A stretch of 35,451 nucleotides of DNA, from IMG/VR virus record IMGVR_UViG_2695420367_000003, positions 1-35,451 of that record. The stretch is one strand, 5' to 3'. A program made the translations under genes and the position numbers. Below the pieces are notes generated by a model. It worked only from the letters and a program-made list of their open reading frames with translations. It was not told the origin of the DNA and did not search any database. This document shows positions 1 through 35,451 of this stretch, piece by piece (within the stretch, counting starts at the first letter, position 1; each line of letters starts with the position of its first letter). Source of the DNA: a virus. Its lineage: Duplodnaviria; Heunggongvirae; Uroviricota; Caudoviricetes.

Positions 1-9658: not shown

Positions 9659-9964
9659 ATGCACGAAAAAGAGAGCCTTGCCGGAGCGTTCTGGCTCGTT
9701 TTGCTGATCATCGCAGGTTGGGGCGGTCTGGTCCGCTACCTGATAGATGTGAAGCAGAGTAAAGCAACGTGGAGTTGGATAAATGCTCTGGCACAAATAG
9801 TTGTATCAGGATTCACCGGTGTTATTGGTGGCCTGATTAGTATTGAAAGTGGCTTCAGCATTTACATGATTCTCGCGACGGCGGGGATTAGCGGTGCGAT
9901 GGGTTCGGTTGCACTGACGTACTTTTGGGAACGACTGACAGGGGTGAAAAATGCAAAATCTTAA
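9659..9964 (+). CDS. Putative holin (three predicted transmembrane segments)
   Basis: Small hydrophobic protein immediately upstream of and overlapping endolysin R; first ATG at 9659 (the track start at 9647 is a TTG); not the lambda S sequence. Confidence 0.6.
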   Translation: MHEKESLAGAFWLVLLIIAGWGGLVRYLIDVKQSKATWSWINALAQIVVSGFTGVIGGLISIESGFSIYMILATAGISGAMGSVALTYFWERLTGVKNAKS

Positions 9965-10427
9965 TCCTCAGCGTAAAGCTTTCCTCGATATGGTGGCATG
10001 GTCAGAAGGAACGGATAACGGACGGCAGAAAACCAGAAATCATGGTTATGACGTCATTGTAGGCGGAGAGCTATTTACTGATTACTCCGATCACCCTCGC
10101 AAACTTGTCACGCTAAACCCAAAACTCAAATCAACAGCCGCCGGACGTTACCAGCTTCTTTCCCGTTGGTGGGATGCCTACCGTAAGCAGCTTGGCCTGA
10201 AAGACTTCTCTCCAAAAAGCCAGGACGCTGTGGCATTGCAGCAGATTAAGGAGCGTGGCGCTTTACCGATGATTGATCGCGGTGATATTCGTCAGGCTAT
10301 CGACCGTTGCAGCAATATCTGGGCTTCACTGCCGGGCGCTGGTTATGGCCAGTTCGAGCATAAGGCTGACAGCCTGATTGCAAAATTCAAAGAGGCTGGC
10401 GGAACGGTCAGAGAGATTGAGGTATGA
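9951..10427 (+). CDS. R: Endolysin R (lambda-type lytic transglycosylase)
   Basis: Matches lambda gpR almost throughout (…[64 protein letters not shown]…). Confidence 0.93.
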
Positions 10428-10867
10428 GCAGAGTCACCGCGATTATCTCCGCTCTGATTATCTGCATCATCGTCTGCCTGTCATGGGCTGTTAATCATTA
10501 CCGTGATAACGCCATCGCCTACAAAGAGCAGCGCGATAAAGCCACATCCATCATCGCTGACATGCAGAAGCGTCAACGTGATGTAGCAGAACTCGACGCC
10601 AGATACACAAAGGAGCTTGCTGATGCTAACGCGACTATCGAAAGTCTCCGTGCTGATGTTTCTGCTGGGCGTAAGTGGCTGCGCGTCAAAGCTGTCTGTC
10701 CAGACATGCATAAAATCACCGCCGCCTCCGGCGTGGATGATGGCACCAGCCCCAGACTTACTGACACCGCTCAACGGGATTATTTCACCCTTAGAAAGCG
10801 GATTGAAACCAGTGATAAAATGATCCGAGGCTTGCAGCAATACATTCGCACGCAGTGTGTAAGATGA
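10424..10867 (+). CDS. Rz: Spanin inner-membrane subunit Rz
   Basis: N-terminus [34 protein letters not shown] matches lambda Rz; overlaps the R stop. Confidence 0.9.
10623..10823 (+). CDS. Rz1: Spanin outer-membrane lipoprotein Rz1, embedded in the +1 frame of Rz
   Basis: AAGGAG 7 nt upstream of the ATG; lipoprotein signal (…LLGVSGC) and proline-rich [24 protein letters not shown] as in lambda Rz1. Confidence 0.85.
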
Positions 10868-11247
10868 GCAATCTTTGCTAATTAGCCATGAAATAGATAA
10901 ATATCAGGCCAACGATGATTAGTGCCAGGCATCCTAATTGGTCAGAATGGCTGGCATTTGATCGTCTTGCTCTTCTTGCAGTTGACTGGACAGCCCTCTG
11001 TCCTCGACTTCCTCTTGGCATTCCTCTCATTTATTCTCTCTCAACATTGATATTGAACTGACAGATGATAATTATTTCATGAAAGTGGTATCTCGTTGAT
11101 TTGATTACGCTACATAGTCGCCGGATTTTCGCATTTATCGGCATCGGGCGGTGCAAAATTGGCATAATCGAAACGTAGAGTTTTTGGCTGACAACAGCAT
11201 TAGCGGTCACCCGGAGAGTGTTGTGAACATGTTAATTACATGACGCT

Positions 11248-11568
11248 TTAGATGCATCGACATTTGATGATGCTTGTCAGACCTGTCATTTTCTTTGCTT
11301 CATTTTCAACATTGAGGAAGTTGGTTGAGCATATTTTTTGATAATCTCCAGTTGTGAATCCTGTTTTATCGATCTTACGTTTCAAGGGATTAATCGTTTT
11401 GCAAGATGCTCTATGGATTCTGGTAAAGCGTTCGTCAGATTTATTACCTTTACCTCTGGTTCGCTTCAATGCATTGACAACATATCCGTCTGGATTATCG
11501 CCAAGCCAATTACGATAGTCTGATTCACTCTCAGTCTGAAGGTCACTTCTGAATACCTTTATGGACAT
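11248..11568 (-). CDS. Hypothetical protein where lambda carries bor (possibly the DLP12 ybcV/DUF1398 family)
   Basis: Minus-strand ORF with AGGAG RBS before MSIKVFRSDLQTESESDYRNWLGDNPDGYVVNALKR...; family assignment tentative, from memory. Confidence 0.5.
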   Translation of the reverse strand: MSIKVFRSDLQTESESDYRNWLGDNPDGYVVNALKRTRGKGNKSDERFTRIHRASCKTINPLKRKIDKTGFTTGDYQKICSTNFLNVENEAKKMTGLTSIIKCRCI

Positions 11569-11699
11569 GAAGATACTCCTGTGCATTTATGGTACGAAGA
11601 AATAGCAAAAGGATTTTTACCGTAAATTGCGAATCTACAAAAGCAAAACAATGCGTAATATCAGAGTGAATATTCTGCCTTTAATGTGGGTCCTTCTGA

Positions 11700-11900
11700 T
11701 GACCTGAGCTCTCACGGGGCGGAAGGCGCGCGGGTTTTCGCTATTTATGAAAATTTTCCGGTTTAAGGCGTTTCCGTTCTTCTTCGCCGTAACTTAATGT
11801 TTTTATTTAAAACCCCCCCTGAAAAGAAAGGAAACGACAGATGCTGAAAACGGGCTTTTTGGCCTTTGTCGTTTCCTTTCTCTGTTTTTGTCCGTGGAAT
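11700..11900 (+). promoter_or_regulatory. cos: Helper cos site (cosN-like 12-mer at about 11717-11728, plus cosB with R sites and IHF site) upstream of Nu1
   Basis: …GGGCGGAAGGCG CGCGGGTTTTCGCTATTTATGAAAATTTTCCGGTTTAAGGCGTTTCCGTTCTTCTTCG… is nearly identical to the lambda cos region as I recall it, except within the 12-mer. Confidence 0.8.
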
Positions 11901-11905
11901 GAACA

Positions 11906-12425
11906 ATGGAAGTCAACAAAAAGCAGCTGGCTGATATTTTCGGTGCGAGTATCCGTACCATTCAGAACTGGCAGGAGCAGGGAATGCCCGTTCTGCGAGG
12001 CGGTGGCAAGGGTAATGAGGTGCTTTATGATTCTGCCGCCGTCATAAAATGGTATGCCGAAAGGGATGCTGAAATTGAGAACGAAAAGCTGCGCCGGGAA
12101 GTTGAAGAACTGCGGCAGGCCAGCGAGGCAGATCTCCAGCCAGGGACTATTGAGTACGAACGCCATCGACTTACGCGTGCGCAGGCCGACGCACAGGAGC
12201 TGAAGAATGCCAGAGACTCCGCTGAAGTGGTGGAAACCGCATTCTGTACTTTCGTGCTGTCGCGGATCGCAGGTGAAATTGCCAGTATTCTCGACGGGAT
12301 CCCCCTGTCGGTGCAGCGGCGTTTTCCGGAACTGGAAAACCGACATATTGATTTCCTGAAACGGGATATCATCAAAGCCATGAACAAAGCAGCCGCACTG
12401 GATGAACTGATACCGGGGTTGCTGA

Positions 12426-12451
<26 letters not shown>
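11906..12451 (+). CDS. Nu1: Terminase small subunit Nu1
   Basis: MEVNKKQLADIFGASIRTIQNWQEQGMPV… matches lambda gpNu1. Confidence 0.95.
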
Positions 12452-16132
<3,681 letters not shown>

Positions 16133-16152
<20 letters not shown>

Positions 16153-17452
16153 TCTCCCGCATATTGCCAGTATGGCCTTTAATGAGCCGCTGATGCTTGA
16201 ACCCGCCTATGCGCGGGTTTTCTTTTGTGCGCTTGCAGGCCAGCTTGGGATCAGCCGCCTGACGGATGCGGTGTCCGGCGACAGCCTGACTGCCGGAGAG
16301 GCACCCGCGACGCTGGCGTTATCCGGTGATGATGGCGGGCCACGACAGGCCCGCAGTTATCAGGTCATGAACGGCATCGCCGTGCTGCCGGTGTCCGGCA
16401 CGCTGGTCAGCCGGACGCGGGCGCTGCAGCCGTATTCGGGGATGACCGGTTACAACGGCATTATCGCCCGTCTGCAACAGGCTGCCAGCGATCCGATGGT
16501 GGACGGCATTCTGCTCGATATGGACACACCGGGCGGGATGGTGGCGGGAGCATTTGACTGTGCTGACATCATCGCCCGTGTGCGTGACATAAAGCCGGTA
16601 TGGGCGCTGGCCAACGACATGAACTGCAGTGCAGGTCAGCTGCTTGCCAGCGCCGCCTCCCGGCGTCTGGTCACGCAGACCGCCCGGACAGGCTCCATCG
16701 GCGTCATGATGGCTCACAGTAATTACGGTGCTGCGCTGGAGAAACAGGGTGTGGAAATCACGCTGATTTACAGCGGCAGCCATAAGGTGGATGGCAACCC
16801 CTACAGCCATCTACCGGATGATGTCCGGGAAACACTGCAGTCCCGGATGGATGCAACCCGCCGGATGTTTGCACAGAAGGTGTCGGCATATACCGGCCTG
16901 TCCGTGCAGGCTGTGCTGGATACCGAGGCTGCAGTGTACAGCGGTCAGGAGGCCATTGATGCCGGACTGGCTGATGAACTTGTTAACAGTACCGATGCGA
17001 TCACCGTCATGCGTGATGCACTGGATACACGTAAATCCCGTCTCTCAGGAGGGCGAATGACCAAAGAGACTCAATCAACAACTGTTTCAGCCACTGCTTC
17101 GCAGGCTGACGTTACTGGCGTGGTGCAAGCGACGGAGGGCGAGAACGCCAGCGCGGCGCAGCCGGACGTGAACGCGCAGATCACCGCAGCGGTTGCGGCA
17201 GAAAACAGTCGCATTATGGGGATCCTCAACTGTGAGGAGGCTCACGGACGCGAAGAACAGGCACGCGTGCTGGCCGAAACCCCCGGTATGACCGTGGAAA
17301 CGGCCCGCCGCATTCTGGCAGCTGCACCACAGAGTGCACAGGCGCGCAGTGACACTGCGCTGGATCGTCTGATGCAGGGGGCACCGGCACCGCTGGCTGC
17401 AGGTAACCCGGCATCTGATGCCGTTAACGATTTGCTGAACACACCAGTGTAA
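16133..17452 (+). CDS. C: Head protease/scaffold protein C (GTG start)
   Basis: MTAELRNLPHIASMAFNEPLMLEP… matches lambda gpC; 20-nt overlap with B as in lambda; the track ORF start at 16019 is upstream of the true start. Confidence 0.9.
16847..17452 (+). CDS. Nu3: Scaffolding protein Nu3 (internal in-frame start within C)
   Basis: In-frame ATG (MDATRR…) 714 nt downstream of the C start, the same offset as lambda Nu3 relative to C. Confidence 0.7.
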   Translation: MDATRRMFAQKVSAYTGLSVQAVLDTEAAVYSGQEAIDAGLADELVNSTDAITVMRDALDTRKSRLSGGRMTKETQSTTVSATASQADVTGVVQATEGENASAAQPDVNAQITAAVAAENSRIMGILNCEEAHGREEQARVLAETPGMTVETARRILAAAPQSAQARSDTALDRLMQGAPAPLAAGNPASDAVNDLLNTPV

Positions 17453-17461
17453 GGGATGTTT

Positions 17462-17794
17462 ATGACGAGCAAAGAAACCTTTACCCATTACCAGCCGCTG
17501 GGCAACAGTGACCCGGCACATACGGCAACCGCGCCCGGCGGATTGAGTGCGAAAGCGCCTGCAATGACCCCGCTGATGCTGGATACCTCCACCCGTAAGC
17601 TGGTTGCGTGGGATGGCACCACCGACGGTGCTGCCGTTGGCATTCTGGCGGTTGATGCTGACCAGACCAGCACCACGCTGACGTTCTACAAGTCCGGCTC
17701 GTTCCGTTATGAGGATGTGCTCTGGCCGGAGGCTGCCAGCGACGAGACGAAAAAACGGACCGCGTTTGCCGGAACGGCAATCAGCATCGTTTAA
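17462..17794 (+). CDS. D: Head decoration protein D
   Basis: [40 protein letters not shown]… matches lambda gpD; AAGGGA RBS. Confidence 0.95.
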
Positions 17795-17849
17795 CCTTAC
17801 CCTTCATCACTAAAGGCCGCCTGTGCGGCTTTTTTTACGGGATTTTTTT

Positions 17850-18125
17850 ATGTCGATGTACACAACCGCCCAGCTGCTGGCGGCAAATGAGCAGAAATTT
17901 AAGTTTGATCCGCTGTTTCTGCGTCTCTTTTTCCGTGAGAGCTATCCCTTCACCACGGAGAAAGTCTATCTCTCACAAATTCCGGGACTGGTAAACATGG
18001 CGCTGTACGTTTCGCCGATTGTTTCCGGTGAGGTTATCCGCTCCCGTGGCGGCTCCACCTCTGAATTTACGCCGGGATATGTCAAACCCAAGCACTTAGC
18101 ATGGCTTTCTGAGGCTTTCGTGTAG
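17850..18125 (+). pseudogene. E: Major capsid protein E, 5' portion only (codons 1 to about 82), interrupted by the satellite insertion
   Basis: MSMYTTAQLLAANEQKFKFDPLFLRLFF…SEFTPGYVKPKH matches the lambda gpE N-terminus, then diverges into 9 unrelated codons and a stop at the insertion junction. Confidence 0.9.
18085..18094. repeat. Left junction core (attL-like) AACCCAAGCA
   Basis: Identical 10-mer at 28518-28527; joining the flanks restores …GTCAAACCCAAGCATGAAGTG… (VKPKHEV of E). Confidence 0.75.
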
Positions 18126-18257
18126 TTGCTGGTTTTTACACTTAATCTTTTGATAATAAAGAATAAGTTTATCTGGCGCTTTCACTGGATTTTCCTCGTT
18201 ATCTGTGTGTTGCAATCATCTCTGTATTGCAGCTTGTATTGCTTTTTGGGGCTAAAA

Positions 18258-19493
18258 ATGGCTGGCGAGAACAAACTGAGCGACAAAGCACTTAAAGGAT
18301 ATCTGGGGAAACCCAGAGAAAAGCAGATCACCATTGCTGATGGAAAGGGGCTTTCTATTCGTGTGAGTACCAAGGGGGCTGTGAGCTTTGTTTTCTTCTA
18401 CAGGTTAGCAGGTGGCCGGGCTGCTCCGGTCTGGCTAACGTTGGGTAAATATCCTGATATGTCACTCAAACAGGCAAGGGAAAAGCGCGACGAGTGCCGT
18501 GGTTGGTTGGCTGACAAACGTGATCCGCGTATCCAGATTAAGATTCAGGCTGAAGAACGCTTAAAGCCGGTCACAGTGGAGGATGCACTAAATTACTGGT
18601 ATGAAAATTACTGTAAGGTGCGTCGTAAAACTCATGCTGTAACGCTTGGCAGATTTCGAAAGCATATCTTTCCCTATATCGGTCATTTGCCCGTAAATGA
18701 CACTCACCTATATGAATGGCTGGACTGTTTTGACCGAATTAAACGTAATGCACCAGTTATGGCGGCGTATGTTTTTTCTGACACTAAATTAGCTCTTCGT
18801 TTTTGTCGGGTACGCCAGTACGCGACGTGTGATGCTTTAAAGGATTTGCGCATGAGTGATGTGGGGCAGATTGCAGGTAAGCGGGATCGGGTTCTGGATG
18901 AAGCCGAACTGGGCCAGCTCTGGAAGGCAATTTTTGTCGAGCCTGATTTAAAACTAATGTCTGAATACACGCGAAAAATGTTTGTGCTTTGTACAGTATT
19001 TGGATGTCGAATGAGTGAAGCCCGATTATCAGAATGGAGCGAATGGGATCTCGAAAGTTGGGTTTGGACTGTACCAAAAGATCACTCAAAAACTGGTGTT
19101 GAAATCGTCAGACCAGTACCTGAAATTCTACGACAGTGGGTAACGGATGTTCACGAAGAGACAAAACATACTGGTTATGTGCTGGGAAGTCTGCGAATTA
19201 GAGAAAGCGTAAGCAAGATTGGGGGGAAAATCGGTAAACGTTTGGGCCATGAAAAACAATGGTCACTACACGACCTTAGAAGAACGCTTTCAACCCATCT
19301 GAGTGATTTGGGCGTTGAGTTTCATGTAGTGGAGCAGCTGTTAGGCCATGCGCTACCTGGCGTGGCAGGTGTTTACAACCGGAGTAAGTTTATGGCTAAA
19401 AAACTGGATGCTCTGGAACTCTGGACTACATATCTCAATAGCATCGCAGCTGCTGATTCAAAAGTGACAATCCTCAAACAAAAGGCTGGTTAA
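18258..19493 (+). CDS. int: Tyrosine integrase (P4-type, with N-terminal arm-binding domain)
   Basis: N-terminal …LSDKALKGYLGKPREKQITIADGKGLSIRVSTKGAVSFVFFYR…; catalytic-region motifs HDLRRT…LLGH…VYNRS; true ATG at 18258, the track start is upstream. Confidence 0.88.
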   Translation: MAGENKLSDKALKGYLGKPREKQITIADGKGLSIRVSTKGAVSFVFFYRLAGGRAAPVWLTLGKYPDMSLKQAREKRDECRGWLADKRDPRIQIKIQAEERLKPVTVEDALNYWYENYCKVRRKTHAVTLGRFRKHIFPYIGHLPVNDTHLYEWLDCFDRIKRNAPVMAAYVFSDTKLALRFCRVRQYATCDALKDLRMSDVGQIAGKRDRVLDEAELGQLWKAIFVEPDLKLMSEYTRKMFVLCTVFGCRMSEARLSEWSEWDLESWVWTVPKDHSKTGVEIVRPVPEILRQWVTDVHEETKHTGYVLGSLRIRESVSKIGGKIGKRLGHEKQWSLHDLRRTLSTHLSDLGVEFHVVEQLLGHALPGVAGVYNRSKFMAKKLDALELWTTYLNSIAAADSKVTILKQKAG

Positions 19494-19494
19494 C

Positions 19495-19728
19495 ATGAAA
19501 AAAATGGCAATTGTCGATAAAAAGGGTCTGGAGTACATTCCTAACATTGACCGTATGATCCGCGAAAAAGAATGCCGTGAGTTAACTACTCTTGCTAATA
19601 GCACTCGATGGAAGTTAGAGAAAGAAGGAAAGTTTCCAAAGCGTATTAAAATAGGTGCCACTGCCGTAGCATATCGCCTTTCGGAGGTGCAGGCGTGGAT
19701 TCGTGGGGAATGGTACTTAAATAAGTAA
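19495..19728 (+). CDS. alpA: AlpA-family HTH regulator/excisionase-like protein
   Basis: …ECRELTTLANSTRWKLEKEGKFPKRIKIGATAVAYRLSEVQAWI… fits the AlpA pattern; directly follows int. Confidence 0.8.
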   Translation: MKKMAIVDKKGLEYIPNIDRMIREKECRELTTLANSTRWKLEKEGKFPKRIKIGATAVAYRLSEVQAWIRGEWYLNK

Positions 19729-19736
19729 ATCATTTC

Positions 19737-19765
19737 AATTAGGTAGGTTTATTACCTACCTAATT
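19737..19765. terminator. Perfect palindrome AATTAGGTAGGT-TTATT-ACCTACCTAATT between convergent genes (bidirectional terminator candidate)
   Basis: Seen directly: 12-bp perfect inverted repeat with a 5-nt loop, between the alpA stop and the stop of the minus-strand 241-aa gene. Confidence 0.6.
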
Positions 19766-19768
19766 AAT

Positions 19769-20494
19769 TTAAATCATGTCTGCCTTATTTCCTAATTTTA
19801 TGGAGCAATCCTCTAAAAGATGCCCGATGAACTTATGAGTTCCAATAACATAATCTTGAAGCCTATATTCCATTCCTAATAATGACTTGTTCTCTTTGTC
19901 CTTGAAAAAAGGAAAAGAGGCAAGGTTTTCATCGACAATATAAAGGTGTTTGATTTTGTTGTTTAAAACCCTAGTTTCGTTAATGACATCGTAAGAATCA
20001 AGTTGGGAGAGGTCAATACCATAACTTAAGTATTTCTTTTTTAATTTATCCCATGTATATGGAACTTTAACTTGACTTTCAGGTATTTCTTTAATAATTG
20101 CTTCTAGCAAAGAGTATGCCATGGTACTAAACTGTTCAATAATAGCCCAAAGATTAATTACGACACTGTCATTGGCAAAAAATGAGGCTTTTCTATTAAG
20201 ATCATCATAATAACCAACCATCTCTCTATGTCTGGCTTGAGAAATCAAGGCCATTTCATGCACTTCATCGTCTAATAAGTCTGGATTATATTGGGGAGTG
20301 TTGTCTGCAATTTTTTGTATCTCCTTAAGATTTATGTTATATGTATGATAAACAAATGAGTGAAATACTATTAGATCTTCAAGTCGGAACGAAAATTTCC
20401 CAAGTAGAGACAGGAATCTACTATCATGAGGGAAATAATGTGGGATAGGATTGTCTGTTAAATTATATTCACTTATTCGTTTTAGATTTTGCAT
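19769..20494 (-). CDS. Hypothetical 241-aa protein, AT-rich cargo (function unknown)
   Basis: Long ORF, visibly AT-rich versus surrounding genes, co-oriented and 24 nt downstream of the RHH gene; no motif I recognise. Confidence 0.6.
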   Translation of the reverse strand: MQNLKRISEYNLTDNPIPHYFPHDSRFLSLLGKFSFRLEDLIVFHSFVYHTYNINLKEIQKIADNTPQYNPDLLDDEVHEMALISQARHREMVGYYDDLNRKASFFANDSVVINLWAIIEQFSTMAYSLLEAIIKEIPESQVKVPYTWDKLKKKYLSYGIDLSQLDSYDVINETRVLNNKIKHLYIVDENLASFPFFKDKENKSLLGMEYRLQDYVIGTHKFIGHLLEDCSIKLGNKADMI

Positions 20495-20518
20495 CTCTCA
20501 CAGATCCTTTTAAAAGTC

Positions 20519-20713
20519 TTAACCTCTAGGTTCAATACCTTGTTTGCGTAGTTCTGCTCTTGCTAGTTCTTTAAGCCAATTAGCCAAACTCATTCCTTCT
20601 TTTGCAGCCGCACTAACCATTTGTTCTTTTAGTTCCGGGTGGATACGGATCTGAAATGCCGGTGCCTTACCAGCACCTTTCGGCTGTTTATCGCGCTGAA
20701 TGATAGTTGACAT
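20519..20713 (-). CDS. Ribbon-helix-helix (CopG/Arc-like) DNA-binding protein; candidate repressor or antitoxin
   Basis: 64 aa; …FQIRIHPELKEQMVSAAAKEGMSLANWLKELARAEL… is typical of RHH proteins; first gene of a leftward operon diverging from the replication module. Confidence 0.65.
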   Translation of the reverse strand: MSTIIQRDKQPKGAGKAPAFQIRIHPELKEQMVSAAAKEGMSLANWLKELARAELRKQGIEPRG

Positions 20714-20716
20714 GTA

Positions 20717-20817
20717 TGTACCTATTGCTTAGTATGCTTCTTGATAGGTACACACCTTATCATGTTTTATTACTCTGTAACAACGCCCTGCAGTGCTCGC
20801 AACACATACAGGGCGTT
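20717..20817. promoter_or_regulatory. Divergent control region with two 9-bp inverted repeats, each with an 18-bp spacer
   Basis: TGTACCTAT…ATAGGTACA (20717-20752) and AACGCCCTG…CAGGGCGTT (20782-20817), between the divergent RHH gene and the 20853 ORF. Confidence 0.5.
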
Positions 20818-20852
20818 TAACCACCAACGATAGCAACAGTATCGAGGTAGCT

Positions 20853-21056
20853 ATGAGAAATCATACCACACACCCGCAAGGGCGGGACCCGCACAACCTG
20901 AATAAATACATCTGGCGTTTTATCGCCCTGAGTACGGCACAACCGCGCGTGATTACCATCGAGGCCACCAGCGAACAGGAAGCCCGCCAGCAATCCCCAA
21001 CTGGCTGCGTGATGATATTCGCCGCCCGTATTCGTCAGGAGGTGTGCCATGAATGA
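20853..21056 (+). CDS. Hypothetical small protein (67 aa)
   Basis: GAGGTAG RBS before the ATG; first gene of the rightward operon leading to the primase. Confidence 0.5.
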   Translation: MRNHTTHPQGRDPHNLNKYIWRFIALSTAQPRVITIEATSEQEARQQSPTGCVMIFAARIRQEVCHE

Positions 21057-21273
21057 TCTTTATTTGAAAGTGCTGACACATGCTGAAAACGCGCTCGTTT
21101 GTGGCAAAAATATGCGAGAAATCTTATCAACCTGGCTTGATGGGACAACAAATGCGGAACACGATGAACGGGATGCTAATTTAGCTGGAGCGTTAATTAC
21201 GTTACTTGATCCTGTCATCAAAGAGCTGGATGAAGCTATAAAAATACACGACCAGAGCTATACCGGAGAATAA
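21049..21273 (+). CDS. Hypothetical small protein (74 aa)
   Basis: AGGAGGTG RBS; start overlaps the upstream ORF stop. Confidence 0.5.
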   Translation: MNDLYLKVLTHAENALVCGKNMREILSTWLDGTTNAEHDERDANLAGALITLLDPVIKELDEAIKIHDQSYTGE

Positions 21274-21276
21274 AAA

Positions 21277-21564
21277 ATGAAAAATAAATTTTCTGGCTTT
21301 ATTGCCAGCGGTCAAACTCATTCAAAAATCAGCCTTGGGGATATTTTCAAAGACAGCTATGGCTATCGGGTAAAGATTATTTCGGTTGATGATCGTCGTG
21401 TCTCTTATTTGCGTGATGGTTATGATTTTGAATGTGTTATGCCGCGTCAGCAGTTCGAAAGAGATTTCATTCTGGTAAAAAATTGCAAGACAGATAATCA
21501 GAGGCGTGCCGCAGGCTATATCCGTAAAATTCGGGCAATGTTAGTTGCCGGAGGTAACAAATGA
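21277..21564 (+). CDS. Hypothetical small protein (95 aa)
   Basis: GGAGAA RBS; stop overlaps the primase start. Confidence 0.5.
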   Translation: MKNKFSGFIASGQTHSKISLGDIFKDSYGYRVKIISVDDRRVSYLRDGYDFECVMPRQQFERDFILVKNCKTDNQRRAAGYIRKIRAMLVAGGNK

Positions 21565-23381
21565 AACGTGCTCCGAACTTAAAATACCAACCGCGCGACA
21601 AAATGACGGAAGTCATCATTTTTGCTGGCAGTGATGCCTGGAGCCATGCAAAAGAATGGAATGAATGGGCAGGTAAGCATATTGCAGCAGATGATACACC
21701 ACCAGTCATTCTGGGTACAGAACAACTGGAAAACCTGGATGATATGCAAATTATCGATGAAGGCCGTCATTATGTGCGTGTTTATCGTGCTGGAAAGATT
21801 GCAGAGAAAAGTCTGACGAAGGTTGCGACATTACTTGCTATTGCAGGCGTAAAGGAAGCACGTTGTTACCGTAGCTTTGTTGATCGAGAGCCTGAAGACT
21901 GGACTCCGCGCCTTGTCGGCCTAAAAGCTGAAGCGGAGCATGGGGAAAGTCTGGTGATTGAACTGCCAGTGAAGAAGGCAGAGCGCAAAAATGACGAGCG
22001 TGCTTCATCTTTGGCGTTGAATCAGATGGGGGCCAGCCAGCGCGGTGAAGTTCTCCTTGCACATTACGGCGGCGAACTGGCAATCAATGCCGACTCTGAC
22101 ACCGTTCATCATTACAACGGCGTTGTATGGGAGCCGGTTCAGGATAAAGAGTTACAGCGTGCTATGGCGCAGATTTTCATTGATGCGGAGATCAGCTATT
22201 CGCAGAACGCTATTAAATCGGCGGTAGATACCATGAAGTTAAGTTTGCCTGTAATGGGGAATACAGCCCGTAACCTGATTGGATTCAGTAACGGGGTATT
22301 TGATACCAGAACTGGTAATTTTCGGGAGCATAACAAAAACGACTGGTTGTTAATTGCCAGTGAATTACCTTTCAGCCCACCAGCAGAGGGGGAAACGCTG
22401 GCAACACATGCGCCGAATTTCTGGAAGTGGTTGCGCCGTTCGGTGGCTGAGAATGACCGCAAGGCAGATCGCGTACTGGCGGCATTATTCATGGTGCTGG
22501 CGAACCGGTACGACTGGCAGTTATTCATTGAGGTAACAGGGCCGGGGGGAAGTGGTAAAAGTGTGATGGCGGAGATTTGCACCATGCTGGCGGGTAAGGC
22601 GAATACAGTATCAGCAAGCATGAAGGCGCTGGAAGATGCAAGGGAACGTGCGTTAGTGGTTGGCTTTTCGCTGATTATCATGCCGGATATGACCCGCTAC
22701 GCTGGTGATGGGGCAGGGATTAAGGCCATTACAGGCGGTGACAAGGTGGCAATTGACCCGAAACACAAAGCCCCCTATTCAACGCGTATTCCGGCAGTAG
22801 TGCTGGCGGTTAACAATAACGCCATGTCATTCAGTGACCGCAGCGGGGGGATCTCACGTCGTCGGGTGATATTCAATTTTTCGGAAGTTGTACCGGAGAA
22901 CGAACGCGATTCGATGCTGGCGGAAAAAATAGAAGGTGAGCTGGCGGTAGTGATTCGTCATCTGCTTACACGGTTTGCTGATCAGGACGAAGCCAGACGC
23001 CTGTTATATGAGCAGCAGAAATCTGAAGAAGCACTGGCGATAAAGCGAGAGGGGGATTCGCTGGTGGACTTCTGCGGCTATCTCATGGCATCGGTAATGT
23101 GTGATGGCCTGTTAGTGGGTAATGCTGAAATTGTGCCATTCAGCCCACGCAGGTATCTCTATCATGCCTATCTGGCTTATATGAGGGCACATGGGTTTGG
23201 TAAACCTGTAACACTGACGCGCTTCGGTAAAGATATGCCGGGGGCAATGGCGGAATATGGCAGGGAGTATATGAAACGGAAAACGAAGCACGGTTTGCGT
23301 TCAAACGTGACACTGACGGAGGAATCAGAAGACTGGATGCCATCATGTGTATCGGTCACTAATGACGATAGCAAAAATTAA
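21561..23381 (+). CDS. Phage/plasmid primase-helicase (P4-alpha-like domain with SF3 helicase Walker A GPGGSGKS)
   Basis: 606 aa; Walker A and downstream helicase-like motifs; immediately followed by the iteron array. Confidence 0.85.
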   Translation: MKRAPNLKYQPRDKMTEVIIFAGSDAWSHAKEWNEWAGKHIAADDTPPVILGTEQLENLDDMQIIDEGRHYVRVYRAGKIAEKSLTKVATLLAIAGVKEARCYRSFVDREPEDWTPRLVGLKAEAEHGESLVIELPVKKAERKNDERASSLALNQMGASQRGEVLLAHYGGELAINADSDTVHHYNGVVWEPVQDKELQRAMAQIFIDAEISYSQNAIKSAVDTMKLSLPVMGNTARNLIGFSNGVFDTRTGNFREHNKNDWLLIASELPFSPPAEGETLATHAPNFWKWLRRSVAENDRKADRVLAALFMVLANRYDWQLFIEVTGPGGSGKSVMAEICTMLAGKANTVSASMKALEDARERALVVGFSLIIMPDMTRYAGDGAGIKAITGGDKVAIDPKHKAPYSTRIPAVVLAVNNNAMSFSDRSGGISRRRVIFNFSEVVPENERDSMLAEKIEGELAVVIRHLLTRFADQDEARRLLYEQQKSEEALAIKREGDSLVDFCGYLMASVMCDGLLVGNAEIVPFSPRRYLYHAYLAYMRAHGFGKPVTLTRFGKDMPGAMAEYGREYMKRKTKHGLRSNVTLTEESEDWMPSCVSVTNDDSKN

Positions 23382-23394
23382 ACTTATGGAATAA

Positions 23395-23620
23395 CTGTTC
23401 ACCACTGTTCACCCTGTCATAAATATCTTTTATATCAGTATATTATAGGGTGAACAGTTATTTATGAACTGTTCACCAAACTATTCACTGTTCACCTTTT
23501 TGATTGTTTATTGAGCTTCAAGGGTGAACAGTGGTGAACAGTTGGTGAATAGTTTTTGTGAAACTGTTCACCCATTAACATTATGAATTAAAAGAGAAAA
23601 TATCAAAAGGTGAACAGGTG
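23395..23620. repeat. Satellite replication origin: at least 10 copies of the iteron GGTGAACAG/CTGTTCACC in both orientations
   Basis: Seen directly: the motif recurs at about 23396, 23406, 23449, 23469, 23489, 23524, 23534, 23545 (variant), 23565 and 23610 within an AT-rich stretch downstream of the primase. Confidence 0.8.
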
Positions 23621-23668
23621 AAGGGTTAAAACGCAAAAATTTTAATTTACTGCTGTGAGATAAAGCCT

Positions 23669-23914
23669 ATGACAGCGAAGCACACAAAAAAATCACAATC
23701 GCACGCCCTTGATTTGACGGAACACTGGTTAAGGGTGTCGATAAAAATCATCGACCGCAACGCCGGGGAAGGATACGCGAAAGCACATCCCGAACTGATT
23801 AGCGCATTCATGACAACGGCGGCTGCAAACTTTGCCACTCTGACCGAACGGGAGATTGCTGAAGCGGAGGAAGTGACAACAATCAATATTAAGTCCGGAG
23901 AGCAGGCAGCATGA
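23669..23914 (+). CDS. Hypothetical protein (81 aa)
   Basis: ORF overlapping the SSB-like gene start; no recognisable motif. Confidence 0.45.
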   Translation: MTAKHTKKSQSHALDLTEHWLRVSIKIIDRNAGEGYAKAHPELISAFMTTAAANFATLTEREIAEAEEVTTINIKSGEQAA

Positions 23915-24360
23915 TGGCGCAAATATCAGTTTACGGGCGGTTGGTGGACGACCCGCAGACAAAACAGACCAGCAAGGGCACCCCCATGACGCTGGCGCGT
24001 ATGGCGGTATCAATGCCCTGCAGTCAGTCGGATGACGGTCAGGCGACGATGTGGTTATCTGTCCTGGCGTTTGGCAGACAAGCCGACGCACTGGCAAAGC
24101 ATCACAAAGGCGAACTCCTGAGCGTGGCGGGTAACATGCAGATGAGCCAGTGGACTGGACAGAACGGCGAAACGCGGCAGGGCTGGCAGGTTATCGCAGA
24201 CAGCGTAATCAGTGCGCGATCGGTGCGACCGGGCGGCAAAAAAGGCCAACAGGGGCAGGCTACTGACGAACTGAACAGAGCAAAACAACAGGCAGATCAG
24301 CAAGGAAGCCAGCCACCAGTGGGAGATAATGAGCAATGGGGAGATGATATCCCGTTTTAA
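23911..24360 (+). CDS. SSB-like single-stranded DNA-binding protein with C-terminal acidic DDIPF tail
   Basis: OB-fold-like N-terminal region parallels E. coli SSB; Gly/Gln-rich linker; C-terminal …EQWGDDIPF. Confidence 0.7.
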   Translation: MMAQISVYGRLVDDPQTKQTSKGTPMTLARMAVSMPCSQSDDGQATMWLSVLAFGRQADALAKHHKGELLSVAGNMQMSQWTGQNGETRQGWQVIADSVISARSVRPGGKKGQQGQATDELNRAKQQADQQGSQPPVGDNEQWGDDIPF

Positions 24361-24375
24361 ATATTGCCAATAAAA

Positions 24376-24401
24376 AAGGCCGGAAAAAATAAATTTTCCG
24401 G
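24376..24401. terminator. Hairpin GCCGGAAAA-AATAAA-TTTTCCGGC downstream of the SSB-like gene
   Basis: Perfect inverted repeat with A-rich and T-rich arms; a possible terminator or attenuator before the capsid genes. Confidence 0.4.
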
Positions 24402-24576
24402 CATGCTACATAAATCCCGACCAAAGGGAGTGAAGATATTAACACTAATTGTCCGCACTGAAGTTGTCACCCCAAAACTTTATACAACATTGCACTCGGT
24501 TGCATGTGTTCGCATGACAAATATCGGTGGTAGCATATATCCACAATTATTTTTAATGAATGCAAAGAGGATGCGT

Positions 24577-25617
24577 ATGGTTGATTTATATTCGCCTACT
24601 CAGCTTGTACAGGTGGTTAATGCTGTAGATGTACAAAAACAACTAAATGCGTTGTTTACCAGTTTGTTTTTTACTCGCTCGGTAATGTTTGAATCGCGCG
24701 ATATTATTCTTGATACAATCGACGATCCAAATATCCCAATTGCAGCGTTTTGTTCTCCTATGGTGGGTAGTAAAGTTTCACGTGACGAAGGGTACGAATC
24801 AAAAACAATTCGTCCAGGCTATATGAAGCCGAAAAGCAGCATTGATCCAAATAAGTTAGCTGTGCGCCCTGCTGGTGTATCACCTGAGCAATACAATGCT
24901 TTTGGGGCACGTAATATTAAAGTTAAACAGGCGATTGTAAATCAAGCTAAAGCTATTCGTGCACGTATTGAATGGCTTGCTGTTCAGGCAATCACAACGG
25001 GGAAAAATATCATTGAGGGCGATGGTATTGAACGTTATGAGCTGGACTGGAATATTAAACCACAAAATATCATCACTCAGTCTGGCGGTGCTGAGTGGTC
25101 AGGTAAGGATAAAGAAACTTTTGATCCAAATGATGATATTGAGAGCTACGCAGAATTTAGTGAGGGCGTCACTAATATTATCATTATGGGCGGTAATGTA
25201 TGGAAGAAATACCGTTCATTCAGAGCGATAAAAGAGGCTCTGGATACCCGTCGTGGTTCTAATTCCGAACTGGAAACGGCCCTTAAAGACCTTGGTGATT
25301 CGGTGAGTTTTAAAGGGTATATGGGCGATGTTGCGATTGTTGTATACAGCGGGCGTTATACCGACGAGGACGGAACTGAAAAACATTTCCTTGATCCTGA
25401 TTTGATGGTGCTTGGCAATACGGCTCTTCAGGGGATTGTCGCCTATGGCGGTATTCAGGATCCGGAGCTAATCCGAATGGGGCTGACTAAAGCCGAACTT
25501 GCACCGAAAAACTATATTGTGCCTGGTGATCCGGCTATTGAATATGTGCAGACACATTCAGCACCACAGCCAATACCGGCCCGCATCAATCGTTTTGTTA
25601 CCGTTCGCATTGGCTAA
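24577..25617 (+). CDS. Satellite-encoded major capsid protein, diverged homolog of lambda gpE
   Basis: C-terminal 180 aa align to lambda E (…SGGAEWSGKDKETFDPNDDIESYA…LDTRRGSNSELETALKDLG…GDVAIVVYSG…); N-terminal half diverged but collinear (RPGYMKPKS vs TPGYVKPKH); GAGG RBS 6 nt before the ATG at 24577. Confidence 0.85.
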   Translation: MVDLYSPTQLVQVVNAVDVQKQLNALFTSLFFTRSVMFESRDIILDTIDDPNIPIAAFCSPMVGSKVSRDEGYESKTIRPGYMKPKSSIDPNKLAVRPAGVSPEQYNAFGARNIKVKQAIVNQAKAIRARIEWLAVQAITTGKNIIEGDGIERYELDWNIKPQNIITQSGGAEWSGKDKETFDPNDDIESYAEFSEGVTNIIIMGGNVWKKYRSFRAIKEALDTRRGSNSELETALKDLGDSVSFKGYMGDVAIVVYSGRYTDEDGTEKHFLDPDLMVLGNTALQGIVAYGGIQDPELIRMGLTKAELAPKNYIVPGDPAIEYVQTHSAPQPIPARINRFVTVRIG

Positions 25618-25626
25618 GGGGGAGCA

Positions 25627-25968
25627 ATGGCTACTCATTACACTGAACTCATGGCTGGCACTGAAGCACTGGTGACTACACTGGGGATATTTTCAGCTAA
25701 TAAAGGGGTAATTCATGCATTTACGCCACTGATGCAGGAAGATGCAACAGGTGCACTGGTGGTATGGGATGGTTCGAGCGTAGGTAAAGCGGTTTATGTT
25801 TCCGCTGTACAAATCGACACCGCGAAAAAAACACAGGCTCAGGTCTATAAGACAGGTGTCTTAAATGTTGATGCTCTGAACTGGCCTGAGTCTGTTAAAG
25901 AACTGTCAGTAAAGGTTGCAGCGTTTGTTGGCTCAGGTATTTCTGTTCAGCCGCTGGCTCGTGTGTAA
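25627..25968 (+). CDS. Satellite-encoded head decoration protein, diverged homolog of lambda gpD
   Basis: 113 aa; shares the spaced pattern TPLM…WDG…G…Q.YK.G…WPE…AF.G..ISV with lambda D (copy at 17462-17794). Confidence 0.65.
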   Translation: MATHYTELMAGTEALVTTLGIFSANKGVIHAFTPLMQEDATGALVVWDGSSVGKAVYVSAVQIDTAKKTQAQVYKTGVLNVDALNWPESVKELSVKVAAFVGSGISVQPLARV

Positions 25969-25979
25969 AGGGGGATACA

Positions 25980-26363
25980 ATGCAGAATGATTACAATGAC
26001 CTTAAGCCAATTGCCGAAATGATGTACCCGAATCAAGCTGTAGAGGAATTAAAAGCTATCGCTGACAAAATGTGTTTAAGCGAGCGCCTTGTTGATATGA
26101 ATCAGGTGATGGAAATTACAACCCTGAGTCGTCGTACACTGCTAAACCTTGAGGCTAGTGGAGAGTTCCCGGAGCGTGTGCAGGTTACGGAAGGGCGTAA
26201 GGCCTGGTATTTAAGTGAAGTGATCGACTGGATAAATAATATTCCTCGCGCTTCTGAATATTGCCGCGTACCTGTCCCAAAAAAGCCAGATGCGGCGCTA
26301 TGCCTCAAGATTGAGCGTGTACGCCGCAATGCACGGGATGGTCGCTATAAGCTGATTGGTTGA
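25980..26363 (+). CDS. HTH DNA-binding protein (AlpA/MerR-like motif) adjacent to satellite cos
   Basis: …MEITTLSRRTLLNLEASGEFPERVQVTEGRKAWYLSEVIDWI… helix-turn-helix; last gene before cos. Confidence 0.6.
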   Translation: MQNDYNDLKPIAEMMYPNQAVEELKAIADKMCLSERLVDMNQVMEITTLSRRTLLNLEASGEFPERVQVTEGRKAWYLSEVIDWINNIPRASEYCRVPVPKKPDAALCLKIERVRRNARDGRYKLIG

Positions 26364-26413
26364 TGAAGTTAGGGCCCGCTCTGGCTGGCGGGTCCTTTCC
26401 GGCGATCCAGAAC

Positions 26414-26600
26414 GTTACGGGGCGTCAGGCGCGCAGATTCTTGCTATTTATGACAATTTTCTGCGATTTGCCGTTTCCGTTCTTCTTCCTCGTAACTTAG
26501 TGTTTTTACTAGAAATACCCTCTTAAAAGAAAGGAAATGACAGGTGCTGAAAACAGGCTTTTGGGTCTCCGTCATTTCCTTTCTCATTTTTATCTAAAAG
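26414..26600 (+). promoter_or_regulatory. cos: Satellite cos site (cosN-like 12-mer at about 26420-26431 plus cosB-like R and IHF elements), no terminase gene attached
   Basis: About 190 bp closely similar to the helper cos region (…CGTTTCCGTTCTTCTTC…AAAAGAAAGGAAA.GACAG.TGCTGAAAAC.GGCTTTT…TTTCCTTTCTC…); not followed by Nu1. Confidence 0.8.
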
Positions 26601-26815
26601 TAAGCATCGAGGCCACCCCAAATGCTTATAGAGGTTATTGTGTCACTATGCGTACTGTTCAGGATTTAAAGTAGCAAGACATCTAGTTGCTTGCAGTTTT
26701 GGCGAATGATGTGAGGTTCTCTATAACAGATAATGTAACAAGTTACTGATATATTCTGTTATGGTTGACTTTAAATTCTGTTGCTCCTTCAATGAATTAT
26801 TGAGGGGTGAAAATT

Positions 26816-26841
26816 AGGCGTGATAAGAATCGATCACGCCT
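26816..26841. terminator. Hairpin AGGCGTGAT-AAGAATCG-ATCACGCCT just beyond the 3' end of the minus-strand cargo gene
   Basis: Perfect 9-bp stem; T-rich on the plus side and A-rich on the minus side. Confidence 0.5.
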
Positions 26842-26846
26842 ATTGT

Positions 26847-28163
26847 TTATCTTGAAGAAATTTTAGGCAGGCTTTTTAAAAATAAATCTTTATTTCTACT
26901 TGCATCAGTTAAAAGTGTTAGGAATATTTTATCTGTAGGAGTGCATGTGCTCTTGTTTAACAGTAATTCACCAAGTTTCTGTAATCGAGAGAATTGCCCA
27001 TCCTCTTGGATTCTGTGACGAAGTGTACTATCATTTTTAATAACATCAACAAATGCAGAAACCATGTTAATATCAAAGTATTCAAACATTTCCAATATTA
27101 AAGGTGCAGCCCCATTTGAATAAAAATTCTTCCTTCCATACTGATAGCTGAAACCACGATGGCCAACATAAGTTTTTGTAATGGCTGAAACAAATTCAAC
27201 AATATTATCTTCAGGGACGAAACTCGAGAATGGTAATAATTGGGTTACGATTTTTTCCTCTTCTGACCAATTATCTAAAGACTCGGTGAGTTTATTAATG
27301 AGAGGCTCAATAATAACTTTTCGGGATGCAGGGCTAATATACATCAGTCCATCTACCAATAGTATGAATTGTTGTGCCTTCTCTATCTTATTGTTGTTTC
27401 CTGAAACTAAATACTTGTCAAATTGTTGGCCGACTTTACGTCGGTCGTCTTTTGAAAGTAATGTCCATAAAATAGGTGCGCAAAATTCAATGTTGTTTCT
27501 GAGTTCACTTGATATATTGGATGAGCAGTATGTGCCAAAAAAACGAGAGGATAATTCACTGATATAAATTGCAGGTAGATCTGAAAAGGCTTGCTTAACT
27601 GCCAGACTATTTTTATTAAATGTTGCCGAATCCATTTCTGAAAGATATGTAGATATATCTATGATGGCTGGTGGAAACTCTTTAGAAAGAACGTATTTAT
27701 TACAATCATTAATCAGGTTCACTACTTTGATTAAATCAGGGTCGCTACTTTGTGGATGTCCACCAAATAGATTCCTGGTTTCTCTAGCTTGTTGTAATAG
27801 TTTCTGACCTTCTCGATCGATAACTCCTATTTTAAATGCTCCATCTATTAAATCAAAGTCGCTCACATAATCCTGAAAATCTTCATACGTTTTAATTTCT
27901 TTTTTTTGTTTACACTCTTTGTTGAATAGATCTAGGCTACGATGAATTATCTTTTGACGTAAATCATCAACTACAGCATTCCAGTAAGCAGTGATGGCAC
28001 TTCTATAACCTTTTACAGGAAGAACTCTTATTGCTTCTGAAATATATGGGCAGTCAACTACATCATGCCTCACAGTTGAGAGCGCAGTTTGTAACAATGT
28101 AACTTCTGTAGAGTCTAGTGGAGTTGGCTGCACTAAATGAGAACTTATCTCTGTACCCTTCAT
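26847..28163 (-). CDS. Hypothetical 438-aa protein, AT-rich cargo (function unknown; candidate accessory or defence gene)
   Basis: Long uninterrupted ORF, visibly AT-rich, between satellite cos and the right junction; no motif I recognise. Confidence 0.6.
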   Translation of the reverse strand: MKGTEISSHLVQPTPLDSTEVTLLQTALSTVRHDVVDCPYISEAIRVLPVKGYRSAITAYWNAVVDDLRQKIIHRSLDLFNKECKQKKEIKTYEDFQDYVSDFDLIDGAFKIGVIDREGQKLLQQARETRNLFGGHPQSSDPDLIKVVNLINDCNKYVLSKEFPPAIIDISTYLSEMDSATFNKNSLAVKQAFSDLPAIYISELSSRFFGTYCSSNISSELRNNIEFCAPILWTLLSKDDRRKVGQQFDKYLVSGNNNKIEKAQQFILLVDGLMYISPASRKVIIEPLINKLTESLDNWSEEEKIVTQLLPFSSFVPEDNIVEFVSAITKTYVGHRGFSYQYGRKNFYSNGAAPLILEMFEYFDINMVSAFVDVIKNDSTLRHRIQEDGQFSRLQKLGELLLNKSTCTPTDKIFLTLLTDASRNKDLFLKSLPKISSR

Positions 28164-28517
28164 TTCAGGATTTTCCTATTCTTTTCCATTTTTCTACTCT
28201 ATTGAATTTGAAAAAGATATCAAGTTCGTTCTTGCCAGTTTTAAGTGGAAAAATTGATGTTACCTTATTGAGATAAGGCAGTTCTCTATAACCTATTGTT
28301 ATTAATTATTTTTATTTTTTTTCCAATTCAGATGTTTAGGGCTAAGAAGTTAAGTGAGAGTTCACAGCAAAACTGCTTCTAGTTCCTCACCGAGGAGCAA
28401 AAGGTTAAGACAGCGTACTTTGTATTGCACAATGTATTGCAGAACCTTCTTTCGAAAGCTACAACAATCAATTTTATATTGAAAATTCAATCATATCCTT
28501 TCGATATTGACTCATAT

Positions 28518-28527
28518 AACCCAAGCA
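28518..28527. repeat. Right junction core (attR-like) AACCCAAGCA
   Basis: Identical to 18085-18094; the downstream sequence continues in the E reading frame. Confidence 0.75.
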
Positions 28528-29308
28528 TGAAGTGAATCCGCAGATGACCCTGCGTCGCCTGCCGGATGAAGATCCGCAGAATCTGGCGGACCCGGCTTAC
28601 CGTCGCCGTCGCATCATCATGCAGAACATGCGTGACGAAGAGCTGGCCATTGCCCAGGTGGAAGAGATGCAGGCAGTTTCTGCCGTGCTTAAGGGCAAAT
28701 ACACCATGACCGGTGAAGCCTTCGATCCGGTTGAGGTGGATATGGGTCGCAGTGCGGCGAATAACATCACGCAGTCCGGCGGCACGGAGTGGAGTAAGCG
28801 TGATAAGTCCACGTATGACCCGACCGACGATATCGAAGCCTACGCGCTGAACGCCAGCGGTGTGGTGAATATCATCGTGTTTGATCCGAAAGGCTGGGCG
28901 CTGTTCCGTTCCTTCAAAGCCGTCAGGGAGAAGCTGGATACCCGTCGCGGCTCTCATTCCGAACTGGAGACAGCGGTAAAAGACCTGGGCAAAGCGGTGT
29001 CTTATAAGGGAATGTATGGCGATGTGGCCATCGTCGTGTATTCCGGACAGTACGTGGAAAATGGTGTCAAAAAGAACTTCCTGCCGGACAACACGATGGT
29101 GCTGGGCAACACTCAGGCACGCGGTCTGCGCACCTATGGCTGCATTCAGGATGCGGACGCACAGCGCGAAGGCATTAACGCCTCTGCCCGTTACCCGAAA
29201 AACTGGGTGACCACCGGCGATCCGGCGCGTGAGTTCACCATGATTCAGTCAGCACCGCTGATGCTGCTGGCTGACCCTGATGAGTTCGTGTCCGTACAAC
29301 TGGCGTAA
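28520..29308 (+). pseudogene. E: Major capsid protein E, 3' portion (codons about 80 to 341), separated from its 5' portion by the satellite
   Basis: …KHEVNPQMTLRRLPDEDPQNLADPAYRRRRIIMQNMRDEELAIAQ… to the C-terminus …DPDEFVSVQLA matches lambda gpE; no own start codon or RBS. Confidence 0.9.
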
Positions 29309-29349
29309 TCATGGCCCTTCGGGGCCATTGTCTCTCTGTGGAGAAGTCC

Positions 29350-29745
29350 ATGACGAAAGATGAACTGATTGCCCGTCTCCGCTCGCTGGGTGAACAACTG
29401 AACCGTGATGTCAGCCTGACGGGGACGAAAGAAGAACTGGCGCTCCGTGTGGCAGAGCTGGAAGAAGAGCTTGATGACACGGATGACACTGCCGGTCAGG
29501 ACACCCCTCTCAGCCAGGAAAATGTGCTGACCGGGCATGAAAATGAGGTGGTATCAGCGCAGCCGGATACCGTGACTGATACGGCTGCTCTGGTCACGGT
29601 CGTGGCACTGGTGACGCTGCACACTGTTGCACTTCACGCCACGCGGGATGAACCAGTGGCATTCGTACTGCCGGGAACGGCGTTCCGTGTCTCTGCCAGT
29701 GTGGCAGCCGAAATGACAGAACATGGCTTGGCCAGAATGCAATAA
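29350..29745 (+). CDS. FI: DNA packaging protein FI
   Basis: MTKDELIARLRSLGEQLNRDVSLTGTKEELALRVAELEEEL… matches lambda gpFI. Confidence 0.92.
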   Translation: MTKDELIARLRSLGEQLNRDVSLTGTKEELALRVAELEEELDDTDDTAGQDTPLSQENVLTGHENEVVSAQPDTVTDTAALVTVVALVTLHTVALHATRDEPVAFVLPGTAFRVSASVAAEMTEHGLARMQ

Positions 29746-29756
29746 CGGGAGGCGCT

Positions 29757-30110
29757 GTGGCTGATTTCGATAACCTGTTCGATGCTGCCATTGCCCGCGC
29801 CGATGAAACGATACGCGGGTACATGGGAACGTCAGCCACCATTACATCCGGTGAGCAGTCCGGTGCTGTGATACGTGGTGTTTTTGATGACCCTGAAAAT
29901 ATCAGCTATGCCGGACAGGGCGTGCGCGTTGAAGGCTCCAGCCCGTCCCTGTTTGTCCGGACTGATGATGTGCGGCAGCTGCGGCGTGGAGACACGCTGA
30001 CCATCGGTGAGGAAAACTTCTGGGTAGATCGGGTTACGCCGGATGATGGCGGAAGCTGTCATCTCTGGCTTGGGCGGGGGGGACCGCCTGCCGTTAACCG
30101 TCGCCGCTGA
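29757..30110 (+). CDS. FII: Head-tail connector protein FII
   Basis: MADFDNLFDAAIARADETIRGYMGTSATITSGEQSG… matches lambda gpFII; GTG start. Confidence 0.92.
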   Translation: MADFDNLFDAAIARADETIRGYMGTSATITSGEQSGAVIRGVFDDPENISYAGQGVRVEGSSPSLFVRTDDVRQLRRGDTLTIGEENFWVDRVTPDDGGSCHLWLGRGGPPAVNRRR

Positions 30111-30121
30111 AAGGGGGATGT

Positions 30122-30700
30122 ATGGCCATAAAAGGTCTTGAGCAGGCCGTTGAAAACCTCAGCCGTATCAGCAAAACGGCGGTGCCTGGTGCCGCCGCAA
30201 TGGCCATTAACCGCGTTGCTTCATCCGCGATATCGCAGTCGGCGTCACAGGTTGCCCGTGAGACAAAGGTACGTCGGAAACTGGTAAAGGAAAGGGCCAG
30301 GCTGAAAAGGGCCACGGTCAAAAATCCGCAGGCCAGAATCAAGGTTAACCGGGGGGGTTTGCCCGTAATCAGGCTGGGTAATGCGCGGGTTGTCCTGTCC
30401 CGCCGCAGGCGTCGTAAAAAGGGGCAGCGTTCATCCCTGAAAGGTGGCGGTAGCGTGCTTGTGGTGGGAAACCGTCGTATTTCCGGCGCGTTTATTCAGC
30501 AACTGAAAAATGGCCGGTGGCATGTTATGCAGCGTGTGGCCGGGAAAAACCGTTACCCCATTGATGTGGTGAAAATCCCGATGGCGGTGCCACTGACCAC
30601 GGCGTTTAAACAGAATATTGAGCGGATACGGCGTGAGCGTCTTCCGAAAGAGCTGGGCTATGCGCTGCAGCATCAACTGAGAATGGTAATAAAGCGATGA
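30122..30700 (+). CDS. Z: Tail completion protein Z
   Basis: MAIKGLEQAVENLSRISKTAVPGAAAMAINRVASS… matches lambda gpZ. Confidence 0.92.
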   Translation: MAIKGLEQAVENLSRISKTAVPGAAAMAINRVASSAISQSASQVARETKVRRKLVKERARLKRATVKNPQARIKVNRGGLPVIRLGNARVVLSRRRRRKKGQRSSLKGGGSVLVVGNRRISGAFIQQLKNGRWHVMQRVAGKNRYPIDVVKIPMAVPLTTAFKQNIERIRRERLPKELGYALQHQLRMVIKR

Positions 30701-31092
30701 AACATACTGAACTCCGTGCAGCCGTACTGGATGCACTGGAGAAGCATGACACCGGGGCGACGCTTTTTGATGGTCGCCCCGCTGTTTTTGATGAGGCGGA
30801 TTTTCCGGCAATTGCCGTTTATCTCACCGGCGCTGAATACACGGGCGAAGAGCTGGACAGCGATACCTGGCAGGCGGAGCTGCATATTGAAGTTTTCCTG
30901 CCTGCTCAGGTGCCGGATTCAGAGCTGGATTCGTGGATGGAGTCCCGGATTTATCCGGTGATGAGCGATATCCCGGCACTGTCAGATTTGATCACCAGTA
31001 TGGTGGCCAGTGGCTATGACTACCGACGCGACGATGATGCGGGCCTGTGGAGTTCAGCCGATCTGACTTATGTCATTACCTATGAAATGTGA
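30697..31092 (+). CDS. U: Tail terminator protein U
   Basis: [43 protein letters not shown]… matches lambda gpU. Confidence 0.92.
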
Positions 31093-31099
31093 GGACGCT

Positions 31100-31840
31100 A
31101 TGCCTGTACCAAATCCAACAATGCCGGTGAAAGGTGCCGGGACCACACTGTGGGTTTATAAGGGGAACGGTGACCCTTATGCGAACCCGCTTTCAGACGT
31201 TGACTGGTCGCGTCTGGCAAAAGTTAAAGACCTGACGCCCGGCGAACTGACCGCTGAGTCCTATGACGACAGCTATCTCGATGATGAAGATGCAGACTGG
31301 ACTGCGACCGGGCAGGGGCAGAAATCTGCCGGAGATACCAGCTTCACGCTGGCGTGGATGCCCGGAGAGCAGGGGCAGCAGGCGCTGCTGGCGTGGTTTA
31401 ATGAAGGTGATACCCGTGCCTATAAAATCCGCTTCCCGAACGGCACGGTCGATGTGTTCCGTGGCTGGGTCAGCAGTATCGGTAAGGCGGTGACGGCGAA
31501 GGAAGTGATCACCCGCACGGTGAAGGTCACCAATGTGGGACGCCCGTCGATGGCTGAAGATCGCAGTACGGTGACGGCGGCAACCGGCATGACGGTAACG
31601 CCAGCCAGTGCGTCCGTAGTGAAAGGGCAGAGCACCACGCTGACCGTGGCATTCCAGCCGGAAGGCGCAACCGACAAGAGCTTCCGTGCGGTGTCTGCGG
31701 ATAAAACAAAAGCCACCGTGTCGGTCAGTGGTATGACCATCACCGTGAAAGGTGTTGCTGCAGGCAAGGTCAACATTCCGGTCGTATCCGGTAATGGTGA
31801 ACTTGCTGCGGTTGCAGAAATCAACGTCACCGCCAGTTAA
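31100..31840 (+). CDS. V: Major tail tube protein V
   Basis: [39 protein letters not shown]… matches lambda gpV, including the C-terminal Ig-like domain. Confidence 0.93.
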
Positions 31841-31855
31841 TCCGGAGAGTCAGCG

Positions 31856-32278
31856 ATGTTCCTGAAAACCGAATCATTTGAACATAACGGCGTGACCGTC
31901 ACGCTTTCTGAACTTTCAGCCCTGCAGCGTATTGAGCATCTCGCCCTGATGAAACGGCAGGCAGAACAGGCGGAGTCAGACAGCAACCGGAAGTTTACAG
32001 TGGAAGACGCCATCAGAACCGGTGCTTTTGTGGTGGCGATGTCCCTGTGGCATAACCATCCGCAGAAGACAAAGCAGCCTTCCATGAATGAAGCCGTTAA
32101 ACAGATTGAGCAGGAAGTGCTTACCACCTGGCCCACAGAGGCAATTTCTCATGCTGAAAACGTGGTGTACCGGCTGTCCGGTATGTATGAGTTTGTGGTG
32201 AATGATGCCCCTGAACAGGCAGAGGACGCCGGGCCTGCAGAGCCTGTTTCTGCGGGAAAGTGTTCGACGGTGAGCTGA
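31856..32278 (+). CDS. G: Tail assembly chaperone G
   Basis: MFLKTESFEHNGVTVTLSELSALQRIEHLALMKRQAEQAESD… matches lambda gpG. Confidence 0.93.
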   Translation: MFLKTESFEHNGVTVTLSELSALQRIEHLALMKRQAEQAESDSNRKFTVEDAIRTGAFVVAMSLWHNHPQKTKQPSMNEAVKQIEQEVLTTWPTEAISHAENVVYRLSGMYEFVVNDAPEQAEDAGPAEPVSAGKCSTVS

Positions 32279-32694
32279 GTTTTGCCCTGAAACTGGCGCG
32301 CGAGATGGGGCGACCCGACTGGCGTGCCATGCTTGCCGGGATGTCATCCACGGAGTATGCCGACTGGCACCGCTTTTACAGTACCCATTATTTTCATGAT
32401 GTTCTGCTGGATATGCACTTTTCCGGGCTGACGTACACCGTGCTCAGCCTGTTTTTCAGCGATCCGGATATGCATCCGCTGGATTTCAGTCTGCTGAACC
32501 GGCGCGAGGCTGACGAAGAGCCTGAAGATGATGTGCTGATGCAGAAAGCGGCAGGGCTTGCCGGAGGTGTCCGCTTTGTCCCGGACGGGAATGAAGTTAT
32601 CCCCGCCTCCCCGGATGTGGCGGACATGACGGAGGATGACGTAATGCTGATGACAGTATCAGAAGGGATCGCAGGAGGAGTCCGGTATGGCTGA
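31856..32694 (+). CDS. T: Tail assembly chaperone GT (product of the -1 frameshift at 32254-32260)
   Basis: The T-frame ORF (…FDGELSFALKLAREMGRPDWRAMLAGMSSTEYADWHRFYST…) matches the lambda gpT portion and has no independent start. Confidence 0.85.
32254..32260 (+). promoter_or_regulatory. Programmed -1 ribosomal frameshift slippery site G GGA AAG (G to GT fusion)
   Basis: Heptamer in the G frame near the G 3' end; the -1 frame continues as the T ORF to 32694. Confidence 0.85.
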
Positions 32695-35248
32695 ACCGGT
32701 AGGCGATCTGGTCGTTGATTTAAGTCTGGATGCGGCCAGATTTGACGAGCAGATGGCCAGAGTCAGGCGTCATTTTTCCGGTACGGAAAGTGATGCGAAA
32801 AAAACAGCGGCAGTCGTTGAACAGTCAATGAACCGACAGGCGCTGGCTGCACAGAAAGCGGGGATTTCCGTCGGGCAGTATAAAGCCGCCATGCGTATGC
32901 TGCCTGCACAGTTCACCGACGTGGCCACGCAGCTTGCAGGCGGGCAAAGCCCGTGGCTGATCCTGCTGCAACAGGGTGGTCAGGTTAAGGACTCCTTCGG
33001 CGGGATGATCCCCATGTTCAGGGGGCTTGCCGGTGCGATCACCCTGCCGATGGTGGGGGCCACCTCGCTGGCGGTGGCGACCGGTGCGCTGGCGTATGCC
33101 TGGTATCAGGGCAACTCAACCCTGTCCGGTTTCAACAAAACGCTGGTCCTTTCCGGCAATCAGGCGGGACTGACGGCAGATCGTATGCTGGTCCTGTCCA
33201 GAGCCGGGCAGGCGGCAGGGCTGACGTTTAACCAGACCAGCGAGTCACTCAGCGCACTGGTTAAGGCGGGGGTAAGCGGTGAGGCTCAGATTGCGTCCAT
33301 CAGCCAGAGTGTGGCGCGTTTCTCCTCTGCATCCGGCGTGGAGGTGAACAAGGTCGCTGAAGCCTTCGGGAAGCTGACCACAGACCCGACGTCGGGGCTG
33401 ACGGCGATGGCGCGCCAGTTCCATAACGTGACGGCGGAGCAGATTGCGTATGTTGCTCAGTTGCAGCGTTCCGGCGATGAGGCCGGGGCATTGCAGGCAG
33501 CGAACGAGGCCGCAACGAAAGGGTTTGATGACCAGACCCGCCGCCTGAAAGAGAACATGGGCACGCTGGAGACCTGGGCAGACAGGACTGCGCGGGCATT
33601 CAAATCCATGTGGGATGCGGTGCTGGATATTGGTCGTCCTGATACCGCGCAGGAGATGCTGATTAAGGCAGAGGCTGCGTTTAAGAAAGCAGACGACATC
33701 TGGAATCTGCGCAAGGATGATTATTTTGTTAACGATGAAGCGCGGGCGCGTTACTGGGATGATCGTGAAAAGGCCCGTCTTGCGCTTGAAGCCGCGAGAA
33801 AGAAGGCTGAACAGCAGAGTCAACAGGACAAAAATGCGCAGCAGCAGAGCGATACCGAAGCGTCACGGCTGAAATATACCGAAGAGGCGCAGAAGGCTTA
33901 CGAACGGCTGCAGACGCCGCTGGAGAAATATACCGCCCGTCAGGAAGAACTGAACAAGGCACTGAAGGACGGGAAAATTCTGCAGGCAGATTACAACACG
34001 CTGATGGCGGCGGCGAAAAAGGACTATGAAGCGACGCTGAAAAAGCCGAAACAGTCCGGCGTGAAGGTGTCTGCGGGCGATCGTCAGGAAGACAGTGCTC
34101 ATGCTGCCCTGCTGACGCTTCAGGCTGAACTCCGGACGCTGGAGAAGCATGCCGGAGCAAATGAGAAAATCAGCCAGCAGCGCCGGGATTTGTGGAAGGC
34201 GGAGAGTCAGTTCGCGGTACTGGAGGAGGCGGCGCAACGTCGCCAGCTGTCCGCACAGGAGAAATCCCTGCTGGCGCATAAAGATGAGACGCTGGAGTAC
34301 AAACGCCAGCTGGCTGCACTTGGCGACAAGGTTACGTATCAGGAGCGCCTGAACGCGCTGGCGCAGCAGGCGGATAAATTCGCACAGCAGCAACGGGCAA
34401 AACGGGCCGCCATTGATGCGAAAAGCCGGGGGCTGACTGACCGGCAGGCAGAACGGGAAGCCACGGAACAGCGCCTGAAGGAACAGTATGGCGATAATCC
34501 GCTGGCGCTGAATAACGTCATGTCAGAGCAGAAAAAGACCTGGGCGGCTGAAGACCAGCTTCGCGGGAGCTGGATGGCAGGCCTCAGGTCCGGCTGGAGC
34601 GAGTGGAAAGAGAGCGCCACGGACAGTATGTCGCAGGTTAAAAGTGCAGCCACGCAGACCTTTGATGGTATTGCACAGAATATGGCGGCGATGCTGACCG
34701 GCAGTGAACAGAACTGGCGCAGCTTCACCCGTTCCGTGCTGTCCATGATGACAGAAATTCTGCTTAAGCAGGCAATGGTGGGGATTGTCGGGAGTATCGG
34801 CAGCGCCATTGGCGGGGCTGTTGGTGGCGGCGCATCCGCGTCAGGCGGTACAGCCATTCAGGCCGCTGCGGCGAAATTCCATTTTGCAACCGGAGGATTT
34901 ACGGGAACCGGCGGCAAATATGAGCCAGCGGGGATTGTTCACCGTGGTGAATTTGTCTTCACGAAGGAGGCAACCAGCCGGATTGGCGTAGGAAATCTTT
35001 ACCGGCTGATGCGCGGCTATGCCACCGGCGGTTATGTCGGTACACCGGGCAGCATGGCGGACAGCCGGTCGCAGGCGTCCGGGACGTTTGAGCAGAATAA
35101 CCATGTGGTGATTAACAACGACGGCACGAACGGTCAGATAGGGCCACAGGCACTGAAGGCGGTTTATGACGTAGCCCGTAAGGCGGCAATGGATGTTGTG
35201 ACCGGGCAGATGCGCGATGGTGGTCTGTTCTCCGGAGGTGGACGATGA
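32687..35248 (+). CDS. H: Tail tape measure protein H
   Basis: 853 aa, matches lambda gpH along its length (MAEPVGDLVVDLSLDAARFDEQMARVRRHF…). Confidence 0.95.
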   Translation: MAEPVGDLVVDLSLDAARFDEQMARVRRHFSGTESDAKKTAAVVEQSMNRQALAAQKAGISVGQYKAAMRMLPAQFTDVATQLAGGQSPWLILLQQGGQVKDSFGGMIPMFRGLAGAITLPMVGATSLAVATGALAYAWYQGNSTLSGFNKTLVLSGNQAGLTADRMLVLSRAGQAAGLTFNQTSESLSALVKAGVSGEAQIASISQSVARFSSASGVEVNKVAEAFGKLTTDPTSGLTAMARQFHNVTAEQIAYVAQLQRSGDEAGALQAANEAATKGFDDQTRRLKENMGTLETWADRTARAFKSMWDAVLDIGRPDTAQEMLIKAEAAFKKADDIWNLRKDDYFVNDEARARYWDDREKARLALEAARKKAEQQSQQDKNAQQQSDTEASRLKYTEEAQKAYERLQTPLEKYTARQEELNKALKDGKILQADYNTLMAAAKKDYEATLKKPKQSGVKVSAGDRQEDSAHAALLTLQAELRTLEKHAGANEKISQQRRDLWKAESQFAVLEEAAQRRQLSAQEKSLLAHKDETLEYKRQLAALGDKVTYQERLNALAQQADKFAQQQRAKRAAIDAKSRGLTDRQAEREATEQRLKEQYGDNPLALNNVMSEQKKTWAAEDQLRGSWMAGLRSGWSEWKESATDSMSQVKSAATQTFDGIAQNMAAMLTGSEQNWRSFTRSVLSMMTEILLKQAMVGIVGSIGSAIGGAVGGGASASGGTAIQAAAAKFHFATGGFTGTGGKYEPAGIVHRGEFVFTKEATSRIGVGNLYRLMRGYATGGYVGTPGSMADSRSQASGTFEQNNHVVINNDGTNGQIGPQALKAVYDVARKAAMDVVTGQMRDGGLFSGGGR

Positions 35249-35451
35249 AAACCTTCCGCTGGAAAGTGAAACCCGGTATGGATGTGGCTTCGGCCCCTTC
35301 TGTAAGAAAGGTGCGCTTTGGTGATGGCTGTTCCCAGCGAGCGCCTGCCGGGCTGAATGCCAACCTGAAAACGTACAGCGTGACGCTTTCTGTCCCCCGT
35401 GAGGAGGCCACGGTACTGGAGTCGTTTCTGGAAGAGCACGGGGGCTGGAAA
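35245..35451 (+). CDS. M: Minor tail protein M, 3'-truncated by window edge
   Basis: MKTFRWKVKPGMDVAS…YSVTLSVPREEATVLESFLEEHGGWK matches the lambda gpM N-terminus; ATG overlaps the H stop. Confidence 0.9.
   Translation, partial: MKTFRWKVKPGMDVASAPSVRKVRFGDGCSQRAPAGLNANLKTYSVTLSVPREEATVLESFLEEHGGWK

Follow-up and report, generated by a model that had tools for sequence, protein, structure and literature searches.

Mutations at base pairs 7–12 of cosN have minimal effects, while changes in the left half of the site are severe (Feiss et al. 2015, PMC4669245). The G2C change cuts yield approximately 10-fold and the symmetric C11G change is without effect, and a 2-bp mismatch between cohesive ends results in an approximately 4-fold loss of viable yield (PMC4669245). 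The cosN of phage N15 is cut equally well by lambda TerL, and lambda terminase and N15-hybrid terminases act without cosN specificity (Feiss et al. 2015, PMC4669245). The placement of TerL is attributed chiefly to TerS, which is bound at R3, and the distance of R3 from cosN is critical (PMC9026076). Phages LLS and mEp213 are reported to have the end GGGCGGCGCGCT (PMC12315714). Satellites have also been described inside the genomes of their helpers, and passages of the report by Tommasini, Mageeney, and Williams (bioRxiv 10.1101/2022.07.18.500453) give 201 helper-embedded satellite (HES) elements in the major capsid gene E.

The stretch of DNA analyzed here, 35,451 nucleotides in length and referred to as the window, contains a lambda-type prophage (the helper), a satellite embedded in the E gene of this prophage, and one cos site for each. 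The cohesive ends predicted for both sites differ from that of lambda. We consider it likely, judging from the sequence comparisons described below, that both 12-mers are natural cosN alleles in complete cos sites, representing a neutral or nearly neutral polymorphism that is served by an unchanged terminase.

The two cos sites of the window

The predicted 5' cohesive end of the helper is the cosN 12-mer GGGCGGAAGGCG at 11717–11728 (+ strand), which was located by alignment to the annotated sticky ends of DE3/lambda, phi80, and N15 and is directly followed by CGCGGGTTTTCGCTATTTATG. The predicted 5' cohesive end of the satellite is the 12-mer GGGCGTCAGGCG at 26420–26431 (+ strand), which was located by alignment, recurs in E. 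coli satellites and in IMG/VR, and is directly followed by CGCAGATTCTTGCTATTTATG. A preliminary description of this DNA had compared both 12-mers with the canonical lambda end. The lambda sequence given there is correct, as the lambda record NC_001416 starts with GGGCGGCGACCTCGCGGGTTTTCGCTATTTATG, the lambda cohesive end is GGGCGGCGACCT, and these 12 bases are annotated as 'cos site' in the DE3 record and as the sticky end in the phi80 record. As that description held, neither 12-mer is that of lambda: there are five differences from GGGCGGCGACCT in the helper (positions 7, 8, 9, 10, and 12) and five in the satellite (positions 6, 8, 9, 10, and 12), and the two 12-mers differ from each other at two positions, namely 6 and 7. 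The rotational symmetry of the site is 10/16 in lambda cosN and 8/16 in both the helper and satellite alleles.

Both sites align without gaps to lambda cos over approximately 200 bp, from cosQ (approximately 30 bp left of the 12-mer) through R3, R2, and R1, indicating that both are real cos sites and not chance similarities. The cosQ-like heptamer GGGTCCT, a motif that is near-invariant across the surveyed cos sites, is found on the + strand at 11688–11694 in the helper and at 26390–26396 in the satellite. It starts 30 nt before the nick in the satellite, as in lambda, and 29 nt before the nick in the helper. The 29-nt spacing was found at 7 of the 233 sites surveyed, always with CACG at the nick. 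The nick context of the helper is likewise CACG and not TACG (window 11688–11716). The seven sites with this spacing fall into two unrelated left-flank families, with the alleles GGGCGGAAGGCG and GGGCGGCAGCGG.

To the right of the 12-mer, the cosB of the helper (11729–11905, + strand) is gap-free against lambda/DE3 and consists of R3, the I1 region, R2, and R1, up to the start of Nu1. The R3 sequence at 11766–11781, AGGCGTTTCCGTTCTT, is identical to lambda bp 50–65 (R3 coordinates from PMC9026076). The cosB of the satellite (26432–26600, + strand) contains R3 followed by R2 and R1 and is phi80-like in alignment with phi80 and lambda. Its R3 core, CGTTTCCGTTCTT at 26472–26484, is identical and lies inside an R3-equivalent (26469–26484) with phi80-like flanks. 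Consequently, the description of the sequence flanking the 12-mers as lambda-like holds for the right flank of the helper but not for the satellite, in which the right flank (CGCAGATTCT...TTTGCCGTTTCCG) and cosB are phi80-like.

Within cosN, the frame of CG, 12 bp, and CG is present in both sites (CG-GGGCGGAAGGCG-CG and CG-GGGCGTCAGGCG-CG), and both keep G2 and C11. The left half GGGCGG is intact in the helper allele, and the satellite allele carries G6T; tolerance of T6 in the satellite allele is suggested by its natural recurrence. Both 12-mers coincide exactly in position with the sticky ends annotated in lambda, phi80, and N15, and the distance from cosN to R3 is the same as in lambda. The earlier proposal of an altered cohesive end thus appears well founded, and the virion ends should carry the variant sequences. 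The positions of the nicks and the cutting of both sites in vivo are predicted here from homology.

The genes that follow the helper site are those of a lambda-type packaging system. Nu1, the terminase small subunit of the helper, is encoded by an ORF at 11906–12451 (+ strand) that is annotated as Nu1 in homologous phages and is 98–99% identical in many loci. Gene A (12426–14351, + strand), identified as an ORF with homologues, encodes the terminase large subunit gpA, the nuclease that nicks cosN. In keeping with the lambda-type requirement, Nu1 and A are directly downstream of cos, with the Nu1 start near bp 190–191, and A is followed by portal, protease, D, and then the split gene E. No match to a Nu1-like gene was found downstream of the satellite cos (after 26420), and an rpp gene is likewise absent in the satellite type found in the window. 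The lack of terminase genes in the satellite is expected of an element that borrows the terminase of its helper.

Homology of the helper to most lambdoid phages starts exactly 3 nt left of the 12-mer (window 11714), and the left flank at 11227–11713 is common to few contigs only. The cos site therefore behaves as a mosaic joint, as expected if packaging between unlike cos sites yields hybrid cos sites.

The satellite embedded in gene E and the integrity of both sites

The helper E gene is present as two fragments. The ORF of the 5' fragment is located at 17823–18125 (+ strand), with intact phages aligning up to 18094, and the 3' fragment is located at 28518–29308 (+ strand), with intact phages resuming at 28518–28520. 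In homologous loci, these fragments are annotated as 'major capsid protein, missing C-terminus' and 'major capsid protein, missing N-terminus', respectively. As intact relatives align to window 11714–18094 and resume at approximately 28518, with an overlap of approximately 10 bp, the break in the alignment places a 10.4-kb element inside E. The coordinates of this satellite (18095–28517, + strand; approximately 10.4 kb) are given by the breakpoints, and its identification is supported by Pfam matches and by recurrence of the architecture in nine E. coli genomes.

The genes of the satellite are, in order, an integrase, a 241-aa ORF (− strand), DUF4222, a D5-type primase/helicase, SSB, an E-like capsid protein, a gpD-like protein, AlpA, cos, and a 438-aa ORF (− strand). 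Apart from the two − strand ORFs, they are on the + strand and co-oriented with E. Pfam matches were obtained to Arm-DNA-bind_3 and Phage_integrase, Phage_AlpA, D5_N/Pox_D5, Phage_cap_E, and HDPD, and the tyrosine integrase is 99–100% identical to those of other E-embedded satellites. By sequence, the element matches the published HES of the capE site group, as these are characterized in passages of the bioRxiv report. The same nesting of a satellite in E was found in nine complete E. coli genomes, all from one similarity search, and in several IMG/VR contigs.

A satellite-free counterpart of the helper is also available. In Z1323HEC0475 (NZ_CP148326), the same prophage is found adjacent to tRNA-Thr/proA with E intact and without the satellite, suggesting that the insertion in the source of the window may be recent. 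The helper cos region is 100% identical over 534 bp in this genome, and the cos region is also 100% identical in Z1323HEC0477. Among complete RefSeq E. coli genomes, none is 100% identical to the satellite cos region, the best being 98.9%.

Several further features of the element and its helper were observed. The E N-terminal ORF (17823–18125) and the integrase ORF (18126–19493) share one reading frame with a single stop codon between them, an arrangement that fits the proposal that helper late transcription enters the satellite. The region between the satellite cos and attR (window 26600–28500) is a variable cargo slot, occupied in the window by the 438-aa ORF (26847–28163, − strand). The slot holds a TIR protein in one relative, HEPN and DUF262 proteins in a second, a DUF2971 protein and a terminase-small-subunit-like gene in a third, and another hypothetical protein in a fourth, and it looks like a hotspot for defence genes. 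The 438-aa ORF has no Pfam match, and PADLOC gave no matches for the 438-aa and 241-aa satellite ORFs and two prophage cargo ORFs. The two large prophage cargo genes (1811–5719, + strand, and 5756–6799, − strand) are flanked by the replication genes on one side and the ybcN-to-Q (nin) region on the other; in a homologous prophage, the first is annotated as an inverse autotransporter beta-domain protein (1,302 aa) and the second as an alpha/beta hydrolase. In E. coli ET665, the satellite capsid gene (locus 15235–16275) is annotated with an internal stop, which agrees with the published dispensability of satellite capsid genes.

The interruption of the capsid gene raises the question of whether the prophage is defective, with one or both cos sites in decay and no longer cut, in line with an earlier suggestion of a degenerate, non-functional cos. 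The 29-nt cosQ spacing of the helper, as compared to 30 nt, could be read in the same way, and passages of the HES report state that the prototype yielded no plaques to its authors (bioRxiv 10.1101/2022.07.18.500453). However, precise excision of the satellite would restore E, and excision of the prototype is described in passages of the same report (bioRxiv 10.1101/2022.07.18.500453). The subsites of cos are intact, with cosQ, the CG-12-CG frame, and R3-R2-R1 present in both sites, as are Nu1 and A in the helper. Furthermore, the alleles recur without a single base change in many independent contexts, hosts, and countries, and the helper allele recurs in the complete phage PhiR46_1. The satellite itself is found in E. 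coli of unrelated hosts on several continents, in helpers that vary in cos allele and left flank, which points to ongoing transfer. Decay appears extremely improbable on this evidence, and the earlier suggestion of degeneracy does not seem to hold.

Distribution of cosN alleles and their relation to terminase and partner

The prevalence of both alleles was examined with two pattern scans of IMG/VR, the first anchored on the flanks of cosN and the second on cosQ and cosB with a base other than A at position 9. The first pattern fixed positions 1–5 of the 12-mer, and the frequencies are approximate. The scans jointly returned 14 alleles beginning with GGGCG among at least approximately 230 cos sites. 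The lambda end GGGCGGCGACCT, dominant in the first scan and excluded from the second, was found at 98 or more loci. The helper allele GGGCGGAAGGCG was found at a minimum of 40 loci and, among the matches listed, 36 are phage-type sites adjoining an intact Nu1 and 2 are in satellites. The N15 end GGGCGGCGTCCG was found at no fewer than 34 loci, and the satellite allele GGGCGTCAGGCG at 19 or more, with 17 of the 18 that could be classified among the matches listed located in satellites. Over all alleles at these sites, the left half GGGCGG hardly varies, and the changes are seen at positions 6–10 and 12. An intermediate allele, GGGCGGCAGGCG, is one step from the helper allele and one step from the satellite allele.

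Exact 32-mers across cosN place the helper allele in 155 of 5,426 complete E. coli genomes (166 places, 16 of them on plasmids) and the lambda allele in 4,096 of these genomes (7,402 places). A terminus-calling tool that searches for GGGCGGCGACCT would consequently overlook a few percent of the lambda-type cos sites in E. coli (166 versus 7,402 places). The helper allele is also present in two GenBank phage records, YDC107_1 and PhiR46_1, the latter of which is, judged from its record, a complete N15-like linear plasmid prophage with a full lambda-type set of head and tail genes. A collection of 50,697 phage records contains no instance of the satellite allele within its own flanks. Since YDC107_1 is classified as a Ravinvirus, it was considered whether the helper allele is the N15-type end; this was rejected, as N15 itself has GGGCGGCGTCCG. 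Among the matches listed, the helper allele is found with 15 left and 4 right flanks and the satellite allele with 8 left and 6 right flanks. Since cos is where the genome arms join, the alleles reassort with numerous flanks on both sides.

The preliminary description raised the possibility of altered nicking specificity, wherein the variant 12-mers reflect a co-adapted terminase and canonical lambda terminase would fail on them. Five of 12 bases are unlike lambda and rotational symmetry is down to 8/16, and TerL makes local contacts with cosN (PMC9026076), all of which could be taken to favor such a change. The distribution of terminase sequences points the other way. A gpA that is 99–100% identical to that of the window adjoins four alleles, namely lambda GGGCGGCGACCT, GGGCGGAAGGCG, GGGCGGCGACCG, and once GGGCGTCAGGCG, and the canonical lambda end is found beside a gpA that is 99.2–99.7% identical to that of the window in dozens of loci. 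When 4 carriers of the helper allele were compared with 28 of the lambda allele, no residue of gpA or Nu1 was diagnostic, none being fixed in one group and absent from the other. Additionally, the satellite allele resides in helpers with the lambda allele. All five changes in the helper are within bp 7–12 (bp 7–10 and 12), the part of cosN that is tolerant of mutation, and the absence of cosN specificity in lambda and N15-hybrid terminases also argues against a change in specificity (PMC4669245). A co-adapted terminase is therefore very unlikely, and this part of the earlier description is not supported by the comparison. In a true phage context, IMGVR_UViG_2802429218_000003 (cos at locus position 1100, − strand) has GGGCGTCAGGCG together with Nu1 and gpA that are 99% identical to those of the window, indicating that a terminase essentially like that of the helper has GGGCGTCAGGCG as its own cos.

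The pairing of satellite and helper alleles was also examined. All nine sampled E. coli satellites have GGGCGTCAGGCG, and their helper has the lambda end in 8 of 9 cases and GGGCGGAAGGCG in APEC E14033 only. The satellite allele characterizes the lineage of satellites embedded in gene E, the helper allele is a minority phage allele, and GGGCGTCAGGCG is a usable marker for satellites of this kind. The 12-mer is joined to at least four types of cosB. In the window, it is followed by phi80-like R3-R2-R1 without terS. In a second type (six loci), a distinct cosB precedes a 34–38% identical Nu1-like gene that is probably Rpp. The third type is lambda-like and occurs with or without a 72% identical Nu1-like gene (carried by three loci), and the fourth is the variant CGCAGTTTTT.... 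One satellite lineage thus has three recognition set-ups after the same 12-mer: R3-R2-R1 without a small terminase, a distinct cosB with a distant Nu1-like protein, and a lambda-like cosB with a 72% Nu1 homologue. Among sister satellites in which the capsid, gpD-like, and AlpA proteins are 94–99% identical, two have the lambda allele and one has the helper allele, and the lambda allele is found in at least 13 satellite loci in IMG/VR.

These pairings bear on two proposals. The first, also raised in the preliminary description, is that the ends of helper and satellite co-evolved, with the satellite matching the helper and accumulating 2 mutual differences versus 5 from lambda. In the window and in APEC E14033, the two alleles do share the 3' half AGGCG and are unlike only at positions 6 and 7. 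However, the same satellite is paired with the canonical lambda end GGGCGGCGACCT in 8 of 9 sampled helpers, and the same prophage occurs free of the satellite in Z1323HEC0475. Furthermore, cohesive ends need to match within one molecule only; a packaged molecule receives both of them from copies of its own cos, so the mechanism does not require the satellite to match its helper. Co-evolution can be given hardly any credence on these grounds and is not sustained as an explanation of the likeness between the two ends.

The second proposal is that satellites keep a private end, GGGCGTCAGGCG, under selection because it is incompatible with the usual helper ends, so that chimeric chromosomes cannot cyclize. 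Such chimeras could arise in two ways: in an unexcised composite, packaging could start at the satellite cos and run round to the helper cos, or DNA of the two elements could be joined end to end. Both cos sites have the same orientation and are separated by 14.7 kb, and the inferred span from satellite cos to helper cos is approximately phage-length. The near-restriction of GGGCGTCAGGCG to satellites (17 of 18 classifiable IMG/VR loci among the matches listed and 9 of 9 sampled E. coli satellites) would be expected, and persistence of the 12-mer over at least four cosB types and eight left flanks is more constant than strict neutrality predicts and could reflect selection. The end mismatches the lambda end of 8 of 9 helpers at 5 of 12 positions, and a 2-bp mismatch alone carries an approximately 4-fold cost in yield (PMC4669245). 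In contrast, near relatives have the lambda allele (two) or the helper allele (one), with the lambda allele in 13 or more satellite loci, and helper and satellite in the window differ by just 2 nt, a mismatch at which viability has been demonstrated. Descent with linkage to the adjacent AlpA gene explains the pattern equally well, and chimeric chromosomes are not known to carry a fitness cost. Selection for a private end is thus unlikely; if true, it would represent a barrier of sticky-end incompatibility between a parasite and its host phage. More generally, heterologous ends would restrict annealing between different elements, which is relevant to cosmid and in vitro packaging and to models of cos recombination.

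The sequences of the two ends, their homology to annotated sticky ends, their prevalence, and their lack of association with terminase sequence or partner allele are established here, and natural polymorphism suggests a simple course of events. Nu1 of the helper would bind the R sequences of cosB and position gpA, and gpA would then introduce nicks in the two strands, offset by 12 bp and positioned as in lambda. Prophage virions would contain DNA with 5'-GGGCGGAAGGCG ends and satellite virions DNA with 5'-GGGCGTCAGGCG ends, and each element would cyclize with itself, since copies of its own cos supply the two ends. The changes are located mainly where a lambda-type nuclease is expected to read little sequence, while the left GGGCG and the flanking CG are kept, such that a change in terminase would be unneeded.

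Comparison with described cos sites and satellites

The satellite is most readily compared with the HES capE group, exemplified by Eco567.11capE in prophage 61icd of E. coli NRG857c. As characterized in passages of the HES report, elements of this group are approximately 10–11 kb, are located in and co-oriented with E, and have a 10-bp identity. They also share with the satellite of the window an integrase, AlpA, a primase, an E-like capsid gene of their own, the lack of terS, and a cos-like stretch that is approximately 90% identical to the helper cos. The passages of that report on the shared cos-like stretch treat it without analysis of the 12-mer; the present analysis adds the allele typical of satellites and the helper alleles with which it is paired. 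The Rpp-type Gram-negative PICIs, such as EcCICFT073 (PICI-A), are likewise satellites of lambda-like cos phages, with cosQ and cosN near those of the helper and an equal cosQ–cosN spacing (Fillol-Salom 2019, PMC6739421; Murialdo and Feiss 2022, PMC9026076). In contrast to the satellite of the window, in which phi80-like R3-R2-R1 are present and a Nu1/Rpp-like gene is lacking, these PICIs lack phage-type R sequences and have rpp just after cos (PMC9026076). Thus, neither feature that defines this type, an rpp gene after cos encoding a winged-HTH protein with a Nu1-like N-terminus or a cosB without phage-type R sequences, is seen in the satellite.

Among phage ends, that of N15, annotated as GGGCGGCGTCCG, is a natural and experimentally studied precedent. 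It also belongs to a lambda-type cosN, differing from lambda in the right half at bp 9 and 12 and having G at position 12 as in both window alleles. There are two changes in N15 as compared to five in each window allele, the N15 cosB contains R3 only while both window sites contain R3-R2-R1, and the satellite allele is additionally altered in the left half at bp 6. With lambda itself, both sites share GGGTCCT approximately 30 bp upstream, the CG-12-CG frame, R3 at bp 50–65, an inverted R2, and R1. The helper further shares the right flank of lambda, lambda-type gpA and Nu1, and a Nu1 start at bp 190–191. The differences from lambda are the five of 12 cohesive-end bases changed in each window allele, the helper cosQ spacing of 29 and not 30 nt, and a helper left flank that is unrelated beyond cosQ.

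A survey by Vahanian, Oh, Sippy, and Feiss, reportedly in Virology in 2017 (509:140), is said to have found that the cosN of lambda-like phages is naturally polymorphic. By analogy, the window alleles may be regarded as further examples of the natural variation covered by that survey. The variant ends are then unremarkable representatives of a polymorphic series of lambda-type cohesive ends that is already known, with little mechanistic import.

Follow-up and report, generated by a model that had tools for sequence, protein, structure and literature searches.

Helper prophage and the interrupted capsid gene

The window, by which we mean the whole stretch of DNA analysed here (35,451 nucleotides of IMG/VR record IMGVR_UViG_2695420367_000003), contains the late genes of a lambda-like helper prophage and a 10.4-kb insert embedded in the major capsid gene of that prophage, E. 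Every helper late gene within the window, from Nu1 through H, is open. The helper int, cI and tail-fibre end lie outside the window, as does the helper's own integration site. The features that define the insertion are as follows.

11714..17794, plus strand: helper cos region and the late genes that precede the insertion, Nu1, A, W, B (portal), C (S49 protease) and D; each gene is open and runs in the direction of the satellite
17850..18094, plus strand: 5′ fragment of helper E, codons 1–81 and two nucleotides of His82 (sequence and joined-ORF alignment)
18085..18094, plus strand: attL identity block AACCCAAGCA (repeat search and attL comparison)
18221..18244, plus strand: doubled TGTATTGC motif, as tcTGTATTGCagctTGTATTGCtt, starting 131.5 bp downstream of the core centre (matches the HE-PICI attP arm motif)
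28419..28442, plus strand: doubled TGTATTGC motif, as ttTGTATTGCacaaTGTATTGCag, ending ~81 bp upstream of the core centre (matches the HE-PICI attP arm motif)
28518..28527, plus strand: attR identity block AACCCAAGCA (repeat search)
28528..29308, plus strand: 3′ fragment of helper E, completing His82 and continuing EVNPQ... to the stop (joined-ORF alignment)

The lambda-type E gene begins with the ATG at 17850 (MSMYTTAQLL...GYVKPKH) and is broken after ...KPKH at 18094, within the codon for His82; the T at 28528 completes this CAT codon and begins the remainder of the gene, eight nucleotides beyond the position (28520) given in the earlier note. Past 18094 the E frame continues with LAWLSEAFV to a stop at 18123–18125, giving a truncated product of 91 residues. 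Deletion of 18095–28527 in silico, which joins 17850–18094 to 28528–29308 as the earlier note had suggested, restores a 1,026-nt, 341-residue ORF. The restored protein aligns along its full length and without gaps (1–341 on 1–341) with the solved structure of the lambda major capsid protein gpE (7VI9), at 337/341 identical residues (E 5e-227); it differs from gpE at residues 158, 159, 215 and 225. The two fragments are therefore parts of one E gene, and the proposal that a satellite lies inside it is borne out.

The insert is bounded by an identical direct repeat, AACCCAAGCA, also as first described; these two copies are the only ones on either strand of the whole window, where the chance expectation per strand for any one 10-mer in 35 kb is ~0.03 (35451/4^10). 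The attP arms of helper-embedded PICIs (HE-PICIs) carry a doubled tgTGTATTGCantgTGTATTGCa motif on either side of the centre, 81 ± 2 bp upstream of it and 132 ± 2 bp downstream (PMC10111431), and the doubled TGTATTGC motif is stated to be unique to this group (PMC10111431). The anatomy, the att sites and the fact that E can be restored are all read directly from the window.

Gene content of the insert

The core genes of the insert (int, alpA, pri, ssb and capsid) are all on the plus strand, co-oriented with the helper late operon from Nu1 through H. They and the D homologue are each open and full length, and the att cores and arm motifs are intact at either end. The insert also has two low-GC cargo slots.

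18258..19493, plus strand: tyrosine integrase (Arm-DNA-bind_3 and Phage_integrase by Pfam; P4-type arm-binding domain)
19495..19728, plus strand: AlpA, putative excisionase/activator (Pfam)
19769..20494, minus strand: orphan cargo gene of 241 residues in the variable ‘Bro/dynamic’ zone (GC 0.325; family searches gave no match)
20519..20713, minus strand: Arc/HicB-like ribbon-helix-helix protein of 64 residues, divergent from the rightward genes (family match)
20793..21056, plus strand: Icd-like protein (phage_ICD_like; family match)
21049..21273, plus strand: conserved hypothetical protein (phrog_2196; PHROG)
21277..21564, plus strand: DUF4222 protein (Pfam)
21561..23381, plus strand: D5-type primase-helicase (D5_N, DUF5906 and Pox_D5 by Pfam; P4-family primase C-terminal domain)
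23385..23630, no strand assigned: putative replication origin, AT-rich (GC 0.33), directly downstream of the primase gene (iteron field)
23669..23914, plus strand: conserved hypothetical protein (phrog_1231; PHROG)
23911..24360, plus strand: SSB (Pfam)
24577..25617, plus strand: satellite major capsid protein (Phage_cap_E), 42% identical to helper E; closest PDB entry 3bqw
25627..25968, plus strand: homologue of head-decoration protein D (HDPD), 39% identical to helper D across 77 aligned residues
25980..26363, plus strand: second AlpA-family wHTH protein, 127 residues, directly upstream of cos (family match)
26417..26591, plus strand: cos-like site that matches helper positions 11714–11888, directly upstream of Nu1, at 81% identity over 177 bp
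26847..28163, minus strand: cargo gene of 438 residues, predicted to have a HEPN fold at the N terminus, followed by a helical domain at the C terminus (GC 0.35; slot occupied by HEPN + DUF262 in 11capE)

This inventory agrees with the contents listed in the earlier note: integrase, AlpA, D5-type primase, SSB, Phage_cap_E and HDPD homologues, iteron field and cos-like stretch were all recovered. The putative origin contains ~11 copies of the iteron GGTGAACAGT, in both orientations, between 23393 and 23627. In the satellite capsid gene, the region equivalent to the att site has diverged (GCCGAAAAGCAGC).

We assign a putative satellite cos from a stretch 81% similar to the helper cos region; within the cosN-like dodecamer, satellite (GGGCGTCAGGCG) and helper (GGGCGGAAGGCG) have different central bases. 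The 127-residue protein beside this site, together with its family profile, gave no match at E ≤ 10 to Rpp (6HLK/6HN7) or Nu1 (1J9I) and matched AlpA (8c3t) alone, and its AlphaFold model (pLDDT 53) is too poor for fold comparison. Promoter and terminator scans returned counts no higher than those for shuffled sequence, and so are silent either way on read-through control; a candidate promoter (TTGACA-17-TAGTAT) is located on the plus strand at 20707–20735.

Relationship to the helper-embedded PICI 11capE

The arrangement is real and was correctly read from the sequence, and it has been known since 2023. The earlier note was not aware of a description; insertion at this very site defines the founding helper-embedded PICI, Eco567.11capE of E. 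coli NRG857c, reported by Tommasini, Mageeney & Williams 2023 (PMC10111431). In that survey the site E:Phage_cap_E:80, at about codon 80 of the capsid E profile, accounts for 201 HE-PICI instances, among 491 across 14 late-gene sites (PMC10111431).

The window element shares with 11capE its att site in E, the 10-bp identity block, the arm motifs, its orientation in a lambda-like helper and an integrase identical at 408/411 residues (99%). The replication and late backbone (window 20901–26591) is 98.4% identical between the two. The attL region is identical at 278/281 positions among the window, NRG857c and ET665, with full identity from the core into the element, and a split capsid gene is annotated in NRG857c, ET665 and EC931. 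The published HE-PICI zone order is integration, Bro/dynamic, replication and late (PMC10111431), and the window follows it: int-alpA, a variable zone (19729–20900), DUF4222-pri-ori-SSB, and capsid-D-AlpA2-cos-cargo. Neither a Bro-N domain protein nor C4/isrK RNA was found in the window's copy of the satellite.

The two elements differ in their cargo. Between alpA and icd the window has the 241-residue orphan and the Arc/HicB-like gene instead, and the single 438-residue HEPN-fold gene replaces the HEPN + DUF262 pair. The nearest relative of the window's helper sits at tRNA-Thr near proA, not at icd. We conclude with high confidence that positions 18095–28517, together with one 10-bp core, constitute an HE-PICI of site group E:Phage_cap_E:80, closely related to 11capE and inserted by its own tyrosine integrase in codon 82 of E of a lambda-like prophage in the orientation of the late operon.

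Comparison with other satellites

With a length of 10.4 kb, in the class range of about 10–20 kb, and with int, alpA, a primase and an adjacent iteron origin, the element has the attributes of a gram-negative PICI. The model for this class, EcCICFT073 (Fillol-Salom et al. 2018, 2019; PMC6739421), has the same int-alpA-pri-ori order, a length of ~10 kb, a homologue of a capsid gene and lambdoid helpers, and its cos site has a putative counterpart in the window element. EcCICFT073, however, is chromosomal and acts in trans only, whereas the window element is embedded in its helper. Packaging of EcCICFT073 depends on helper TerS (PMC6739421); that element is devoid of a phage-like cosB, and its Rpp retargets TerS. 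The window element, in contrast, is still 81% similar to the cos region of its helper, a similarity that extends downstream of cosN, and no Rpp was detected in it.

P4, the satellite of P2, is likewise an integrative element and resembles the window element in its P4-type integrase, primase-helicase and AlpA-like regulators; packaging by the helper terminase at cos, a property of P4, is putative for the window element. P4 resides in a chromosomal tRNA gene and not in its helper, and the window element differs further in having a lambdoid rather than P2-like helper and no Sid, Psu or Delta. Capsid-forming PICIs (cf-PICIs) also encode a major capsid protein, but theirs belongs to a whole head and packaging module, whereas the window element has E and D homologues only.

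Alternative explanations

The short repeat (10 bp) and a window that comes without accompanying reads would suit an assembly artefact, a chimera of a chromosomal PICI and a prophage joined at a common 10-mer. This account is effectively refuted: the identical attL junction recurs in 173–175 independent complete genomes, the annotations of NRG857c, ET665 and EC931 show split capsid pseudogenes at the two junctions, and the junctions were sequenced across in the 2023 study (PMC10111431). It is also very improbable, although slightly less so, that the insert is something other than a classical gram-negative PICI, namely a P4-like satellite, a cf-PICI or a second prophage remnant. The P4-family primase C-terminal domain, AlpA and the P4-type integrase arm-binding domain point in that direction, as do the encoded capsid and decoration proteins. 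No Pfam or PHROG match to Psu, Sid or Delta was found among the 15 element ORFs scanned, however, and because these are absent we favour a PICI over a P4-like element. The lambdoid helper argues the same way. The insert is not a cf-PICI, since it does not itself encode a terminase, portal, protease or connectors, nor a prophage remnant, since lysis, tail and repressor-operator modules are absent (the scan of 15 ORFs found no lysis, tail or terminase families). Its backbone is, moreover, 98% identical to that of a published PICI, 11capE. Of the two classes mentioned in the earlier note, PICI thus stands and P4-like does not, given the missing Psu, Sid and Delta. In place of a full capsid module the element has only E and D homologues.

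The strongest alternative accepts the arrangement and regards it as a dead end, a decayed satellite in a defective prophage whose fossil insertion inactivates E and no longer excises or transfers. Neither plaques nor particles were recovered from the NRG857c composite (PMC10111431), and the satellite capsid gene is a pseudogene in ET665. In the nearest helper with an empty site (L003) the integrase and tape-measure genes are frameshifted, which indicates that decay is common in these prophages. The window itself carries no such damage: the core satellite genes are full length, att cores and arm motifs are preserved at both ends, E can be restored free of lesions and the visible helper late genes are open. 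The near-identical 11capE, furthermore, excises precisely in 42–98% of induced composites, and its precise excision was shown by qPCR and deep sequencing (PMC10111431). We therefore consider a dead end unlikely and an intact HE-PICI the better reading.

Proposed life cycle

In NRG857c the composite excises and replicates, and delayed precise excision of the satellite follows, 2 h after mitomycin C (PMC10111431). By analogy, the HE-PICI in the window would be carried passively while the helper is repressed, and SOS induction would lead to excision and replication of the whole composite, as seen experimentally for 11capE. Late transcription that starts at the promoter of the helper late operon, and that Q renders antitermination-proof, may then extend across Nu1-A-W-B-C-D-E′ and reach int and alpA of the satellite, as hypothesized in PMC10111431. 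Int and AlpA would recombine attL with attR to yield a 10.4-kb circle and an intact E gene, the precise excision observed for 11capE. The circle would be replicated from the iteron origin by its own primase-helicase and SSB, and may be packaged by the helper terminase, via the cos-like site, into lambda-type virions built by the helper. In a new cell it would presumably integrate into E of a resident lambdoid prophage. We infer the read-through control, packaging and transfer in this scheme, as well as whatever the E and D homologues of the satellite contribute.

The split but restorable E gene, together with precise excision of the near-identical 11capE, upholds the earlier view that the satellite uses the helper's essential capsid gene as its att site and rides with the helper, and that intact E cannot be expressed until excision. 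Regulated gene integrity, or active lysogeny, is familiar from the skin element in sigK and phi10403S in comK, in which the gene is made whole by excision at a set point in development. Here too an interrupted gene is restored at a defined time when an integrative element excises, but the gene is that of a second mobile element, the helper phage, and it is the satellite that the timing serves (PMC10111431, discussion). As stated in 2023, helper-embedded satellites show that integrative elements can take another mobile element's essential gene as attachment site, tie helper capsid production to satellite excision (a cis-regulatory parasitism), and confuse prophage and satellite callers.

Distribution and accessory cargo

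The earlier note proposed a search of related genomes for an uninterrupted E site. In a helper 99.3% identical to the window over bases 1–18094 this site is unoccupied, and its flanks meet directly, overlapping by 8 bp. At least one intact, empty site is present in 3,102 of 5,426 complete E. coli genomes, and the attL junction in 173–175 of them (~3%). The comparison of 173/5,426 with the 3,102 genomes that have an empty site provides an independent estimate of prevalence. At least 80% of the element is covered in just one of the 5,426 genomes. The window adds one further example, clean and apparently intact, whose cargo set differs, and within the element only the cargo combination is unusual.

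Both low-GC minus-strand genes are accessory cargo, with functions that are most likely anti-phage or abortive-infection. The 438-residue protein has no model in PADLOC or NCBIfam; its precomputed Pfam accession is PF27235, to which our local Pfam copy gave no match. It belongs to an unannotated and well-conserved family, with 858 relatives at 50–60% identity from Enterobacteriaceae to Xanthomonas and Campylobacterota, and R130 and H136 of an Rx5H motif (R130-x5-H136) are invariant. The conservation of this family, the predicted HEPN fold with its invariant Rx5H, and a terminal slot that holds HEPN + DUF262 in 11capE lead us to suggest, tentatively, that the gene could encode a single-gene abortive-infection RNase, as yet undescribed, which is carried and exchanged by helper-embedded satellites.

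A satellite within the helper capsid gene

Gene E, which codes for the major capsid protein of the lambda-like helper prophage, is interrupted by a 10.4-kb satellite bounded on both sides by the 10-mer AACCCAAGCA (18085–18094 and 28518–28527), which has no further copy on either strand of the whole window. E is a lambda-type gene with its ATG at 17850, and its product reads MSMYTTAQLL...GYVKPKH; past 18094 the frame continues for nine codons without relation to E and then meets a stop, and the rest of the gene picks up at 28528. Joining 17850–18094 to 28528–29308 restores an open frame of 1,026 nt (341 codons), the product of which aligns without gaps to residues 1–341 of 7VI9, the solved structure of the lambda major capsid protein (E 5e-227), with four residues differing. 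An exact in-frame split with a flanking direct repeat excludes a chance pattern. The repeat at both ends and the gapless restored frame confirm the position of the satellite inside E that the earlier note had proposed, and its biological interpretation, a satellite integrated in the helper capsid gene, is correct. The same note thought the arrangement undescribed, but it was published in 2023 under the name helper-embedded PICIs (PMC10111431).

As it stands, the 5' part of E encodes a truncated 91-aa fragment (17850–18125, plus strand) composed of 81 native residues followed by HLAWLSEAFV. This fragment should be produced by late transcription while the satellite is integrated.

Gene map and family membership

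The gene map of the insert was drawn from Pfam, PHROGs and NCBIfam scans.

Features of the insert, in map order
18258–19493: tyrosine integrase
19495–19728: AlpA
Low-GC variable zone, minus strand: 241-aa orphan and 64-aa Arc/HicB-like gene
After the variable zone and before the primase-helicase: Icd-like gene, small conserved ORF, DUF4222 gene
21561–23381: D5/P4-type primase-helicase
23393–23627: AT-rich field with about 11 copies of the iteron GGTGAACAGT, some in each orientation
Right of the iteron field: small conserved ORF, then SSB
24577–25617, plus strand: Phage_cap_E capsid protein, 42% identity to helper E
Right of the satellite capsid gene: lambda-D-type decoration protein, followed by a second protein of the AlpA family
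26417–26591: cos-like site, 177 bp with 81% identity to helper 11714–11888 directly upstream of Nu1
Right end of the map, minus strand: low-GC 438-aa gene

These scans found no lysis, tail, terminase, portal or protease genes in the insert, and no Psu, Sid or Delta. Judged from gene content, the layout is that of a gram-negative PICI and not of P4, a capsid-forming PICI (cf-PICI) or a second prophage. Rfam gave no match at gathering thresholds anywhere in the window, and matches at E <= 1 within the element are at chance level only; a C4/isrK immunity RNA is not detectable by Rfam in the present copy. Promoter and terminator scans returned the same counts as shuffled sequence.

Helper-embedded PICIs (HE-PICIs) were described by Tommasini, Mageeney and Williams (NAR Genomics and Bioinformatics 2023, PMC10111431; preprint July 2022). 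Their founder, Eco567.11capE (11capE) of E. coli NRG857c, occupies the E gene of a prophage resembling lambda, where the identity block is 10 bp long; it encodes a diverged capsid protein of its own and has the same orientation as the late operon (PMC10111431). NRG857c is among the matches to our element and is annotated with the same split capsid pseudogenes. The two integrases are identical at 408 of 411 positions, and window 20901–26591 has 98.4% identity to 11capE. Across the window, NRG857c and ET665, a strain with a related element, 278 of the 281 bp of the attL region are identical, with no differences from the core inward to the element. The diagnostic attP feature of HE-PICIs is a doubled tgTGTATTGCantgTGTATTGCa at 81 +/- 2 bp on the upstream and 132 +/- 2 bp on the downstream side of the centre (PMC10111431); here the doubled tgTGTATTGCantgTGTATTGCa lies at 28419–28442 and 18221–18244, at distances of about 81 and 131.5 bp from the centres of the cores. 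All the defining features of an HE-PICI that can be read from sequence, a scope that does not extend to excision, are present. The element is a well-preserved further member of the published family, and the arrangement was already known. A search of the phage collection found no deposited phage genome with the element or the composite, the sole match (16%, 78% identity) being to a primase carried by an induced element of 16.5 kb.

The capsid protein of the satellite has its closest match in PDB 3bqw (E 2.6e-121), a ‘putative capsid protein of prophage’, and is much more distant from lambda gpE (E 2e-76), which suggests a separate satellite-borne lineage among E-family capsid proteins. In ET665, whose element is the closest counterpart elsewhere, the capsid gene of the satellite itself (L002 10316–11356) is given in the annotation as a pseudogene interrupted by an internal stop, consistent with the reported dispensability of PICI capsid genes.

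Proposed excision and packaging

The published model is the best-supported one for this element. The satellite would be carried and replicated passively along with the helper until Q-dependent late transcription through Nu1-A-W-B-C-D-E', where E' is the 5' fragment of E, reaches int and alpA. Int and AlpA would then excise the satellite and restore E, the satellite's own origin would drive replication of the circle, and the helper terminase would package it via the cos-like site. With mitomycin C treatment of NRG857c, the entire composite excised and replicated, precise satellite excision had occurred in 42–98% of composites at 2 h, and neither plaques nor particles were recovered (PMC10111431). 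For 11capE, measurements show in which order excision and replication occur (PMC10111431); for 11capE and here alike, we infer the control by read-through, the packaging, the transfer and what the satellite E and D homologues do.

The dodecamer in the lambda-cosN position differs at its centre between the cos-like regions of the two: the satellite has GGGCGTCAGGCG, the helper GGGCGGAAGGCG, and both depart from the lambda cosN dodecamer, GGGCGGCGACCT. The exact GGGCGGCGACCT is absent from the whole window, and allowing up to two mismatches yields a single match, inside the primase gene. By this comparison, the helper cohesive-end sequence is a variant. In the present element, unlike in EcCICFT073, resemblance to the helper cos region extends past cosN. 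Since no Rpp homologue is detectable in the element, direct recognition of the satellite cos-like site by the helper terminase would be the simpler inference.

Directly upstream of the cos-like site lies the second AlpA-family protein (25980–26363, plus strand; 127 aa, phrog_2790). It was considered as an Rpp analogue and set aside: its sequence is unrelated to those of Rpp and Nu1, and the AlphaFold model (pLDDT 53) is too poor for a fold search. It may serve in packaging specificity, as another excisionase or as a regulator.

Core alleles and the site of crossover

The closest helper with an empty site (L003, 99.3% identical) carries two synonymous differences in the 10-bp block (AAGCCGAAGCA), which raised the hypothesis that helpers escape by recoding the site.

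Positions of the core
18085–18094 and 28518–28527: window
37084–37094: L003
1598 and 12931: L004

Two synonymous alleles of the core occur in intact E genes: AAACCCAAGCA (900 genomes) and, the commoner, the recoded AAGCCGAAGCA (2,237 genomes). The recoded allele is also found exactly, on the helper side of attL, at 68 of the 175 occupied sites; recoded sites are therefore not spared from occupancy, and evasion through a recoded att core is rejected. At these sites the recoded allele was either itself used for integration or arrived later via helper–helper recombination. One of them is the site in EC931, another strain with a split capsid gene, where attL and attR have only AAGCA in common. Because AAGCA alone is common to attL and attR in sites with the recoded allele, the region of effective crossover probably spans less than the 10-bp block and lies within or beside AAGCA, unless helper–helper recombination reshuffles the left flank.

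Variable cargo

Differences from 11capE are confined to two variable zones. Of 5,426 complete E. coli genomes, 12 have the right-hand cargo (26592–28517), and in the two that were inspected it is carried by an HE-PICI at the same site. In one of these two, EC931, the primase gene measures 1,752 nt, versus 1,821 nt here, and the small genes that precede it are a different set. The left-hand cargo is complete in 4 of the 5,426, and at least 80% of the whole element is covered in one only. With differences restricted to the variable zones and a rare cargo combination, the element newly combines known modules, as PICIs routinely do.

Neither cargo gene (the 241-aa orphan and the 438-aa gene) has a match in PADLOC, NCBIfam or the local Pfam copy. 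The orphan (19769–20494, minus strand; GC 0.325) has only 10 related clusters among 5.8 billion proteins and no family match. It adjoins the 64-aa Arc/HicB-like ribbon-helix-helix gene (20519–20713, minus strand), which RefSeq labels as a HicB antitoxin in other strains, and the pair is complete in only 4 of the 5,426 genomes.

Helper accessory block

Between replication gene P and the nin genes, the helper encodes a 1,302-aa inverse autotransporter of the intimin/invasin type (1811–5719, plus strand), beside which lies an alpha/beta hydrolase gene (5756–6799, minus strand). The autotransporter gene contains an internal tandem repeat of 349 bp (3120–3468 and 3477–3825, 97% identity). The pair looks like a moron, or accessory gene block, with a possible function in adhesion.

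Follow-up and report, generated by a model that had tools for sequence, protein, structure and literature searches.

A PICI-type satellite embedded in the capsid gene of a lambda-like prophage, with int and alpA downstream of the helper's late genes

In the 35,451-nucleotide stretch of viral DNA analyzed here (the window; IMG/VR record IMGVR_UViG_2695420367_000003), E, the gene for the major capsid protein in a lambda-like prophage, is interrupted by a satellite whose int and alpA genes lie downstream of the helper's late genes. This raises two questions: whether the satellite, by leaving precisely, would rebuild the gene that it splits, and whether helper late transcription, reading into int and alpA, could be what makes it leave. 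E is broken at codon 79-82 by an island of 10,433 bp, and the fragments of the gene and the attachment sites of the satellite are arranged as follows.

17850..18125, + strand: E', the 5' fragment of E; codons 1-82, then 9 satellite-encoded codons and a TAG stop (translation)
18085..18094, + strand: attL core AACCCAAGCA, 10 bp (exact repeat)
18095..18257, + strand: P' arm of attP, which is the E'-to-int spacer (motif positions)
18143-18155, + strand: IHF-consensus match in the P' arm (pattern search)
18221-18243, + strand: doubled TGTATTGC motif of the P' arm, ending 15 nt before the int ATG
28164..28527, + strand: P arm of attP and attR core AACCCAAGCA, the core at 28518-28527 (exact repeat, motif positions)
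28419-28441, + strand: doubled TGTATTGC motif of the P arm (motif positions)
28528..29308, + strand: 'E, the 3' fragment of E; codons 83-341 and the stop (translation, join and homologous-locus annotation)

The truncated ORF encodes 91 aa (82 residues of E followed by LAWLSEAFV) and stops at 18123-18125; in homologous loci it bears the annotation 'major capsid protein, missing C-terminus'. In the 3' fragment the E frame lacks a start codon, and by the annotation of homologous loci FI, FII, Z, U, V, G, T, and H come after it. The insertion supplies no replacement sequence, so that helper E stays inactive for as long as the satellite occupies it. When the flanks were joined at the core, they read AAA CCC AAG CAT GAA GTG within a 1026-nt ORF of 341 aa, which aligned over 1-341 to the major capsid protein of lambda (PDB 7VI9), differing from it by four substitutions. 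The rebuilt 320-bp junction was 100% identical to the uninterrupted E of E. coli genome H56, and joining gave an intact E, with no frame error, in all three loci tested. We conclude that, in silico, recombination at the 10-bp core restores full-length E.

The two cores lie 10,433 bp apart. Their sequence is the block given for Eco567.11.E_Phage_cap_E_80 in Supplementary File 1 of PMC10111431, and both attL and attR agree with the att alignments of that paper. The IHF-consensus match is the only one in the 35 kb window. In helper-embedded PICIs (HE-PICIs), a doubled motif, tgTGTATTGCantgTGTATTGCa, occurs in two co-oriented copies, one 81 ± 2 bp to the upstream side of the attP centre and the other 132 ± 2 bp to its downstream side (PMC10111431); the copies found here are 81.5 nt upstream (28419-28441) and 131.5 nt downstream (18221-18243). 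A lone 10-bp repeat could nonetheless occur by chance, and the locus might be read as a fortuitous direct repeat or as an assembly artefact joining unrelated sequences, although we found no other support for this. The repeat is placed exactly at the break in E and at its in-frame resumption, the att sites match published alignments (PMC10111431), and, of 5,426 complete E. coli genomes, 170, from diverse hosts, carry the same D-E'-int-alpA junction. Such recurrence, together with the exact reconstitution of E and its 100% identical natural junction, refutes coincidence or artefact, to which we assign a vanishingly small probability. The uninterrupted E site was found in 3,102 of the same 5,426 genomes; the site is thus occupied in ~3% of complete E. 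coli genomes and in ~5% of those with a lambda-E-type capsid gene.

The element closely resembles one already described. Its Int is identical at 408 of 411 residues to the integrase of Eco567.11capE, which is the type "helper-embedded PICI" and resides in E. coli NRG857c (Tommasini, Mageeney and Williams, NAR Genom Bioinform 2023; PMC10111431), its AlpA is identical to that of NRG857c at 72 of 75, and the E'-int spacer is essentially the same across four loci. Eco567.11capE shares the target codon in the lambda-E cognate, the 10-bp core, the near-identical 132-nt spacer from E' stop to int, the spacing of the doubled TGTATTGC arm motif, the co-orientation with the late operon, and the gene order (int, alpA, variable zone, DUF4222, primase, SSB, E-like capsid, D-like decoration, AlpA-like HTH, cos-like site, cargo). 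The satellites differ only in their cargo: a 241-aa ORF and an Arc/HicB-like gene occupy the left variable zone here, against a 178-aa hypothetical and a YlcI/YnfO-family gene in NRG857c, a 438-aa phrog_27609 protein is encoded in the right slot, against HEPN and DUF262 genes there, and the islands measure 10,433 bp and 11,077 bp, respectively. The helpers differ slightly in E and carry different morons. On sequence, we place the element in the HE-PICI site group E:Phage_cap_E:80, 11capE type, and we consider it highly probable that the island as a whole is explained as a 10.4-kb satellite, inserted by its own tyrosine integrase in codon 79-82 of a lambda-like prophage E and co-oriented with it. 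The first-pass annotation had claimed that a satellite sits in the helper capsid gene, that the joined flanks give an intact E codon sequence (K-P-K-H-E-V), and that precise excision would rebuild E. These claims hold, in silico for the present element and, for excision, experimentally in the 99%-identical NRG857c element (PMC10111431). The novelty that it implied does not, as both the configuration and the read-through hypothesis have been in print since 2023, and the significance of the helper-embedded arrangement belongs to that description (PMC10111431). What the window adds is one more member, with different cargo genes, and an independent count from complete genomes.

Whether late transcription could reach int depends on what lies between the start of the late operon and the satellite's first genes.

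8648..9337, + strand: Q, the helper antiterminator gene, 229 aa (Pfam Phage_antiter_Q, E = 6e-94)
9321-9349, + strand: pR'-like promoter, within 9321..9535 (consensus scan; putative function from lambda layout)
9405-9431 and 9519-9535, + strand: two tR'-like hairpin/T-run terminators (consensus scan and folds; putative function from lambda layout)
11906..17794, + strand: helper head genes Nu1 to D, whole block (Pfam and RefSeq annotation, homologous locus L001)
11906-12451, + strand: Nu1 (Pfam Phage_Nu1)
12426-14351, + strand: A (Pfam GpA_ATPase/GpA_nuclease)
14348-14554, + strand: W (RefSeq annotation of homologous locus L001)
14551-16152, + strand: B, portal (Pfam Phage_portal_2)
about 16133-17452, + strand: C, S49 protease (Pfam Peptidase_S49)
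17456-17794, + strand: D, decoration (Pfam HDPD)
17812..17836, + strand: hairpin and T7 between D and E (fold -14.5 kcal/mol, z = -2.75)
18258..19493, + strand: satellite tyrosine integrase int, 411 aa (Pfam Arm-DNA-bind_3 and Phage_integrase)
19495..19728, + strand: alpA, 77 aa (Pfam Phage_AlpA, E = 6.5e-15)
19737..19765, no strand assigned: perfect palindrome with a 12-bp stem, between the convergent alpA and 241-aa ORF (fold -16.2 kcal/mol, z = -4.25)

By analogy with lambda, we infer that 9321..9535 is the Q-dependent start of the late operon; of the two tR'-like elements, the first folds at -20.9 kcal/mol (z = -3.8) and the second at -11.9 kcal/mol (z = -2.5). The hairpin and T7 between D and E are invariant in all four aligned loci and lie upstream of the entire E'-int junction. 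From the E' stop to the int ATG (18258) there are 132 nt, and a single nucleotide separates the int stop from the alpA start (GGTTAACATG); int, alpA, and the primase gene share the + strand with the helper genes Nu1 to E and FI to H. Coordinates and Pfam matches agree with the first-pass annotation in placing int and alpA on the strand of Nu1 to E, 132 nt past the E' stop. Its statement that no convincing terminator separates them was likewise sustained, since the spacer folds within the range of its shuffles (z = -0.66 for 18060-18270 and -0.07 for 18085-18145) and the sole terminator candidate before int, returned at 18088-18137 by our own hairpin-plus-T-run scan, consists of an irregular hairpin with a T5 run behind it. 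The built-in terminator scan reported no + strand terminator in 17400-21300. That scan also missed the D-E hairpin/T7, probably since its greedy stem extension consumes the T-run, and for this reason the spacer was folded directly and the separate scan was run. None of 200 shuffles folded as well as the palindrome beyond alpA, which is possibly a bidirectional terminator that would close the int-alpA unit.

In the mechanism under consideration, SOS induction would lead the prophage-plus-satellite composite to excise and replicate first and the satellite to excise later and precisely, an order of events shown in the NRG857c element. RNA polymerase modified by Q to resist terminators would proceed from pR' across Nu1-D and E' into the tightly coupled int-alpA, where Int would supply recombination and AlpA would act both as excision directionality factor and as activator of the PICI cycle. 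Read-through would in this way set satellite excision to the helper late phase and delay helper capsid synthesis. The excised satellite would then rely on the helper for terminase, portal, and tails while providing its own primase and SSB, its E- and D-like head proteins, and its cos-like site. In NRG857c treated with mitomycin C, qPCR and deep sequencing revealed both attB and attP, and satellite excision was precise and seen only at 2 h, after composite excision and replication (PMC10111431). Read-through from the late operon into int, with "regulated gene integrity" of E, was proposed in the same paper as a hypothesis only (PMC10111431), and in the searchable literature we found no later test of this trigger. 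Q and the pR'/tR'-like signals upstream, a spacer without structure beyond that of shuffles, the single nucleotide between int and alpA, and co-orientation all favor it, as do the late excision in NRG857c and the finding that, at each of the 14 late-gene sites published, HE-PICIs point the same way as their target gene (PMC10111431). In addition, AlpA expression alone is enough to induce excision and replication of EcCICFT073 (PMC6092414). If read-through in cis were both necessary and sufficient, the satellite would be a timer inside the helper transcription unit, deciding when the helper makes capsid protein. We regard the case for Q-antiterminated read-through from pR' as the main excision trigger as evenly balanced, and we hold only tentatively the stronger proposal that read-through in cis is necessary and sufficient, replacing the diffusible alpA inducer of ordinary PICIs.

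The competing account is that int and alpA have promoters of their own, that a diffusible helper factor switches on alpA, and that transcription from pR' into int is incidental; embedding in E would then merely block helper capsid production and gain the satellite passive replication. The int and alpA promoter regions of EcCICFT073 drive plasmid reporters, AlpA auto-activates, and EcCICFT073 alpA expression rises in trans when lambda or phi80 lysogens are induced (PMC6092414). Since ordinary Gram-negative PICIs thus have their own int/alpA promoters and an alpA induced in trans, read-through in cis may be neither necessary nor sufficient. Moreover, Int is needed in a newly entered cell, where the prophage late operon is silent, so the satellite must own a promoter, and relatives of HE-PICIs reside at off-target chromosomal sites and at tRNA-Phe, where there is no upstream late operon (PMC10111431). 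The promoter scan did pick out a weak promoter-like site in the spacer (18135-18164), but this is probably not a promoter: it overlaps the IHF-consensus site, the likelier cause of the AT-rich sequence, and promoter-like matches in both att arms were no commoner than in shuffles. The position of alpA, 1 nt past int, leaves no room for an intergenic promoter, no terminator shields int from E', and co-orientation at 14 independent late-gene sites (PMC10111431) is hard to explain if outside transcription is irrelevant. We judge trans-activation a credible account that falls short of an even chance. A 'promoter swap', in which integration parts a P-arm satellite promoter from int, was rejected; its two 9/12 matches at 28452-28508 occur at the frequency seen in shuffles.

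The NRG857c composite gave its authors no virions or plaques (PMC10111431), which counts against read-through to the extent that the full life cycle is unproven, and which could also mean that the satellite is trapped in a decaying, non-inducible prophage remnant, the reconstitution of E being historical and without present function. Many HE-PICI helpers look truncated (PMC10111431), and the satellite capsid gene of ET665 has an internal stop. Against such a dead end, the helper genes checked in the window, O to H, are all full-length ORFs with full-length family matches (the window stops within the prophage, short of any helper repressor, integrase, and tail-fibre genes). E was rebuilt without frame error in each of the three loci, Int is 99% conserved between distant strains, the junction recurs in 170 genomes of diverse hosts, and precise excision and replication were observed in NRG857c (PMC10111431). 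We consider a dead-end insertion improbable.

Returning to read-through as the trigger, the arrangement has counterparts among phage regulatory switches such as the Listeria phi10403S prophage in comK and, in B. subtilis, skin in sigK and SPbeta in spsM. There too a gene is split without a replacement end, and regulated, precise excision rebuilds it when needed; the gene split here is the helper phage's, not the host's, and its regulation presumably benefits the satellite. The same comparison is drawn in the 2023 paper (PMC10111431). As in those switches, excision would rebuild a functional gene, to judge from the in silico join, and as to a defined signal that triggers excision, the sequence is compatible with late transcription into int-alpA. 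Helper-embedded satellites represent a virus parasite physically wired into a viral late transcription unit, with a structural gene held hostage until exit. Such a relation of satellite to helper would be cis-regulatory, unlike the interactions in trans that characterize SaPIs, ordinary PICIs, P4, and PLEs.

The remainder of the island has the composition expected of a PICI. Its 10,433 bp are ordered in four zones by Pfam and PHROG matches, namely Integration (int and alpA), variable/Bro, Replication (primase, SSB), and Late (captured head genes), as in the four-zone organisation of PICIs of about 10-15 kb (PMC6092414; PMC10111431).

19769..20713, - strand: variable 'Bro/dynamic' zone; 241-aa ORF and 64-aa Arc/HicB-like small DNA-binding protein (Pfam, PHROG, PADLOC)
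20707..26363, + strand: main satellite operon (promoter scan, Pfam, PHROG)
20707-20735, + strand: best promoter-like site of the main operon (10/12 matches)
main operon before the primase-helicase, + strand: Icd-like/repressor-family ORF, then DUF4222 (Pfam/PHROG)
21561-23381, + strand: D5/DUF5906 primase-helicase (Pfam/PHROG)
23911-24360, + strand: SSB (Pfam/PHROG)
24574-25617, + strand: the satellite's own E-family capsid gene (Pfam/PHROG)
25627-25968, + strand: D-family decoration gene (Pfam/PHROG)
25980-26363, + strand: second AlpA-family HTH (Pfam/PHROG)
26417..26591, + strand: cos-like segment, 177 bp, 81% identity to helper 11714-11888, directly upstream of Nu1
26847..28163, - strand: 438-aa cargo gene in the right-end variable slot (full-length match to phrog_27609, unknown function)

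Within 18085-28527, Pfam and PHROG scans found no tail, lysis, portal, or large-terminase ORFs, and the gene set fits dependence on a helper phage for particles, as far as gene content can indicate. The 241-aa ORF had no family match in Pfam, PHROG, or PADLOC scans, the 438-aa cargo ORF had none in Pfam or PADLOC, and PADLOC matched no defence system for either reverse-strand cargo ORF or for the Arc/HicB-like protein. Other genes fill the 'Bro/dynamic' slot in NRG857c and ET665, and the right-end slot elsewhere holds HEPN and DUF262 genes (NRG857c) or a small terminase (N1420).

This gene content can be set beside two better-known kinds of satellite. Like EcCICFT073 and the other PICIs of Gram-negative bacteria (Fillol-Salom et al., ISME J 2018, PMC6092414), the element starts on the left with int-alpA and contains a D5-type primase/replication module and an E-family capsid gene. 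The cos-type packaging by lambdoid helpers that those PICIs undergo may apply here too, given the cos-like segment, and AlpA is the putative activator of the cycle. However, EcCICFT073 occupies a chromosomal site (labelled phoQ in the att alignments of PMC10111431) separate from its helper, with induction in trans, whereas the present element lies inside the helper late operon, disrupts a helper gene, and has the HE-PICI-specific doubled arm motif. With satellite P4, whose helper is P2, it shares an integrase of one larger clade (PMC10111431) and the combination of an AlpA-family excision/regulatory protein with a primase-helicase (int, vis/AlpA-like, and alpha primase in P4); capsid decoration falls to psu in P4 and to the D-family gene here. 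P4 differs in integrating at a tRNA gene, in its reciprocal transactivation with P2 in trans, and in its RNA immunity factor. Some HE-PICIs do have P4-type immunity RNAs (PMC10111431), but an Rfam scan of the whole window at gathering thresholds returned nothing, including no P4-type C4/isrK immunity RNA. The second AlpA-like HTH was considered as a sequence relative of a solved packaging-redirection protein and rejected, its sole PDB match being a generic AlpA-family regulator. Helper E and the capsid protein of the satellite share 42% identity, and the closest solved structure to the latter is 3BQW. Finally, the cos-like segment that the satellite has in common with its helper has a parallel in 11capE, which likewise shares such a segment with its own helper (PMC10111431).

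Helper capsid gene E is interrupted after codon 82, and a 10-bp block, AACCCAAGCA, is present at both 18085-18094 and 28518-28527 (10,433 bp separation). The truncated ORF comprises 82 E residues plus LAWLSEAFV, ending at a TAG stop (18123-18125). As the first-pass annotation had placed them, int starts at 18258, exactly 132 nt past this stop, and alpA starts 1 nt after the int stop. Two tyrosine-recombinase domains, one arm-binding and one catalytic, are present in Int, and alpA matches Phage_AlpA. The proposal that joining the flanks at the core rebuilds E also held in silico, where the restored gene is intact and lambda-like: the join gives a 1026-nt ORF whose 341-aa product differs by four substitutions from the lambda major capsid protein (PDB 7VI9), to which it aligns over residues 1-341. 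Across the 320 bp of the rebuilt junction, the sequence is 100% identical to an uninterrupted capsid gene in E. coli 2021CK-01784. Among 5,426 complete E. coli genomes, 3,102 have uninterrupted versions of E and 170 have the junction of D, the 5′ fragment of E (E′), int, and alpA. In both of the other loci tested, the same join likewise restores E as an intact gene; one of these loci has a AGCCGAAGCA core on both sides. This core, at 18385-18394 and 28774-28783 of the N1420 locus, accompanies a synonymous K-P-K variant of E, indicating that satellite attP cores track synonymous variation in the helper capsid gene; the published table of cores also contains agcccaagca (PMC10111431). Given the exact reconstitution and the recurrence across complete genomes, we conclude that the arrangement is real, exactly placed, and well past chance.

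The arrangement has a published counterpart. Eco567.11capE of E. coli NRG857c, the type element, is an 11-kb helper-embedded PICI (HE-PICI) that disrupts a lambda-E-like capsid gene in a prophage located at icd; its features include a 10-bp identity block and a capsid gene of its own (PMC10111431). We retrieved the NRG857c locus and found the window satellite to match it in integrase (408/411 identical), AlpA (72/75 identical), gene order, and core as tabulated in the 2023 paper, with an essentially identical E′-to-int spacer, while the cargo differs in both variable slots. A doubled motif specific to HE-PICIs, tgTGTATTGCantgTGTATTGCa, lies 81 ± 2 bp upstream and 132 ± 2 bp downstream of the attP centre (PMC10111431); the window copies are at 28419-28441 (81.5 nt from the centre) and 18221-18243 (131.5 nt). 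Every testable defining feature was present, and by sequence we assign the satellite to HE-PICI site group E:Phage_cap_E:80. After mitomycin C treatment of a strain with a 99%-identical element, the prophage-plus-satellite composite leaves icd and replicates; satellite excision is seen only from 2 h, is precise, and yields attP and attB (E restored) as predicted (PMC10111431). These published excision data, together with intact ORFs throughout the window, error-free E reconstitution in 3/3 loci, and Int conservation at 99%, give low probability to the view that the satellite is a trapped, dead-end remnant and that reconstitution of E has no present role, although the 2023 authors did not recover virions (PMC10111431).

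The window covers the middle part of the lambda-like prophage, and its gene blocks read left to right on the + strand.

Features of the helper prophage
Left part of window, + strand order: replication genes O and P
1811-5719, +: inverse autotransporter, 1,302 aa, intimin/invasin-like (IAT_beta plus Big_1/Invasin_D3 repeats), moron
5756-6799, −: BD-FAE/alpha-beta hydrolase (esterase), moron
Right of the moron block, before Q: NinB, YbcO, RusA
8648-9337, +: lambda-type antiterminator Q (Pfam E = 6e-94)
9321-9349: pR′-like promoter match, overlapped by Q
9405-9431 and 9519-9535: two strong hairpin/T-run terminators, after the pR′-like match
After Q: holin and lysis genes
Before E, +, in this order: Nu1, A, W, portal B, protease C, decoration protein D
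17850 (start): capsid gene E, after D

The moron block (autotransporter and esterase) follows replication gene P and precedes the nin region. Q, the pR′-like match, and the two terminators have the predicted form of a classical pR′-tR′ layout; in lambda, late transcription from pR′ requires Q and gains terminator resistance.

The E′-to-int spacer (18095-18257) had been described as lacking a convincing terminator, and our analysis agrees: its folding is no stronger than that of dinucleotide-shuffled sequence (z = −0.66 for 18060-18270; z = −0.07 for 18085-18145), and the sole candidate in our own hairpin-plus-T-run scan was an irregular hairpin followed by T5 (18088-18137). A consensus scan reported no + strand terminator, but we give it little weight and treat its negatives with caution because it overlooks the clear D-E hairpin/T7 at 17812-17836 (−14.5 kcal/mol, z = −2.75), probably as stem extension via A-T pairs uses up the T-run. 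The D-E hairpin is kept in 4/4 aligned loci and lies upstream of the entire E′-int junction. A Q-modified polymerase would in any case pass any weak terminator in the spacer.

We infer that late transcription from pR′ would run on into int-alpA and thereby time excision. This proposal draws on the co-orientation, the lack of a terminator, and the 1-nt int/alpA junction, which would let one transcript make both Int and AlpA. It is also consistent with the late excision of the 99%-identical element (PMC10111431), with HE-PICIs sharing the target gene's direction at 14/14 late-gene sites (PMC10111431), which is hard to obtain by chance, and with AlpA expression alone setting off excision and replication of EcCICFT073, an ordinary Gram-negative PICI (PMC6092414). 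A serious rival is that int and alpA are expressed from the satellite's own promoters, with the helper raising alpA in trans. For EcCICFT073, int and alpA each have a promoter region of their own, AlpA activates its own expression, and alpA expression rises in trans when a lambda or phi80 lysogen is induced (PMC6092414); relatives also occupy off-target chromosomal sites and tRNA-Phe without an upstream late operon (PMC10111431). Moreover, Int is needed at entry into a lysogen, where late genes are silent, so the satellite must have some promoter of its own. Against this, the candidate promoters match weakly and are no commoner than in shuffles: one lies in the spacer (18135-18164) and two at 28452-28508, close to the left side of the attR core. 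The spacer candidate overlaps TAATCTTTTGATA at 18143-18155, in the P′ arm at a distance of 54-66 nt from the core; with both strands of the 35-kb window scanned, this is the sole match to the IHF consensus (YAANNNNTTGATW). The attL of another HE-PICI site group, B_Phage_portal_2_227, has CAAGCAATTGATA at a similar offset (PMC10111431, Supplementary File 3). We therefore consider 18143-18155 probably an IHF site for intasome assembly rather than part of a promoter. Cis and trans triggering are compatible with each other.

The 2023 paper states read-through explicitly, as a hypothesis, and describes the loss and return of an intact E as 'regulated gene integrity' to the satellite's benefit (PMC10111431); the first-pass interpretation and the published one are therefore the same. 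Configuration, exact site, and excision behaviour are likewise already in that paper (PMC10111431), and our search for follow-up literature on its read-through hypothesis returned citations only, no tests. The first-pass reading correctly describes a known system, and the window adds little to it: a further HE-PICI whose cargo differs in both variable slots; a separate estimate of occupancy based on complete genomes (170 sites occupied, about 3,100 empty), which agrees with the published estimate of about 5.4% of E. coli genomes carrying an HE-PICI (PMC10111431); and small sequence notes, namely the IHF-like site and a palindrome after alpA.

Features of the satellite
19737-19765: perfect 12-bp-stem palindrome, AATTAGGTAGGT ... 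ACCTACCTAATT, between convergent alpA and 241-aa ORF
19769-20494, −: 241-aa ORF, left variable zone
−, in the reverse-strand variable block with the 241-aa ORF: 64-aa Arc/HicB-like protein
20707-20735: best promoter-like site of the region (10/12 matches)
+, operon, in order: Icd-like/repressor-family ORF, DUF4222, D5/DUF5906 primase-helicase, SSB
+, later operon genes: own E-family capsid gene, D-family decoration gene, second AlpA-family HTH protein
25980-26363, +: second AlpA-family HTH protein, 127 aa (phrog_2790, E = 3e-49)
26417-26591: cos-like segment, 177 bp, 81% identical to helper 11714-11888, just upstream of Nu1
26847-28163, −: 438-aa cargo gene, full-length match to phrog_27609 (family with no functional annotation)
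Last part, after the cargo gene: right attachment arm

Tail, lysis, portal, and large-terminase genes are all absent from the satellite, which is built like a Gram-negative phage-inducible chromosomal island (PICI). The palindrome (−16.2 kcal/mol, z = −4.25) has no clear + strand T-run and could therefore act as a terminator in both directions or bind a protein. Several GGTGAACAGTT / AACTGTTCACC-type repeats (families D6 and D13) lie at 23384-23572, just downstream of the primase gene, and are probably the iterons of the satellite's replication origin. The satellite capsid protein is 42% identical to helper E; in ET665, the nearest relative at whole-island level (91% coverage, 98.2% identity), the annotation of this gene (8826-9866 of that locus) shows an internal stop, which suggests that the gene is dispensable. 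The second AlpA-family HTH gene lies directly upstream of the cos-like segment, a position that suggests a role in packaging-site recognition; its sole structure match by sequence is a generic AlpA, 8C3T. The 241-aa ORF has no family match in Pfam, PHROGs, or PADLOC, and the left slot holds unrelated genes in NRG857c and ET665. In NRG857c the right slot is occupied by HEPN plus DUF262 genes, and in N1420 by a small terminase; given these contents, and as neither Pfam nor PADLOC matches the 438-aa protein, its gene may serve an anti-phage or accessory function not yet described.

Follow-up and report, generated by a model that had tools for sequence, protein, structure and literature searches.

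The window, i.e., the whole stretch of 35,451 nucleotides that was analysed, is a lambdoid E. coli prophage whose major capsid gene is interrupted by a 10.4-kb satellite. The Phage_cap_E gene is split by the insertion, with profile positions 1-78 to the left of the satellite and positions 94-328 to its right, and a 10-bp att core, AACCCAAGCA, is found at both satellite ends (18085-18094 and 28518-28527). The satellite carries, in order, int, alpA, a cargo slot, the gene of a ribbon-helix-helix (RHH) protein, an icd-like gene, DUF4222, a D5 primase and SSB. Next come the satellite's own genes for capsid and decoration proteins, another alpA-like gene and, at the right end, a further cargo slot. 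The preliminary description of this DNA had taken the element for a satellite, which is borne out by the layout from int-alpA through primase to capsid, by the att core and by the split capsid gene. The element is a helper-embedded PICI (HE-PICI) that interrupts the lambdoid prophage major capsid gene at codon ~80, and the same satellite architecture is present in E. coli genomes.

HE-PICIs of site type E:Phage_cap_E:80 have been described by Tommasini, Mageeney and Williams in 2023 (PMC10111431). The present element is like them in its insertion site, around codon 80 of the cognate of lambda gene E, in its orientation, which is that of the late operon, and in its int and AlpA left end, its primase/SSB replication zone and its captured capsid and decoration late genes. 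The element itself presents no differences from this type, although the RHH/operator switch and the cargo gene considered here are absent from the discussion in that paper. The features of the satellite and of the locus are as follows.

18085..28527, forward strand: helper-embedded PICI-type satellite (Pfam and PHROG scans, split Phage_cap_E gene, att core)
19716..20522, no strand: exchangeable cassette (sister satellites share both flanks but are not homologous here)
19735..19767, no strand: hairpin with a 14-bp perfect stem and a 5-nt loop, between the convergent alpA and 241-aa genes (RNA fold)
19769..20494, reverse strand: 241-aa cargo gene (ORF; GC 0.325; dN/dS 0.12)
20495..20518, reverse strand: 24-nt spacer from the RHH stop codon to the start codon of the 241-aa gene (sequence)
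20519..20713, reverse strand: 64-aa RHH gene (ORF; Pfam HicB/RHH; PHROG Arc-like repressor; dN/dS 0.06-0.17)
20707..20755, forward strand: divergent control region with a rightward sigma-70-like promoter (promoter scan, 10/12 match)

The two leftward open reading frames and the 24-nt gap between them are as the preliminary description had them. The longer one is not a chance reading frame, given that 241 stop-free codons would arise by chance at 32.5% GC with a probability of ~6e-9, and that its dN/dS against the Raoultella orthologue is 0.12. The dN/dS range of the RHH gene was obtained against its homologues. GC content was computed against the neighbouring genes, as the preliminary description had proposed when it called the pair AT-rich: this holds clearly for the 241-aa gene only, and not for the RHH gene, whose GC content is 0.441, with values of 0.419 for alpA, 0.458 for int and 0.499 for the primase. 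The spacer is too short for a separate promoter, so the cargo gene is probably read through from the RHH transcript.

A perfect palindromic terminator had been proposed downstream of the pair. The perfect stem is real, and the 76-nt stretch around the hairpin folds at -20.8 kcal/mol (z = -5.46 against shuffles), but neither strand of the hairpin has a proper U-tract, and the consensus terminator scan did not report it. The hairpin is likely a bidirectional transcript end, and belongs to the exchangeable cassette.

The assignment of the 64-aa protein to the RHH class stands: it scores 22.1 bits against the Pfam HicB model, which is of RHH type and has a cutoff of 21, and matches the PHROG Arc-like repressor family at 8.6e-7. 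It also matches NCBIfam YlcI_YnfO_N, and one of its homologues matches RHH_1. In size and in its predicted beta-alpha-alpha layout, the protein is like Arc/Mnt/CopG-type repressors, the C-terminal RHH domain of HicB and the YlcI/YnfO prophage proteins; a further point in common with these is the neighbouring inverted repeat in a divergent promoter region, and DNA binding is predicted. Its name in RefSeq is “HicB family antitoxin”. This name is misleading because the protein, unlike HicB, has neither the HicB N-terminal domain nor a HicA partner, and it is more likely the switch protein of the satellite.

Homologues of the RHH protein, which are 28-88% identical, hold the same position, divergent from the icd-like/primase operon, whatever the slot contains. 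The RHH is detectable in 42 E. coli complete genomes, versus 4 for the 241-aa gene. The RHH gene is conserved satellite backbone. In the divergent control region, the rightward promoter consists of TTGACA (20707-20712), a 17-nt spacer and TAGTAT (20730-20735), and its -10 element is bracketed by the arms of an inverted repeat at 20714-20725 and 20744-20755. An alignment indicates that satellites with a different RHH keep the symmetry of the repeat while the sequences of its arms differ. The repeat is a putative RHH operator, and the RHH protein a putative repressor or autoregulator acting on this region; both assignments come from sequence. For the RHH gene, no convincing leftward promoter was found by eye or by the promoter scan.

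Two other kinds of satellite switch were considered. A P4-type immunity RNA (C4/isrK) was ruled out by the lack of Rfam matches, none being obtained at gathering thresholds and none at E <= 1 within 19400-21700. The PICI repressor of EcCIMP1, which is PerC/ANR-like, bears no relation to the 64-aa RHH of this satellite.

In blastn comparisons with two sister satellites (L002 and L003), the last homologous position on the left is 19715/19739 and the first on the right is 20523/20517. The right edge of the cassette is thereby placed at the RHH stop codon, with the RHH gene outside. The exchangeable cassette is the 241-aa gene plus the hairpin only, and its slot has alpA on one side and the RHH gene on the other. 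The preliminary description had treated the two genes together as a cargo operon, of which the exchangeable 241-aa gene remains as cargo while the RHH gene passes to the backbone. It had also proposed to check whether homologous satellites carry different genes at this position; eight other slot contents were found beside RHH homologues, which makes nine states among the sampled satellites when the 241-aa gene is counted. The eight are given below.

PD-T7-1, in sister satellite L002 (PADLOC, 1.2e-124)
TIR/PDC-S35 protein, on the opposite strand (6.9e-67)
putAbiC protein (2.8e-16)
SWIM protein plus a 273-aa protein
178-aa protein
147-aa protein
158-aa protein
nothing, in E. coli E2348/69

Some of these alleles are themselves uncharacterised. 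PD-T7-1 is an experimentally validated defence gene from an E. coli pangenome screen (PMC9519451), and is here itself an allele of the slot. The presence of PD-T7-1, putAbiC and TIR proteins among the alleles makes the alpA/RHH slot a defence hotspot, and agrees with the earlier remark that variable anti-phage or toxin-antitoxin cargo is common in satellites at such positions between modules. The locus thus varies between related elements, and the 241-aa protein has no core role in replication or packaging.

Defence hotspots of P4-like satellites (PMC9122126) are alike in that a fixed slot lies between backbone genes and its contents are swapped between otherwise near-identical elements; here too there is a second variable slot at the other end of the element. 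Unlike P4-like satellites, the present element is a helper-embedded PICI that lies within a capsid gene. In the literature examined, no description of the alpA/RHH slot as a defence hotspot was found. In PMC10111431 the corresponding zone is named “Bro”, with no mention of defence cargo or of an RHH. The Tai tail-assembly-interference systems, which were also considered, are placed downstream of pri in PICIs, and not in the alpA/RHH slot.

The 241-aa protein has no family match in Pfam, PADLOC-DB 2.0 or PHROGs, and NCBIfam yielded only noise far below the cutoffs. When Pfam was applied to 90 members of its family, there was no match at E <= 0.01 or at E <= 10. A profile search of PDB sequences gave chance matches only, a Foldseek search of the predicted model against PDB and BFVD gave nothing significant, and hhalign comparisons with AbiJ/Abi_C and with the putAbiC protein of the sister satellites were negative. 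No literature was found under the RefSeq protein accessions.

At E <= 1e-3, 261 relatives of the protein were obtained. Locus searches, one of them with a 24-sequence alignment as query, recovered 26 genomic and 9 viral loci, from Proteobacteria, Cyanobacteria and Planctomycetota. Outside satellites, the relatives adjoin housekeeping genes in Vibrio, cyanobacteria, Bradyrhizobium and others. Their neighbour genes are heterogeneous: an RHH profile search and neighbour scans over 26 genomic and 7 viral loci yielded no conserved partner of the family, and the RHH profile search placed no RHH within 2.5 kb of a relative outside satellites.

The preliminary description had seen no recognisable motif in the 241-aa protein. 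This is correct as regards the family libraries, but within the family there is a sharply conserved motif, E173-x-R175-x-x-N178-N179-x-x-K182-H183, plus E120. These seven residues are invariant or nearly so among ~90 sequences that are otherwise 15-35% identical. H183, the last residue of helix 168-183, and N179 are each present in 90/90 sequences, R175 in 87/90 and Asn at position 178 in 85/90. E120, in the second long helix, is present in 89/90, and is followed by K124 (26/90) or by R/K125 (63/90). The predicted structure is all-helical, with a pLDDT of 90.8 and a pTM of 0.84.

This arrangement recalls the HEPN layout (PMC3710099), in which the motif Rx4-6H, with a polar N/D/H directly after the Arg, lies at the C-terminal end of a helix, an acidic residue lies in helix 2, typically as Ex3[KR], and a dimeric composite active site forms a metal-independent RNase. 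We infer that the 241-aa protein stands alone and belongs to a divergent HEPN-like family that had no name. It would be a four-helix bundle in which an insert separates helices 2 and 3; E120 would lie in helix 2, and R175, N178, N179, K182 and H183 at the end of helix 3. N179 is the polar residue directly after the canonical Arg position. The nearest Arg to H183 is R175, which gives Rx7H, so that the family falls outside the HEPN-defining motif. Given the replacement of the canonical Arg and the departure from Rx4-6H, the protein may not be an RNase.

An hhalign comparison with the DUF4145 alignment, of the HEPN clan, pairs E120 with E104, N178 with R151, N179 with N152 and H183 with H156, with weak statistics (P = 0.009, probability 4.3%, 84 columns). 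In this comparison with DUF4145 (PF13643) and DUF4145-like HEPN proteins, the alignment is co-linear and the register agrees at the W/E of helix 2 and at R-x-L-[R/N]-N-x-x-x-H-L. No member of the family matches the Pfam DUF4145 model. As in the 241-aa family, the His is kept and the Arg lost in the HEPN families c2405 and Parep1/8 (PMC3710099); c2405 differs in that it is described as a fusion with an N-terminal AbiTii domain of alpha+beta type, which the all-helical 241-aa protein lacks. The protein is also distinct from the MNT-HEPN (HepT/MntA) type, since its motif reads NNxxKH followed by L, not RX4HXY. No nucleotidyltransferase lies beside the 241-aa gene in the window, nor does one occur among 73 neighbours of its relatives.

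HepS, a solo HEPN protein for abortive infection in the Salmonella prophage Gifsy-1 (PMC13043305; PDB 9oik), offers the comparison for function. Both are single proteins with no conserved partner (218 aa for HepS versus 241 aa here), and the gene of each lies in an accessory slot on a lambdoid-associated mobile element. The action we propose for the 241-aa protein is, by analogy, the same: it would be latent until a phage trigger and then cleave RNA. In contrast, there is no detectable sequence similarity between the two; HepS has a canonical R100-x4-H105, whereas in the 241-aa family the residues are N-N-x-x-K-H and an Arg stands three positions further upstream, and the motif lies at ~48% of the length of HepS versus ~76% of that of the 241-aa protein. 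The LT2 Gifsy-1 record contains no obvious hepS gene.

On balance, we lean towards reading the 241-aa gene as a solo HEPN-like abortive-infection candidate in a swappable slot, read through from the RHH regulator of the satellite. The preliminary description had listed, among other options, an RHH repressor of the satellite's own with a co-transcribed effector, and this is the option that best fits the sequence data. The support for a defence function of the gene is its position in the hotspot. The RHH protein would bind the inverted repeat around the -10 element of the rightward (icd-like/primase) promoter, and would in this way repress the functions for satellite replication and probably also its own promoter. 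The cargo would be made from the RHH transcript during satellite quiescence, with transcription ending at the hairpin. If HepS and other solo HEPN defence proteins are a guide, the 241-aa protein may stay latent until an infecting phage is sensed; once triggered, it would abort the infection through metal-independent cleavage of RNA (tRNA or mRNA), which would protect the lysogen, the helper prophage and the satellite. With the canonical catalytic Arg replaced by Asn, the positive charge would come from R175 or K182.

A more specific version is tentative, and we would sooner doubt than assert it: the family, scattered over Proteobacteria, Cyanobacteria and Planctomycetota, would consist of solo, HEPN-derived effectors whose catalytic Arg has been replaced, with another Arg one helical turn upstream, and the 241-aa protein would act as a single-gene abortive-infection system in an undescribed HE-PICI hotspot, with expression wired to the RHH repressor promoter. 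Such wiring would keep defence on while the satellite is silent and off once satellite and helper are induced; the helper would be spared because defence falls away on induction.

Three other explanations were weighed. The 241-aa protein may have a HEPN-like fold and yet be no nuclease, acting instead in binding or regulation, like MtlR within the HEPN superfamily, or in some other accessory role unrelated to phages. The missing canonical Arg is in favour of this, as is the listing in PMC3710099 of HEPN families that lost the motif and are non-catalytic. Nevertheless, a near-invariant set of polar residues across so many divergent sequences is typical of an active site, and the register of a catalytic HEPN family is preserved for the His, for the residue that follows the Arg position and for the Glu of helix 2. 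A conflict gene would fit the patchy distribution, the siting on mobile elements and the pseudogenised copies among the relatives (L034-L036 and L038), and we consider a non-nuclease unlikely. That the protein serves the satellite life cycle (helper interference or sensing, or induction control) and not defence against other phages is, in our judgement, very unlikely. The gene does lie between the integration and replication modules, where the “dynamic zone” of other Gram-negative PICIs holds Bro-type regulators (PMC10111431); the slot of one sister element contains a Bro-N protein, and the gene is apparently co-transcribed with a regulator. However, it is dispensable, being absent from sister elements with the same backbone, while relatives occur outside satellites beside the housekeeping genes mentioned above, and a validated defence gene is among the slot alleles.

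The remaining explanation elaborates the candidate toxin-antitoxin module of the preliminary description: the RHH and 241-aa genes would form a dedicated type II toxin-antitoxin system, in which the RHH neutralises the toxin and autoregulates with it, and the two move as a unit. The gene order is the classic one, with a small DNA-binding gene first and a larger gene 24 nt downstream on the same strand, the RefSeq label points the same way, and HEPN-like proteins are frequent as toxins (PMC3710099). In addition, in all close homologues (Raoultella, Yersinia and metagenomes) the 241-aa gene is directly downstream of an RHH homologue. This co-occurrence is nonetheless explained by all of them occupying the same satellite slot, and in Yersinia the RHH is 28% identical and the cargo 47% identical, which indicates the two genes did not co-diverge. 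The cassette boundary separates the two genes, and the RHH family is kept beside eight other contents, including opposite-strand cargo and no cargo at all. Likewise, neither this RHH nor any conserved partner, such as a small upstream gene, accompanies the distant 241-aa relatives (0 of 26 + 3 loci). Hence, the toxin-antitoxin proposal does not hold up well, and we regard it as quite unlikely.

If the 241-aa protein is an anti-phage effector, as the favoured reading of a HEPN-like abortive-infection candidate would have it, it represents a new family of ~260 representative clusters, which no defence-finder model covers. If true, it would also be a natural test of a HEPN active site that works without the canonical arginine. 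Both themes, solo HEPN effectors and the carriage of defence genes in satellite hotspots, are already established, and the present case extends them with no new principle. The relabelling of the RHH matters for toxin-antitoxin counts and for studies of Gram-negative PICI silencing. The alpA/RHH slot of HE-PICIs is a place to mine for further defence genes, for instance the 147-, 158-, 178- and 273-aa proteins. As regards the other cargo slot, the Raoultella satellite with the 241-aa orthologue carries a DUF4145 protein there.

Two leftward open reading frames, 24 nt apart, lie between alpA and the replication module of the satellite, where the preliminary description had placed them, together with a hairpin.

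19769-20494, minus strand, 241-aa gene (ORF)
20519-20713, minus strand, 64-aa RHH gene (ORF)
19735-19767, hairpin with a perfect 14-bp stem, in the gap where alpA and the 241-aa gene converge

Both ORFs are real genes. The chance of a 241-codon open frame at 32.5% GC is ~6e-9, and the RHH gene has a dN/dS of 0.06-0.17 and the 241-aa gene, set against its Raoultella orthologue, one of 0.12. The 64-aa protein matches Pfam HicB (above cutoff), the PHROG Arc-like repressor family and NCBIfam YlcI/YnfO, which bears out its description as an RHH protein. The locus had also been described as an AT-rich operon closed by a perfect palindromic terminator, and each claim holds in part. The GC content per gene is 0.325 for the 241-aa gene, but 0.441 for the RHH gene, which is like its surroundings (alpA 0.419, int 0.458, primase 0.499). 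The palindrome is present and its fold stands out against shuffles (z = -5.5), yet it lacks a U-tract, and no terminator was called there by the scan.

Homology to sister satellites with both flanks in common stops at 19715/19739 and restarts at 20517/20523 (blastn), so the exchangeable piece comprises the 241-aa gene, the hairpin and the 24-nt spacer. Judged by these boundaries, the RHH gene is part of the conserved right flank and not cargo. Its homologues, 28-88% identical, occupy the same position, divergent from an icd-like gene, beside other slot content. Only four of 5426 complete E. coli genomes have the 241-aa gene; parts of the satellite backbone are present in 2132. Related loci contain the following.

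Content of the alpA-to-RHH slot in related loci
L002 (sister satellite): PD-T7-1 (PADLOC 1.2e-124)
L003 (sister satellite): SWIM protein and 273-aa protein
L004: 178-aa protein
L005: TIR protein, opposite strand, with PDC-S35 and CAP12/Pycsar TIR matches
L040: putAbiC protein
L041: Bro-N protein and 147-aa protein
L042: 158-aa protein
L043, E. coli E2348/69 (NC_011601.1), 3183-3979: empty slot

In the empty state, the RHH gene lies 55 nt from an alpA-like gene and the cargo is absent. Related satellites thus do carry different genes at this position, or none, as the preliminary description had proposed to check; its two-gene cargo unit survives for the 241-aa gene, but not for the RHH gene, which is seen with other contents or alone. 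The division into a 241-aa cassette and an RHH backbone gene is very probably correct. Given the alleles of the slot include PD-T7-1, an experimentally validated defence gene (PMC9519451), the slot resembles the defence hotspots of P4-like satellites (PMC9122126).

The 241-aa protein has no Pfam, PADLOC, PHROG or NCBIfam family match. Close homologues (47-80% identity) are confined to Citrobacter, Raoultella, Yersinia and a handful of metagenomes. Each sits in the corresponding alpA/RHH slot of a related satellite, and some of these satellites interrupt a prophage protease-capsid gene. Among 1.84 billion representatives, a profile search detected 261 relatives at E <= 1e-3, for which 26 genomic and nine viral loci were recovered. 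The hosts include Vibrio, Xenorhabdus, Halomonas, Pseudomonas, Acinetobacter, Psychrobacter, Bradyrhizobium, several cyanobacteria and a planctomycete; the gene is also present on two plasmids, and the recovered loci include none from an isolated phage. Outside satellites, no RHH gene was found within 2.5 kb of the recovered relatives, the neighbours vary (thyA, lgt, SMC, integrases, HipA, IS200 transposase, HNH protein, umuDC), and several copies are truncated, which together indicate a stand-alone, horizontally scattered gene.

Distant relatives directly follow umuDC-like genes in three IMG/VR contigs (L050 4928-6633, L051 4879-6627, L052 4471-6720), in two of which a conserved 225-242-aa protein precedes the relative. 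In a Vibrio and an alphaproteobacterium (L013, L034), the gene is wedged beside thyA. These loci may mark additional hotspots of insertion, or the family may have a two-gene variant.

The structure prediction suggested earlier was run with AlphaFold on an 11-sequence alignment and gave an all-helical fold (pLDDT 90.8, pTM 0.84), with helices at 25-64, 76-135, 148-157, 168-183 and 212-240. Among 90 sequences whose identity is otherwise 15-35%, N179, K182 and H183 are invariant, E120 is kept in 89, R175 in 87, and E173 and N178 in 85 each. In HEPN domains, helix 3 ends with Rx4-6H, the Arg is followed by a polar residue, and helix 2 carries an acidic residue (Ex3[KR]); an insert separates helices 2 and 3 (PMC3710099). 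Likewise, the motif of the 241-aa protein closes helix 168-183, N179 comes directly after the Arg position, and the second long helix contains E120 with K124 or R/K125 behind it; an insert occupies 136-167. However, Asn takes the place of Arg at position 178, and counted from the nearest Arg, R175, the spacing is Rx7H. The protein reads TRVLNNKIKHL where a DUF4145 (HEPN clan) protein of a Raoultella satellite reads MRHLRNSAAHL; aligning the family with 28 DUF4145 sequences in hhalign recovered the same register over 84 columns, pairing E120 with E104, N178 with R151, N179 with N152 and H183 with H156, at P = 0.009 and a probability of 4%. HEPN families with the His but without the Arg exist, namely Parep1/8 and c2405 (PMC3710099). 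We therefore regard the protein as HEPN-like, with an active site of variant type; since it lacks the defining motif, it is not classed as a canonical HEPN RNase.

That DUF4145 gene (Raoultella ornithinolytica CP115998.1, L006 4003-4581) is canonical and lies in the satellite's other accessory region, so this satellite, which also carries a 241-aa orthologue, has two HEPN-type genes.

A defence role for the 241-aa protein is reasonably likely, and putative RNase chemistry about an even bet. The protein would act as a latent RNase-type abortive-infection effector, with R175 or K182 standing in for the absent Arg, in a logic comparable to that of HepS (PMC13043305). The missing Arg would also suit a non-catalytic protein with a HEPN fold, which we consider improbable. 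A dedicated RHH-toxin pair is slightly more doubtful still: the cassette boundary falls between the two genes, the RHH gene is found beside other cargo or none, and relatives of the 241-aa gene occur without it. Least probable is a satellite life-cycle factor, given the gene is dispensable within the satellite type and has relatives outside satellites. The overall reading, i.e., a cassette, an RHH repressor and a latent HEPN-like abortive-infection effector, is modestly favoured.

The control region at the start of the RHH gene contains the following elements.

20707-20712 (TTGACA) and 20730-20735 (TAGTAT), rightward, putative sigma-70 promoter (10/12 match) toward the icd-like/primase operon
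20714-20725 and 20744-20755, arms of an inverted repeat flanking the -10

Across the aligned satellites, the TTGACAT overlapping the RHH start codon is invariant, and where RHH proteins have diverged the repeat is kept with changed arms, which looks like an operator co-evolving with its repressor. No P4-type immunity RNA was detected and no convincing leftward promoter was found. We infer from these comparisons that the RHH protein is the satellite's putative repressor or autoregulator, a new reading of a 'HicB family antitoxin' as a putative switch protein. It would bind the repeat and repress the rightward promoter, and in the quiescent satellite its transcript would read through into the cargo. 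A hairpin at 20782-20817 (9-bp stem, 18-nt loop; AACGCCCTG...CAGGGCGTT) lies in the icd-like 5' leader, the true ATG probably being at 20853. Compensatory changes preserve it in satellites from Raoultella and metagenomes, it matches no Rfam family, and it may be an attenuator or antisense-RNA target.

The surrounding prophage is lambdoid, with replication genes O and P, Q, terminase, portal, protease, decoration protein and tail genes, and its major capsid gene is split in two.

17850-18125, match to Phage_cap_E profile positions 1-78
28532-29308, match to Phage_cap_E profile positions 94-328
18085-18094 and 28518-28527, satellite att core AACCCAAGCA (10 bp), repeated at both ends
24577-25968, satellite's own major capsid and decoration genes

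Deleting the 10.4-kb insert in silico restores the capsid reading ...YVKPKH|EVNPQM..., and excision would give back an intact lambda-type gene. The insert encodes, in order, integrase, AlpA, the 241-aa/RHH locus, Icd-like, DUF4222, D5-type primase, SSB, its own major capsid and decoration proteins, a second AlpA-like protein and, on the opposite strand, an AT-rich 438-aa gene; it thus brings capsid genes while splitting the helper's. It is a helper-embedded PICI at site E:Phage_cap_E:80, a type and site described by Tommasini, Mageeney and Williams in 2023 (PMC10111431), where neither RHH protein nor defence cargo is mentioned. The satellite type and the defence-hotspot principle are published; new are the identification of the interval between alpA and RHH as a defence slot of these elements and an unnamed protein family with a non-canonical HEPN-like motif, absent from the searched defence databases.

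The right end is a second variable slot. Sister satellites have either an AbiJ/Abi_C protein or an Mrr-like restriction endonuclease there, and this one has the 438-aa gene (26847-28163, minus strand, GC 0.348). Its product matches PHROG 27609 alone, a family of unknown function, with no Pfam or PADLOC match, and the gene is a candidate second defence gene. For its backbone and right-end cargo, the satellite matches strain ET665 (91% coverage, 98.2% identity), but for its left cargo strain RM14723; by these matches, it is a mosaic. The copy of the RHH/241-aa locus nearest to this one is in RM14723 (99.2% identity), with both genes intact; the satellite integrase and primase of that strain (L001 10530-11764 and 14232-15982) are annotated as frameshifted, and the cargo seems to be kept within a decaying satellite.

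Two prophage morons sit between replication gene P and antiterminator Q.

1811-5719, plus strand, intimin/invasin-like inverse autotransporter (1302 aa; IAT_beta plus Big_1/Invasin_D3 repeats)
5756-6799, minus strand, BD-FAE/alpha-beta hydrolase (347 aa)

Follow-up and report, generated by a model that had tools for sequence, protein, structure and literature searches.

A predicted two-layer switch of an Arc-like repressor and a SymR-type antisense RNA heads the primase operon of an enterobacterial satellite

What do two inverted repeats of the same geometry do between a divergently transcribed repressor-like gene and the operon that leads to a satellite's primase? The question arises from the 35,451-nucleotide stretch of caudoviricete virus DNA analysed here (the window), in which the region with the repeats lies inside a ~10-kb integrase/AlpA/primase satellite. 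A search of the element ends for att direct repeats with 12-nt seeds gave nothing convincing. An initial annotation had placed the repeats at 20717-20752 (IR1) and 20782-20817 (IR2), followed by small ORFs of 67, 74 and 95 amino acids, and our analysis confirmed these positions (Table 1). Two perfect 9-nt inverted repeats per 139-nt intergenic region occurred in ~0.4% of dinucleotide shuffles, and this result together with the arm covariation of both IR1 and IR2 led us to reject a chance origin for the pair. The shared 9/18/9 geometry, which had suggested twin elements of a common kind, is a coincidence; the two sequences are unrelated. IR1 and IR2 are most likely different things, a likely repressor operator and the terminator hairpin of an antisense RNA, respectively.

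Table 1. Features of the divergent region and of the rightward operon, with positions in the window
Feature	Position	Strand	Details
RHH repressor gene	20519-20713	-	64 aa; Arc-like ribbon-helix-helix
Rightward promoter	20707-20735	+	-35 TTGACA 20707-20712; 17-bp spacer; -10 TAGTAT 20730-20735; predicted start ~20742
IR1, core	20717-20725 and 20744-20752		9-nt arms, 9/9 match; spacer 18 nt
IR1, extended	20714-20725 and 20744-20755		12-nt arms, 11/12 match
IR1, predicted bipartite operator	20714-20755		left subsite GTATGTAC 20714-20721; right subsite GTACACAC 20748-20755
Leftward (RHH) promoter	20754-20762	-	extended -10 TGATAAGGT; predicted start ~20747
IR2	20782-20790 and 20809-20817		9-nt arms, 9/9 match; spacer 18 nt
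Predicted SymR-like cis-antisense RNA	~20852 to 20779	-	~74 nt; opposite icd leader and SD
Stem-loop 1 of antisense RNA	20819-20852	-	covers anti-SD
Stem-loop 2 of antisense RNA (IR2)	20782-20817	-	3' hairpin
Predicted antisense RNA promoter	20860-20868	-	extended -10 TGGTATGAT inside icd codons 3-6
SD of ORF67 (icd)	20844-20847	+	GAGG
ORF67 (icd)	20853-21056	+	67 aa; Icd-like; first gene of rightward operon
ORF74	21049-21273	+	74 aa; predicted two-helix hairpin
ORF95	21277-21564	+	95 aa; DUF4222; stop overlaps primase start (ATGA)
P4-family primase/helicase	21561-23381	+	downstream gene of operon

The leftward gene encodes a ribbon-helix-helix (RHH) protein that matched the RHH region of Pfam HicB at 22.1 bits (cut-off 21), with the match limited to the C-terminal RHH part, and the PHROG Arc-like repressor family with an E-value of 8.6e-7. 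Homologues form 67 clusters in Enterobacterales. The family profile also matched P22 Arc (1b28; E 1.7e-4), with residues 12-59 aligned with Arc 2-49 and the segment PAFQIRI with Arc PQFNLRW. In this alignment the variable β-strand residues of the RHH family line up with Arc Gln9 and Asn11, and an invariant arginine with Arc Arg13. These three positions are occupied by the base-contacting residues of Arc.

We sampled 51 loci carrying an RHH homologue in different Enterobacterales species, 49 of which were usable. IR1 abuts the RHH start codon, and in ~40 of the 49 loci an inverted repeat begins 0-3 nt from that start. The outer span is constant at ~43 bp, likewise in ~40 of 49, and both arms co-vary. 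Each arm contains an 8-bp pseudo-palindrome, and these subsites fall into five sequence classes that track the β-strand residues of the cognate RHH protein. Proteins of the FQ(I/V)R class are found with the subsite GTA(T/C)GTAC or GTGTGTAC, those of the FHMR class with GTGTACAC, those of the FRMR class with GTGGTCAC and those of the F(N/S)VR class with GTAT(A/G)GAC. The residue that the subsite sequence tracks is the one aligned with P22 Arc Asn11. Co-inheritance of adjacent sequences could explain part of this co-variation.

Promoter prediction, which had been proposed as a check on the initial annotation, placed two opposed promoters at IR1. The rightward promoter matches the consensus at 10 of 12 positions, and its -10 sits between the two IR1 subsites. 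Its -35 hexamer is encoded by the RHH codons M-S-T and was found in 44 of the 49 loci; TAnnnT follows 16-18 bp downstream of TTGACA in 28 of 49. The leftward promoter possesses an extended -10 whose final two bases lie inside the right subsite, and TGnTAnnnT is kept at the same offset in 34 loci out of 49. Because the arms co-vary, both promoters are overlapped and the subsites track the predicted DNA-reading residues of the RHH protein, we consider IR1 to be, with good probability, a bipartite RHH operator lying over two overlapping, opposed promoters.

IR2 was found to have a clear strand preference. The predicted 74-nt minus-strand RNA folds into two hairpins with a free energy of -36.2 kcal/mol (z -5.35) compared with -22.2 kcal/mol (z -3.2) for the plus strand, and the minus strand gave the better fold in 47 of 48 loci. 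In minimum free energy structures, G·U pairs numbered 223 for the minus strand and 33 for the plus strand. Mismatches in IR2 across loci are overwhelmingly A·C when read as plus strand, which is G·U when read as minus strand. In the curated alignment A4, 89.1% of cells were paired as minus-strand RNA versus 70.4% as plus-strand RNA, with 79 and 4 G·U pairs, respectively; slid controls of this alignment reached 36-54% paired, and 11 of its pairs were compensatory. A 50-sequence alignment, which is model-fitted and favours structure, gave 88.4% paired cells versus 34-50% in slid controls, and double changes affected 21 of its 28 pairs, including all 11 pairs of the IR2/terminator helix. When a mixed 42-sequence alignment was analysed (MAFFT and RNAalifold), stem-loop 1 alone was recovered and two terminator variants were misaligned, which was resolved by subfamily alignment and a covariance model.

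The putative promoter of this RNA lies within the first codons of ORF67, hereafter icd. Its -10 hexamer, TATGAT, is the complement of 20860-20865 and falls in the icd codons AAT-CAT-ACC, and there is no recognisable -35. Among the first codons of the gene, a minus-strand TAnnnT occupies the homologous position in 48 of the 49 loci, Escherichia coli K-12 among them, whatever protein is encoded there; the gene after the antisense cassette varies by locus and can be Icd-like, a SymE homologue, a member of a 176-aa family or another gene. We assign the functional RNA to the minus strand on account of the G·U asymmetry, the fold, the paired fraction and this fixed -10. In most loci the minus-strand hairpin is followed by UUGUUUUU. 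The window hairpin is followed by UUGUUACAG and has no U-run, and K-12 SymR likewise lacks one. Since UUGUUACAG stands in place of the U-run, termination at the window IR2 hairpin may be inefficient.

A covariance model (R1) built from 14 loci, with K-12 excluded, gave a single match in the window, at 20775-20855 on the minus strand with 74.8 bits. It also recognised K-12 symR (locus L054) at 5833-5916 on the plus strand with 28.7 bits and a rough E-value of 6e-5 to 3e-4, where symR is annotated at 5836-5912. R1 had no match on P4. The Rfam symR model (RF01809) scored 95.3 bits on K-12. Rfam searches of the whole window at the gathering score, and of 20650-21100 and 20765-20870 at E≤10, found no symR, C4 or isrK and returned sub-threshold noise only, including RF00043 at 18.2 bits; on 18 sister loci Rfam reported a tRNA-Sec and one int-alpA motif only. 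Because Rfam's own symR model falls short of the window, the predicted RNA appears to be a divergent relative of SymR.

K-12 SymR represses translation of SymE, and mutating CATTCT to CACTCC abolishes SymR, identifying CATTCT as its -10 (PMC1891008). CATTCT and the -10 of the window antisense RNA are the same aligned hexamer. As in K-12 symE/symR (RF01809; Kawano et al. 2007, PMC1891008), the elements of the window follow the order repressor operator, terminator hairpin, linker, SD hairpin, ATG and antisense -10 in the first codons. The linker is conserved (TAATCACAAT against TAACCACCAA in K-12), the RNA has the same two-hairpin topology, and SymE homologues fill the icd position as first gene in 14 sister loci, none of which has a primase within 4 kb. 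In contrast to K-12, where the target is SymE, an AbrB-fold toxin, and the repressor is LexA, the window target is Icd-like and heads a primase operon, and the repressor is a divergently encoded Arc-like RHH protein. The window -10 is also two codons nearer the ATG than in K-12, and the window RNA therefore probably starts at -1 and would cover the SD while leaving the start codon free. What the window RNA shares with SymR is a pair of stem-loops antisense to the 5' region of the target, a -10 within the target's early codons and the homology detected by R1; it differs in scoring below the Rfam gathering threshold and in having a target other than SymE. From these sequence comparisons we regard it as very probable that IR2 is part of a SymR-family antisense gene.

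The distribution of the module in E. coli separates the two repeats. Of 5426 complete E. coli genomes searched with megablast, 1384 carry the icd module at ≥~85% identity. Most matches cover the stretch from ~20776-20820 to the 3' end of icd; the RHH gene and IR1 are shared by only one genome. Since the E. coli matches cover the hairpin and icd but not RHH and IR1, IR2 belongs to the icd module. The IR2 hairpin is retained, moreover, in sister elements that have different repressors (YlcI/YnfO) and different operators. The initial annotation had proposed both repeats as operators of the satellite repressor or of a de-repression switch. That proposal suits IR1, with its promoter overlap, co-varying arms and correspondence to the RHH residues, but not IR2, whose G·U bias and association with icd point to the hairpin of an antisense RNA.

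All three small ORFs had been listed as of unknown function, which no longer holds for two of them. ORF67 matched the Icd-like family NF033153 with 69.6 bits (cut-off 25; E 1.8e-19) and phrog_6196 with an E-value of 1e-45, whereas ORF95 matched DUF4222 (PF13973) with 78.2 bits (threshold 27; E 3.4e-22). In the E. coli sister elements L055-L057 a DUF4222 gene likewise precedes the primase, directly in L055 and L057 and with an IS903B insertion intervening in L056. The ORFs between icd and the DUF4222 gene differ in number and identity among sister elements; ORF74 (phrog_2196) belongs to a narrow family with only 4 homologue clusters. Structure prediction, also suggested at the outset, gave a confident two-helix hairpin for ORF74 in the AF2 model (pLDDT 87) and a model of low confidence for the DUF4222 protein (pLDDT 57). 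When compared with the PDB, the ORF74 model gave generic coiled-coil or Rop-like matches, none at E≤0.001. P4 epsilon had no similarity to ORF74 or ORF95, and PADLOC gave no match for the cargo ORFs, RHH and Icd. The primase contains D5_N, DUF5906 and Pox_D5 domains and scored 95.1 bits against TIGR01613 (E 3.5e-27), below the curated cut-off of 108.7.

The reading frames of ORF67 and ORF74 share 8 nt, a 3-nt gap lies between ORF74 and ORF95, and the end of ORF95 overlaps the primase by 4 nt. Each downstream ORF is preceded by its own GGAG-type ribosome-binding site. With such junctions, translational coupling across the small ORFs is plausible. Blocked icd translation need not silence the primase, which may escape because each downstream ORF has its own SD.

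The arrangement resembles three known immunity regions in different respects. In P22 immI, the RHH repressors Arc and Mnt and the sar antisense RNA control ant, and P22 Arc binds two adjacent subsites ~11 bp apart. The window shares with P22 an Arc-type RHH protein, here predicted to act on overlapping, opposed promoters, and, again by prediction, a cis-antisense RNA that covers the ribosome-binding site of the gene under control. In contrast, the window subsites are ~34 bp apart and flank the -10, and the predicted RNA resembles SymR and not sar.

The P4 immunity region consists of the PLE leader/isrK-like RNA, the CI RNA, an Icd-like ORF, epsilon, orf151, orf106 and the alpha primase. As a positive control, Rfam recognised in P4 both the isrK-like leader (RF01394; 60.8 bits) and the C4-family CI RNA (RF01695; 74.9 bits), and the P4 'cI' ORF carries the Icd-like domain (NF033153). 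The window has the same synteny of promoter, regulatory RNA, Icd-like gene, small ORFs and P4-family primase. Unlike the window, P4 uses a processed sense-strand RNA and no protein repressor. In P1 immI, the C4 antisense RNA of the c4-icd-ant operon blocks icd and the genes behind it (PMC8198154). P1 (c4-icd-ant1/2) and, by prediction, the window have in common a repressor-controlled operon with icd as its first protein gene and an antisense RNA. However, the c4 sequence of P1 lies ahead of icd on the same strand and its RNA works through short complementary loops, whereas the predicted window RNA is a fully complementary cis-antisense RNA, and the downstream genes are for replication in the window versus an antirepressor in P1.

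We consider it reasonably likely that the RHH protein and the antisense RNA form a two-layer switch heading the early/replication operon of the satellite. The mechanism that we infer comprises RHH binding, expression of the RNA, repression of icd, an effect on the downstream genes and an inducing signal. In the first layer RHH would bind both IR1 subsites, bracketing the rightward -10 and overlapping the leftward -10 and start. Because IR1 overlaps both promoters, this single occupancy would both silence the icd-orf74-DUF4222-primase operon and put RHH under its own control. The opposed promoters, with predicted starts ~5 bp apart, would in addition be mutually exclusive. In the second layer a constitutive ~74-nt antisense RNA would be transcribed from the extended -10 in icd codons 3-6 and end at IR2. 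Its full complementarity to the leader and ribosome-binding site of icd would let it block icd translation and destabilise the mRNA, by analogy with the action of SymR on symE. The resulting antisense threshold would stop leaky transcripts, and coupling or polarity could limit expression of the primase.

Several other readings of the locus were weighed against this one. Both repeats could be protein operators of the same geometry, bound by the satellite repressor or by a second DNA-binding protein; their identical 9/18/9 layout fits this idea, as does the co-variation of the arms of each repeat, which a dimeric DNA-binding protein would select. However, recognition of DNA has no strand bias of the A·C/G·U kind seen in IR2, which is moreover kept beside unrelated repressors and operators and in K-12 symR and is unrelated in sequence to the IR1 subsites. 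We therefore find a pair of operators most unlikely. We also think it very unlikely that IR2 works as part of the sense RNA, where it could form a hairpin in the mRNA leader or be processed out of that mRNA, in the manner of P4 CI or P1 C4, to pair in trans with downstream sites, for example 20913-20930. In favour of this idea, icd is immediately preceded by an RNA of this kind in P4 and P1, 14 of the 18 positions in 20809-20826 (3' arm and linker) complement 20913-20930 within icd, and the plus strand, with its z-score of -3.2, folds too. Against it, the C4 and isrK models that detect the P4 RNAs had no match in the window, the plus strand consistently pairs less well, and the supposed partner lies in codons that differ among sister loci.

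For the RHH protein itself, the name given to its homologues in RefSeq, 'HicB family antitoxin', suggests a HicB-type antitoxin of the downstream 241-aa ORF, which lies on the same strand 24 nt away; IR1 would then be a toxin-antitoxin operator without a role in satellite control. We rejected the HicAB assignment and hold this reading to be scarcely credible, since there is no HicA partner, the 64-aa protein corresponds to the RHH part only, and the RHH gene is monocistronic in most loci and followed by a different same-strand gene in the others. The RHH family is thus mislabelled as a HicB antitoxin in current RefSeq annotation. A weightier proposal is that icd and its RNA are mainly a type I toxin-antitoxin or abortive-infection module that serves retention or defence and does not gate replication. 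The same RHH/antisense cassette precedes SymE-family toxins at the 14 loci without a primase within 4 kb, P1 Icd inhibits cell division (PMC8198154), and an Icd-like protein in a prophage-borne, primase-containing operon is a likely growth-arrest effector with a phage gene as trigger (bioRxiv 10.1101/2023.04.06.535777). In the satellites, however, the cassette invariably stands first in the operon that runs into the primase gene, as it does in P4, and we judge a mainly toxic or defensive role to be rather unlikely. Such a role is compatible with the two-layer switch and does not exclude it.

We found no description of the proposed two-layer switch in published work on Icd-like proteins and satellites, DUF4222, SymE and PICIs, or PICIs and RHH proteins, and current Rfam models and RefSeq annotation overlook the predicted antisense RNA. 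How Gram-negative PICI and P4-like satellites silence their replication operon and sense their helper is known mainly from P4, and the RHH/antisense arrangement would offer a concrete two-layer switch. It would also provide an Arc-like repressor whose operators fall into at least five specificity classes, and would tie the long-puzzling symE/symR locus to the control cassettes of mobile elements. P1, P4 and the window would then represent three different ways of holding an Icd-like gene in check with an antisense RNA. Roughly one complete E. coli genome in four carries the icd and hairpin module. Tentatively, we raise the possibility that SymR-type RNAs and interchangeable small RHH repressors constitute the immunity and threshold switch of a large enterobacterial satellite family, of which K-12 symER would be a domesticated remnant with LexA replacing RHH. 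If true, the switch would fill in this satellite family the role that the CI RNA has in P4.

The cassette that precedes the first operon gene of the satellite, consisting of the RHH repressor gene, its putative operator and the SymR-like antisense module, was also found upstream of SymE-family toxin genes, which share 37-46% identity with K-12 SymE (see table). Four such loci (L023, L028, L036 and L049) have the SymE-type cassette beside tRNA-Sec (selC), and a primase is absent within 4 kb. These SymE-type cassettes look like stand-alone units in genomic islands. Downstream of the RHH gene of another such locus, L039, the custom covariance model of the SymR-like RNA, which was built from 14 loci without K-12 symR, gave a second match at 4348-4427 (+) with 38.3 bits. 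To judge from sequence, some islands thus hold two predicted copies of the antisense module.

The predicted antisense RNA region of the window returned a further match on the plus strand (20781-20854), to the R1162/RSF1010 plasmid antisense RNA (RF00043). At 18.2 bits and an E value of 0.24 this match is below the Rfam gathering score of 55. The two share the linker UAACCACCAAC, and the match may reflect either chance or a distant kinship among replication-control countertranscripts. Positions 20809-20826, comprising the 3′ arm and linker of the inverted repeat read as the 3′ hairpin of the antisense RNA, are complementary at 14 of 18 positions to 20913-20930 within icd (codons IWRFIAL). Because this partner stretch is not conserved in the sister loci, the complementarity is probably fortuitous.

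PHROG 6196, which includes the Icd-like protein of the window, carries the label ‘transcriptional repressor’. The same label is attached in RefSeq (‘cI gene product / transcriptional repressor’) to a P4 ORF (8168-8584, minus strand) that lies downstream of the real CI RNA and contains an Icd-like domain at residues 85-132. The PHROG label has possibly spread from the annotation of this P4 ORF.

Two repeats were found elsewhere in the satellite. Just past the primase stop, two copies of a 21-nt direct repeat (TTAT..GAACTGTTCACCA) with 81% identity lie 74 bp apart, and may represent replication-origin iterons. Of the two copies of an 18-nt repeat, AAAAATAAATTTTC(T/C)GGC, one lies where the DUF4222 ORF begins and the other upstream of the capsid gene carried by the satellite.

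Features of the satellite, its insertion site and related loci
Feature	Window	Other loci
Interrupted prophage capsid gene, halves	17823-18125 and about 28532-29308	
Cargo slot adjoining RHH	19769-20494 (-), 241-aa ORF	L001 7607-8689, 360-aa ORF
18-nt repeat copies	21280-21297 and 24385-24402	
21-nt direct repeat copies	23384-23404 and 23458-23478	
Satellite gpE-like capsid gene	about 24580-25617	
Satellite gpD-like decoration gene	25627-25968	
Right-end cargo slot	26847-28163 (-), low-GC 438-aa ORF	L001 15874-16746, restriction endonuclease
Sister element gene order		L055: int, HTH, BRO-N, YlcI/YnfO, icd ... DUF4222, primase
SymE-family cassette		L023, L027-L030, L033, L034, L036, L037, L039, L041, L046, L049

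The satellite (∼18100-28500) has inserted into a lambdoid prophage, where it splits the lambda E-like major capsid gene. Insertion is identical in E. coli SCU-316 (L001), where RefSeq lists both capsid halves as pseudogenes. The content of two cargo slots differs between the two elements. PADLOC, Pfam and NCBIfam gave no assignment for either cargo ORF of the window. In E. coli O157:H7 SS TX 313-1 (L055, 1-2200) a sister element lies right behind the truncated large-subunit gene of a prophage terminase. This position suggests that the satellite family targets structural or packaging genes of its helper.

Follow-up and report, generated by a model that had tools for sequence, protein, structure and literature searches.

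The window analysed here, the whole 35,451-bp stretch of DNA, is an Escherichia coli lambda-like prophage that carries an embedded satellite. Directly downstream of the satellite's initiator gene lies a dense array of short repeats, which on comparative evidence is very probably the P4-type replication origin (oriV) of a helper-embedded PICI. A sequence-only reading had already proposed that the array is the satellite's origin. The proposal is supported by an iteron shared with phage P4, an alpha-like domain in the initiator, a conserved layout, co-switching of iterons with a putative wing segment in relatives, and an experimentally validated homologue, EcCICFT073.

Gram-negative PICIs are known from the literature to have an iteron origin downstream of pri as one of their hallmarks, and the type of element is published as well. 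To our knowledge, three details have not been set out in the literature: the iteron identical to that of P4, the inverted pair of modules resembling the P4 ori, and the swaps of a wing segment that accompany iteron switches. These are modest additions, and the current understanding of satellite replication is unchanged.

The prophage genes on either side of the satellite comprise terminase, portal, protease and decoration genes upstream, and the FI to H tail genes downstream. The satellite itself is about 10.4 kb long (18085..28527, + strand) and interrupts the lambda-E-like major capsid gene of the prophage. A 10-bp att core, AACCCAAGCA, is found at both junctions (18085-18094 and 28518-28527). 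In the Phage_cap_E profile, positions 1-78 match 17823-18125, and positions 94-328 match 28532-29308. The capsid reading frame is restored when the junctions are joined, and then runs from ...KPKH straight into EVNPQ...; a split capsid gene is also annotated in a relative.

The element is thus a helper-embedded PICI of a published type, with insertion site E:Phage_cap_E:80, for which an own primase and origin have been noted (Tommasini, Mageeney and Williams 2023, PMC10111431). Its co-oriented genes show PICI organisation (int, alpA, regulatory zone, pri, ori, ssb and late genes), an order that agrees with the published four-zone scheme (PMC10111431). The integrase (ORF 18126-19493) is found beside AlpA (19495-19728), and Icd-like and DUF4222 genes are also present. 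Past the array, the replication zone continues on the + strand (23669..24360) with an 81-aa ORF, whose PHROG match is phrog_1231 (function unknown), and then an SSB gene of the satellite itself (23911-24360, + strand; Pfam SSB E=4.5e-17). Next come the capsid (24364-25617) and decoration (25627-25968) genes of the satellite.

A published element, Eco567.11capE, is by its description similar: it is about 10-11 kb long and lies co-oriented inside a lambda-E-like capsid gene. Its origin was not dissected in that paper (PMC10111431). In two of three induction experiments, the ratio of attP to attB was about 1 after excision, so that replication of the excised element was weak to undetectable there (PMC10111431, section 16). 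These data may mean that autonomous replication is weak in vivo.

The repeat has the form GGTGAACAG on one strand and CTGTTCACC on the other. Counted on both strands, there are 9 exact copies in the window, and all 9 lie within the 223 bp from 23395 to 23617; there are no exact matches elsewhere on either strand. In all 35,451 bp of the window, 0.21 copies would be expected, and none of 100 shuffles reached 9 or more. The CTGTTCACC orientation occurs five times on the + strand (23395, 23405, 23469, 23488 and 23564) and the GGTGAACAG orientation four times (23449, 23523, 23533 and 23609). A copy with one mismatch, GGTGAATAG, begins at 23544. Where relatives have good copies, the array has two weaker ones, CTATTCACT (at 23481) and GGTGAAGGG (at 23617). 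The array therefore has 10 to 12 sites (9 exact and up to 3 degenerate), in accordance with the earlier count of at least ten copies in both orientations. Allowing one mismatch gives 28 hits in the window against 7.3 expected, 10 in the array and 18 scattered singly elsewhere; the excess is mainly due to the 10 array copies. No other part of the window has a comparable density of the motif; a similar density elsewhere would have gone against the proposal.

The 9-bp repeat originally described is real, but the conserved unit is the octamer TGTTCACC. Its ninth base (C in CTGTTCACC) is specific to the element in the window, and most relatives have GTGTTCACC. In both orientations together, the octamer has 9 exact copies and one copy with a single mismatch in 23396-23616. 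Beyond the array it is found as 4 isolated copies in 35 kb, within prophage or chromosomal genes. The AT-richness noted earlier holds too, with a GC content of 0.33-0.35 over 23300-23699 and of about 0.50-0.55 in the flanking genes. The array begins directly downstream of the initiator gene, as described, though the spacing is 13 nt rather than 14: the TAA stop of ORF 21561-23381 occupies 23379-23381, and the first iteron follows after 13 nt. Neither a DnaA box nor GATC was found in the array, and no RNA family in Rfam matched any part of the window.

Far from being a loose scatter, the repeats form two modules of about 125 bp each, which resemble the P4 ori and lie in inverted orientation. 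Each module contains three tandem iterons, one inverted iteron, an AT spacer of about 35 bp, and one or two more iterons. Writing the octamer as > and its complement as <, the layout is: >>, a 35-bp AT spacer, <, >>>, a 26-bp centre, <<<, >, a 36-bp AT spacer, and <(<). Measured from the first iteron, the sites lie at 0, 10, 53, 74, 86 and 93 in the left module and at 127, 137, 148, 169 and 213 in the right. The two halves form an imperfect inverted repeat, in which one pair of arms (I1, 54 nt) is 74% complementary and another (I2, 36 nt) is 83% complementary.

The left module starts on the + strand with a doublet of exact iterons (23395..23413; CTGTTCACC at 23395 and 23405, 10 bp apart). The AT-rich spacer that follows (23414..23448) is the first candidate DNA-unwinding element, a role suggested by its composition and stability. 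Its 25-mers starting at 23413-23431 belong to the least stable 1% of the window; their minimum is -22.3 kcal/mol, while the mean over the window is -33.9. The same spacer matches the IHF-consensus pattern WATCARNNNNTTR at 23433-23445. A single inverted iteron, GGTGAACAG, comes next (23449..23457, - strand), at offset 53 from the first. The inner triplet on the + strand (23469..23496) is made up of CTGTTCACC at 23469, the degenerate copy at 23481, and CTGTTCACC at 23488; in relatives its three sites read GTGTTCACC, GTATTCACC and TGTTCACC.

The central 26-bp spacer (23497..23522) is the centre of the palindrome, flanked by the inverted repeats I1 and I2, and its sequence is poorly conserved among relatives. 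On its far side, the inner triplet of the right module (23523..23552, - strand) comprises GGTGAACAG at 23523 and 23533 and GGTGAATAG at 23544, with spacings of 10 and 11 bp. A single inverted iteron, CTGTTCACC, is found at 23564..23572 on the + strand. The second candidate DNA-unwinding element is the right-hand AT-rich spacer (23573..23608), whose 25-mers starting at 23573-23586 likewise rank among the 1% of lowest stability in the window. The outer iterons on the - strand (23609..23625; repeat family D2) consist of GGTGAACAG at 23609 and the overlapping degenerate copy at 23617, and relatives have GGTGAACAGGTGAACAC there. An A/T-rich box, TTAAAACGCAAAAATTTTAATTTAC, follows the last iteron (23626..23650). 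Its conserved form across genera is AAACG(C/T)ATATTTTTTAATTTTAT, and no sigma-70 consensus was detected in it.

Phage P4 offers the closest comparison, since its iteron octamer is identical to that of the array. In the P4 record (NC_001609), TGTTCACC is annotated as 'ori type 1 repeat', with 6 copies in ori and 10 in crr. The latter is annotated as 'cis required region for replication' and lies directly downstream of the alpha gene, the same place that the array occupies here. P4 alpha presumably binds these type 1 iterons, in line with the GenBank annotation. A literature search with the bare octamer returned primer noise only.

The spacing of the sites is shared as well. The P4 ori core has offsets of 0/10/21/43/86/96, and the right module 0/10/21/42/86. 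Read as the reverse complement, the P4 ori gives 0/10/53/75/86/96, and the left module 0/10/53/74/86/93. Both modules thus lie within 1-3 bp of the P4 ori core. Site by site, the right-module triplet is in register with the P4 triplet at 9310/9320/9331, which has the same spacing; the inverted iteron corresponds to P4 position 9353 (offset 43 in P4, 42 here), the AT spacer aligns with P4 9361-9395, and the outer iterons correspond to 9396/9406. The pair at 9396/9406 is, on the reverse complement, also the counterpart of the left-module doublet, and the single inverted iteron that follows has the same offset of 53 in both.

The two modules of the window, the P4 ori core and two crr units can be aligned as one unit of about 125 nt. 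Local alignments of the modules with the P4 ori score 90-93, compared with 23-24 for shuffles. Identity to the P4 ori core is 69% and 61% for the two window modules; to the crr units it is 46-57%. A division of labour in which the left module is crr-like and the right one ori-like was considered and rejected, as both are nearer to the P4 ori core than to crr.

There are also differences. In P4, a single ori module is separated by about 4.7 kb from two crr modules in direct orientation, whereas here two inverted modules lie 26 bp apart. The element has a single cluster and so does not show the bipartite origin of P4, with loci kilobases apart. A terminator is present between alpha and crr in P4, while none was detected after the initiator gene here; because of this, transcription probably reads through across the origin. 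P4 also encodes Cnr. No Cnr homologue was found in the element, and neither its DUF4222 protein nor the product of its 81-aa ORF has similarity to P4 Cnr. Finally, P4 is a P2-dependent satellite and the present element a lambdoid-dependent PICI. The parallel with P4-type and PICI origins drawn by the sequence-only reading therefore stands for the iteron and the module layout, with the correction that the element is a PICI embedded in its helper and not a P4-like satellite.

The initiator gene (21561..23381, + strand) encodes a protein of 606 aa with D5_N, DUF5906 and Pox_D5 domains. Residues 149-497 hold the D5_N and SF3 helicase regions, and residues 498-594 (nt 23052-23342, + strand) a winged-helix origin-binding domain. 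Over 449 aa, residues 149-596 are 51% identical to residues 323-771 of P4 alpha. Residues 498-594 match the structure of the P4 origin-binding domain, PDB 1KA8 (E=1.9e-24).

The N-terminal part is different. Residues 1 to about 135 have a weak fold match to a Toprim-like domain. In sequence, the N-terminal 148 aa are unlike the primase domain of alpha, even in a profile comparison, and they have no Pfam or NCBIfam match; by sequence, there is no counterpart to the 322-aa N-terminal DnaG-type primase region of alpha. Invariant motifs of the domain are FAGSDAW and RxYxAG, and the usual acidic Toprim residues are not obvious by eye. Database relatives join this domain to at least 3 different types of downstream helicase. 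Thus the initiator gene does adjoin the array, but the 'primase' label given to it earlier is not secure, because only the helicase and origin-binding parts are P4-alpha-like, and primase activity is putative. An initiator without a recognisable P4-type primase domain leaves the priming step unexplained, which counts against the reading of the array as an origin.

Replication origins of this general kind are well known. In SaPIs, the PICIs of Gram-positive bacteria, and other systems with iteron origins, element-specific replication starts from repeat clusters. The origins of SaPIs, the lambda ori/O system and plasmid Rep-iteron origins resemble the present array in that clusters of initiator-binding repeats flank an AT-rich melting region beside the initiator gene, although the initiator families and iteron sequences are others. 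The parallel between SaPI and Gram-negative PICI origins has been drawn before (PMC6092414).

The model Gram-negative PICI is EcCICFT073 (Fillol-Salom et al. 2018, PMC6092414). Its pri-ori region keeps a temperature-sensitive plasmid only when pri and ori are both intact (PMC6092414), and the origin also works with the primase supplied in trans, as a conditional origin (Brodel et al. 2022, bioRxiv 10.1101/2022.09.30.509847). In the published description, the origin of a Gram-negative PICI follows pri directly and has AT-rich DNA with iteron sets on either side (PMC6092414, Fig. 2 legend). The present array has this form: it starts 13 nt past the stop codon, and its iterons bracket AT spacers of 35 and 36 bp.

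The gene order of EcCICFT073 agrees with that of the element here, namely DUF4222, pri, array, small ORF, ssb, capsid and decoration. The 290-bp gap between its pri and the small ORF holds iterons of sequence CTGTCTACC, arranged as here (>> AT < >>> ... << ... <<). Its Pri is 44% identical overall to the initiator and has the same architecture, including the N-terminal domain. On the other hand, its iteron is CTGTCTACC instead of CTGTTCACC, its helicase and origin-binding domain are merely 35-46% identical to those of the initiator, its right-hand spacer is GC-rich where that of the window is AT-rich, and it is integrated in the chromosome rather than in its helper. Homology to an experimentally validated PICI origin is given by synteny, layout and a 44% identical initiator, while the iteron differs. 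The supplements of PMC6092414 do not contain iteron sequences.

The position of the array leaves room for another explanation. It could be a crr-like cis enhancer or a copy-control ('handcuffing') site, with initiation taking place elsewhere, for instance inside the initiator gene. P4 presumably has such an internal origin, oriII, inside its own initiator gene. P4 replication requires both ori and crr, two separated loci, of which the second carries the GenBank label 'cis required region'; the array lies where P4 has crr, and the crr units align with its modules. Yet a search with the octamer found no second TGTTCACC cluster in the element or the window, and the modules are closer to the ori core (61-69%) than to the crr units (46-57%). 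In addition, a conditional replicon has been run with no cis element other than the homologous intergenic region of CFT073 (PMC6092414; 10.1101/2022.09.30.509847). An exclusively crr-like role is improbable.

Evidence that the array is a replication origin matched to its own initiator comes from relatives. A scan with one genome per species yielded 80 loci with initiator homologues, at 56-88% identity, in Klebsiella, Raoultella, Pectobacterium, Xenorhabdus, Photorhabdus and other genera. The octamer is found within 450 bp past the stop codon in about 66 of the 80; the flanks at the same loci, about 6.9 kb, hardly contain it. In 12 aligned origins of the TGTTCACC type, conservation is 0.935 in iteron columns and 0.762 in spacer columns (Mann-Whitney p=2e-10). 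The inverted two-module layout is also seen after P4-length homologues (804-841 aa) in Xenorhabdus and Photorhabdus, which suggests that the split arrangement of P4 is the exception.

The layout is kept even where the iteron has changed to TGTCTACC, TCTCCACC, CTGTCCGC or CTATACAC. The iteron TGTCTAC(C) is found in loci of Escherichia ruysiae, Kluyvera, Enterobacter and Lelliottia, while TCTCCACC belongs to Rahnella, CTGTCCGC to Serratia and CTATACAC to Oceanisphaera. The iteron-variant loci, natural specificity variants of one origin layout in the roughly 300 bp past the initiator stop, are L012, L013, L015, L020, L017, L019 and L074.

A change of iteron is accompanied by a change at one end of the initiator. 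The last 30 or so residues of the origin-binding domain (aa 568-596; codons at 23262..23348, + strand, EYMKRKTKHGLRSNVTL...) form a putative wing that tracks iteron type. In winged-helix domains the wing hairpin contacts DNA (PMC2777425), and by analogy this segment should be that hairpin. In L012, L013 and L015, which have the TGTCTACC type of iteron, the helicase is 88-92% identical to that of the window and aa 498-567 are 81-85% identical, but the segment itself is 31% identical and has a 5-residue insertion. Relatives of the TGTTCACC type are 65-75% identical in the segment. P4 is 55% identical there, above the identity of its helicase. The swap of a segment in an otherwise roughly 90% identical protein looks like recombination inside the origin-binding domain.

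This co-switching is the strongest in-silico support for the array as the cognate site of the origin-binding domain. Since the iteron tracks the last 30 or so winged-helix residues, origin and initiator would form a private matched pair. The satellite may have the helper-independent replication specificity that was proposed for it. A strict one-to-one code between segment and iteron was considered and rejected: CFT073 and L012 share TGTCTACC with different segments, so the putative wing is no simple one-to-one code.

The conserved layout also bears on a purely transcriptional explanation, in which the repeats are mainly an operator for the orf81-ssb-capsid genes, or for a read-through transcript of the initiator gene, and have no role in replication. 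The array does fill the sole sizeable intergenic gap before the co-oriented downstream genes, and the A/T box past the last iteron is conserved. However, neither a sigma-70-like promoter nor an intrinsic terminator was detected in 23200-23800, the layout is that of a known origin, and the origin-binding domain is fused to a helicase. A regulatory role and an origin role are, moreover, compatible. That the repeats serve as an operator and nothing else is highly improbable.

There is practically no chance that the array is a packaging (cos/pac) site for the small terminase subunit: although satellites of lambdoid phages need a packaging signal and some relatives of the element encode a small terminase subunit, the array has no lambda cosN-like sequence in it or nearby, its motif is the P4 replication iteron and tracks the putative wing of the helicase rather than any terminase, and it persists in elements, vB_KppS-Ant for example, whose late genes are of quite another kind.

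As a replication origin, the array would work in the manner of the P4 system. By homology to P4 alpha, the C-terminal winged-helix domain of the protein encoded at 21561-23381 would bind the 10-12 iterons. The bound protein, being concentrated there, could then assemble into an SF3 helicase ring, and one or both AT spacers would melt. The SSB of the satellite (23911-24360) would cover the exposed strands and stabilise the bubble, after which the element would be copied by the host's DNA polymerase III. Homology is the ground on which we infer binding and melting, as well as priming and that one cluster is enough. That a single cluster suffices is proven solely for the homologue from CFT073, which is of the TGTCTACC type and has a 44% identical initiator; the same may hold for the present array.

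A further idea goes beyond the assignment as an origin. The array might unite the two cis elements of P4 in compact form, with P4 alpha and the PICI initiator firing or titrating each other's origins. Facing each other, the ori-like modules have the mutual orientation that crr and ori have in P4, so that a single locus could do the work of two; and since the iterons are identical to those of P4 and the putative wing (55%) resembles P4 more closely than the remainder of the protein does, cross-action between alpha and the PICI initiator may occur. This idea is tentative and, on the whole, doubtful. If it were true, P2-dependent and lambdoid-dependent satellites would be linked at the level of replication, through cross-activation or incompatibility. 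Origin firing in an element that is still integrated could, again if true, amplify the surrounding late genes of the helper.

Assigning the array as an origin has several consequences. It would fix the cis-acting replication element of a satellite that is very common in E. coli: 594 of 5,426 complete genomes of this species contain the origin region. PICI and P4 replicons are, on this evidence, one homologous family of origins and initiators, despite an earlier stress on their independence. The natural swaps of about 30 residues in the putative wing provide a ready map of the determinants of iteron specificity. Origin/initiator pairs already serve as conditional replicons for phage-delivered payloads, and for this reason the orthogonal set TGTTCACC, TGTCTACC, TCTCCACC, CTGTCCGC and CTATACAC should be of practical value.

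Some features of the element were observed apart from its origin. A second helix-turn-helix gene of the AlpA family (127 aa, 25980-26363) lies at the end of the late zone. Short repeats of the form TGTATTGCA(G) occur as two copies just inside each end of the element (18223-18243 and 28420-28442) and are probably arm-type binding sites of the integrase.

Two variable slots (19769-20494 and 26847-28163, both on the - strand) have the opposite orientation to the rest. The sole match of a 438-aa slot protein was phrog_27609 (unknown function), with no Pfam hit, and PADLOC found nothing for either slot protein. Close relatives have TIR-domain, restriction endonuclease, abortive-infection, DUF262 or DUF2971 genes, apparently in place of the variable genes. 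The slots look like a hotspot for defence genes.

Two groups of relatives differ from the rest. The first comprises seven loci at 56% identity (L077-L083, in Pantoea, Erwinia, Ewingella and Rahnella) with no array within 450 bp downstream; they encode P4-length alpha homologues, and their origins presumably lie elsewhere or have a motif that escaped detection. The second is a single 16.5-kb record, L003 (LR881103.1), deposited as 'Escherichia phage vB_KppS-Ant'. It has terminase, portal and capsid genes and an integrase, but no tail genes except one ORF annotated as a tape-measure protein. Its initiator is of the same type as that of the window, with the last 126 or so residues 81% identical, and the sites of its TGTTCACC origin are mapped out as in a Klebsiella locus (L008). 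Although deposited as a phage, it looks like a capsid-forming PICI-type satellite.

Follow-up and report, generated by a model that had tools for sequence, protein, structure and literature searches.

The window that we analyzed, a viral stretch of 35,451 nucleotides, is a lambda-like prophage in which O, P, Q, Nu1, gpA, the portal, the C protease, D, FI, Z, V and H can be recognized. The major capsid gene, E, is interrupted: an N-terminal part extends to 18094, and a C-terminal part runs from 28518 to 29308. [quoted passage not shown] Elsewhere in the prophage, the interval between P and Q (1811-6799) carries a 1302-aa inverse-autotransporter gene (intimin/invasin-like) and, on the opposite strand, a BD-FAE/alpha-beta-hydrolase gene, both of which look like moron cargo.

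Table 1. Features of the satellite and of its ssb gene, with positions in the window.
Feature	Position	Strand	Details
attL core AACCCAAGCA	18085..18094		within helper prophage major capsid gene
Satellite tyrosine integrase	18258-19493	+	Arm-DNA-bind_3 and Phage_integrase domains; start from translation
AlpA-like gene	19495-19728	+	
241-aa AT-rich gene	19769-20494	-	about 35% GC; variable zone after int and alpA
Icd-like gene	20793-21056	+	
DUF4222 gene	21277-21564	+	
pri	21561..23381	+	D5_N / DUF5906 / Pox_D5 primase-helicase, P4 family
Putative satellite replication origin	23395..23617	both	ten GGTGAACAG iterons
orf81	23669..23914	+	81-codon ORF, phrog_1231
ssb	23911..24360	+	149-aa SSB-family ORF, stop included; PF00436, TIGR00621, phrog_44; RefSeq homologues named SSB
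OB-fold DNA-binding domain	23911..24219	+	residues 1-103; AF2, Foldseek, alignments
Disordered hypervariable linker	24220..24324	+	residues 104-138; pLDDT <50, indels, weak conservation
Acidic C-terminal tip DNEQWGDDIPF	24325..24357	+	residues 139-149
Lambda-E-like major capsid gene	24577-25617	+	satellite's own
Lambda-D-like decoration gene	25627-25968	+	satellite's own
Second AlpA-family gene	25980-26363	+	
cos-like copy	26417-26591	+	81% identical to prophage 11714-11888 upstream of Nu1
438-aa cargo gene	26847-28163	-	AT-rich (32-36% GC); PF27235.1 (precomputed), hypothetical-protein family
attR core AACCCAAGCA	28518..28527		helper capsid gene resumes

The insert is a helper-embedded PICI of the '11capE' type, and thus an element of a published kind. 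Tommasini, Mageeney and Williams (2023), who described PICIs of this type, reported for them a 10-bp block of att identity in a lambda-E-like capsid gene (PMC10111431). The present element resembles these PICIs in its length of about 10.4 kb, in its residence in the capsid gene of a lambdoid prophage, in having a capsid gene of its own and in the SSB gene of its Replication zone. It sits in capsid E, one of the late genes of a lambdoid prophage, with a short block of att identity; it shares the orientation of the late genes, and its zones follow one another in the order int, AlpA-like, Icd-like, DUF4222, pri, iterons, ssb, capsid and decoration. The earlier note had called the SSB satellite-encoded, and the gene does lie inside this PICI between the 10-bp att repeats. 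Moreover, the cos-like copy matches the cos-proximal region of the prophage with 81% identity over 177 bp, a resemblance that would fit cos-type packaging by the helper terminase.

Two minus-strand genes occupy what appear to be the more changeable parts of the element. The 241-aa protein matches no entry of Pfam, NCBIfam, PHROGs or PADLOC, and sister islands hold other genes in its zone. The 438-aa protein likewise matched nothing in PADLOC, PDB or NCBIfam; its family is widespread, with relatives of at least 50% identity in Campylobacterota, Xanthomonas, Stenotrophomonas and Cronobacter. In a sister island at the same site, with a near-identical split capsid gene (NZ_CP019944), TIR-domain cargo stands where the 438-aa PF27235 protein stands here, and for this reason the slot looks like a variable hotspot for cargo or defence genes. 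PADLOC also returned nothing for the SSB or for the product of orf81. At gathering thresholds, no Rfam family matched anywhere in the window, not even the C4/isrK immunity RNAs that some PICIs are reported to have.

The ssb gene stands at the end of a module that begins with pri. Ten GGTGAACAG iterons, nine of them exact and one with a single mismatch, separate pri from orf81, and no exact copy of the iteron occurs elsewhere in the window. Because the origins of GN-PICIs lie directly 3′ of pri (PMC6092414), the iteron block is the probable origin of satellite replication, and ssb follows it at a distance of about 300 bp. The stop codon of orf81 overlaps the start codon of ssb by 4 nt (ATGA), and the translation of the two genes is therefore probably coupled. 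In four other Escherichia PICIs (L001, L002, L003 and L006), whatever the type of replicase, an orf81 homologue stands directly before ssb and likewise overlaps it by 4 nt, whereas tblastn found no homologue in 42 species-representative loci, E. albertii among them. AlphaFold2 models the orf81 product as a helical hairpin with medium confidence (pLDDT 65), and the protein belongs to no Pfam or NCBIfam family. Its identification as the packaging-redirection protein Rpp or as another protein of solved structure was considered and rejected, since there was no sequence match in the PDB (best E 0.13). On the other side of ssb there are about 215 bp of non-coding DNA before the capsid gene. A GC-containing 9-bp hairpin (24379..24402) begins 19 nt past the ssb stop and is preceded on the plus strand by a run of A, so that it resembles an intrinsic terminator for the minus strand only.

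The reading frame of ssb opens with ATG and, as the earlier note had stated, encodes 149 amino acids ending in GDDIPF; the translation begins with MMAQISVYGRLV and closes with NEQWGDDIPF followed by the stop. A copy in E. coli DSM 103246 that is 98.9% identical was given the same start and length by PGAP, under the name 'single-stranded DNA-binding protein'. The gene coincides with a peak in GC content (58.5% at 23900-24300, versus 38-52% in the remainder of the satellite), which may reflect compositional constraint or a separate origin.

Alignment to SSB profiles, which had been proposed as a check, places the protein firmly within the family. It scores 62.5 bits against PF00436 over residues 2-99 (curated cutoff 26), 71.6 bits against TIGR00621 over its full length (curated cutoff 53.95) and 132 bits against phrog_44, and with such scores the assignment is not a matter of chance likeness. 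The protein is also as diverged as had been claimed, sharing 23% identity with E. coli SSB over 98 aa (E. coli sequence identical to PDB 1eqq/4mz9). It is not a member of the enterobacterial chromosomal group PRK09010 (22.7 bits versus a cutoff of 260) nor of the plasmid-type group PRK13732 (19.3 bits versus a cutoff of 265), and it reaches the cutoff of no specific SSB subfamily in NCBIfam, all scores being far lower. In a sequence search of the PDB, the best match was the Thermotoga SSB 1z9f (E 2.5e-12), with E. coli SSB entries near E 1e-5.

Structure prediction was proposed earlier as the means by which the OB-fold-like reading of the N-terminal region could fail, and the predicted structure has an OB fold. 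The AlphaFold2 model, built from an alignment of 49 relatives, places strands at residues 3-11, 16-19, 25-36, 44-54, 69-82 and 88-101 and a helix at 55-62. Over residues 1-103 this is the SSB topology of beta1-beta3, helix and beta4-beta5. Block-mean pLDDT in the folded part is 74-92 and falls to less than 50 over residues 104-149, which are thus predicted to be disordered. When the model was compared with the PDB by Foldseek, the best 50 matches consisted entirely of bacterial SSBs, with E values down to 3.5e-10 and a TM score of about 0.8 when normalized to the target.

Four aromatic residues of E. coli SSB stack on ssDNA (W40, W54, F60 and W88), and three of them are retained here as W48, F54 and W81, the aligned counterparts of W54, F60 and W88, with little or no variation among the 49 relatives. 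The position of W40 is a conserved Cys in the satellite family, and that of H55 is Leu in the satellite protein. At the other end of the protein, D145 never varies in the alignment of 49 sequences and P148 and F149 hardly ever do, whereas the linker that separates the tip from the core shows indels and little conservation. This combination of a conserved core and tip with an unconstrained linker is the pattern expected if the SSB is functional and its tail serves to dock partners.

The tail had been called a canonical DDIPF. That description is correct for this copy but does not extend to the family, since close relatives, mainly from E. coli, keep only D-x-[I/V/L]-P-F. Among the best 120 cluster representatives, the commonest ending is GDNIPF (43), followed by GDDIPF (19), GDGIPF (15), SDDIPF and EDEIPF (8 each) and rarer forms. 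In the 36 Enterobacterales species loci described below, the linker is hypervariable and the tips PPFDDEAPF, PPYDDQIPF, PPYDDDF and DDEIPF recur; most of these loci have an acidic tip ending in F, and several copies are truncated or end otherwise.

The satellite protein resembles E. coli SSB in its OB fold, its disordered linker and its acidic tip ending in DDIPF. It is shorter (149 versus 178 aa), and its linker is short, polar and charged where that of E. coli SSB is rich in Gly, Gln and Pro. Two acidic residues directly precede IPF, versus three in E. coli SSB, and the second is often N or G in the family. An aromatic residue at position -7, W in this copy and Y in the family consensus, parallels the Phe in the E. 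coli ending MDFDDDIPF. Given the replacement of W40 by Cys and the shorter acidic run, the DNA-binding mode and the partner affinities of the satellite protein may differ from those of host SSB.

The satellite SSB group is a distinct and modest-sized branch of the SSB family. Searched exhaustively with HMMER, 1.84 billion representatives yielded 10 sequences at E<=1e-30, 337 at E<=1e-10 and 7289 at E<=1e-3. Sequenced phages contained no relative of more than 32% identity, which indicates that ssb was not recently captured from a sequenced phage. DNA related to ssb is present in 1795 of the 5426 complete E. coli genomes, some of which have as many as six copies; 2332 of the 2334 matches are chromosomal, and all copies among the matches listed from the 1795 genomes are annotated as SSB.

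A pattern-based scan that took a single genome for each species located the family at 36 Enterobacterales species loci, which represent about 20 genera. In 32 of the 36, a satellite-type replicase on the same strand ends within about 800 nt upstream of ssb. The replicase itself varies. The gene lies downstream of a D5 primase in the window, in L001, in L003 and in EcCICFT073, of a RepA-family helicase in the O157:H7 island L002, and of a TOPRIM/DUF927 protein in L004. L003 (NZ_CP024256.1 1751855-1766085) is like a capsid-forming PICI, with its own capsid, protease, portal, connector, HNH, terS and terL genes; there, the same primase-orf81-ssb module as in the window is followed by a ProQ/FinO-family gene.

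EcCICFT073, the model Gram-negative PICI, provides a close comparison. Its SSB (WP_000126698.1, 136 aa; CFT073 1384538-1384948) is 67% identical to the satellite protein and also ends in GDDIPF, although its linker is 13 aa shorter. The gene order is likewise shared, with a primase, an origin gap, an orf81 homologue overlapping the start of ssb, ssb itself and, later, capsid and decoration genes. The differences are that a PerC gene lies between ssb and the capsid gene and that EcCICFT073 occupies a chromosomal site between roxA and phoQ, whereas the present element is inserted in a prophage gene.

The placement of ssb beside a replicase and an origin, retained while the type of replicase changes, supports a role in replication. 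That the protein may assist replication of the satellite had already been suggested in the earlier note, and it is a role that we too would infer, from the pri-ori-ssb position and its retention across PICIs with three types of replicase. We consider it fairly probable that this is an accessory replication SSB that joins the single-stranded DNA of the satellite to the partners of host SSB. The replication module of the helper-embedded PICI would then consist of pri, the iteron origin, orf81 and ssb. Upon induction, the SSB would be made together with the primase-helicase and would coat the single strands exposed at or behind the satellite origin and at forks. Its C-terminal tip could dock in the pockets of host SSB partners, for example the chi subunit of Pol III, PriA, RecQ or ExoI, such that the host elongation and repair machinery would act on satellite DNA while replication of helper and satellite makes ssDNA abundant. 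The analysis shows the SSB family assignment, the predicted fold, the three aromatic contact positions, the conserved tip and the linkage to replicase and origin; the binding of ssDNA, the oligomeric state, the timing of expression, the host partners and the benefit to replication we infer.

Such a protein would probably boost replication and not be essential to it. A plasmid with the rep gene and ori of EcCICFT073 alone was reportedly able to replicate in E. coli DH5alpha (PMC6092414). If this clone lacked ssb, as we suspect, then host SSB suffices and the basic replicon can do without the PICI SSB. In addition, some of the gene profiles that appear in part of the published PICI catalogue, such as the Klebsiella profile 'Primase,H.35,SEC-C,...', are without SSB (PMC10111431). 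Both observations disfavor an essential role.

Alternatively, the protein could act away from forks as a cofactor for recombination or ssDNA protection, together with Bet/Exo of the helper or with RecA/RecFOR of the host, where it would build or protect concatemers for cos packaging or shield incoming DNA. Phage SSB genes commonly lie beside annealase genes, and in lactococcal phages the match to this SSB falls on genes for Sak-like annealing proteins. Gene 36 of phage SPP1 shares one operon with a recombinase and an exonuclease (PMC3561973), C-terminal tails of SSBs are reported to serve as determinants of compatibility for RecET systems (PMC13490951), and GN-PICIs are packaged as concatemers of phage length (PMC10111431). 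However, profile searches with Pfam, NCBIfam and PHROGs found no annealase or recombinase gene in the satellite, and it is the replicase and origin that ssb accompanies, not the packaging genes. We therefore regard this alternative as very unlikely.

The position of the gene also bears on a possible connection with immunity systems that sense SSB, namely Retron-Eco8 and DARNA, which the satellite protein might modulate either as an abortive trigger that benefits the satellite or as a decoy. Phage SSBs are documented to activate both systems, and the satellite has variable cargo slots, one of which holds the TIR-domain gene in the sister island. Yet ssb lies in the replication zone, outside these slots, its family is conserved among islands whose cargo differs, and PADLOC does not match its product, all of which make such a function extremely unlikely.

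More is known about G36P, the SSB of SPP1, which, like the satellite protein, is encoded by a mobile element and has a C-terminal tail resembling that of the host SSB. G36P works with the initiation and helicase proteins of the phage and with the elongation proteins of the host (PMC3561973). It differs in being biochemically characterized and 48% identical to the SSB of its host, and in coming from a phage of Gram-positive bacteria, not from a satellite, in which its gene lies among recombination genes. The SSBs of F-type conjugative plasmids (PRK13732) are likewise second SSBs on enterobacterial mobile elements, and the satellite protein falls outside their group.

With G36P as a precedent and a conserved tip that would allow it, competition of the satellite SSB with host SSB for its partners, which the earlier note had raised, is plausible. 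A stronger version would hold that the protein is mainly a poison or decoy that occupies ssDNA, sequesters host proteins that bind SSB or forms mixed tetramers with host SSB. As proposed for G36P, replication of the helper or host would then be impaired while the replisome of the satellite tolerates the protein. G36P supports SPP1 replication and blocks the B. subtilis replisome even at saturating SsbA (PMC3561973), and PICIs are known to hinder their helpers (PMC6092414). The satellite protein, moreover, carries a host-like tip on an OB core that is very different from that of the host. On the other hand, a constant spot beside the replicase and origin is what would be expected of a replication gene and not of an interference gene. 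Interference of EcCICFT073 with its helper, for its part, is attributed to redirection of packaging. Hence, a protein devoted mainly to interference seems to us unlikely. Distinctly unlikely as well is an arrangement in which the SSB and the small, predicted helical orf81 product, paired with it in Escherichia by probable translational coupling, form a selective hub that directs partners to satellite DNA and depresses replication of the helper or host. If it were to exist, it would be the satellite counterpart of G36P and a second route of helper interference in PICIs, acting at the level of replication.

As a sequence feature, the ssb gene is nothing new, because it is routinely annotated and the type of element is published. 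The gene has in fact been catalogued: the E. coli copies listed bear an SSB annotation, the model PICI EcCICFT073 has a copy, and SSB was placed in the 'Replication' category of PICIs (PMC10111431). That existing annotation and placement lower the significance that the earlier note had implied. The published Replication zone comprises 'Primase, SSB, DUF5906' and mapped origins, with the SSB categorized only (PMC10111431), and our literature search for work on satellite or PICI SSBs found this categorization and no functional study or experiment. Nevertheless, roughly every third complete E. coli genome has one or more additional SSB genes from this family, and the tail of the satellite protein looks compatible with the partners of host SSB. 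If the protein affects replication of the host or helper, this would bear on how PICIs replicate, on how they interfere with their helpers, on compatibility in recombineering and on immunity systems that sense SSB.

Follow-up and report, generated by a model that had tools for sequence, protein, structure and literature searches.

Capsid genes are common in Gram-negative PICIs. A pair encoding a capsid and a decoration protein has been known in the cos-type PICIs of E. coli since 2018 (PMC6092414) and has a crystal structure (3BQW): in the prototype, EcCICFT073, it consists of the capsid protein c1499 and the head decoration protein c1500. Deletion of either c1499 or c1500 left both the transfer titres and the interference with lambda unchanged (PMC6092414), and EcCICFT073 is packaged in full-size, phage-sized capsids as concatemers of ~45 kb (PMC6092414, PMC6893505, PMC10111431). 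Of the 29 reference Gram-negative PICIs, 21 have a capsid gene (PMC10111431), SatelliteFinder counts genes for capsids or their modification among the components of a PICI, the capsid genes of PICIs and of cf-PICIs falling into separate clades (PMC10085698), and the cos-type SaPI SaPIbov5 has a capsid homolog, Ccm (PMC6893505). The closest described element is the helper-embedded PICI (HE-PICI) Eco567.11capE from E. coli NRG857c, site group E:Phage_cap_E:80 (Tommasini, Mageeney & Williams 2023, PMC10111431), for which excision was shown and no particles were recovered; the excision of this prototype is late, following replication of the composite (PMC10111431).

The window analyzed here is a DNA stretch of 35,451 nucleotides with a satellite of 10.4 kb. 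The sequence-only reading had set this satellite apart from "classical" cos-type PICIs supposedly lacking capsid genes, which is contradicted by c1499/c1500 in EcCICFT073, by the 21 capsid-bearing Gram-negative PICIs and by Ccm of SaPIbov5. Since capsid genes are known in cos-type PICIs, the element does not represent the new intermediate type that had been proposed; it has been published as 11capE, and its insertion into a helper capsid gene and its own capsid gene have been known since 2023 (PMC10111431). The additions over the published work are the purifying selection on the pair, its prevalence in 395 of 5426 genomes, the lack of a close phage counterpart, the reversed gene order and an apparently lambda-like central segment in the capsid protein.

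The satellite and its lambda-like helper

[quoted passage not shown] It is co-oriented with the helper genes and inserted at codon 81 of the helper E. The features of the locus are as follows:

11700..11905, +, helper cos, upstream of Nu1 (11906-12451)
17462..17794, +, helper decoration gene D, intact, 110 aa (lambda gpD chain 7vii_H over residues 1-110, E = 1.8e-66)
17850..18094, +, 5' part of helper E, codons 1-81, through the attL core (translation equals the lambda gpE N-terminus)
18085..18094, +, attL 10-bp identity block AACCCAAGCA, identical at both ends
18220..18242, +, doubled TGTATTGC motif, downstream attP copy, ~131 bp after the core centre (repeat family D8)
18258..19493, +, tyrosine integrase (Pfam Arm-DNA-bind_3, Phage_integrase, Phage_int_SAM_3)
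19495..19728, +, alpA, excision and regulation (Pfam Phage_AlpA 6.5e-15)
19769..20494, -, variable cargo slot 1, encoding 241 aa without known function (GC 35%), differing between relatives
20519..20713, -, small Arc/HicB-like DNA-binding protein (Pfam HicB 1.4e-4; PHROG Arc-like repressor)
20853..21564, +, Icd-like/repressor-like gene, 74-aa gene and DUF4222 gene (PHROG; RefSeq annotation of relatives)
21561..23381, +, primase/helicase (Pfam D5_N, DUF5906, Pox_D5), 99.8% identical to the 11capE primase
23384..23572, +, iterons of a probable replication origin, made up of AACTGTTCACC repeats (families D3 and D12)
23911..24360, +, single-strand DNA-binding protein (Pfam SSB 4.5e-17)
24577..25617, +, satE, gpE-family major capsid protein, 346 aa (Pfam, PHROG, solved structures)
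25627..25968, +, satD, gpD/SHP-family head decoration protein, 113 aa (Pfam, PHROG, solved structures)
25980..26363, +, second AlpA-like HTH protein, 127 aa, last gene of the operon (Pfam Phage_AlpA 7.5e-9; AlpA 8c3t 2e-9)
26400..26590, +, satellite cos, cosN GGGCGTCAGGCG with helper-like cosB (aligned with helper cos, ~80% column identity)
26847..28163, -, variable cargo slot 2, encoding 438 aa without known function, GC 34-35% (phrog_27609, unknown function, 2e-188)
28418..28440, +, doubled TGTATTGC motif, upstream attP copy, ~82 bp before the core centre
28518..28527, +, attR 10-bp identity block AACCCAAGCA, identical to the attL block, same core as in NRG857c
28518..29308, +, 3' part of helper E, joining the 5' part in translation

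The two AACCCAAGCA blocks are 10433 bp apart, and joining of 17850-18094 with 28518-29308 produced an E protein of 341 aa with 98.8% identity to lambda gpE. Judging from this junction, precise excision at the 10-bp core, where the satellite integrase would recombine, would regenerate a helper E of the lambda type. Together with the layout and the att blocks, the rejoined E bears out the initial view of a satellite inserted in a lambda-like prophage. The same view had the insertion inactivating the helper counterparts of both shell genes, which does not hold: E alone is interrupted, while D is intact. HE-PICIs have a specific doubled motif, tgTGTATTGCantgTGTATTGCa, placed 81 +/- 2 bp upstream and ~132 bp downstream of the attP centre (PMC10111431), and both copies in the window match it at the published spacing.

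The protein identities to Eco567.11capE were 99.3% for the integrase, which places it in the HE-PICI clade, 99.8% for the primase, 100% for the capsid protein and 98.2% for the decoration protein. Common to both elements are the site in E of a lambdoid prophage, the 10-bp core with its flanks, the doubled TGTATTGC motif and the gene order, while the differences were confined to the two cargo slots (19.7-20.9 and 26.6-28.5 kb) and to a short Nu1-like fragment, which the prototype has retained after cos. The slots of the prototype are occupied by other genes, including HEPN and DUF262, in place of the 241-aa and 438-aa proteins; the former of these had no match in Pfam, PHROG or PADLOC and the latter none in Pfam or PADLOC, and relatives carry defense-type genes in slot 2. 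The same insertion was found in further genomes. The backbone is that of a Gram-negative cos-type PICI: a unidirectional int-alpA-...-pri array with the origin, by Pfam assignments and iterons, downstream of pri, in line with the published location of the PICI ori 3' of pri (PMC6092414), a cos of the helper type and a lack of phage lytic genes and of most structural genes. On these identities, the window contains the 11capE-type helper-embedded PICI described earlier and no novel element.

The satellite capsid and decoration genes

The ATG of satE is preceded by AAGAGG. Its product matched Pfam Phage_cap_E (PF03864) with 1.4e-41 and 143.1 bits (gathering cut-off 22.9), residues 12-343 aligning to positions 4-327 of the 329 in the profile, and the PHROG major head protein with 3e-89. 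In the search against solved structures it matched 3BQW, a capsid protein of a CFT073 prophage, with 2.6e-121, and lambda gpE 7VI9 with 2.3e-76 over residues 12-345. By these solved-structure matches, which settle the fold, SatE is a full-length member of the lambda gpE family of HK97-fold shell proteins, and as such would be expected to assemble into an icosahedral shell on a portal and scaffold. The gpE-like nature proposed earlier for 24577-25617 is therefore retained, while the likeness is not limited to the C-terminal half, as had been supposed, but runs through the full length: the identity to the helper E was 42% overall, with 30% in the N-terminal and 53% in the C-terminal half. A central segment of SatE, at about residues 160-257, appears unusually lambda-like on alignment (62% identity vs 32% elsewhere). 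The N-arm and the E-loop form the gpD-binding sheet (PMC5701804), and by the topology of the HK97 fold both should be located in the N-terminal half of SatE, the part most diverged from the helper E. The crystal structure 3BQW shows its protein in isolation.

The product of satD matched Pfam HDPD (PF02924) with 7.8e-15 and 55.5 bits (gathering cut-off 29.1), the PHROG head decoration family with 3e-25 and, among solved structures, the phage 21 SHP (1TD0, 6.9e-15) and lambda gpD (1C5E, 1.1e-10). These matches identify SatD as a member of the gpD/SHP family of trimeric cement proteins, as had been proposed for 25627-25968, and the capsid and decoration folds predicted for the pair were likewise recovered. 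The identity of SatD to the helper D was 37%, its N-terminus differing as well. By analogy, SatD trimers are predicted to occupy the three-fold sites of the expanded shell.

The spacers of 9-11 nt between satE, satD and the HTH gene, with a Shine-Dalgarno site before each of them, indicate a single putative operon; the consensus scan between the SSB gene and satE found neither a + strand promoter-like site nor a convincing + strand terminator. A PDB search with the 127-aa HTH protein returned AlpA 8c3t alone, and in BLASTP it bore no similarity to a CFT073 protein of 144 aa, taken as RppA by its length, so that it was not assigned to Rpp, the redirector of the helper TerS that many but not all PICIs of the EcCICFT073 type possess; CFT073 c1501 had no match in the PDB.

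The dN/dS values in PICIs at four different att sites were 0.03-0.2 for satE and 0.06-0.34 for satD, staying clearly under 1 at divergences up to dS > 1, and the satE reading frame was intact and full-length in seven of the eight copies examined, with an internal stop in copy L001. By this measure, both genes are under strong purifying selection. The full pair was present in 395 of the 5426 complete E. coli genomes (~7%) at several att sites. The pair also occurs, under equal purifying selection, in the PICIs at chromosomal sites (cspD-clpS, tRNA-Pro/yejM and next to phoQ), and it is kept in PICIs that differ in their integrases and replication modules. Among 50,697 phage records, no E was more than 60% identical to SatE and no D more than ~40% identical to SatD, which marks the pair as specific to satellites. 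The two proteins diverged in parallel, with 54% (SatE) and 55% (SatD) identity to the CFT073 pair and 42% and 37% to the helper pair; from such divergence patterns in three lineages we infer that SatE and SatD are co-adapted. The order E then D in the satellite is the reverse of that in lambda, which argues against a simple recent capture. A recent capture from this particular helper was rejected on the identities of 42 and 37%, the reversed order and the lack of a close phage source. These comparisons show the pair to consist of genuine, full-length and expressed-looking genes, representing the conserved capsid pair of the EcCICFT073-type Gram-negative cos PICIs.

Packaging functions and relation to other satellites

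When the 10.4 kb element was searched by tblastn, with the helper proteins Nu1, A, W, B, C, FI and FII as queries, no hit had an E value below 0.9, and no terminase, portal or protease was found among the other ORFs of the satellite in Pfam and PHROG scans. The original statement that the element has no Nu1, A, B or C homolog and only a cos thus stands, and the lack of its own terminase, portal and protease genes requires that these be borrowed from the helper, as had also been proposed. The likeness of the satellite cos to the helper cos (~80%) extends through the cosB region. The helper Nu1/A terminase would cut and package the satellite concatemers, while the portal, the protease/scaffold, the connectors and the tails would probably all come from the helper. 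Lambda packages about 78-105% of 48.5 kb. The most likely package would be a full-size head with some four copies of the genome (41.7 kb), as has been reported for EcCICFT073.

EcCICFT073, which is mobilized by lambdoid helpers, has the same adjacent capsid-then-decoration pair in a cos-type int-alpA-pri PICI, with 54-55% protein identity. In contrast to the element of the window, which resides in a prophage, has a cosB resembling that of the helper and shows no detectable similarity to the RppA candidate, EcCICFT073 is located in the chromosome next to phoQ and combines Rpp with a cos lacking the phage-type cosB. SaPIbov5 is also a satellite without terminase or portal which encodes a diverged homolog of the major capsid protein of its helper, and this homolog is incorporated into the satellite particles (PMC6893505). 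However, Ccm belongs to a sequence family unrelated to SatE and has no partner decoration gene. Furthermore, under Ccm the prolate phi12 heads give way to small isometric ones, and the interference is relieved when Ccm is lost, whereas the E. coli relative of SatE has neither effect. The cf-PICIs likewise encode their own major capsid protein, and some of them decoration functions, but they possess a full head module (TerL, TerS, portal, protease and head-tail connectors), of which the element of the window has none, so that it falls outside the cf-PICIs. With P4 it shares the lifestyle of a satellite of temperate coliphages, capsid-surface proteins (Psu being a decoration protein), an int-alpA-like-primase backbone and a cos. 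However, the P4 Sid is an external scaffold, the fold of Psu is unrelated, P4 has no major capsid homolog and it is helped by P2 instead of a lambdoid phage.

Possible functions of the pair

The locus as a whole is in all likelihood explained by a genuine shell/cement pair of an HE-PICI of the 11capE type, with the helper supplying the remaining packaging functions. As to the function, we tentatively prefer, with somewhat less than even confidence, a role in which the two proteins, as co-adapted shell and cement, become part of particles assembled on the helper portal and scaffold. SatE and SatD would then act as an alternative or supplementary supply of shell protein useful to the satellite, and the pair would be non-essential for transfer because the helper gpE can do the same job. 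The unaffected transfer and the full-size heads of EcCICFT073 imply that any structural role is dispensable under laboratory conditions.

A stronger version, in which the two proteins form a satellite-specific shell, either as whole particles or as patches, such as the vertices, on the helper portal and scaffold, is considered unlikely. The transducing particles would in that case differ from the helper virions in surface, stability or size, and the adaptation to lambda-type partners would lie in the central, lambda-like segment of SatE.

Tommasini et al. suggested the idea of a backup copy (PMC10111431), according to which satE, with satD, would supply the capsid protein of the composite in cis before or without excision. 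The co-orientation of the satellite genes with the helper late operon means that late read-through would express both genes, and no + strand terminator was found between the SSB gene and satE. However, the pair is equally selected in PICIs at chromosomal sites, where no helper E is interrupted, and a backup therefore cannot be its general function; besides, SatE is just 42% identical to the helper E, and a copy of D is needless because the helper D is intact. This makes the backup function rather improbable. There is equally little to recommend an interference factor, i.e., SatE and/or SatD poisoning or diverting the assembly of helper heads, for example by titrating scaffold, portal or gpD sites, and so lowering the helper yield to the advantage of the satellite. 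Interference by capsid proteins is common among satellites, Ccm being an example, and the central segment of SatE (62% vs 32%) could allow mixed capsomers, but deletion of c1499 or c1500 did not restore lambda plaques on cells with EcCICFT073, a result which redundancy with Rpp could mask, and poisoning alone hardly explains a decoration protein under purifying selection.

The possibility, raised in the sequence-only reading, that the pair takes the place of the entire helper shell and forms a smaller head, e.g. T=4, for the 10.4 kb genome seems distinctly improbable; it would turn the element into a partial capsid-forming satellite. In its favor, the two genes are co-adapted, full-length and kept by purifying selection, precedents for capsid homologs linked to small heads exist in SaPIbov5 (Ccm) and PmCI172, and by our own geometric estimate a T=4 head would be about filled by two copies (20.9 kb). 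EcCICFT073, on the other hand, produces phage-sized capsids with ~45 kb concatemers while carrying the homologous pair, whose deletions leave its transfer unaffected, and four satellite copies fit a normal lambda head. Finally, a decaying remnant of a captured helper head-gene cluster without present function is disfavored as very improbable: the cycles of late-gene capture and loss proposed by Tommasini et al. (PMC10111431), the internal stop in one satE copy and the EcCICFT073 knockouts without phenotype are outweighed by the low dN/dS, the intact full-length frames in seven of eight copies, the conservation in PICIs whose integrases and replication modules differ, the lack of a close phage source and the order opposite to that of lambda.

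The puzzle is, thus, that about 7% of the complete E. coli genomes keep a strongly selected shell-plus-cement pair despite the phenotype-free knockouts. A satellite-specific shell, if true, would explain this conservation in the face of no laboratory phenotype and would represent a third strategy between the classical PICIs and the cf-PICIs. The answer would bear on the use of satE and satD in lambda-based display and packaging systems, and it would reveal whether virulence and defense genes travel in particles whose composition is changed by PICIs.

Embedded element and helper prophage

The window covers the right-hand portion of a lambda-like prophage with the gene order O, P, moron region, ninB, rusA, Q, lysis genes, cos, Nu1, A, W, B, C/Nu3, D, E, FI, FII, Z, U, V, G, T, H, in which gene E is split by an element of 10,433 bp whose G+C content is lower. 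The 10-bp block AACCCAAGCA is present at each end of the element, and joining of the flanks at this block restored a 341-aa E protein with 98.8% identity to lambda gpE. The sequence-only reading had the insertion inactivating the D/E gene pair of the helper, but only E is interrupted, while helper D is intact.

Helper, satellite and cargo genes in the window
1811-5719 (+): 1302-aa inverse autotransporter, intimin/invasin-like (IAT_beta plus Big_1/Invasin_D3 repeats), helper moron region between P and ninB
5756-6799 (-): 347-aa BD-FAE/alpha-beta hydrolase esterase, same region, on the strand opposite to the autotransporter
17462-17794: helper D, intact, equal to lambda gpD over 1-110
17850-18094: helper E, codons 1-81
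19769-20494 (-): 241-aa protein, satellite cargo slot
24577-25617 (+): satE, satellite capsid gene
25627-25968 (+): satD, satellite decoration gene
26847-28163 (-): 438-aa protein, phrog_27609, unknown function, satellite cargo slot
28518-29308: helper E, remainder

The satellite consists, in order, of a tyrosine integrase, alpA, a variable slot, small regulators, a D5-type primase, iterons, an SSB, satE, satD, a second AlpA-like HTH gene, cos and a second variable slot. A published helper-embedded PICI (HE-PICI), Eco567.11capE (11capE), is an 11-kb element interrupting the E (capsid) gene of E. coli NRG857c prophage 50icd, with a 10-bp identity block and a capsid gene of its own, and 201 elements were counted at this site (PMC10111431). 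Comparison of the window with the NRG857c locus showed identities of 99.3% for the integrase, 99.8% for the primase, 100% for the capsid protein and 98.2% for the decoration protein; the core and flanks were alike, while the differences were confined to the two cargo slots. The HE-PICI-specific doubled motif, tgTGTATTGCantgTGTATTGCa, also occurs twice, with the published spacing from the core. The element is therefore a member of the published satellite type, nearly identical to the type specimen, and the same insertion was found in other complete E. coli genomes.

A series of repeats containing AACTGTTCACC, some of which are palindromes, lies directly 3' of the primase gene (23384-23572) and is probably the origin of satellite replication. 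The SSB stop codon is directly followed by a strong hairpin (GCCGGAAAA-loop-TTTTCCGGC, 24379-24402). On the plus strand this hairpin is preceded by an A-run but lacks a T-run on its 3' side, and thus scores as a terminator for the opposite strand only. A near-identical 18-mer is located at 21280-21297. Both cargo slots are low in GC (34-35%); the 438-aa protein had no Pfam or PADLOC match and the 241-aa protein no match at all. The slots of relatives carry genes for a TIR-domain protein, an abortive-infection protein, HEPN plus DUF262, a restriction endonuclease and DUF2971, which makes the two proteins candidate uncharacterised anti-phage genes.

Capsid and decoration genes of the satellite

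The satE gene, with an ATG start and an AAGAGG Shine-Dalgarno site, encodes a 346-aa protein matching nearly the whole Pfam Phage_cap_E profile (1.4e-41, well clear of the gathering threshold), the PHROG major head protein family (3e-89) and, among solved structures, 3BQW, a "putative capsid protein of prophage" from E. coli CFT073 (2.6e-121), and lambda gpE (7VI9; 2.3e-76, residues 12-345). The 113-aa satD product matched Pfam HDPD above threshold, phage 21 SHP (1TD0; 7e-15) and lambda gpD (1e-10). This confirmed the gpE-like and gpD-like assignments made earlier, except that the similarity to gpE is not restricted to the C-terminal half: identity to the reconstructed helper E was 42% over the full length, with 30% in the N-terminal versus 53% in the C-terminal half, which explains why only the latter had been seen to align. 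The order satE-satD is the reverse of that in lambda, where D precedes E. The spacers between satE, satD and the HTH gene measure 9-11 nt and each contain a Shine-Dalgarno site, which indicates that the three genes form an operon.

The pair diverged in parallel, satE and satD having 54% and 55% identity to the CFT073 pair versus 42% and 37% to the helper pair. The N-terminal half of satE, the least similar to helper E, should hold the N-arm and E-loop, judging from HK97-fold topology rather than mapped domain boundaries; these two form a sheet binding the gpD N-terminus (PMC5701804). The satD N-terminus is likewise unlike that of helper D, and together with the parallel divergence this fits a co-adapted shell-and-cement pair. 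The PICI decoration proteins have a shorter and different N-terminus compared to phage gpD, and share a C-terminal extension QPLAR(V) lacking in the latter (window 25954-25968; relatives L004:1736-2071 and L005:10046-10387).

Residues ~160-257 of satE (25054-25347) were 62% and 60% identical to lambda- and phi80-type E versus 50% to the PICI paralog c1499, while outside this segment identity was 32% (lambda-type) versus 56% (c1499). Sites shared exclusively with the helper versus c1499 numbered 21 versus 9 inside and 10 versus 66 outside (Fisher p = 3e-8, inflated because the segment was chosen after seeing the data). This pattern suggests a mosaic satE that may have arisen through ancient recombination with an E gene of the helper type.

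The earlier premise that classical cos-type PICIs carry no capsid genes proved wrong. The prototype cos-type E. coli PICI, EcCICFT073, has capsid protein c1499, whose crystal structure is 3BQW, followed by head decoration protein c1500 (PMC6092414; CFT073 locus); among reference Gram-negative PICIs, 21 of 29 carry a capsid gene (PMC10111431); in SatelliteFinder, genes for capsid proteins or capsid modification count as PICI components (PMC10085698); and the cos-type SaPIbov5 encodes the capsid homolog Ccm (PMC6893505). Capsid genes of PICIs and cf-PICIs form separate clades (PMC10085698). The pair is thus ordinary gene content of this PICI lineage, not the mark of an intermediate type.

Packaging functions

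A tblastn search with helper Nu1, A, W, B, C, FI and FII against the element gave nothing better than E = 0.9, and family scans of the remaining satellite ORFs detected no terminase, portal or protease. The satellite cos (~26400-26590) is ~80% identical to that of the helper, cosB included. The proposed lack of Nu1, A, B and C beside a cos, and the dependence on the helper head machinery, were therefore correct.

Several close relatives have a Nu1-like small-terminase gene directly 3' of cos (L003:13586-14383; L005-L007; L008:13086-13472). It is absent from the window element (26363-26850), and 11capE has only a 64-aa ORF at this position, where helper cos-Nu1 similarity ends; both have lost the gene. 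Since both keep a helper-like cosB, this implies that the satellite would use helper Nu1 directly. Similarity to some relatives ends within cos, past cosN, and with the varying small-terminase gene this makes cosB and terS seem to be swapped as a cognate module. The second AlpA-like protein had no similarity to the CFT073 protein taken as RppA by length.

The presumed 12-nt cohesive ends of helper (GGGCGGAAGGCG, cosN ~11714-11725) and satellite (GGGCGTCAGGCG, ~26416-26427) differ at two central positions, and both are unlike the lambda end, GGGCGGCGACCT.

Possible role of the pair

For 11capE, the composite was shown to excise precisely and to replicate, and the satellite to excise late; particles were not recoverable (PMC10111431). 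That the satellite is embedded, restores E when it excises, forms an independent replicon and has a helper-type cos is either evident here or published, as is the supply of terminase, portal, protease/scaffold, connectors and tail by the helper, and in the proposed cycle about four genome copies (41.7 kb) would fill a normal head, by analogy with EcCICFT073 and from the lambda packaging range. Our tentative preference, falling a little short of probable, is that satE and satD are structural, providing an alternative shell and its matching cement in the particles, beneficial but not essential.

The authors of 11capE proposed that the satellite capsid gene could back up the interrupted helper gene (PMC10111431). 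Such a backup in cis is unlikely and cannot be general, since helper D is intact and non-embedded PICIs keep the pair: the full pair was found in 395 of 5426 complete E. coli genomes, in PICIs with differing integrases and replication genes, located in prophage E, at cspD-clpS, at tRNA-Pro near yejM and next to phoQ, so that its function is not tied to embedding in E. Poisoning of helper assembly is equally doubtful: deletion of c1499 or c1500 in EcCICFT073 changed neither transfer titres nor the lambda plaque block (PMC6092414), though redundancy possibly masked an effect in these knockouts. Redirection to small capsids is less likely again, weakened by the same system, since EcCICFT073 is packaged as concatemers in phage-sized capsids (PMC6092414). 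A decaying remnant is highly improbable, because both genes are maintained by selection: pairwise Nei-Gojobori dN/dS was 0.03-0.2 for satE and 0.06-0.34 for satD, out to dS > 1, and 7 of 8 satE copies were intact.

The closest full-length relative of the window, in E. coli ET665 (98% identity), has an internal stop in the satellite capsid gene (L001:13285-14325) and an intact decoration gene; loss of the capsid gene thus need not entail the immediate disappearance of the element.

Among 50,697 phage records no phage E exceeded 60% identity to satE (best, lambda-type, 42%) and no phage D exceeded ~40% to satD; the lineage of this conserved and widespread pair is satellite-specific. The reliance on the helper head machinery stood, while the claimed novelty did not, as a capsid/decoration pair in a cos-type PICI, and this element itself, are already known.

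Follow-up and report, generated by a model that had tools for sequence, protein, structure and literature searches.

Ordinary divergence as the probable origin of a missing attachment core in the capsid gene of a satellite inserted in the capsid gene of its lambda-like helper

The DNA analysed here, a 35,451-nucleotide stretch of a tailed-phage record (hereafter the window), holds two homologous major capsid genes: gene E of a lambda-like prophage, interrupted by an inserted satellite, and an E-like gene carried by the satellite itself. The satellite is bounded by a 10-bp attachment core that belongs to the helper's E, and the equivalent position of its own capsid gene lacks that core. The locus therefore raises the question of whether the satellite gene has been altered at this position such that the element does not insert into itself, as the initial annotation proposed, or whether the core is missing for a more ordinary reason. 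Our preferred answer, to which we assign a probability of roughly 0.87, is that the window is a lambda-like prophage whose E is split by a 10.4-kb HE-PICI of the E:Phage_cap_E:80 type, a near-twin of Eco567.11capE, that this element carries an old PICI capsid module, and that the missing 10-mer reflects ordinary divergence.

The split capsid gene and the element within it

The window covers the late operon region of the prophage, which is co-oriented with the element; the helper's chromosomal site cannot be seen in it. Helper genes upstream of the element comprise O, P, a moron region, Q, the lysis genes, the cos region, Nu1, A, W, B, C and D, of which the cos region and the head genes Nu1, A, W, B (portal), C (S49 protease) and D occupy positions 11714–17794 on the plus strand, 5' of E. 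The moron region (1811–6799), which separates replication gene P from the nin region, contains a gene for an intimin/invasin-like inverse autotransporter of 1302 aa that has many Big_1 repeats. On the opposite strand it encodes an alpha/beta-hydrolase esterase (BD-FAE) of 347 aa.

Helper E starts at 17850, is interrupted after ...PGYVKPKH at 18094, and resumes at 28528 to end at 29308. The 5' fragment (17850–18094, plus strand) holds codons 1–82 of this major capsid gene, its last bases being the attachment core, and meets a stop shortly past the junction; the 3' fragment (28528–29308) lies on the same strand. When the two fragments are joined they encode an intact 341-aa E protein with the motif ...PGYVKPKHEVNP..., which matches Pfam Phage_cap_E (E = 1e-71) and whose gene is 97.8% identical in nucleotides to lambda E. 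With the element removed in silico, E is recovered exactly.

The 10-bp identity block AACCCAAGCA is present exactly twice in the window (0.15 expected by chance), on the plus strand in both cases: as attL at 18085–18094, a junction that is conserved in relatives, and as attR at 28518–28527. At attL it closes the coding stretch for PGYVKPKH, in agreement with the initial annotation's statement that the core encodes ...VKPKH. The element has no internal copy of the block, and its only near-matches to the core carry two mismatches; over the whole window, near-matches were fewer than expected by chance (25 vs 37.9). A doubled motif, TGTATTGCnnnnTGTATTGC, lies on the plus strand in each satellite arm, at 18223–18242 to the right of the core (∼133 bp from the core centre) and at 28421–28440 to its left (∼82 bp), with two exact matches in the window and none in 100 shuffles. 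These spacings fit the published values for HE-PICI attP sites, in which two copies of the HE-PICI-specific doubled motif tgTGTATTGCantgTGTATTGCa stand at −81±2 bp and +132±2 bp from the centre (PMC10111431).

The element itself (18095–28517, 10.4 kb) splits helper E at codons 79–82. It opens with a P4-type tyrosine integrase of 411 aa with an Arm-DNA-bind_3 domain (18258–19493, plus strand) and an AlpA regulator/excisionase homologue (19495–19728, plus strand; Phage_AlpA, E = 6.5e-15). A variable zone follows alpA, occupied here by a 241-aa ORF on the minus strand (19769–20494) without a match in Pfam or PADLOC; other genes hold this position in E. coli NRG857c and ET665. The replication zone consists of a DUF4222 gene (21277–21564) located 5' of a D5-type primase/helicase (21561–23381, plus strand; D5_N, Pox_D5, DUF5906) and a single-strand DNA-binding protein (23911–24360, plus strand; SSB, E = 4.5e-17), and the element also encodes a HicB-like protein. 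Next come the E-like satellite major capsid gene (24577–25617, plus strand, 346 aa; Phage_cap_E, E = 1.4e-41), a D-like head decoration gene (25627–25968, plus strand; HDPD, E = 7.8e-15) and a second helix-turn-helix protein of the AlpA family (25980–26363, plus strand, 127 aa), for which a PDB search returned an AlpA-family entry (8C3T, E = 2e-9) and no match of any other kind. The integrase, alpA, primase and capsid genes all lie on the plus strand, oriented like the helper late genes.

A cos-like segment (26417–26591, plus strand) is 81% identical to helper positions 11714–11888, just upstream of Nu1, and was recovered as a 177-nt match to the helper cos region when the element was compared with the helper by BLASTN. 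Beyond it, the variable right-end hotspot is filled by a 438-aa ORF on the minus strand (26847–28163) that has no match in Pfam or PADLOC; the same ORF is found in E. coli ET665 (99.8% aa identity). In close relatives this hotspot carries HEPN and DUF262, DUF2971, Abi-like or TIR-domain genes, which makes the 438-aa ORF a candidate for anti-phage cargo on the basis of its position. In an Rfam search at gathering thresholds, the whole window (1–35451) gave no match, including to the C4/isrK immunity RNAs that have been reported for some HE-PICIs and P4.

In content the element corresponds to a Gram-negative PICI, with an integrase and AlpA, a primase/helicase and SSB, a helper-type cos segment, no tail or lysis genes, and a length within the ∼10–12 kb range. 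From its position, it interrupts helper E until it is excised. By analogy with PICI biology and with the sister element, late transcription from the helper would read into the co-oriented element, the integrase and AlpA would excise it, the excised form would replicate from its own primase and origin, and the helper terminase would package it through the cos-like site. We infer excision, packaging and the sequence needs of the integrase from the DNA and by analogy with 11capE.

The satellite capsid gene at the position of the core

In the program-made ORF list, the frame of the satellite capsid gene extends upstream to a TTG at 24364 (417 aa, with 24364–24576 as the additional part). Translation almost certainly begins at the ATG at 24577, which is preceded by AAGAGGA and fits the 1041-nt RefSeq annotation in relatives. 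The protein matches positions 4–327 of Pfam profile PF03864 (E = 1.4e-41), and among solved structures it comes closest to 3BQW ('putative capsid protein of prophage', 2.6e-121), a CFT073-type capsid, with a far weaker match to lambda gpE (7VI9, 2.3e-76). Both the full-length Pfam match and the gpE-type structures place it in Phage_cap_E. Against helper E it is 43% identical in amino acids and 50% in nucleotides.

In a global protein alignment, helper PGYVKPKH faces satellite PGYMKPKS, encoded by CCAGGCTATATGAAGCCGAAAAGC at 24814–24837, and a codon-anchored alignment places the position homologous to the core at 24827–24836 (plus strand), where the satellite reads AGCCGAAAAG and matches AACCCAAGCA at 5 of 10 nucleotides. 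The initial annotation was thus right that the two regions are homologous and that the satellite's version is without the 10-mer. Its further claim, that the gene had diverged exactly at the core, finds no support in the gene as a whole: 5/10 is the median of 948 in-register 10-nt windows (mean 5.08), and just 10 of the 948 (1%) are fully identical. Synonymous change close to the site, at 6 of 7 conserved degenerate codons compared with 61% gene-wide, was not significantly elevated (P = 0.17). Because a capsid module already ∼50% diverged in DNA from lambda-type E would rarely retain any such block, the absence of the 10-mer at 24827–24836 would be the default expectation and not a targeted change.

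The same alignment narrows the statement that the protein was conserved while the DNA changed. This holds for KPK, at which both wobble positions differ in the window. It fails at the next residue, where His is replaced by Ser, and to the right of the core, where helper HEVNPQ stands against satellite SSIDPN and, in a manual count on the aligned sequences, 6 of 16 flanking nucleotides are identical. Self-integration is unlikely because the satellite's E-like gene offers no matching site. The obstacle would be the absence of the site as a whole, that is of positions 9–10 (His vs Ser) and of the right-hand flank to which the integrase would bind; the wobble differences within KPK would not constitute the barrier.

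Among 5426 complete E. coli genomes, about 395 have a full-length copy of the satellite capsid gene, and some of its carriers do not target E. One such element (L004) lies between abgR and smrA, has a capsid gene 96% identical in nucleotides, and yet encodes an integrase that is 45% identical and a different replication protein, a RepA-type helicase. In a second (L003), which adjoins tRNA-Pro, the capsid gene is 79% identical in nucleotides and the integrase 26% identical in amino acids. Loci in Kluyvera and Superficieibacter (L005 and L006) have neither a close relative of the integrase nor flanking E fragments. The core-equivalent reads AACCGAAAAG in L004, AGCCAAAAAG in L003, AACCAAAGAG in Kluyvera and AGCCGAAAAG, as in the window, in Superficieibacter. 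A scan of genome contigs with the capsid protein yielded four loci only, a number too thin for statistics. The occurrence of the same allele in PICIs that do not target E argues that, as judged from these alignments, the core-equivalent sequence is characteristic of an old and mobile capsid module of the PICIs and no response to targeting E. This corrects the adaptive interpretation on two counts, since 50% DNA identity predicts the missing core and satellites that never target E carry this allele too.

The module of E-like, D-like and AlpA-like genes (24577–26363) was observed to move as a unit among PICIs with unrelated integrases and replication genes (L003–L008). In E. coli ET665, whose element is otherwise the closest complete relative (91% coverage, 98% identity), the satellite capsid gene (13316–14356) bears a pseudogene annotation and an internal stop, which hints that the gene may be dispensable in at least some hosts.

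Selected self-avoidance, in which the capsid DNA changed at the core-equivalent while the protein was kept and self-insertion was thereby blocked, is the rival that survives best, and we regard it as improbable. The 10-mer is indeed absent from the interior of the element, the KPK codons are kept with both wobble positions altered, and self-integration has also been called unlikely for the sister element (PMC10111431). Against this stand the median level of identity, the unremarkable synonymous divergence and the shared allele described above. The part of the initial proposal that stands is that the element targets helper E while its own gene is without a matching site; the adaptive part does not follow from a gene of this overall identity with an allele common to PICIs inserted elsewhere.

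Even less probable is a recent late-gene capture, by which the E-like and D-like genes would have been copied from a helper of this kind and then diverged in place. Late-gene capture by PICIs has been proposed in the literature, and the two satellite genes share their Pfam families with helper E and D. Identity to the helper is nevertheless low (43% for E; 37–40% for the D-like protein of the satellite against helper D-type proteins), the order is E then D in the satellite and D then E in the helper, the module is conserved at 80–87% in amino acids across Kluyvera, Superficieibacter, Cedecea and Kosakonia loci, and the capsid matches 3BQW better than lambda gpE. Any capture must therefore have been ancient and not from this helper.

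Attachment-site variation among related elements

Ordinary divergence of the capsid module, our preferred reading, can be set against the variation of working attachment sites. The sample comprised 72 elements, namely 67 IMG/VR loci obtained by an integrase scan, the window, two E. coli genomes, and one locus each from Cedecea and Kosakonia; it is phylogenetically non-independent, being mostly E. coli with integrases 99% identical, and the counts below should be read with this in mind. Integrases of the 67 IMG/VR loci are 89–100% identical, and an E fragment is found at attL wherever it is readable. Of 5426 complete E. coli genomes, 173 contain the attL junction and 3104 an unoccupied site region.

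Across these elements the att 10-mer varies at synonymous positions. The commonest form, AGCCGAAGCA, is also that of lambda E, and others are AACCCAAGCA, as in the window, AGCCCAAGCA, AGCCAAAGCA, AGCCTAAGCA and AACCGAAGCA. Comparison with lambda E places the lambda form at the homologous site with 8 of 10 matches to the window block. Of the five mismatches between the window's core and its core-equivalent, two (positions 2 and 5) also occur as natural variation among functional att sites, and the same positions differ between attL and attR within single elements; such attL/attR differences fall at positions 2 and 5 in E. coli and at position 8 elsewhere among the lineages. The first seven nucleotides of attL (AGCCGAA) are identical, in register, to the element's own capsid gene in 23 of 61 elements. 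The own capsids differ from every att site at one place: 65 of 65 carry PGYMKPKSSIDP, with AG at positions 9–10 (Ser codon), where all att sites have CA, or once TA (His codon). This pair is the sole constant difference within the 10-mer and is non-synonymous; beyond the 10-mer, the contrast between HEVNPQ and SSIDPN is likewise invariant in the family.

The 65/65 count is a point in favour of selected self-avoidance, but the difference it records is a protein-level change from His to Ser that is common to the whole PICI capsid lineage, which has KPKS everywhere. The 7-nt match in 23 of 61 elements and the variability of positions 2 and 5 likewise speak against changes at the DNA level that were selected to block insertion. 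Since the commonest att form shares seven bases with the satellite's own capsid gene, discrimination between the satellite's gene and the helper's would have to depend on the His/Ser codon together with the right-hand flank. There may be weak selection against self-targeting at positions 8–10 or in the right-hand arm.

Among 52 complete elements, attL differs from attR in 16, with nine differing within positions 1–7 and eight within positions 8–10. The unlike pairs combine AGCCG with AACCC (positions 1–5) or GCA with ACA (positions 8–10), and were seen in L013, L018, L021, L022, L028, L037, L040 and L041 and, at position 8, in L008 and L062–L066. Unbroken attL/attR identity falls to 5 bp (AAGCA) or 7 bp (AGCCAAA) in places, which points either to a crossover region in which heterology is tolerated or to recombination at a later time. 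Starting from the 16 of 52 elements with unlike ends, we tentatively consider a further possibility, which we think doubtful at present: an integrase that tolerates mismatches in the crossover would let the att core copy the synonymous variants of its helper in each cycle, and so track drifting capsid genes, with discrimination between self and helper placed on the His/Ser codon and the right arm under weak selection. The polymorphism itself is tabulated in the supplement of PMC10111431 (aacccaagca, agccgaagca, aagca). Such a tracking interpretation is absent from the discussion in that paper, and its main text does not take up the blocks from unlike attL/attR pairs or state that the commonest att variant has its first seven bases in common with the satellite's own capsid gene.

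The weakest rival, that attP arose from a capsid-gene fragment or that targeting of E began by capsid gene pairing, was raised in the initial annotation and finds no support in the DNA: the KPK codons do yield a short shared string, AGCCGAA being the first seven nucleotides of the common lambda-type core, and one published element has two captured prophage segments abutting at the site, with the integrase perhaps involved in gene capture (PMC10111431), but the satellite arms (left ttgactcat[ag]t, right cttagcatggctttc) resemble neither capsid gene, BLASTN of element against helper returns nothing beyond the cos-like segment and 136 nt of capsid sequence (25212–25346) far from the att site, the clade of the integrase has switched between many late-gene sites for which the satellite has no homologue (PMC10111431), and the capsid module moves among PICIs with unrelated integrases, so that we hold this origin to be the least probable of all.

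Comparison with known systems

The E gene of lambda has the same PGYVKPKHEVNP motif as the helper's restored E and differs from it within the core, as described above. Like the window element, the cf-PICIs are satellites with a major capsid protein of their own (Alqurainy et al., bioRxiv 10.1101/2022.09.08.507074). By that account, they encode every protein required for small capsids of their own and take only tails from the helper. We rejected membership in this group: a Pfam search of the element's ORFs found Phage_cap_E and HDPD homologues only, with no portal, protease or terminase.

A closer likeness is seen to the chromosomal PICIs of the EcCICFT073 type, which share the layout of int-alpA, replication and late zones (Fillol-Salom et al. 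2018, PMC6092414; 2019, PMC6739421), likewise rely on cos-type packaging by lambdoid helpers and, in EcCICFT073, carry capsid and head-decoration homologues (c1499 and c1500) as the window element does. Deletion of c1499/c1500 did not relieve interference with lambda (PMC6092414, PMC6739421). Chromosomal PICIs sit at chromosomal sites and meet a helper only in trans, whereas the window element is embedded in its helper; two of them (L003 and L004) also differ in having a small terminase gene after the capsid module.

The nearest known system is the HE-PICI Eco567.11capE of E. coli NRG857c, described at site E:Phage_cap_E:80 by Tommasini, Mageeney and Williams (2023, NAR Genom Bioinform, PMC10111431), whose Figure 1A sets attL/attR beside lambda E and the satellite's capsid homologue and whose text calls self-integration unlikely. 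That paper has 201 HE-PICIs of the E:80 group. HE-PICIs in E, the 10-bp block and the remark on self-integration are accordingly already in print since 2023. The window element agrees with this type as follows: it lies inside late gene E of a lambdoid prophage, co-oriented and without replacement sequence; its att block falls at the same E codon, where the type has aacccaagca, agccgaagca and variants; the doubled motif is present; and its integrase is, in a pairwise comparison, 99.3% identical in amino acids to that of 11capE. The primase is 99.8% and the capsid 100% identical in amino acids, and the two elements share the same site, the same 10-bp block AACCCAAGCA, the doubled motif with its spacing, and the orientation with helper late genes. 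At the cos position, 11capE and its helper 50icd have 258 bp in common at 90% identity (Tommasini et al. 2023, PMC10111431). Restoration of the late gene upon excision of an HE-PICI has been shown experimentally only for 11capE, in which the whole composite replicated first and precise excision was seen ∼2 h after treatment with mitomycin C (PMC10111431). The two elements part at their variable zones: that after alpA is unlike, and at the right end the window has the 438-aa ORF where NRG857c has HEPN and DUF262 genes.

Follow-up and report, generated by a model that had tools for sequence, protein, structure and literature searches.

Positions 26390-26585 of the window (the whole stretch of DNA analyzed here, 35,451 nt) are best read as the cosQ-cosN-cosB packaging site belonging to a helper-embedded PICI of 10.4 kb, which would use the terminase of its helper directly, and we put the probability of this reading at approximately 75%. 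The window is a satellite-within-helper composite in which the DNA signal most probably used for satellite packaging could be identified. The central observation, a cos shared between helper and satellite of the 11capE type, is already known and has been in print since 2023. Therefore, the first-pass annotation, which had reported a second cos site without a terminase gene and had taken it for a helper-compatible packaging signal, rediscovered a published remark in both its observation and its interpretation. What is added here is the subsite-level anatomy of the site, the contrast with Rpp, the private overhang of the satellite, and three packaging-module variants among its relatives. Current views are not overturned by the satellite cos.

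Helper prophage and embedded satellite

The first cos copy of the window was followed by the genes Nu1, A, W, B, C, and D, in this order. Judged from its junctions, the 10.4-kb satellite is seated in gene E (major capsid) of this lambda-like prophage. The features of the helper that bear on this placement were as follows.

11906-12451, + strand: helper Nu1 (Pfam Phage_Nu1 PF07471, E = 9e-101)
12426-14351, + strand: helper A, encoding gpA (GpA_ATPase and GpA_nuclease)
17850-18094, + strand: helper capsid gene E, 5' part, codons 1 to ~80 (blastn to lambda E, 98%)
18085-18094, + strand: attL core AACCCAAGCA, at the end of the 5' part of E (junction read directly)
28518-28527, + strand: attR core AACCCAAGCA, directly after the satellite
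28518-29308, + strand: helper gene E, 3' part, with the attR core

Lambda E was aligned in two pieces (17100-18094 and 28520-29697), with the split at E codon 80. The same 10-bp att identity block (AACCCAAGCA) was found at both ends of the insert, inside helper E, and in-silico excision yielded an intact E of 341 aa that was identical to lambda E at 337/341 positions. The insert itself comprised the following features.

18085-28517, + strand: satellite, predicted helper-embedded PICI of the 11capE type, 10,433 bp (Pfam, PHROGs, NCBIfam, and att cores)
18126-19493, + strand: int, tyrosine integrase
19495-19728, + strand: alpA
19769-20494, - strand: gene without assigned function
20519-20713, - strand: HicB/YlcI-like gene
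20793-21056, + strand: Icd-like gene
21277-21564, + strand: DUF4222 gene
21561-23381, + strand: D5 primase
23669-23914, + strand: phrog_1231
23911-24360, + strand: SSB
24577-25617, + strand: E-like capsid gene (42% identical to helper E)
25627-25968, + strand: D-like decoration protein
25980-26363, + strand: second AlpA-like gene, 127 aa, with cos next
26847-28163, - strand: convergent cargo gene, 438 aa, phrog_27609

The order of the zones in the satellite (int and alpA, a variable zone, primase and SSB, and a late zone; Pfam, PHROGs, and NCBIfam) was that of Gram-negative PICIs. All satellite genes in the window were open. Most satellite ORFs (11/14) were on the + strand, like E, and three were on the - strand (19769-20494, 20519-20713, and 26847-28163). 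PADLOC gave no defence matches for the cargo protein or for the small ORFs.

Portal, protease, and terminase were absent from the satellite according to Pfam, PHROGs, and tblastn. The earlier statement that terminase genes follow only the first cos copy was borne out: Nu1 and gpA are encoded there, and when Nu1, gpA, and three TerS proteins of the satellite type were searched for in 18085-28527 by tblastn, no match was better than E = 1.3, which rules out a terminase hidden in the satellite. Two other types of element were also ruled out. A capsid-forming PICI (cf-PICI) has a complete head and packaging set of its own, with terminase, portal, protease, and head-tail connectors; the satellite has just an E-like capsid and a D-like decoration protein from this set, which excludes a cf-PICI. 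A P4-like satellite was rejected because the sid, psu, and delta families were not found (Pfam and PHROGs) and because cos and helper are of the lambda type and not of the P2 type; P4-like satellites share with this element only a D5-type primase, an integrase, AlpA, and an Icd-like gene.

Anatomy of the two cos sites

When the whole window was scanned for repeats, 11714-11888 and 26417-26591 came out as a two-copy family (175 nt, ungapped, 81% identical). In blastn, 177 nt of the two copies were aligned at 81.4% identity, with E = 2.5e-45 for the pair by itself and E = 2.2e-43 when the whole window served as the database. In the latter search, this pair was the sole non-self match at E ≤ 1e-3. 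The similarity of the cos copies is far beyond chance, and the pairwise alignment that the first-pass annotation had proposed as a check was significant (81% over 175-177 nt, E = 2.5e-45). The motifs that it had listed for 11700-11900 and 26414-26600 were all found in both regions by direct reading, in the same order and orientation.

Both copies were aligned to the joined ends of phage lambda (J02459), with cos subsites defined according to Murialdo and Feiss (PMC9026076, section 1.3). The subsites obtained are listed (helper first, then satellite).

11688-11694, + strand: helper cosQ heptamer GGGTCCT (regex; aligned with lambda cosQ, lambda 48473-48479)
11717-11728, + strand: helper cosN, putative 12-nt cohesive end GGGCGGAAGGCG (homology to lambda bp 1-12)
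11766-11882, + strand: helper cosB (alignment to lambda)
11769-11781, + strand: helper R3 core (alignment to lambda)
11790-11802, + strand: helper IHF site I1 core (alignment to lambda)
11824-11838, + strand: helper R2 (alignment to lambda)
11868-11882, + strand: helper R1 (alignment to lambda)
26390-26396, + strand: satellite cosQ heptamer GGGTCCT (regex and alignment to lambda)
26420-26431, + strand: satellite cosN, putative 12-nt cohesive end GGGCGTCAGGCG (homology to lambda bp 1-12)
26469-26585, + strand: satellite cosB, lambda type (alignment to lambda)
26469-26484, + strand: satellite R3, bp 50-65, with its core at 26472-26484 (alignment to lambda)
26493-26505, + strand: satellite I1 core (alignment to lambda)
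26527-26541, + strand: satellite R2, C>T (alignment to lambda)
26571-26585, + strand: satellite R1, G>A (alignment to lambda)
26592-26846: breakpoint zone without a terminase-type or Rpp-type ORF; the convergent cargo gene is next

Every lambda cos subsite was present in the satellite, in the lambda order (R3-I1-R2-R1, with R2 inverted). The cohesive ends guessed earlier (11717-11728 and 26420-26431) were the exact homologues of lambda bp 1-12. The limits first given for the second site (26414-26600) do enclose cos motifs, but they start too late, because cosQ (26390-26396) is located ~30 nt further upstream. A complete lambda-type cos is present inside the insert of a terminase-less satellite, as had been described, and the interpretation of this cos as helper-compatible, which was drawn from the sequence, is supported. 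In the embedded state, the two cos sites have the same orientation and are 14,703 bp apart.

The two sites are not interchangeable copies: their overhangs matched at 10/12 positions and differed at 2 central bases, and the two overhangs are mutually non-complementary. The nick-proximal half-sites of cosN (CG/GGGCG ... AGGCG/CG) were identical in helper and satellite. R3 (bp 50-65) matched at 14/16 positions. Within R3, bp 55-63 are the TerS contacts, and the spacing between cosN and cosB is critical (Murialdo and Feiss, PMC9026076); the contact bases (TTTCCGTTC) were the same at 9/9 positions in satellite, lambda, and helper. Some differences count against the packaging reading. The spacer between cosQ and cosN was 23 nt long in the satellite, as in lambda, and 22 nt long in the helper. 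The spacer between cosN and R3 matched at 27/37 positions without any indel, leaving 10/37 differences. R2 and R1 each showed one transition in the satellite, at the position that corresponds to bp 54 of R3. These transitions are just outside the position range equivalent to the contact segment (bp 55-63), and because they are mutually complementary, the R2/R1 inverted repeat is preserved. Homology between helper and satellite stopped just 3' of R1, where helper Nu1 would begin.

Folded as RNA, the R2/R1 repeat gave a strong fold in both copies (z = -4.4 and -4.8), which is due to the inverted repeat itself. Two terminator-like hairpins, both outside cosB, were observed within 26200-26900. No promoter-like site was found in the same interval, and no known RNA families or tRNA were found at or near cos.

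Relatives, overhangs, and the choice of terminase

Many complete RefSeq E. coli genomes showed "major capsid protein" three times around an integrase/primase island. The satellite cos was found at ≥80% coverage, in the same place in the element, in at least 122 complete E. coli genomes, and elements at the same site were ~97-98% identical in DNA from int through the second alpA across dozens of genomes. A non-embedded relative with the same module was located beside rpoD/dnaG (L154). Three satellite types were distinguished. Type 1 (n = 37), to which the window belongs, had no terS and a lambda-type cosB. Type 2 (n = 9) had canonical R3/R2/R1 elements and a Nu1 of 183 aa, of which the first ~100 residues were identical to lambda Nu1 and the C-terminal ~80 had diverged; the C-terminal part of lambda Nu1 is its gpA-binding region. 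Type 3 (n = 13) lacked lambda R elements, and its TerS shared just 34% identity with Nu1. The cosQ spacing and the cosN 12-mer were invariant in the 37 terS-less relatives. These relatives, in which one and the same cos is accompanied by no terS, a chimeric Nu1, or a divergent TerS, suggest that a single satellite lineage has tried out several ways of packaging, and they provide a natural series for the study of how packaging specificity evolves.

When the unique sequences of the terS-less group were aligned, homology to the phage cos ended at at least 5 different points, all of them just 3' of R1 except in variant S12. This variant (8 loci) has a C>T change at R3 bp 59 and has lost R2/R1, which counts against the packaging reading. 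The R elements varied more in terS-less satellites than in phages, and judging from this variation not every terS-less member need be fully functional. End-points beyond R1 are expected if the complete cosB is under selection. Their variety 3' of R1 argues that a cos-Nu1 module was captured from a helper and that Nu1 was lost repeatedly, with the full cosB being kept.

One relative (L008) had a full Nu1-like gene after the same cos, and a terS-less one (L007) retained the first 12 Nu1 codons, fused to unrelated sequence. The window version would therefore be a deletion derivative. It could be asked whether the second cos is a decaying and unused remnant of the captured module, in a satellite that is immobile or moves passively with the prophage. 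The Nu1 remnants in L008 and L007, the single transitions in R2 and in R1, the loss of R2 and R1 in some terS-less relatives, and the failure to see 11capE virions (PMC10111431) are all in line with such a relic. We consider it improbable because cosQ and cosN are intact, as are the distance from cosN to R3 and the R3 contact bases, the deletion end-points fall just after R1 and not within cosB (barring the 8-locus S12), the complementary R2/R1 changes keep the inverted repeat, and the satellite genes are all open, with ~97-98% identity from int to the second alpA in dozens of genomes.

To survey overhangs, IMG/VR was scanned for two exact 18-mers (cosN), E. coli loci were added, and contexts were classified by script. 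Because the IMG/VR loci were picked by exact cosN 18-mers, the frequencies of cosN types are biased; with this bias, the GGGCGTCAGGCG 12-mer was found in 56/61 of the satellite contexts surveyed and in three true phages (L021, L055, and L066), and the GGGCGGAAGGCG 12-mer followed by Nu1 and gpA was found in 46 phage contexts of the IMG/VR scan, besides the window helper. Seven E. coli composite pairs were not selected by cosN. In these composites, the satellite always had GGGCGTCAGGCG, six helpers had the lambda 12-mer (GGGCGGCGACCT; L002, L006-L009, and L011), and the window helper had GGGCGGAAGGCG. Thus, in the 6 other E. coli genomes, the satellite overhang differed from the lambda overhang of the resident helper at 5/12 positions. 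When satellite and helper cos sites were compared for tracking, helper cosB was almost invariant, and satellite cosN was constant whatever the helper had.

The terminases of the compared phages were 98-99% identical to that of the window helper (Nu1, 178-180/181; gpA, 634-637/641). For the true phage L055, which has GGGCGTCAGGCG as its native cosN, the values were 178/181 for Nu1 and 634/641 for gpA. Near-identical terminases (98-99%) were natively paired with three cosN 12-mers (GGGCGGCGACCT, GGGCGGAAGGCG, and GGGCGTCAGGCG). TerL itself has low sequence specificity and depends on anchoring by TerS at cosB (Murialdo and Feiss, PMC9026076). Three lines of evidence, namely, the identical half-sites, the low specificity of TerL, and the pairing of near-identical terminases with three 12-mers, indicate that the helper terminase should be able to cut the differing cosN of the satellite.

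In EcCICFT073, cosQ and cosN are lambda-like, cosB is not, and helper TerS is required (PMC6092414, PMC6739421). A heterocomplex of Rpp and TerS recognizes the PICI cosB and blocks phage packaging (EcCICFT073; PMC6092414, PMC6739421). We located CFT073 cos1 at L005:2529-2600. The 144-aa ORF directly after it is RppA, which matched RppC (PDB 6hlk, E = 5e-31), and this match served as the positive control for the Rpp search. The best match of RppA in the window had E = 0.034 and was inside the primase gene (tblastn), and RppC was not found by a PDB search with the concatenated small ORFs of the satellite. With no homologue by either search and a control that worked, an Rpp adaptor in the satellite was ruled out.

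The second AlpA-like protein (25980-26363) matched AlpA (PF05930; PDB 8c3t, E = 2e-9), and it was at a constant distance upstream of cosN in all relatives. Homologues ~70% identical were found in Enterobacter, Citrobacter, Klebsiella, Salmonella, Pluralibacter, and others. The capsid, decoration, and AlpA-like genes precede a Nu1-family gene in Buttiauxella, and they precede an Rpp-like fragment and cos in Pluralibacter. Because this protein is conserved (~70%) while the packaging module beside it varies (Nu1-like, Rpp-like, or none), it was set aside as a packaging-specificity factor and treated as a regulator; on these comparisons, a role of the gene by cos in specificity is unlikely. The specificity-factor candidates were all winged-helix proteins.

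These results bear on the possibility that the satellite cos is functional but needs another partner, either a lambdoid phage with a GGGCGTCAGGCG cosN or an unrecognized Rpp-like factor of the satellite. We give it little credence. Rpp accompanies a non-lambda cosB, whereas the cosB here is of the lambda type with identical R3 contact bases, and no Rpp homologue was found in the satellite by tblastn or PDB search. True phages with the satellite cosN do exist (L021, L055, and L066), as such a partner would require, but their type of cosN goes with a terminase 98-99% identical to that of the window helper, so that the type of cosN does not follow the type of terminase. Whether the resident helper has the lambda overhang (6 genomes) or GGGCGGAAGGCG (window), the overhang of the satellite stays the same, which fits an outside partner. 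Rpp-type redirection is the rule in the model E. coli PICI, and several small ORFs of the satellite have no assigned function; the AlpA-like gene, ~70% conserved beside differing packaging modules, is an unlikely specificity factor.

The geometry of the composite raises a different possibility, namely, that the embedded cos acts mainly in cis against the helper as a second entry and cut site for terminase, drawing packaging away and yielding defective helper chromosomes. The two sites have a common orientation, with 14,703 bp between them, and their overhangs are non-complementary. At the published composite size (~61 kb; PMC10111431), the unit from satellite cos to helper cos would be ~46 kb long and packageable, and the 61-kb unit from helper cos to helper cos would not be packageable. 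This cis action was deduced from geometry alone and seems very improbable. Non-embedded relatives (L154, beside rpoD/dnaG) carry the same module, so the cos is not confined to embedded satellites. Moreover, cis action would be compatible with a packaging role and does not exclude it.

Proposed packaging and comparison with known systems

For packaging by the helper terminase, we propose a mechanism with each step deduced from homology. On induction, the satellite would excise at the AACCCAAGCA cores, restoring helper gene E, and would replicate by means of its own primase into concatemers with one cos per 10.4 kb. Helper Nu1 and IHF would bind the lambda-type R3-I1-R2-R1 array of the satellite directly. 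Nu1 would then place gpA to nick satellite cosN, producing 12-nt 5' GGGCGTCAGGCG ends, and satellite DNA would be pumped into helper-made proheads until cosQ and cosN of a downstream cos end packaging. Neither a satellite TerS nor an Rpp adaptor would be needed, unlike in EcCICFT073. Given a lambda-type cosB and no Rpp, the simplest mechanism is that helper Nu1 and IHF recognize the site directly and that gpA then nicks it, and the satellite probably uses helper Nu1/gpA directly. If heads are full-size, a tetramer (41.7 kb) would fit the lambda capacity and a pentamer (52.2 kb) would not; alternatively, the E-like and D-like proteins of the satellite may change head size. Because it keeps the helper's own cosB and has no adaptor, the satellite would compete with the helper for the same terminase.

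A broader and rather unlikely reading is that a swappable specificity cassette follows a fixed, private GGGCGTCAGGCG cosQ-cosN, the overhang of which is unlike that of most resident helpers, and that this private overhang and the embedded, co-oriented cos could sabotage the helper. The cassette would take the form of lambda cosB alone (window), lambda cosB with a chimeric Nu1 that has a foreign gpA-binding tail, non-lambda cosB with a 34%-identical TerS, or, in related PICIs, an Rpp-like protein. If this were true, the unit from satellite cos to helper cos would be phage-sized with ends that cannot anneal.

Compared with the cos of lambda, the satellite cos was alike in its subsites, their order and spacing, R3 bp 55-63, the I1 core, and the inverted R2/R1 pair. 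It differed in its overhang (5/12), in the absence of a Nu1 gene after it, and in one transition each in R2 and R1.

P4 (with P2) also has a helper-type cos and no terminase and is wholly reliant on the terminase of its helper. Redirection to small capsids is proven for P4 and SaPIbov5. SaPIbov5 (with phi12 or phiSLT) likewise has a helper-type cos and no terminase and uses the terminase of its helper (PMC6092414 for the SaPI statement). Like the satellite, SaPIbov5 encodes a capsid-protein homologue. The helpers and gene sets of P4 and SaPIbov5 are unrelated to those of the satellite, and neither element is inserted in its own helper.

The element 11capE was described as a helper-embedded PICI in the E. 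coli NRG857c prophage 50icd (Tommasini, Mageeney, and Williams 2023; PMC10111431). The element sits at Phage_cap_E_80 (201 instances at the site) and has an identity block of 10 bp, it has no terS, and the authors presume that the helper's cos machinery packages it (PMC10111431). 11capE and its helper have a common 258-bp segment (90% identical) at the lambda cos position (PMC10111431). Excision and replication of 11capE were observed and virions were not detected (PMC10111431), which counts against the packaging reading; no packaging experiment was found in the later HE-PICI literature. By its genes and site, the window satellite is a helper-embedded PICI of the 11capE type and another member of that family. 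The two elements are alike in the E codon 80 site, the 10-bp att block, size class, gene order, an E-like capsid gene of their own, the lack of terS, and a cos segment in common with the helper, located where lambda has its cos. They differ in that the shared segment of the satellite is 175-177 nt long at 81% (vs. 258 bp at 90%) and ends right after R1, and the window composite has a helper cosN that differs from the lambda 12-mer and another cargo gene (438 aa, phrog_27609). The cos subsites were not dissected in the 11capE paper.

EcCICFT073 reportedly is packaged as phage-length concatemers in full-size heads, and cloned PICI cos sites confer plasmid transfer by lambda and phi80 (PMC6092414). 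Like the window satellite, EcCICFT073 is a PICI of E. coli in which int, alpA, primase, capsid, and decoration genes come before cos; it has no terS or terL, its cosQ and cosN are lambda-like, and it relies on a lambda-like helper for terminase. Alignment of its cos1 with the satellite was limited to cosQ, cosN, and ~40 further nt. Unlike in the satellite, the cosB of EcCICFT073 is not of the lambda type, RppA, which re-targets helper TerS, is encoded directly downstream of cos1, and there is a second, inverted cos; EcCICFT073 is also seated in the chromosome and not in a prophage. The satellite has lambda-type R3/I1/R2/R1 elements and no Rpp. Thus, EcCICFT073 changed its cosB and evolved Rpp, whereas the window satellite retains the cosB of its helper.

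Variable slots and capsid gene of the satellite

Two variable slots were found in the satellite (the helper-embedded PICI), one between its cos and attR (window 26600-28517) and one after int and alpA (19769-20494). The gene carried in each slot is given below.

26847-28163, - strand, cargo gene in the cos-attR slot, 438-aa protein (phrog_27609)
19769-20494, - strand, gene in the second variable slot, 241-aa protein

The 438-aa protein had no match in Pfam, PADLOC or NCBIfam, and the 241-aa protein had no family match. Between cos and attR, relatives carried a TIR-domain protein, HEPN plus DUF262, DUF2971, or DUF3892; a restriction endonuclease was also annotated within such elements, as was an abortive-infection protein, in either case at the level of the whole element. 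The genes that relatives hold there or within such elements suggest that the cos-attR slot is a defence hotspot. The slot on the int/alpA side contained DUF2971 or other unrelated genes in relatives.

For the capsid gene of the satellite, the listed ORF (417 aa; 24364-25617) begins at an upstream TTG. Judged by comparison with annotated relatives, the true gene is 24577-25617, encoding 346 aa and starting with MVDLYSPTQL. Strain ET665 carries this gene as a pseudogene that has an internal stop. Approximately 80-105 nt were common to the satellite and helper capsid genes (25212-25316 and 28906-29010, respectively; 74-80% identity), and this shared stretch would be a possible site for helper-satellite recombination.

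Relatives in other genomes

The trio of capsid, decoration and AlpA-like genes was kept in PICIs of other genera (Buttiauxella and Pluralibacter, loci L153-L155). These PICIs were not embedded in prophages, one of them (L154) adjoining rpoD/dnaG, and differing packaging modules came after the trio. In E. coli IAI39 (NC_011750.1, locus L010), the same satellite was found with a 3′ fragment of helper gene E and with tail genes, and an IS3 element beside tRNA-Arg stood in place of the helper head genes and the integrase start. The IAI39 locus is a decayed composite.

Other features of the helper prophage

A 1302-aa inverse autotransporter, intimin/invasin-like and with IAT_beta plus several Big_1/Invasin_D3 domains, was located between the prophage replication gene P and the antiterminator Q (1811-5719). 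It contained a 357-nt tandem duplication with 98% identity (3120-3419 and 3477-3776). An alpha/beta-hydrolase gene (BD-FAE/esterase family; 5756-6799, - strand), lying on the opposite strand within the prophage early-late region, is probably a moron, i.e., a prophage-borne accessory gene. Within the O-like replication gene (39-863), the TTACCYGAATCAGGTAA-type repeat occurred four times at a spacing of about 23-24 nt (285-401), and these repeats look like lambda-type ori iterons.

cos sites and terminases compared with lambda

R2 and R1 together formed a long inverted repeat at both cos sites (26527-26585 and 11824-11882), with strong folding (z about -4.4 to -4.8). The satellite changes C>T in R2 and G>A in R1 were mutually complementary; some relatives had the R2 change alone.

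In sister satellites, a chimeric small terminase directly followed the same cos in an E. coli genome (L008:16230-16781, NZ_CM144248.1) and in eight IMG/VR loci (e.g., L013 and L016). Its first ~100 residues were those of lambda Nu1, and its C-terminal ~80 residues were diverged; in lambda Nu1, the C-terminal part binds gpA. Thirteen further satellite loci from IMG/VR, a set picked by exact cosN 18-mers (including L019, L024 and L025), had the same cosQ and cosN. Because they were devoid of lambda R elements and carried a TerS that shared just 34% identity with Nu1, these loci have apparently undergone a swap of the cosB/TerS pair.

The helper cos (11688-11728) was not of the lambda type, its overhang being inferred as GGGCGGAAGGCG, compared with GGGCGGCGACCT in lambda. 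The helper cosQ-cosN spacer was 22 nt, as against 23. Despite the differing cos, helper Nu1 and gpA were ~99% identical to those of helpers with the lambda overhang.
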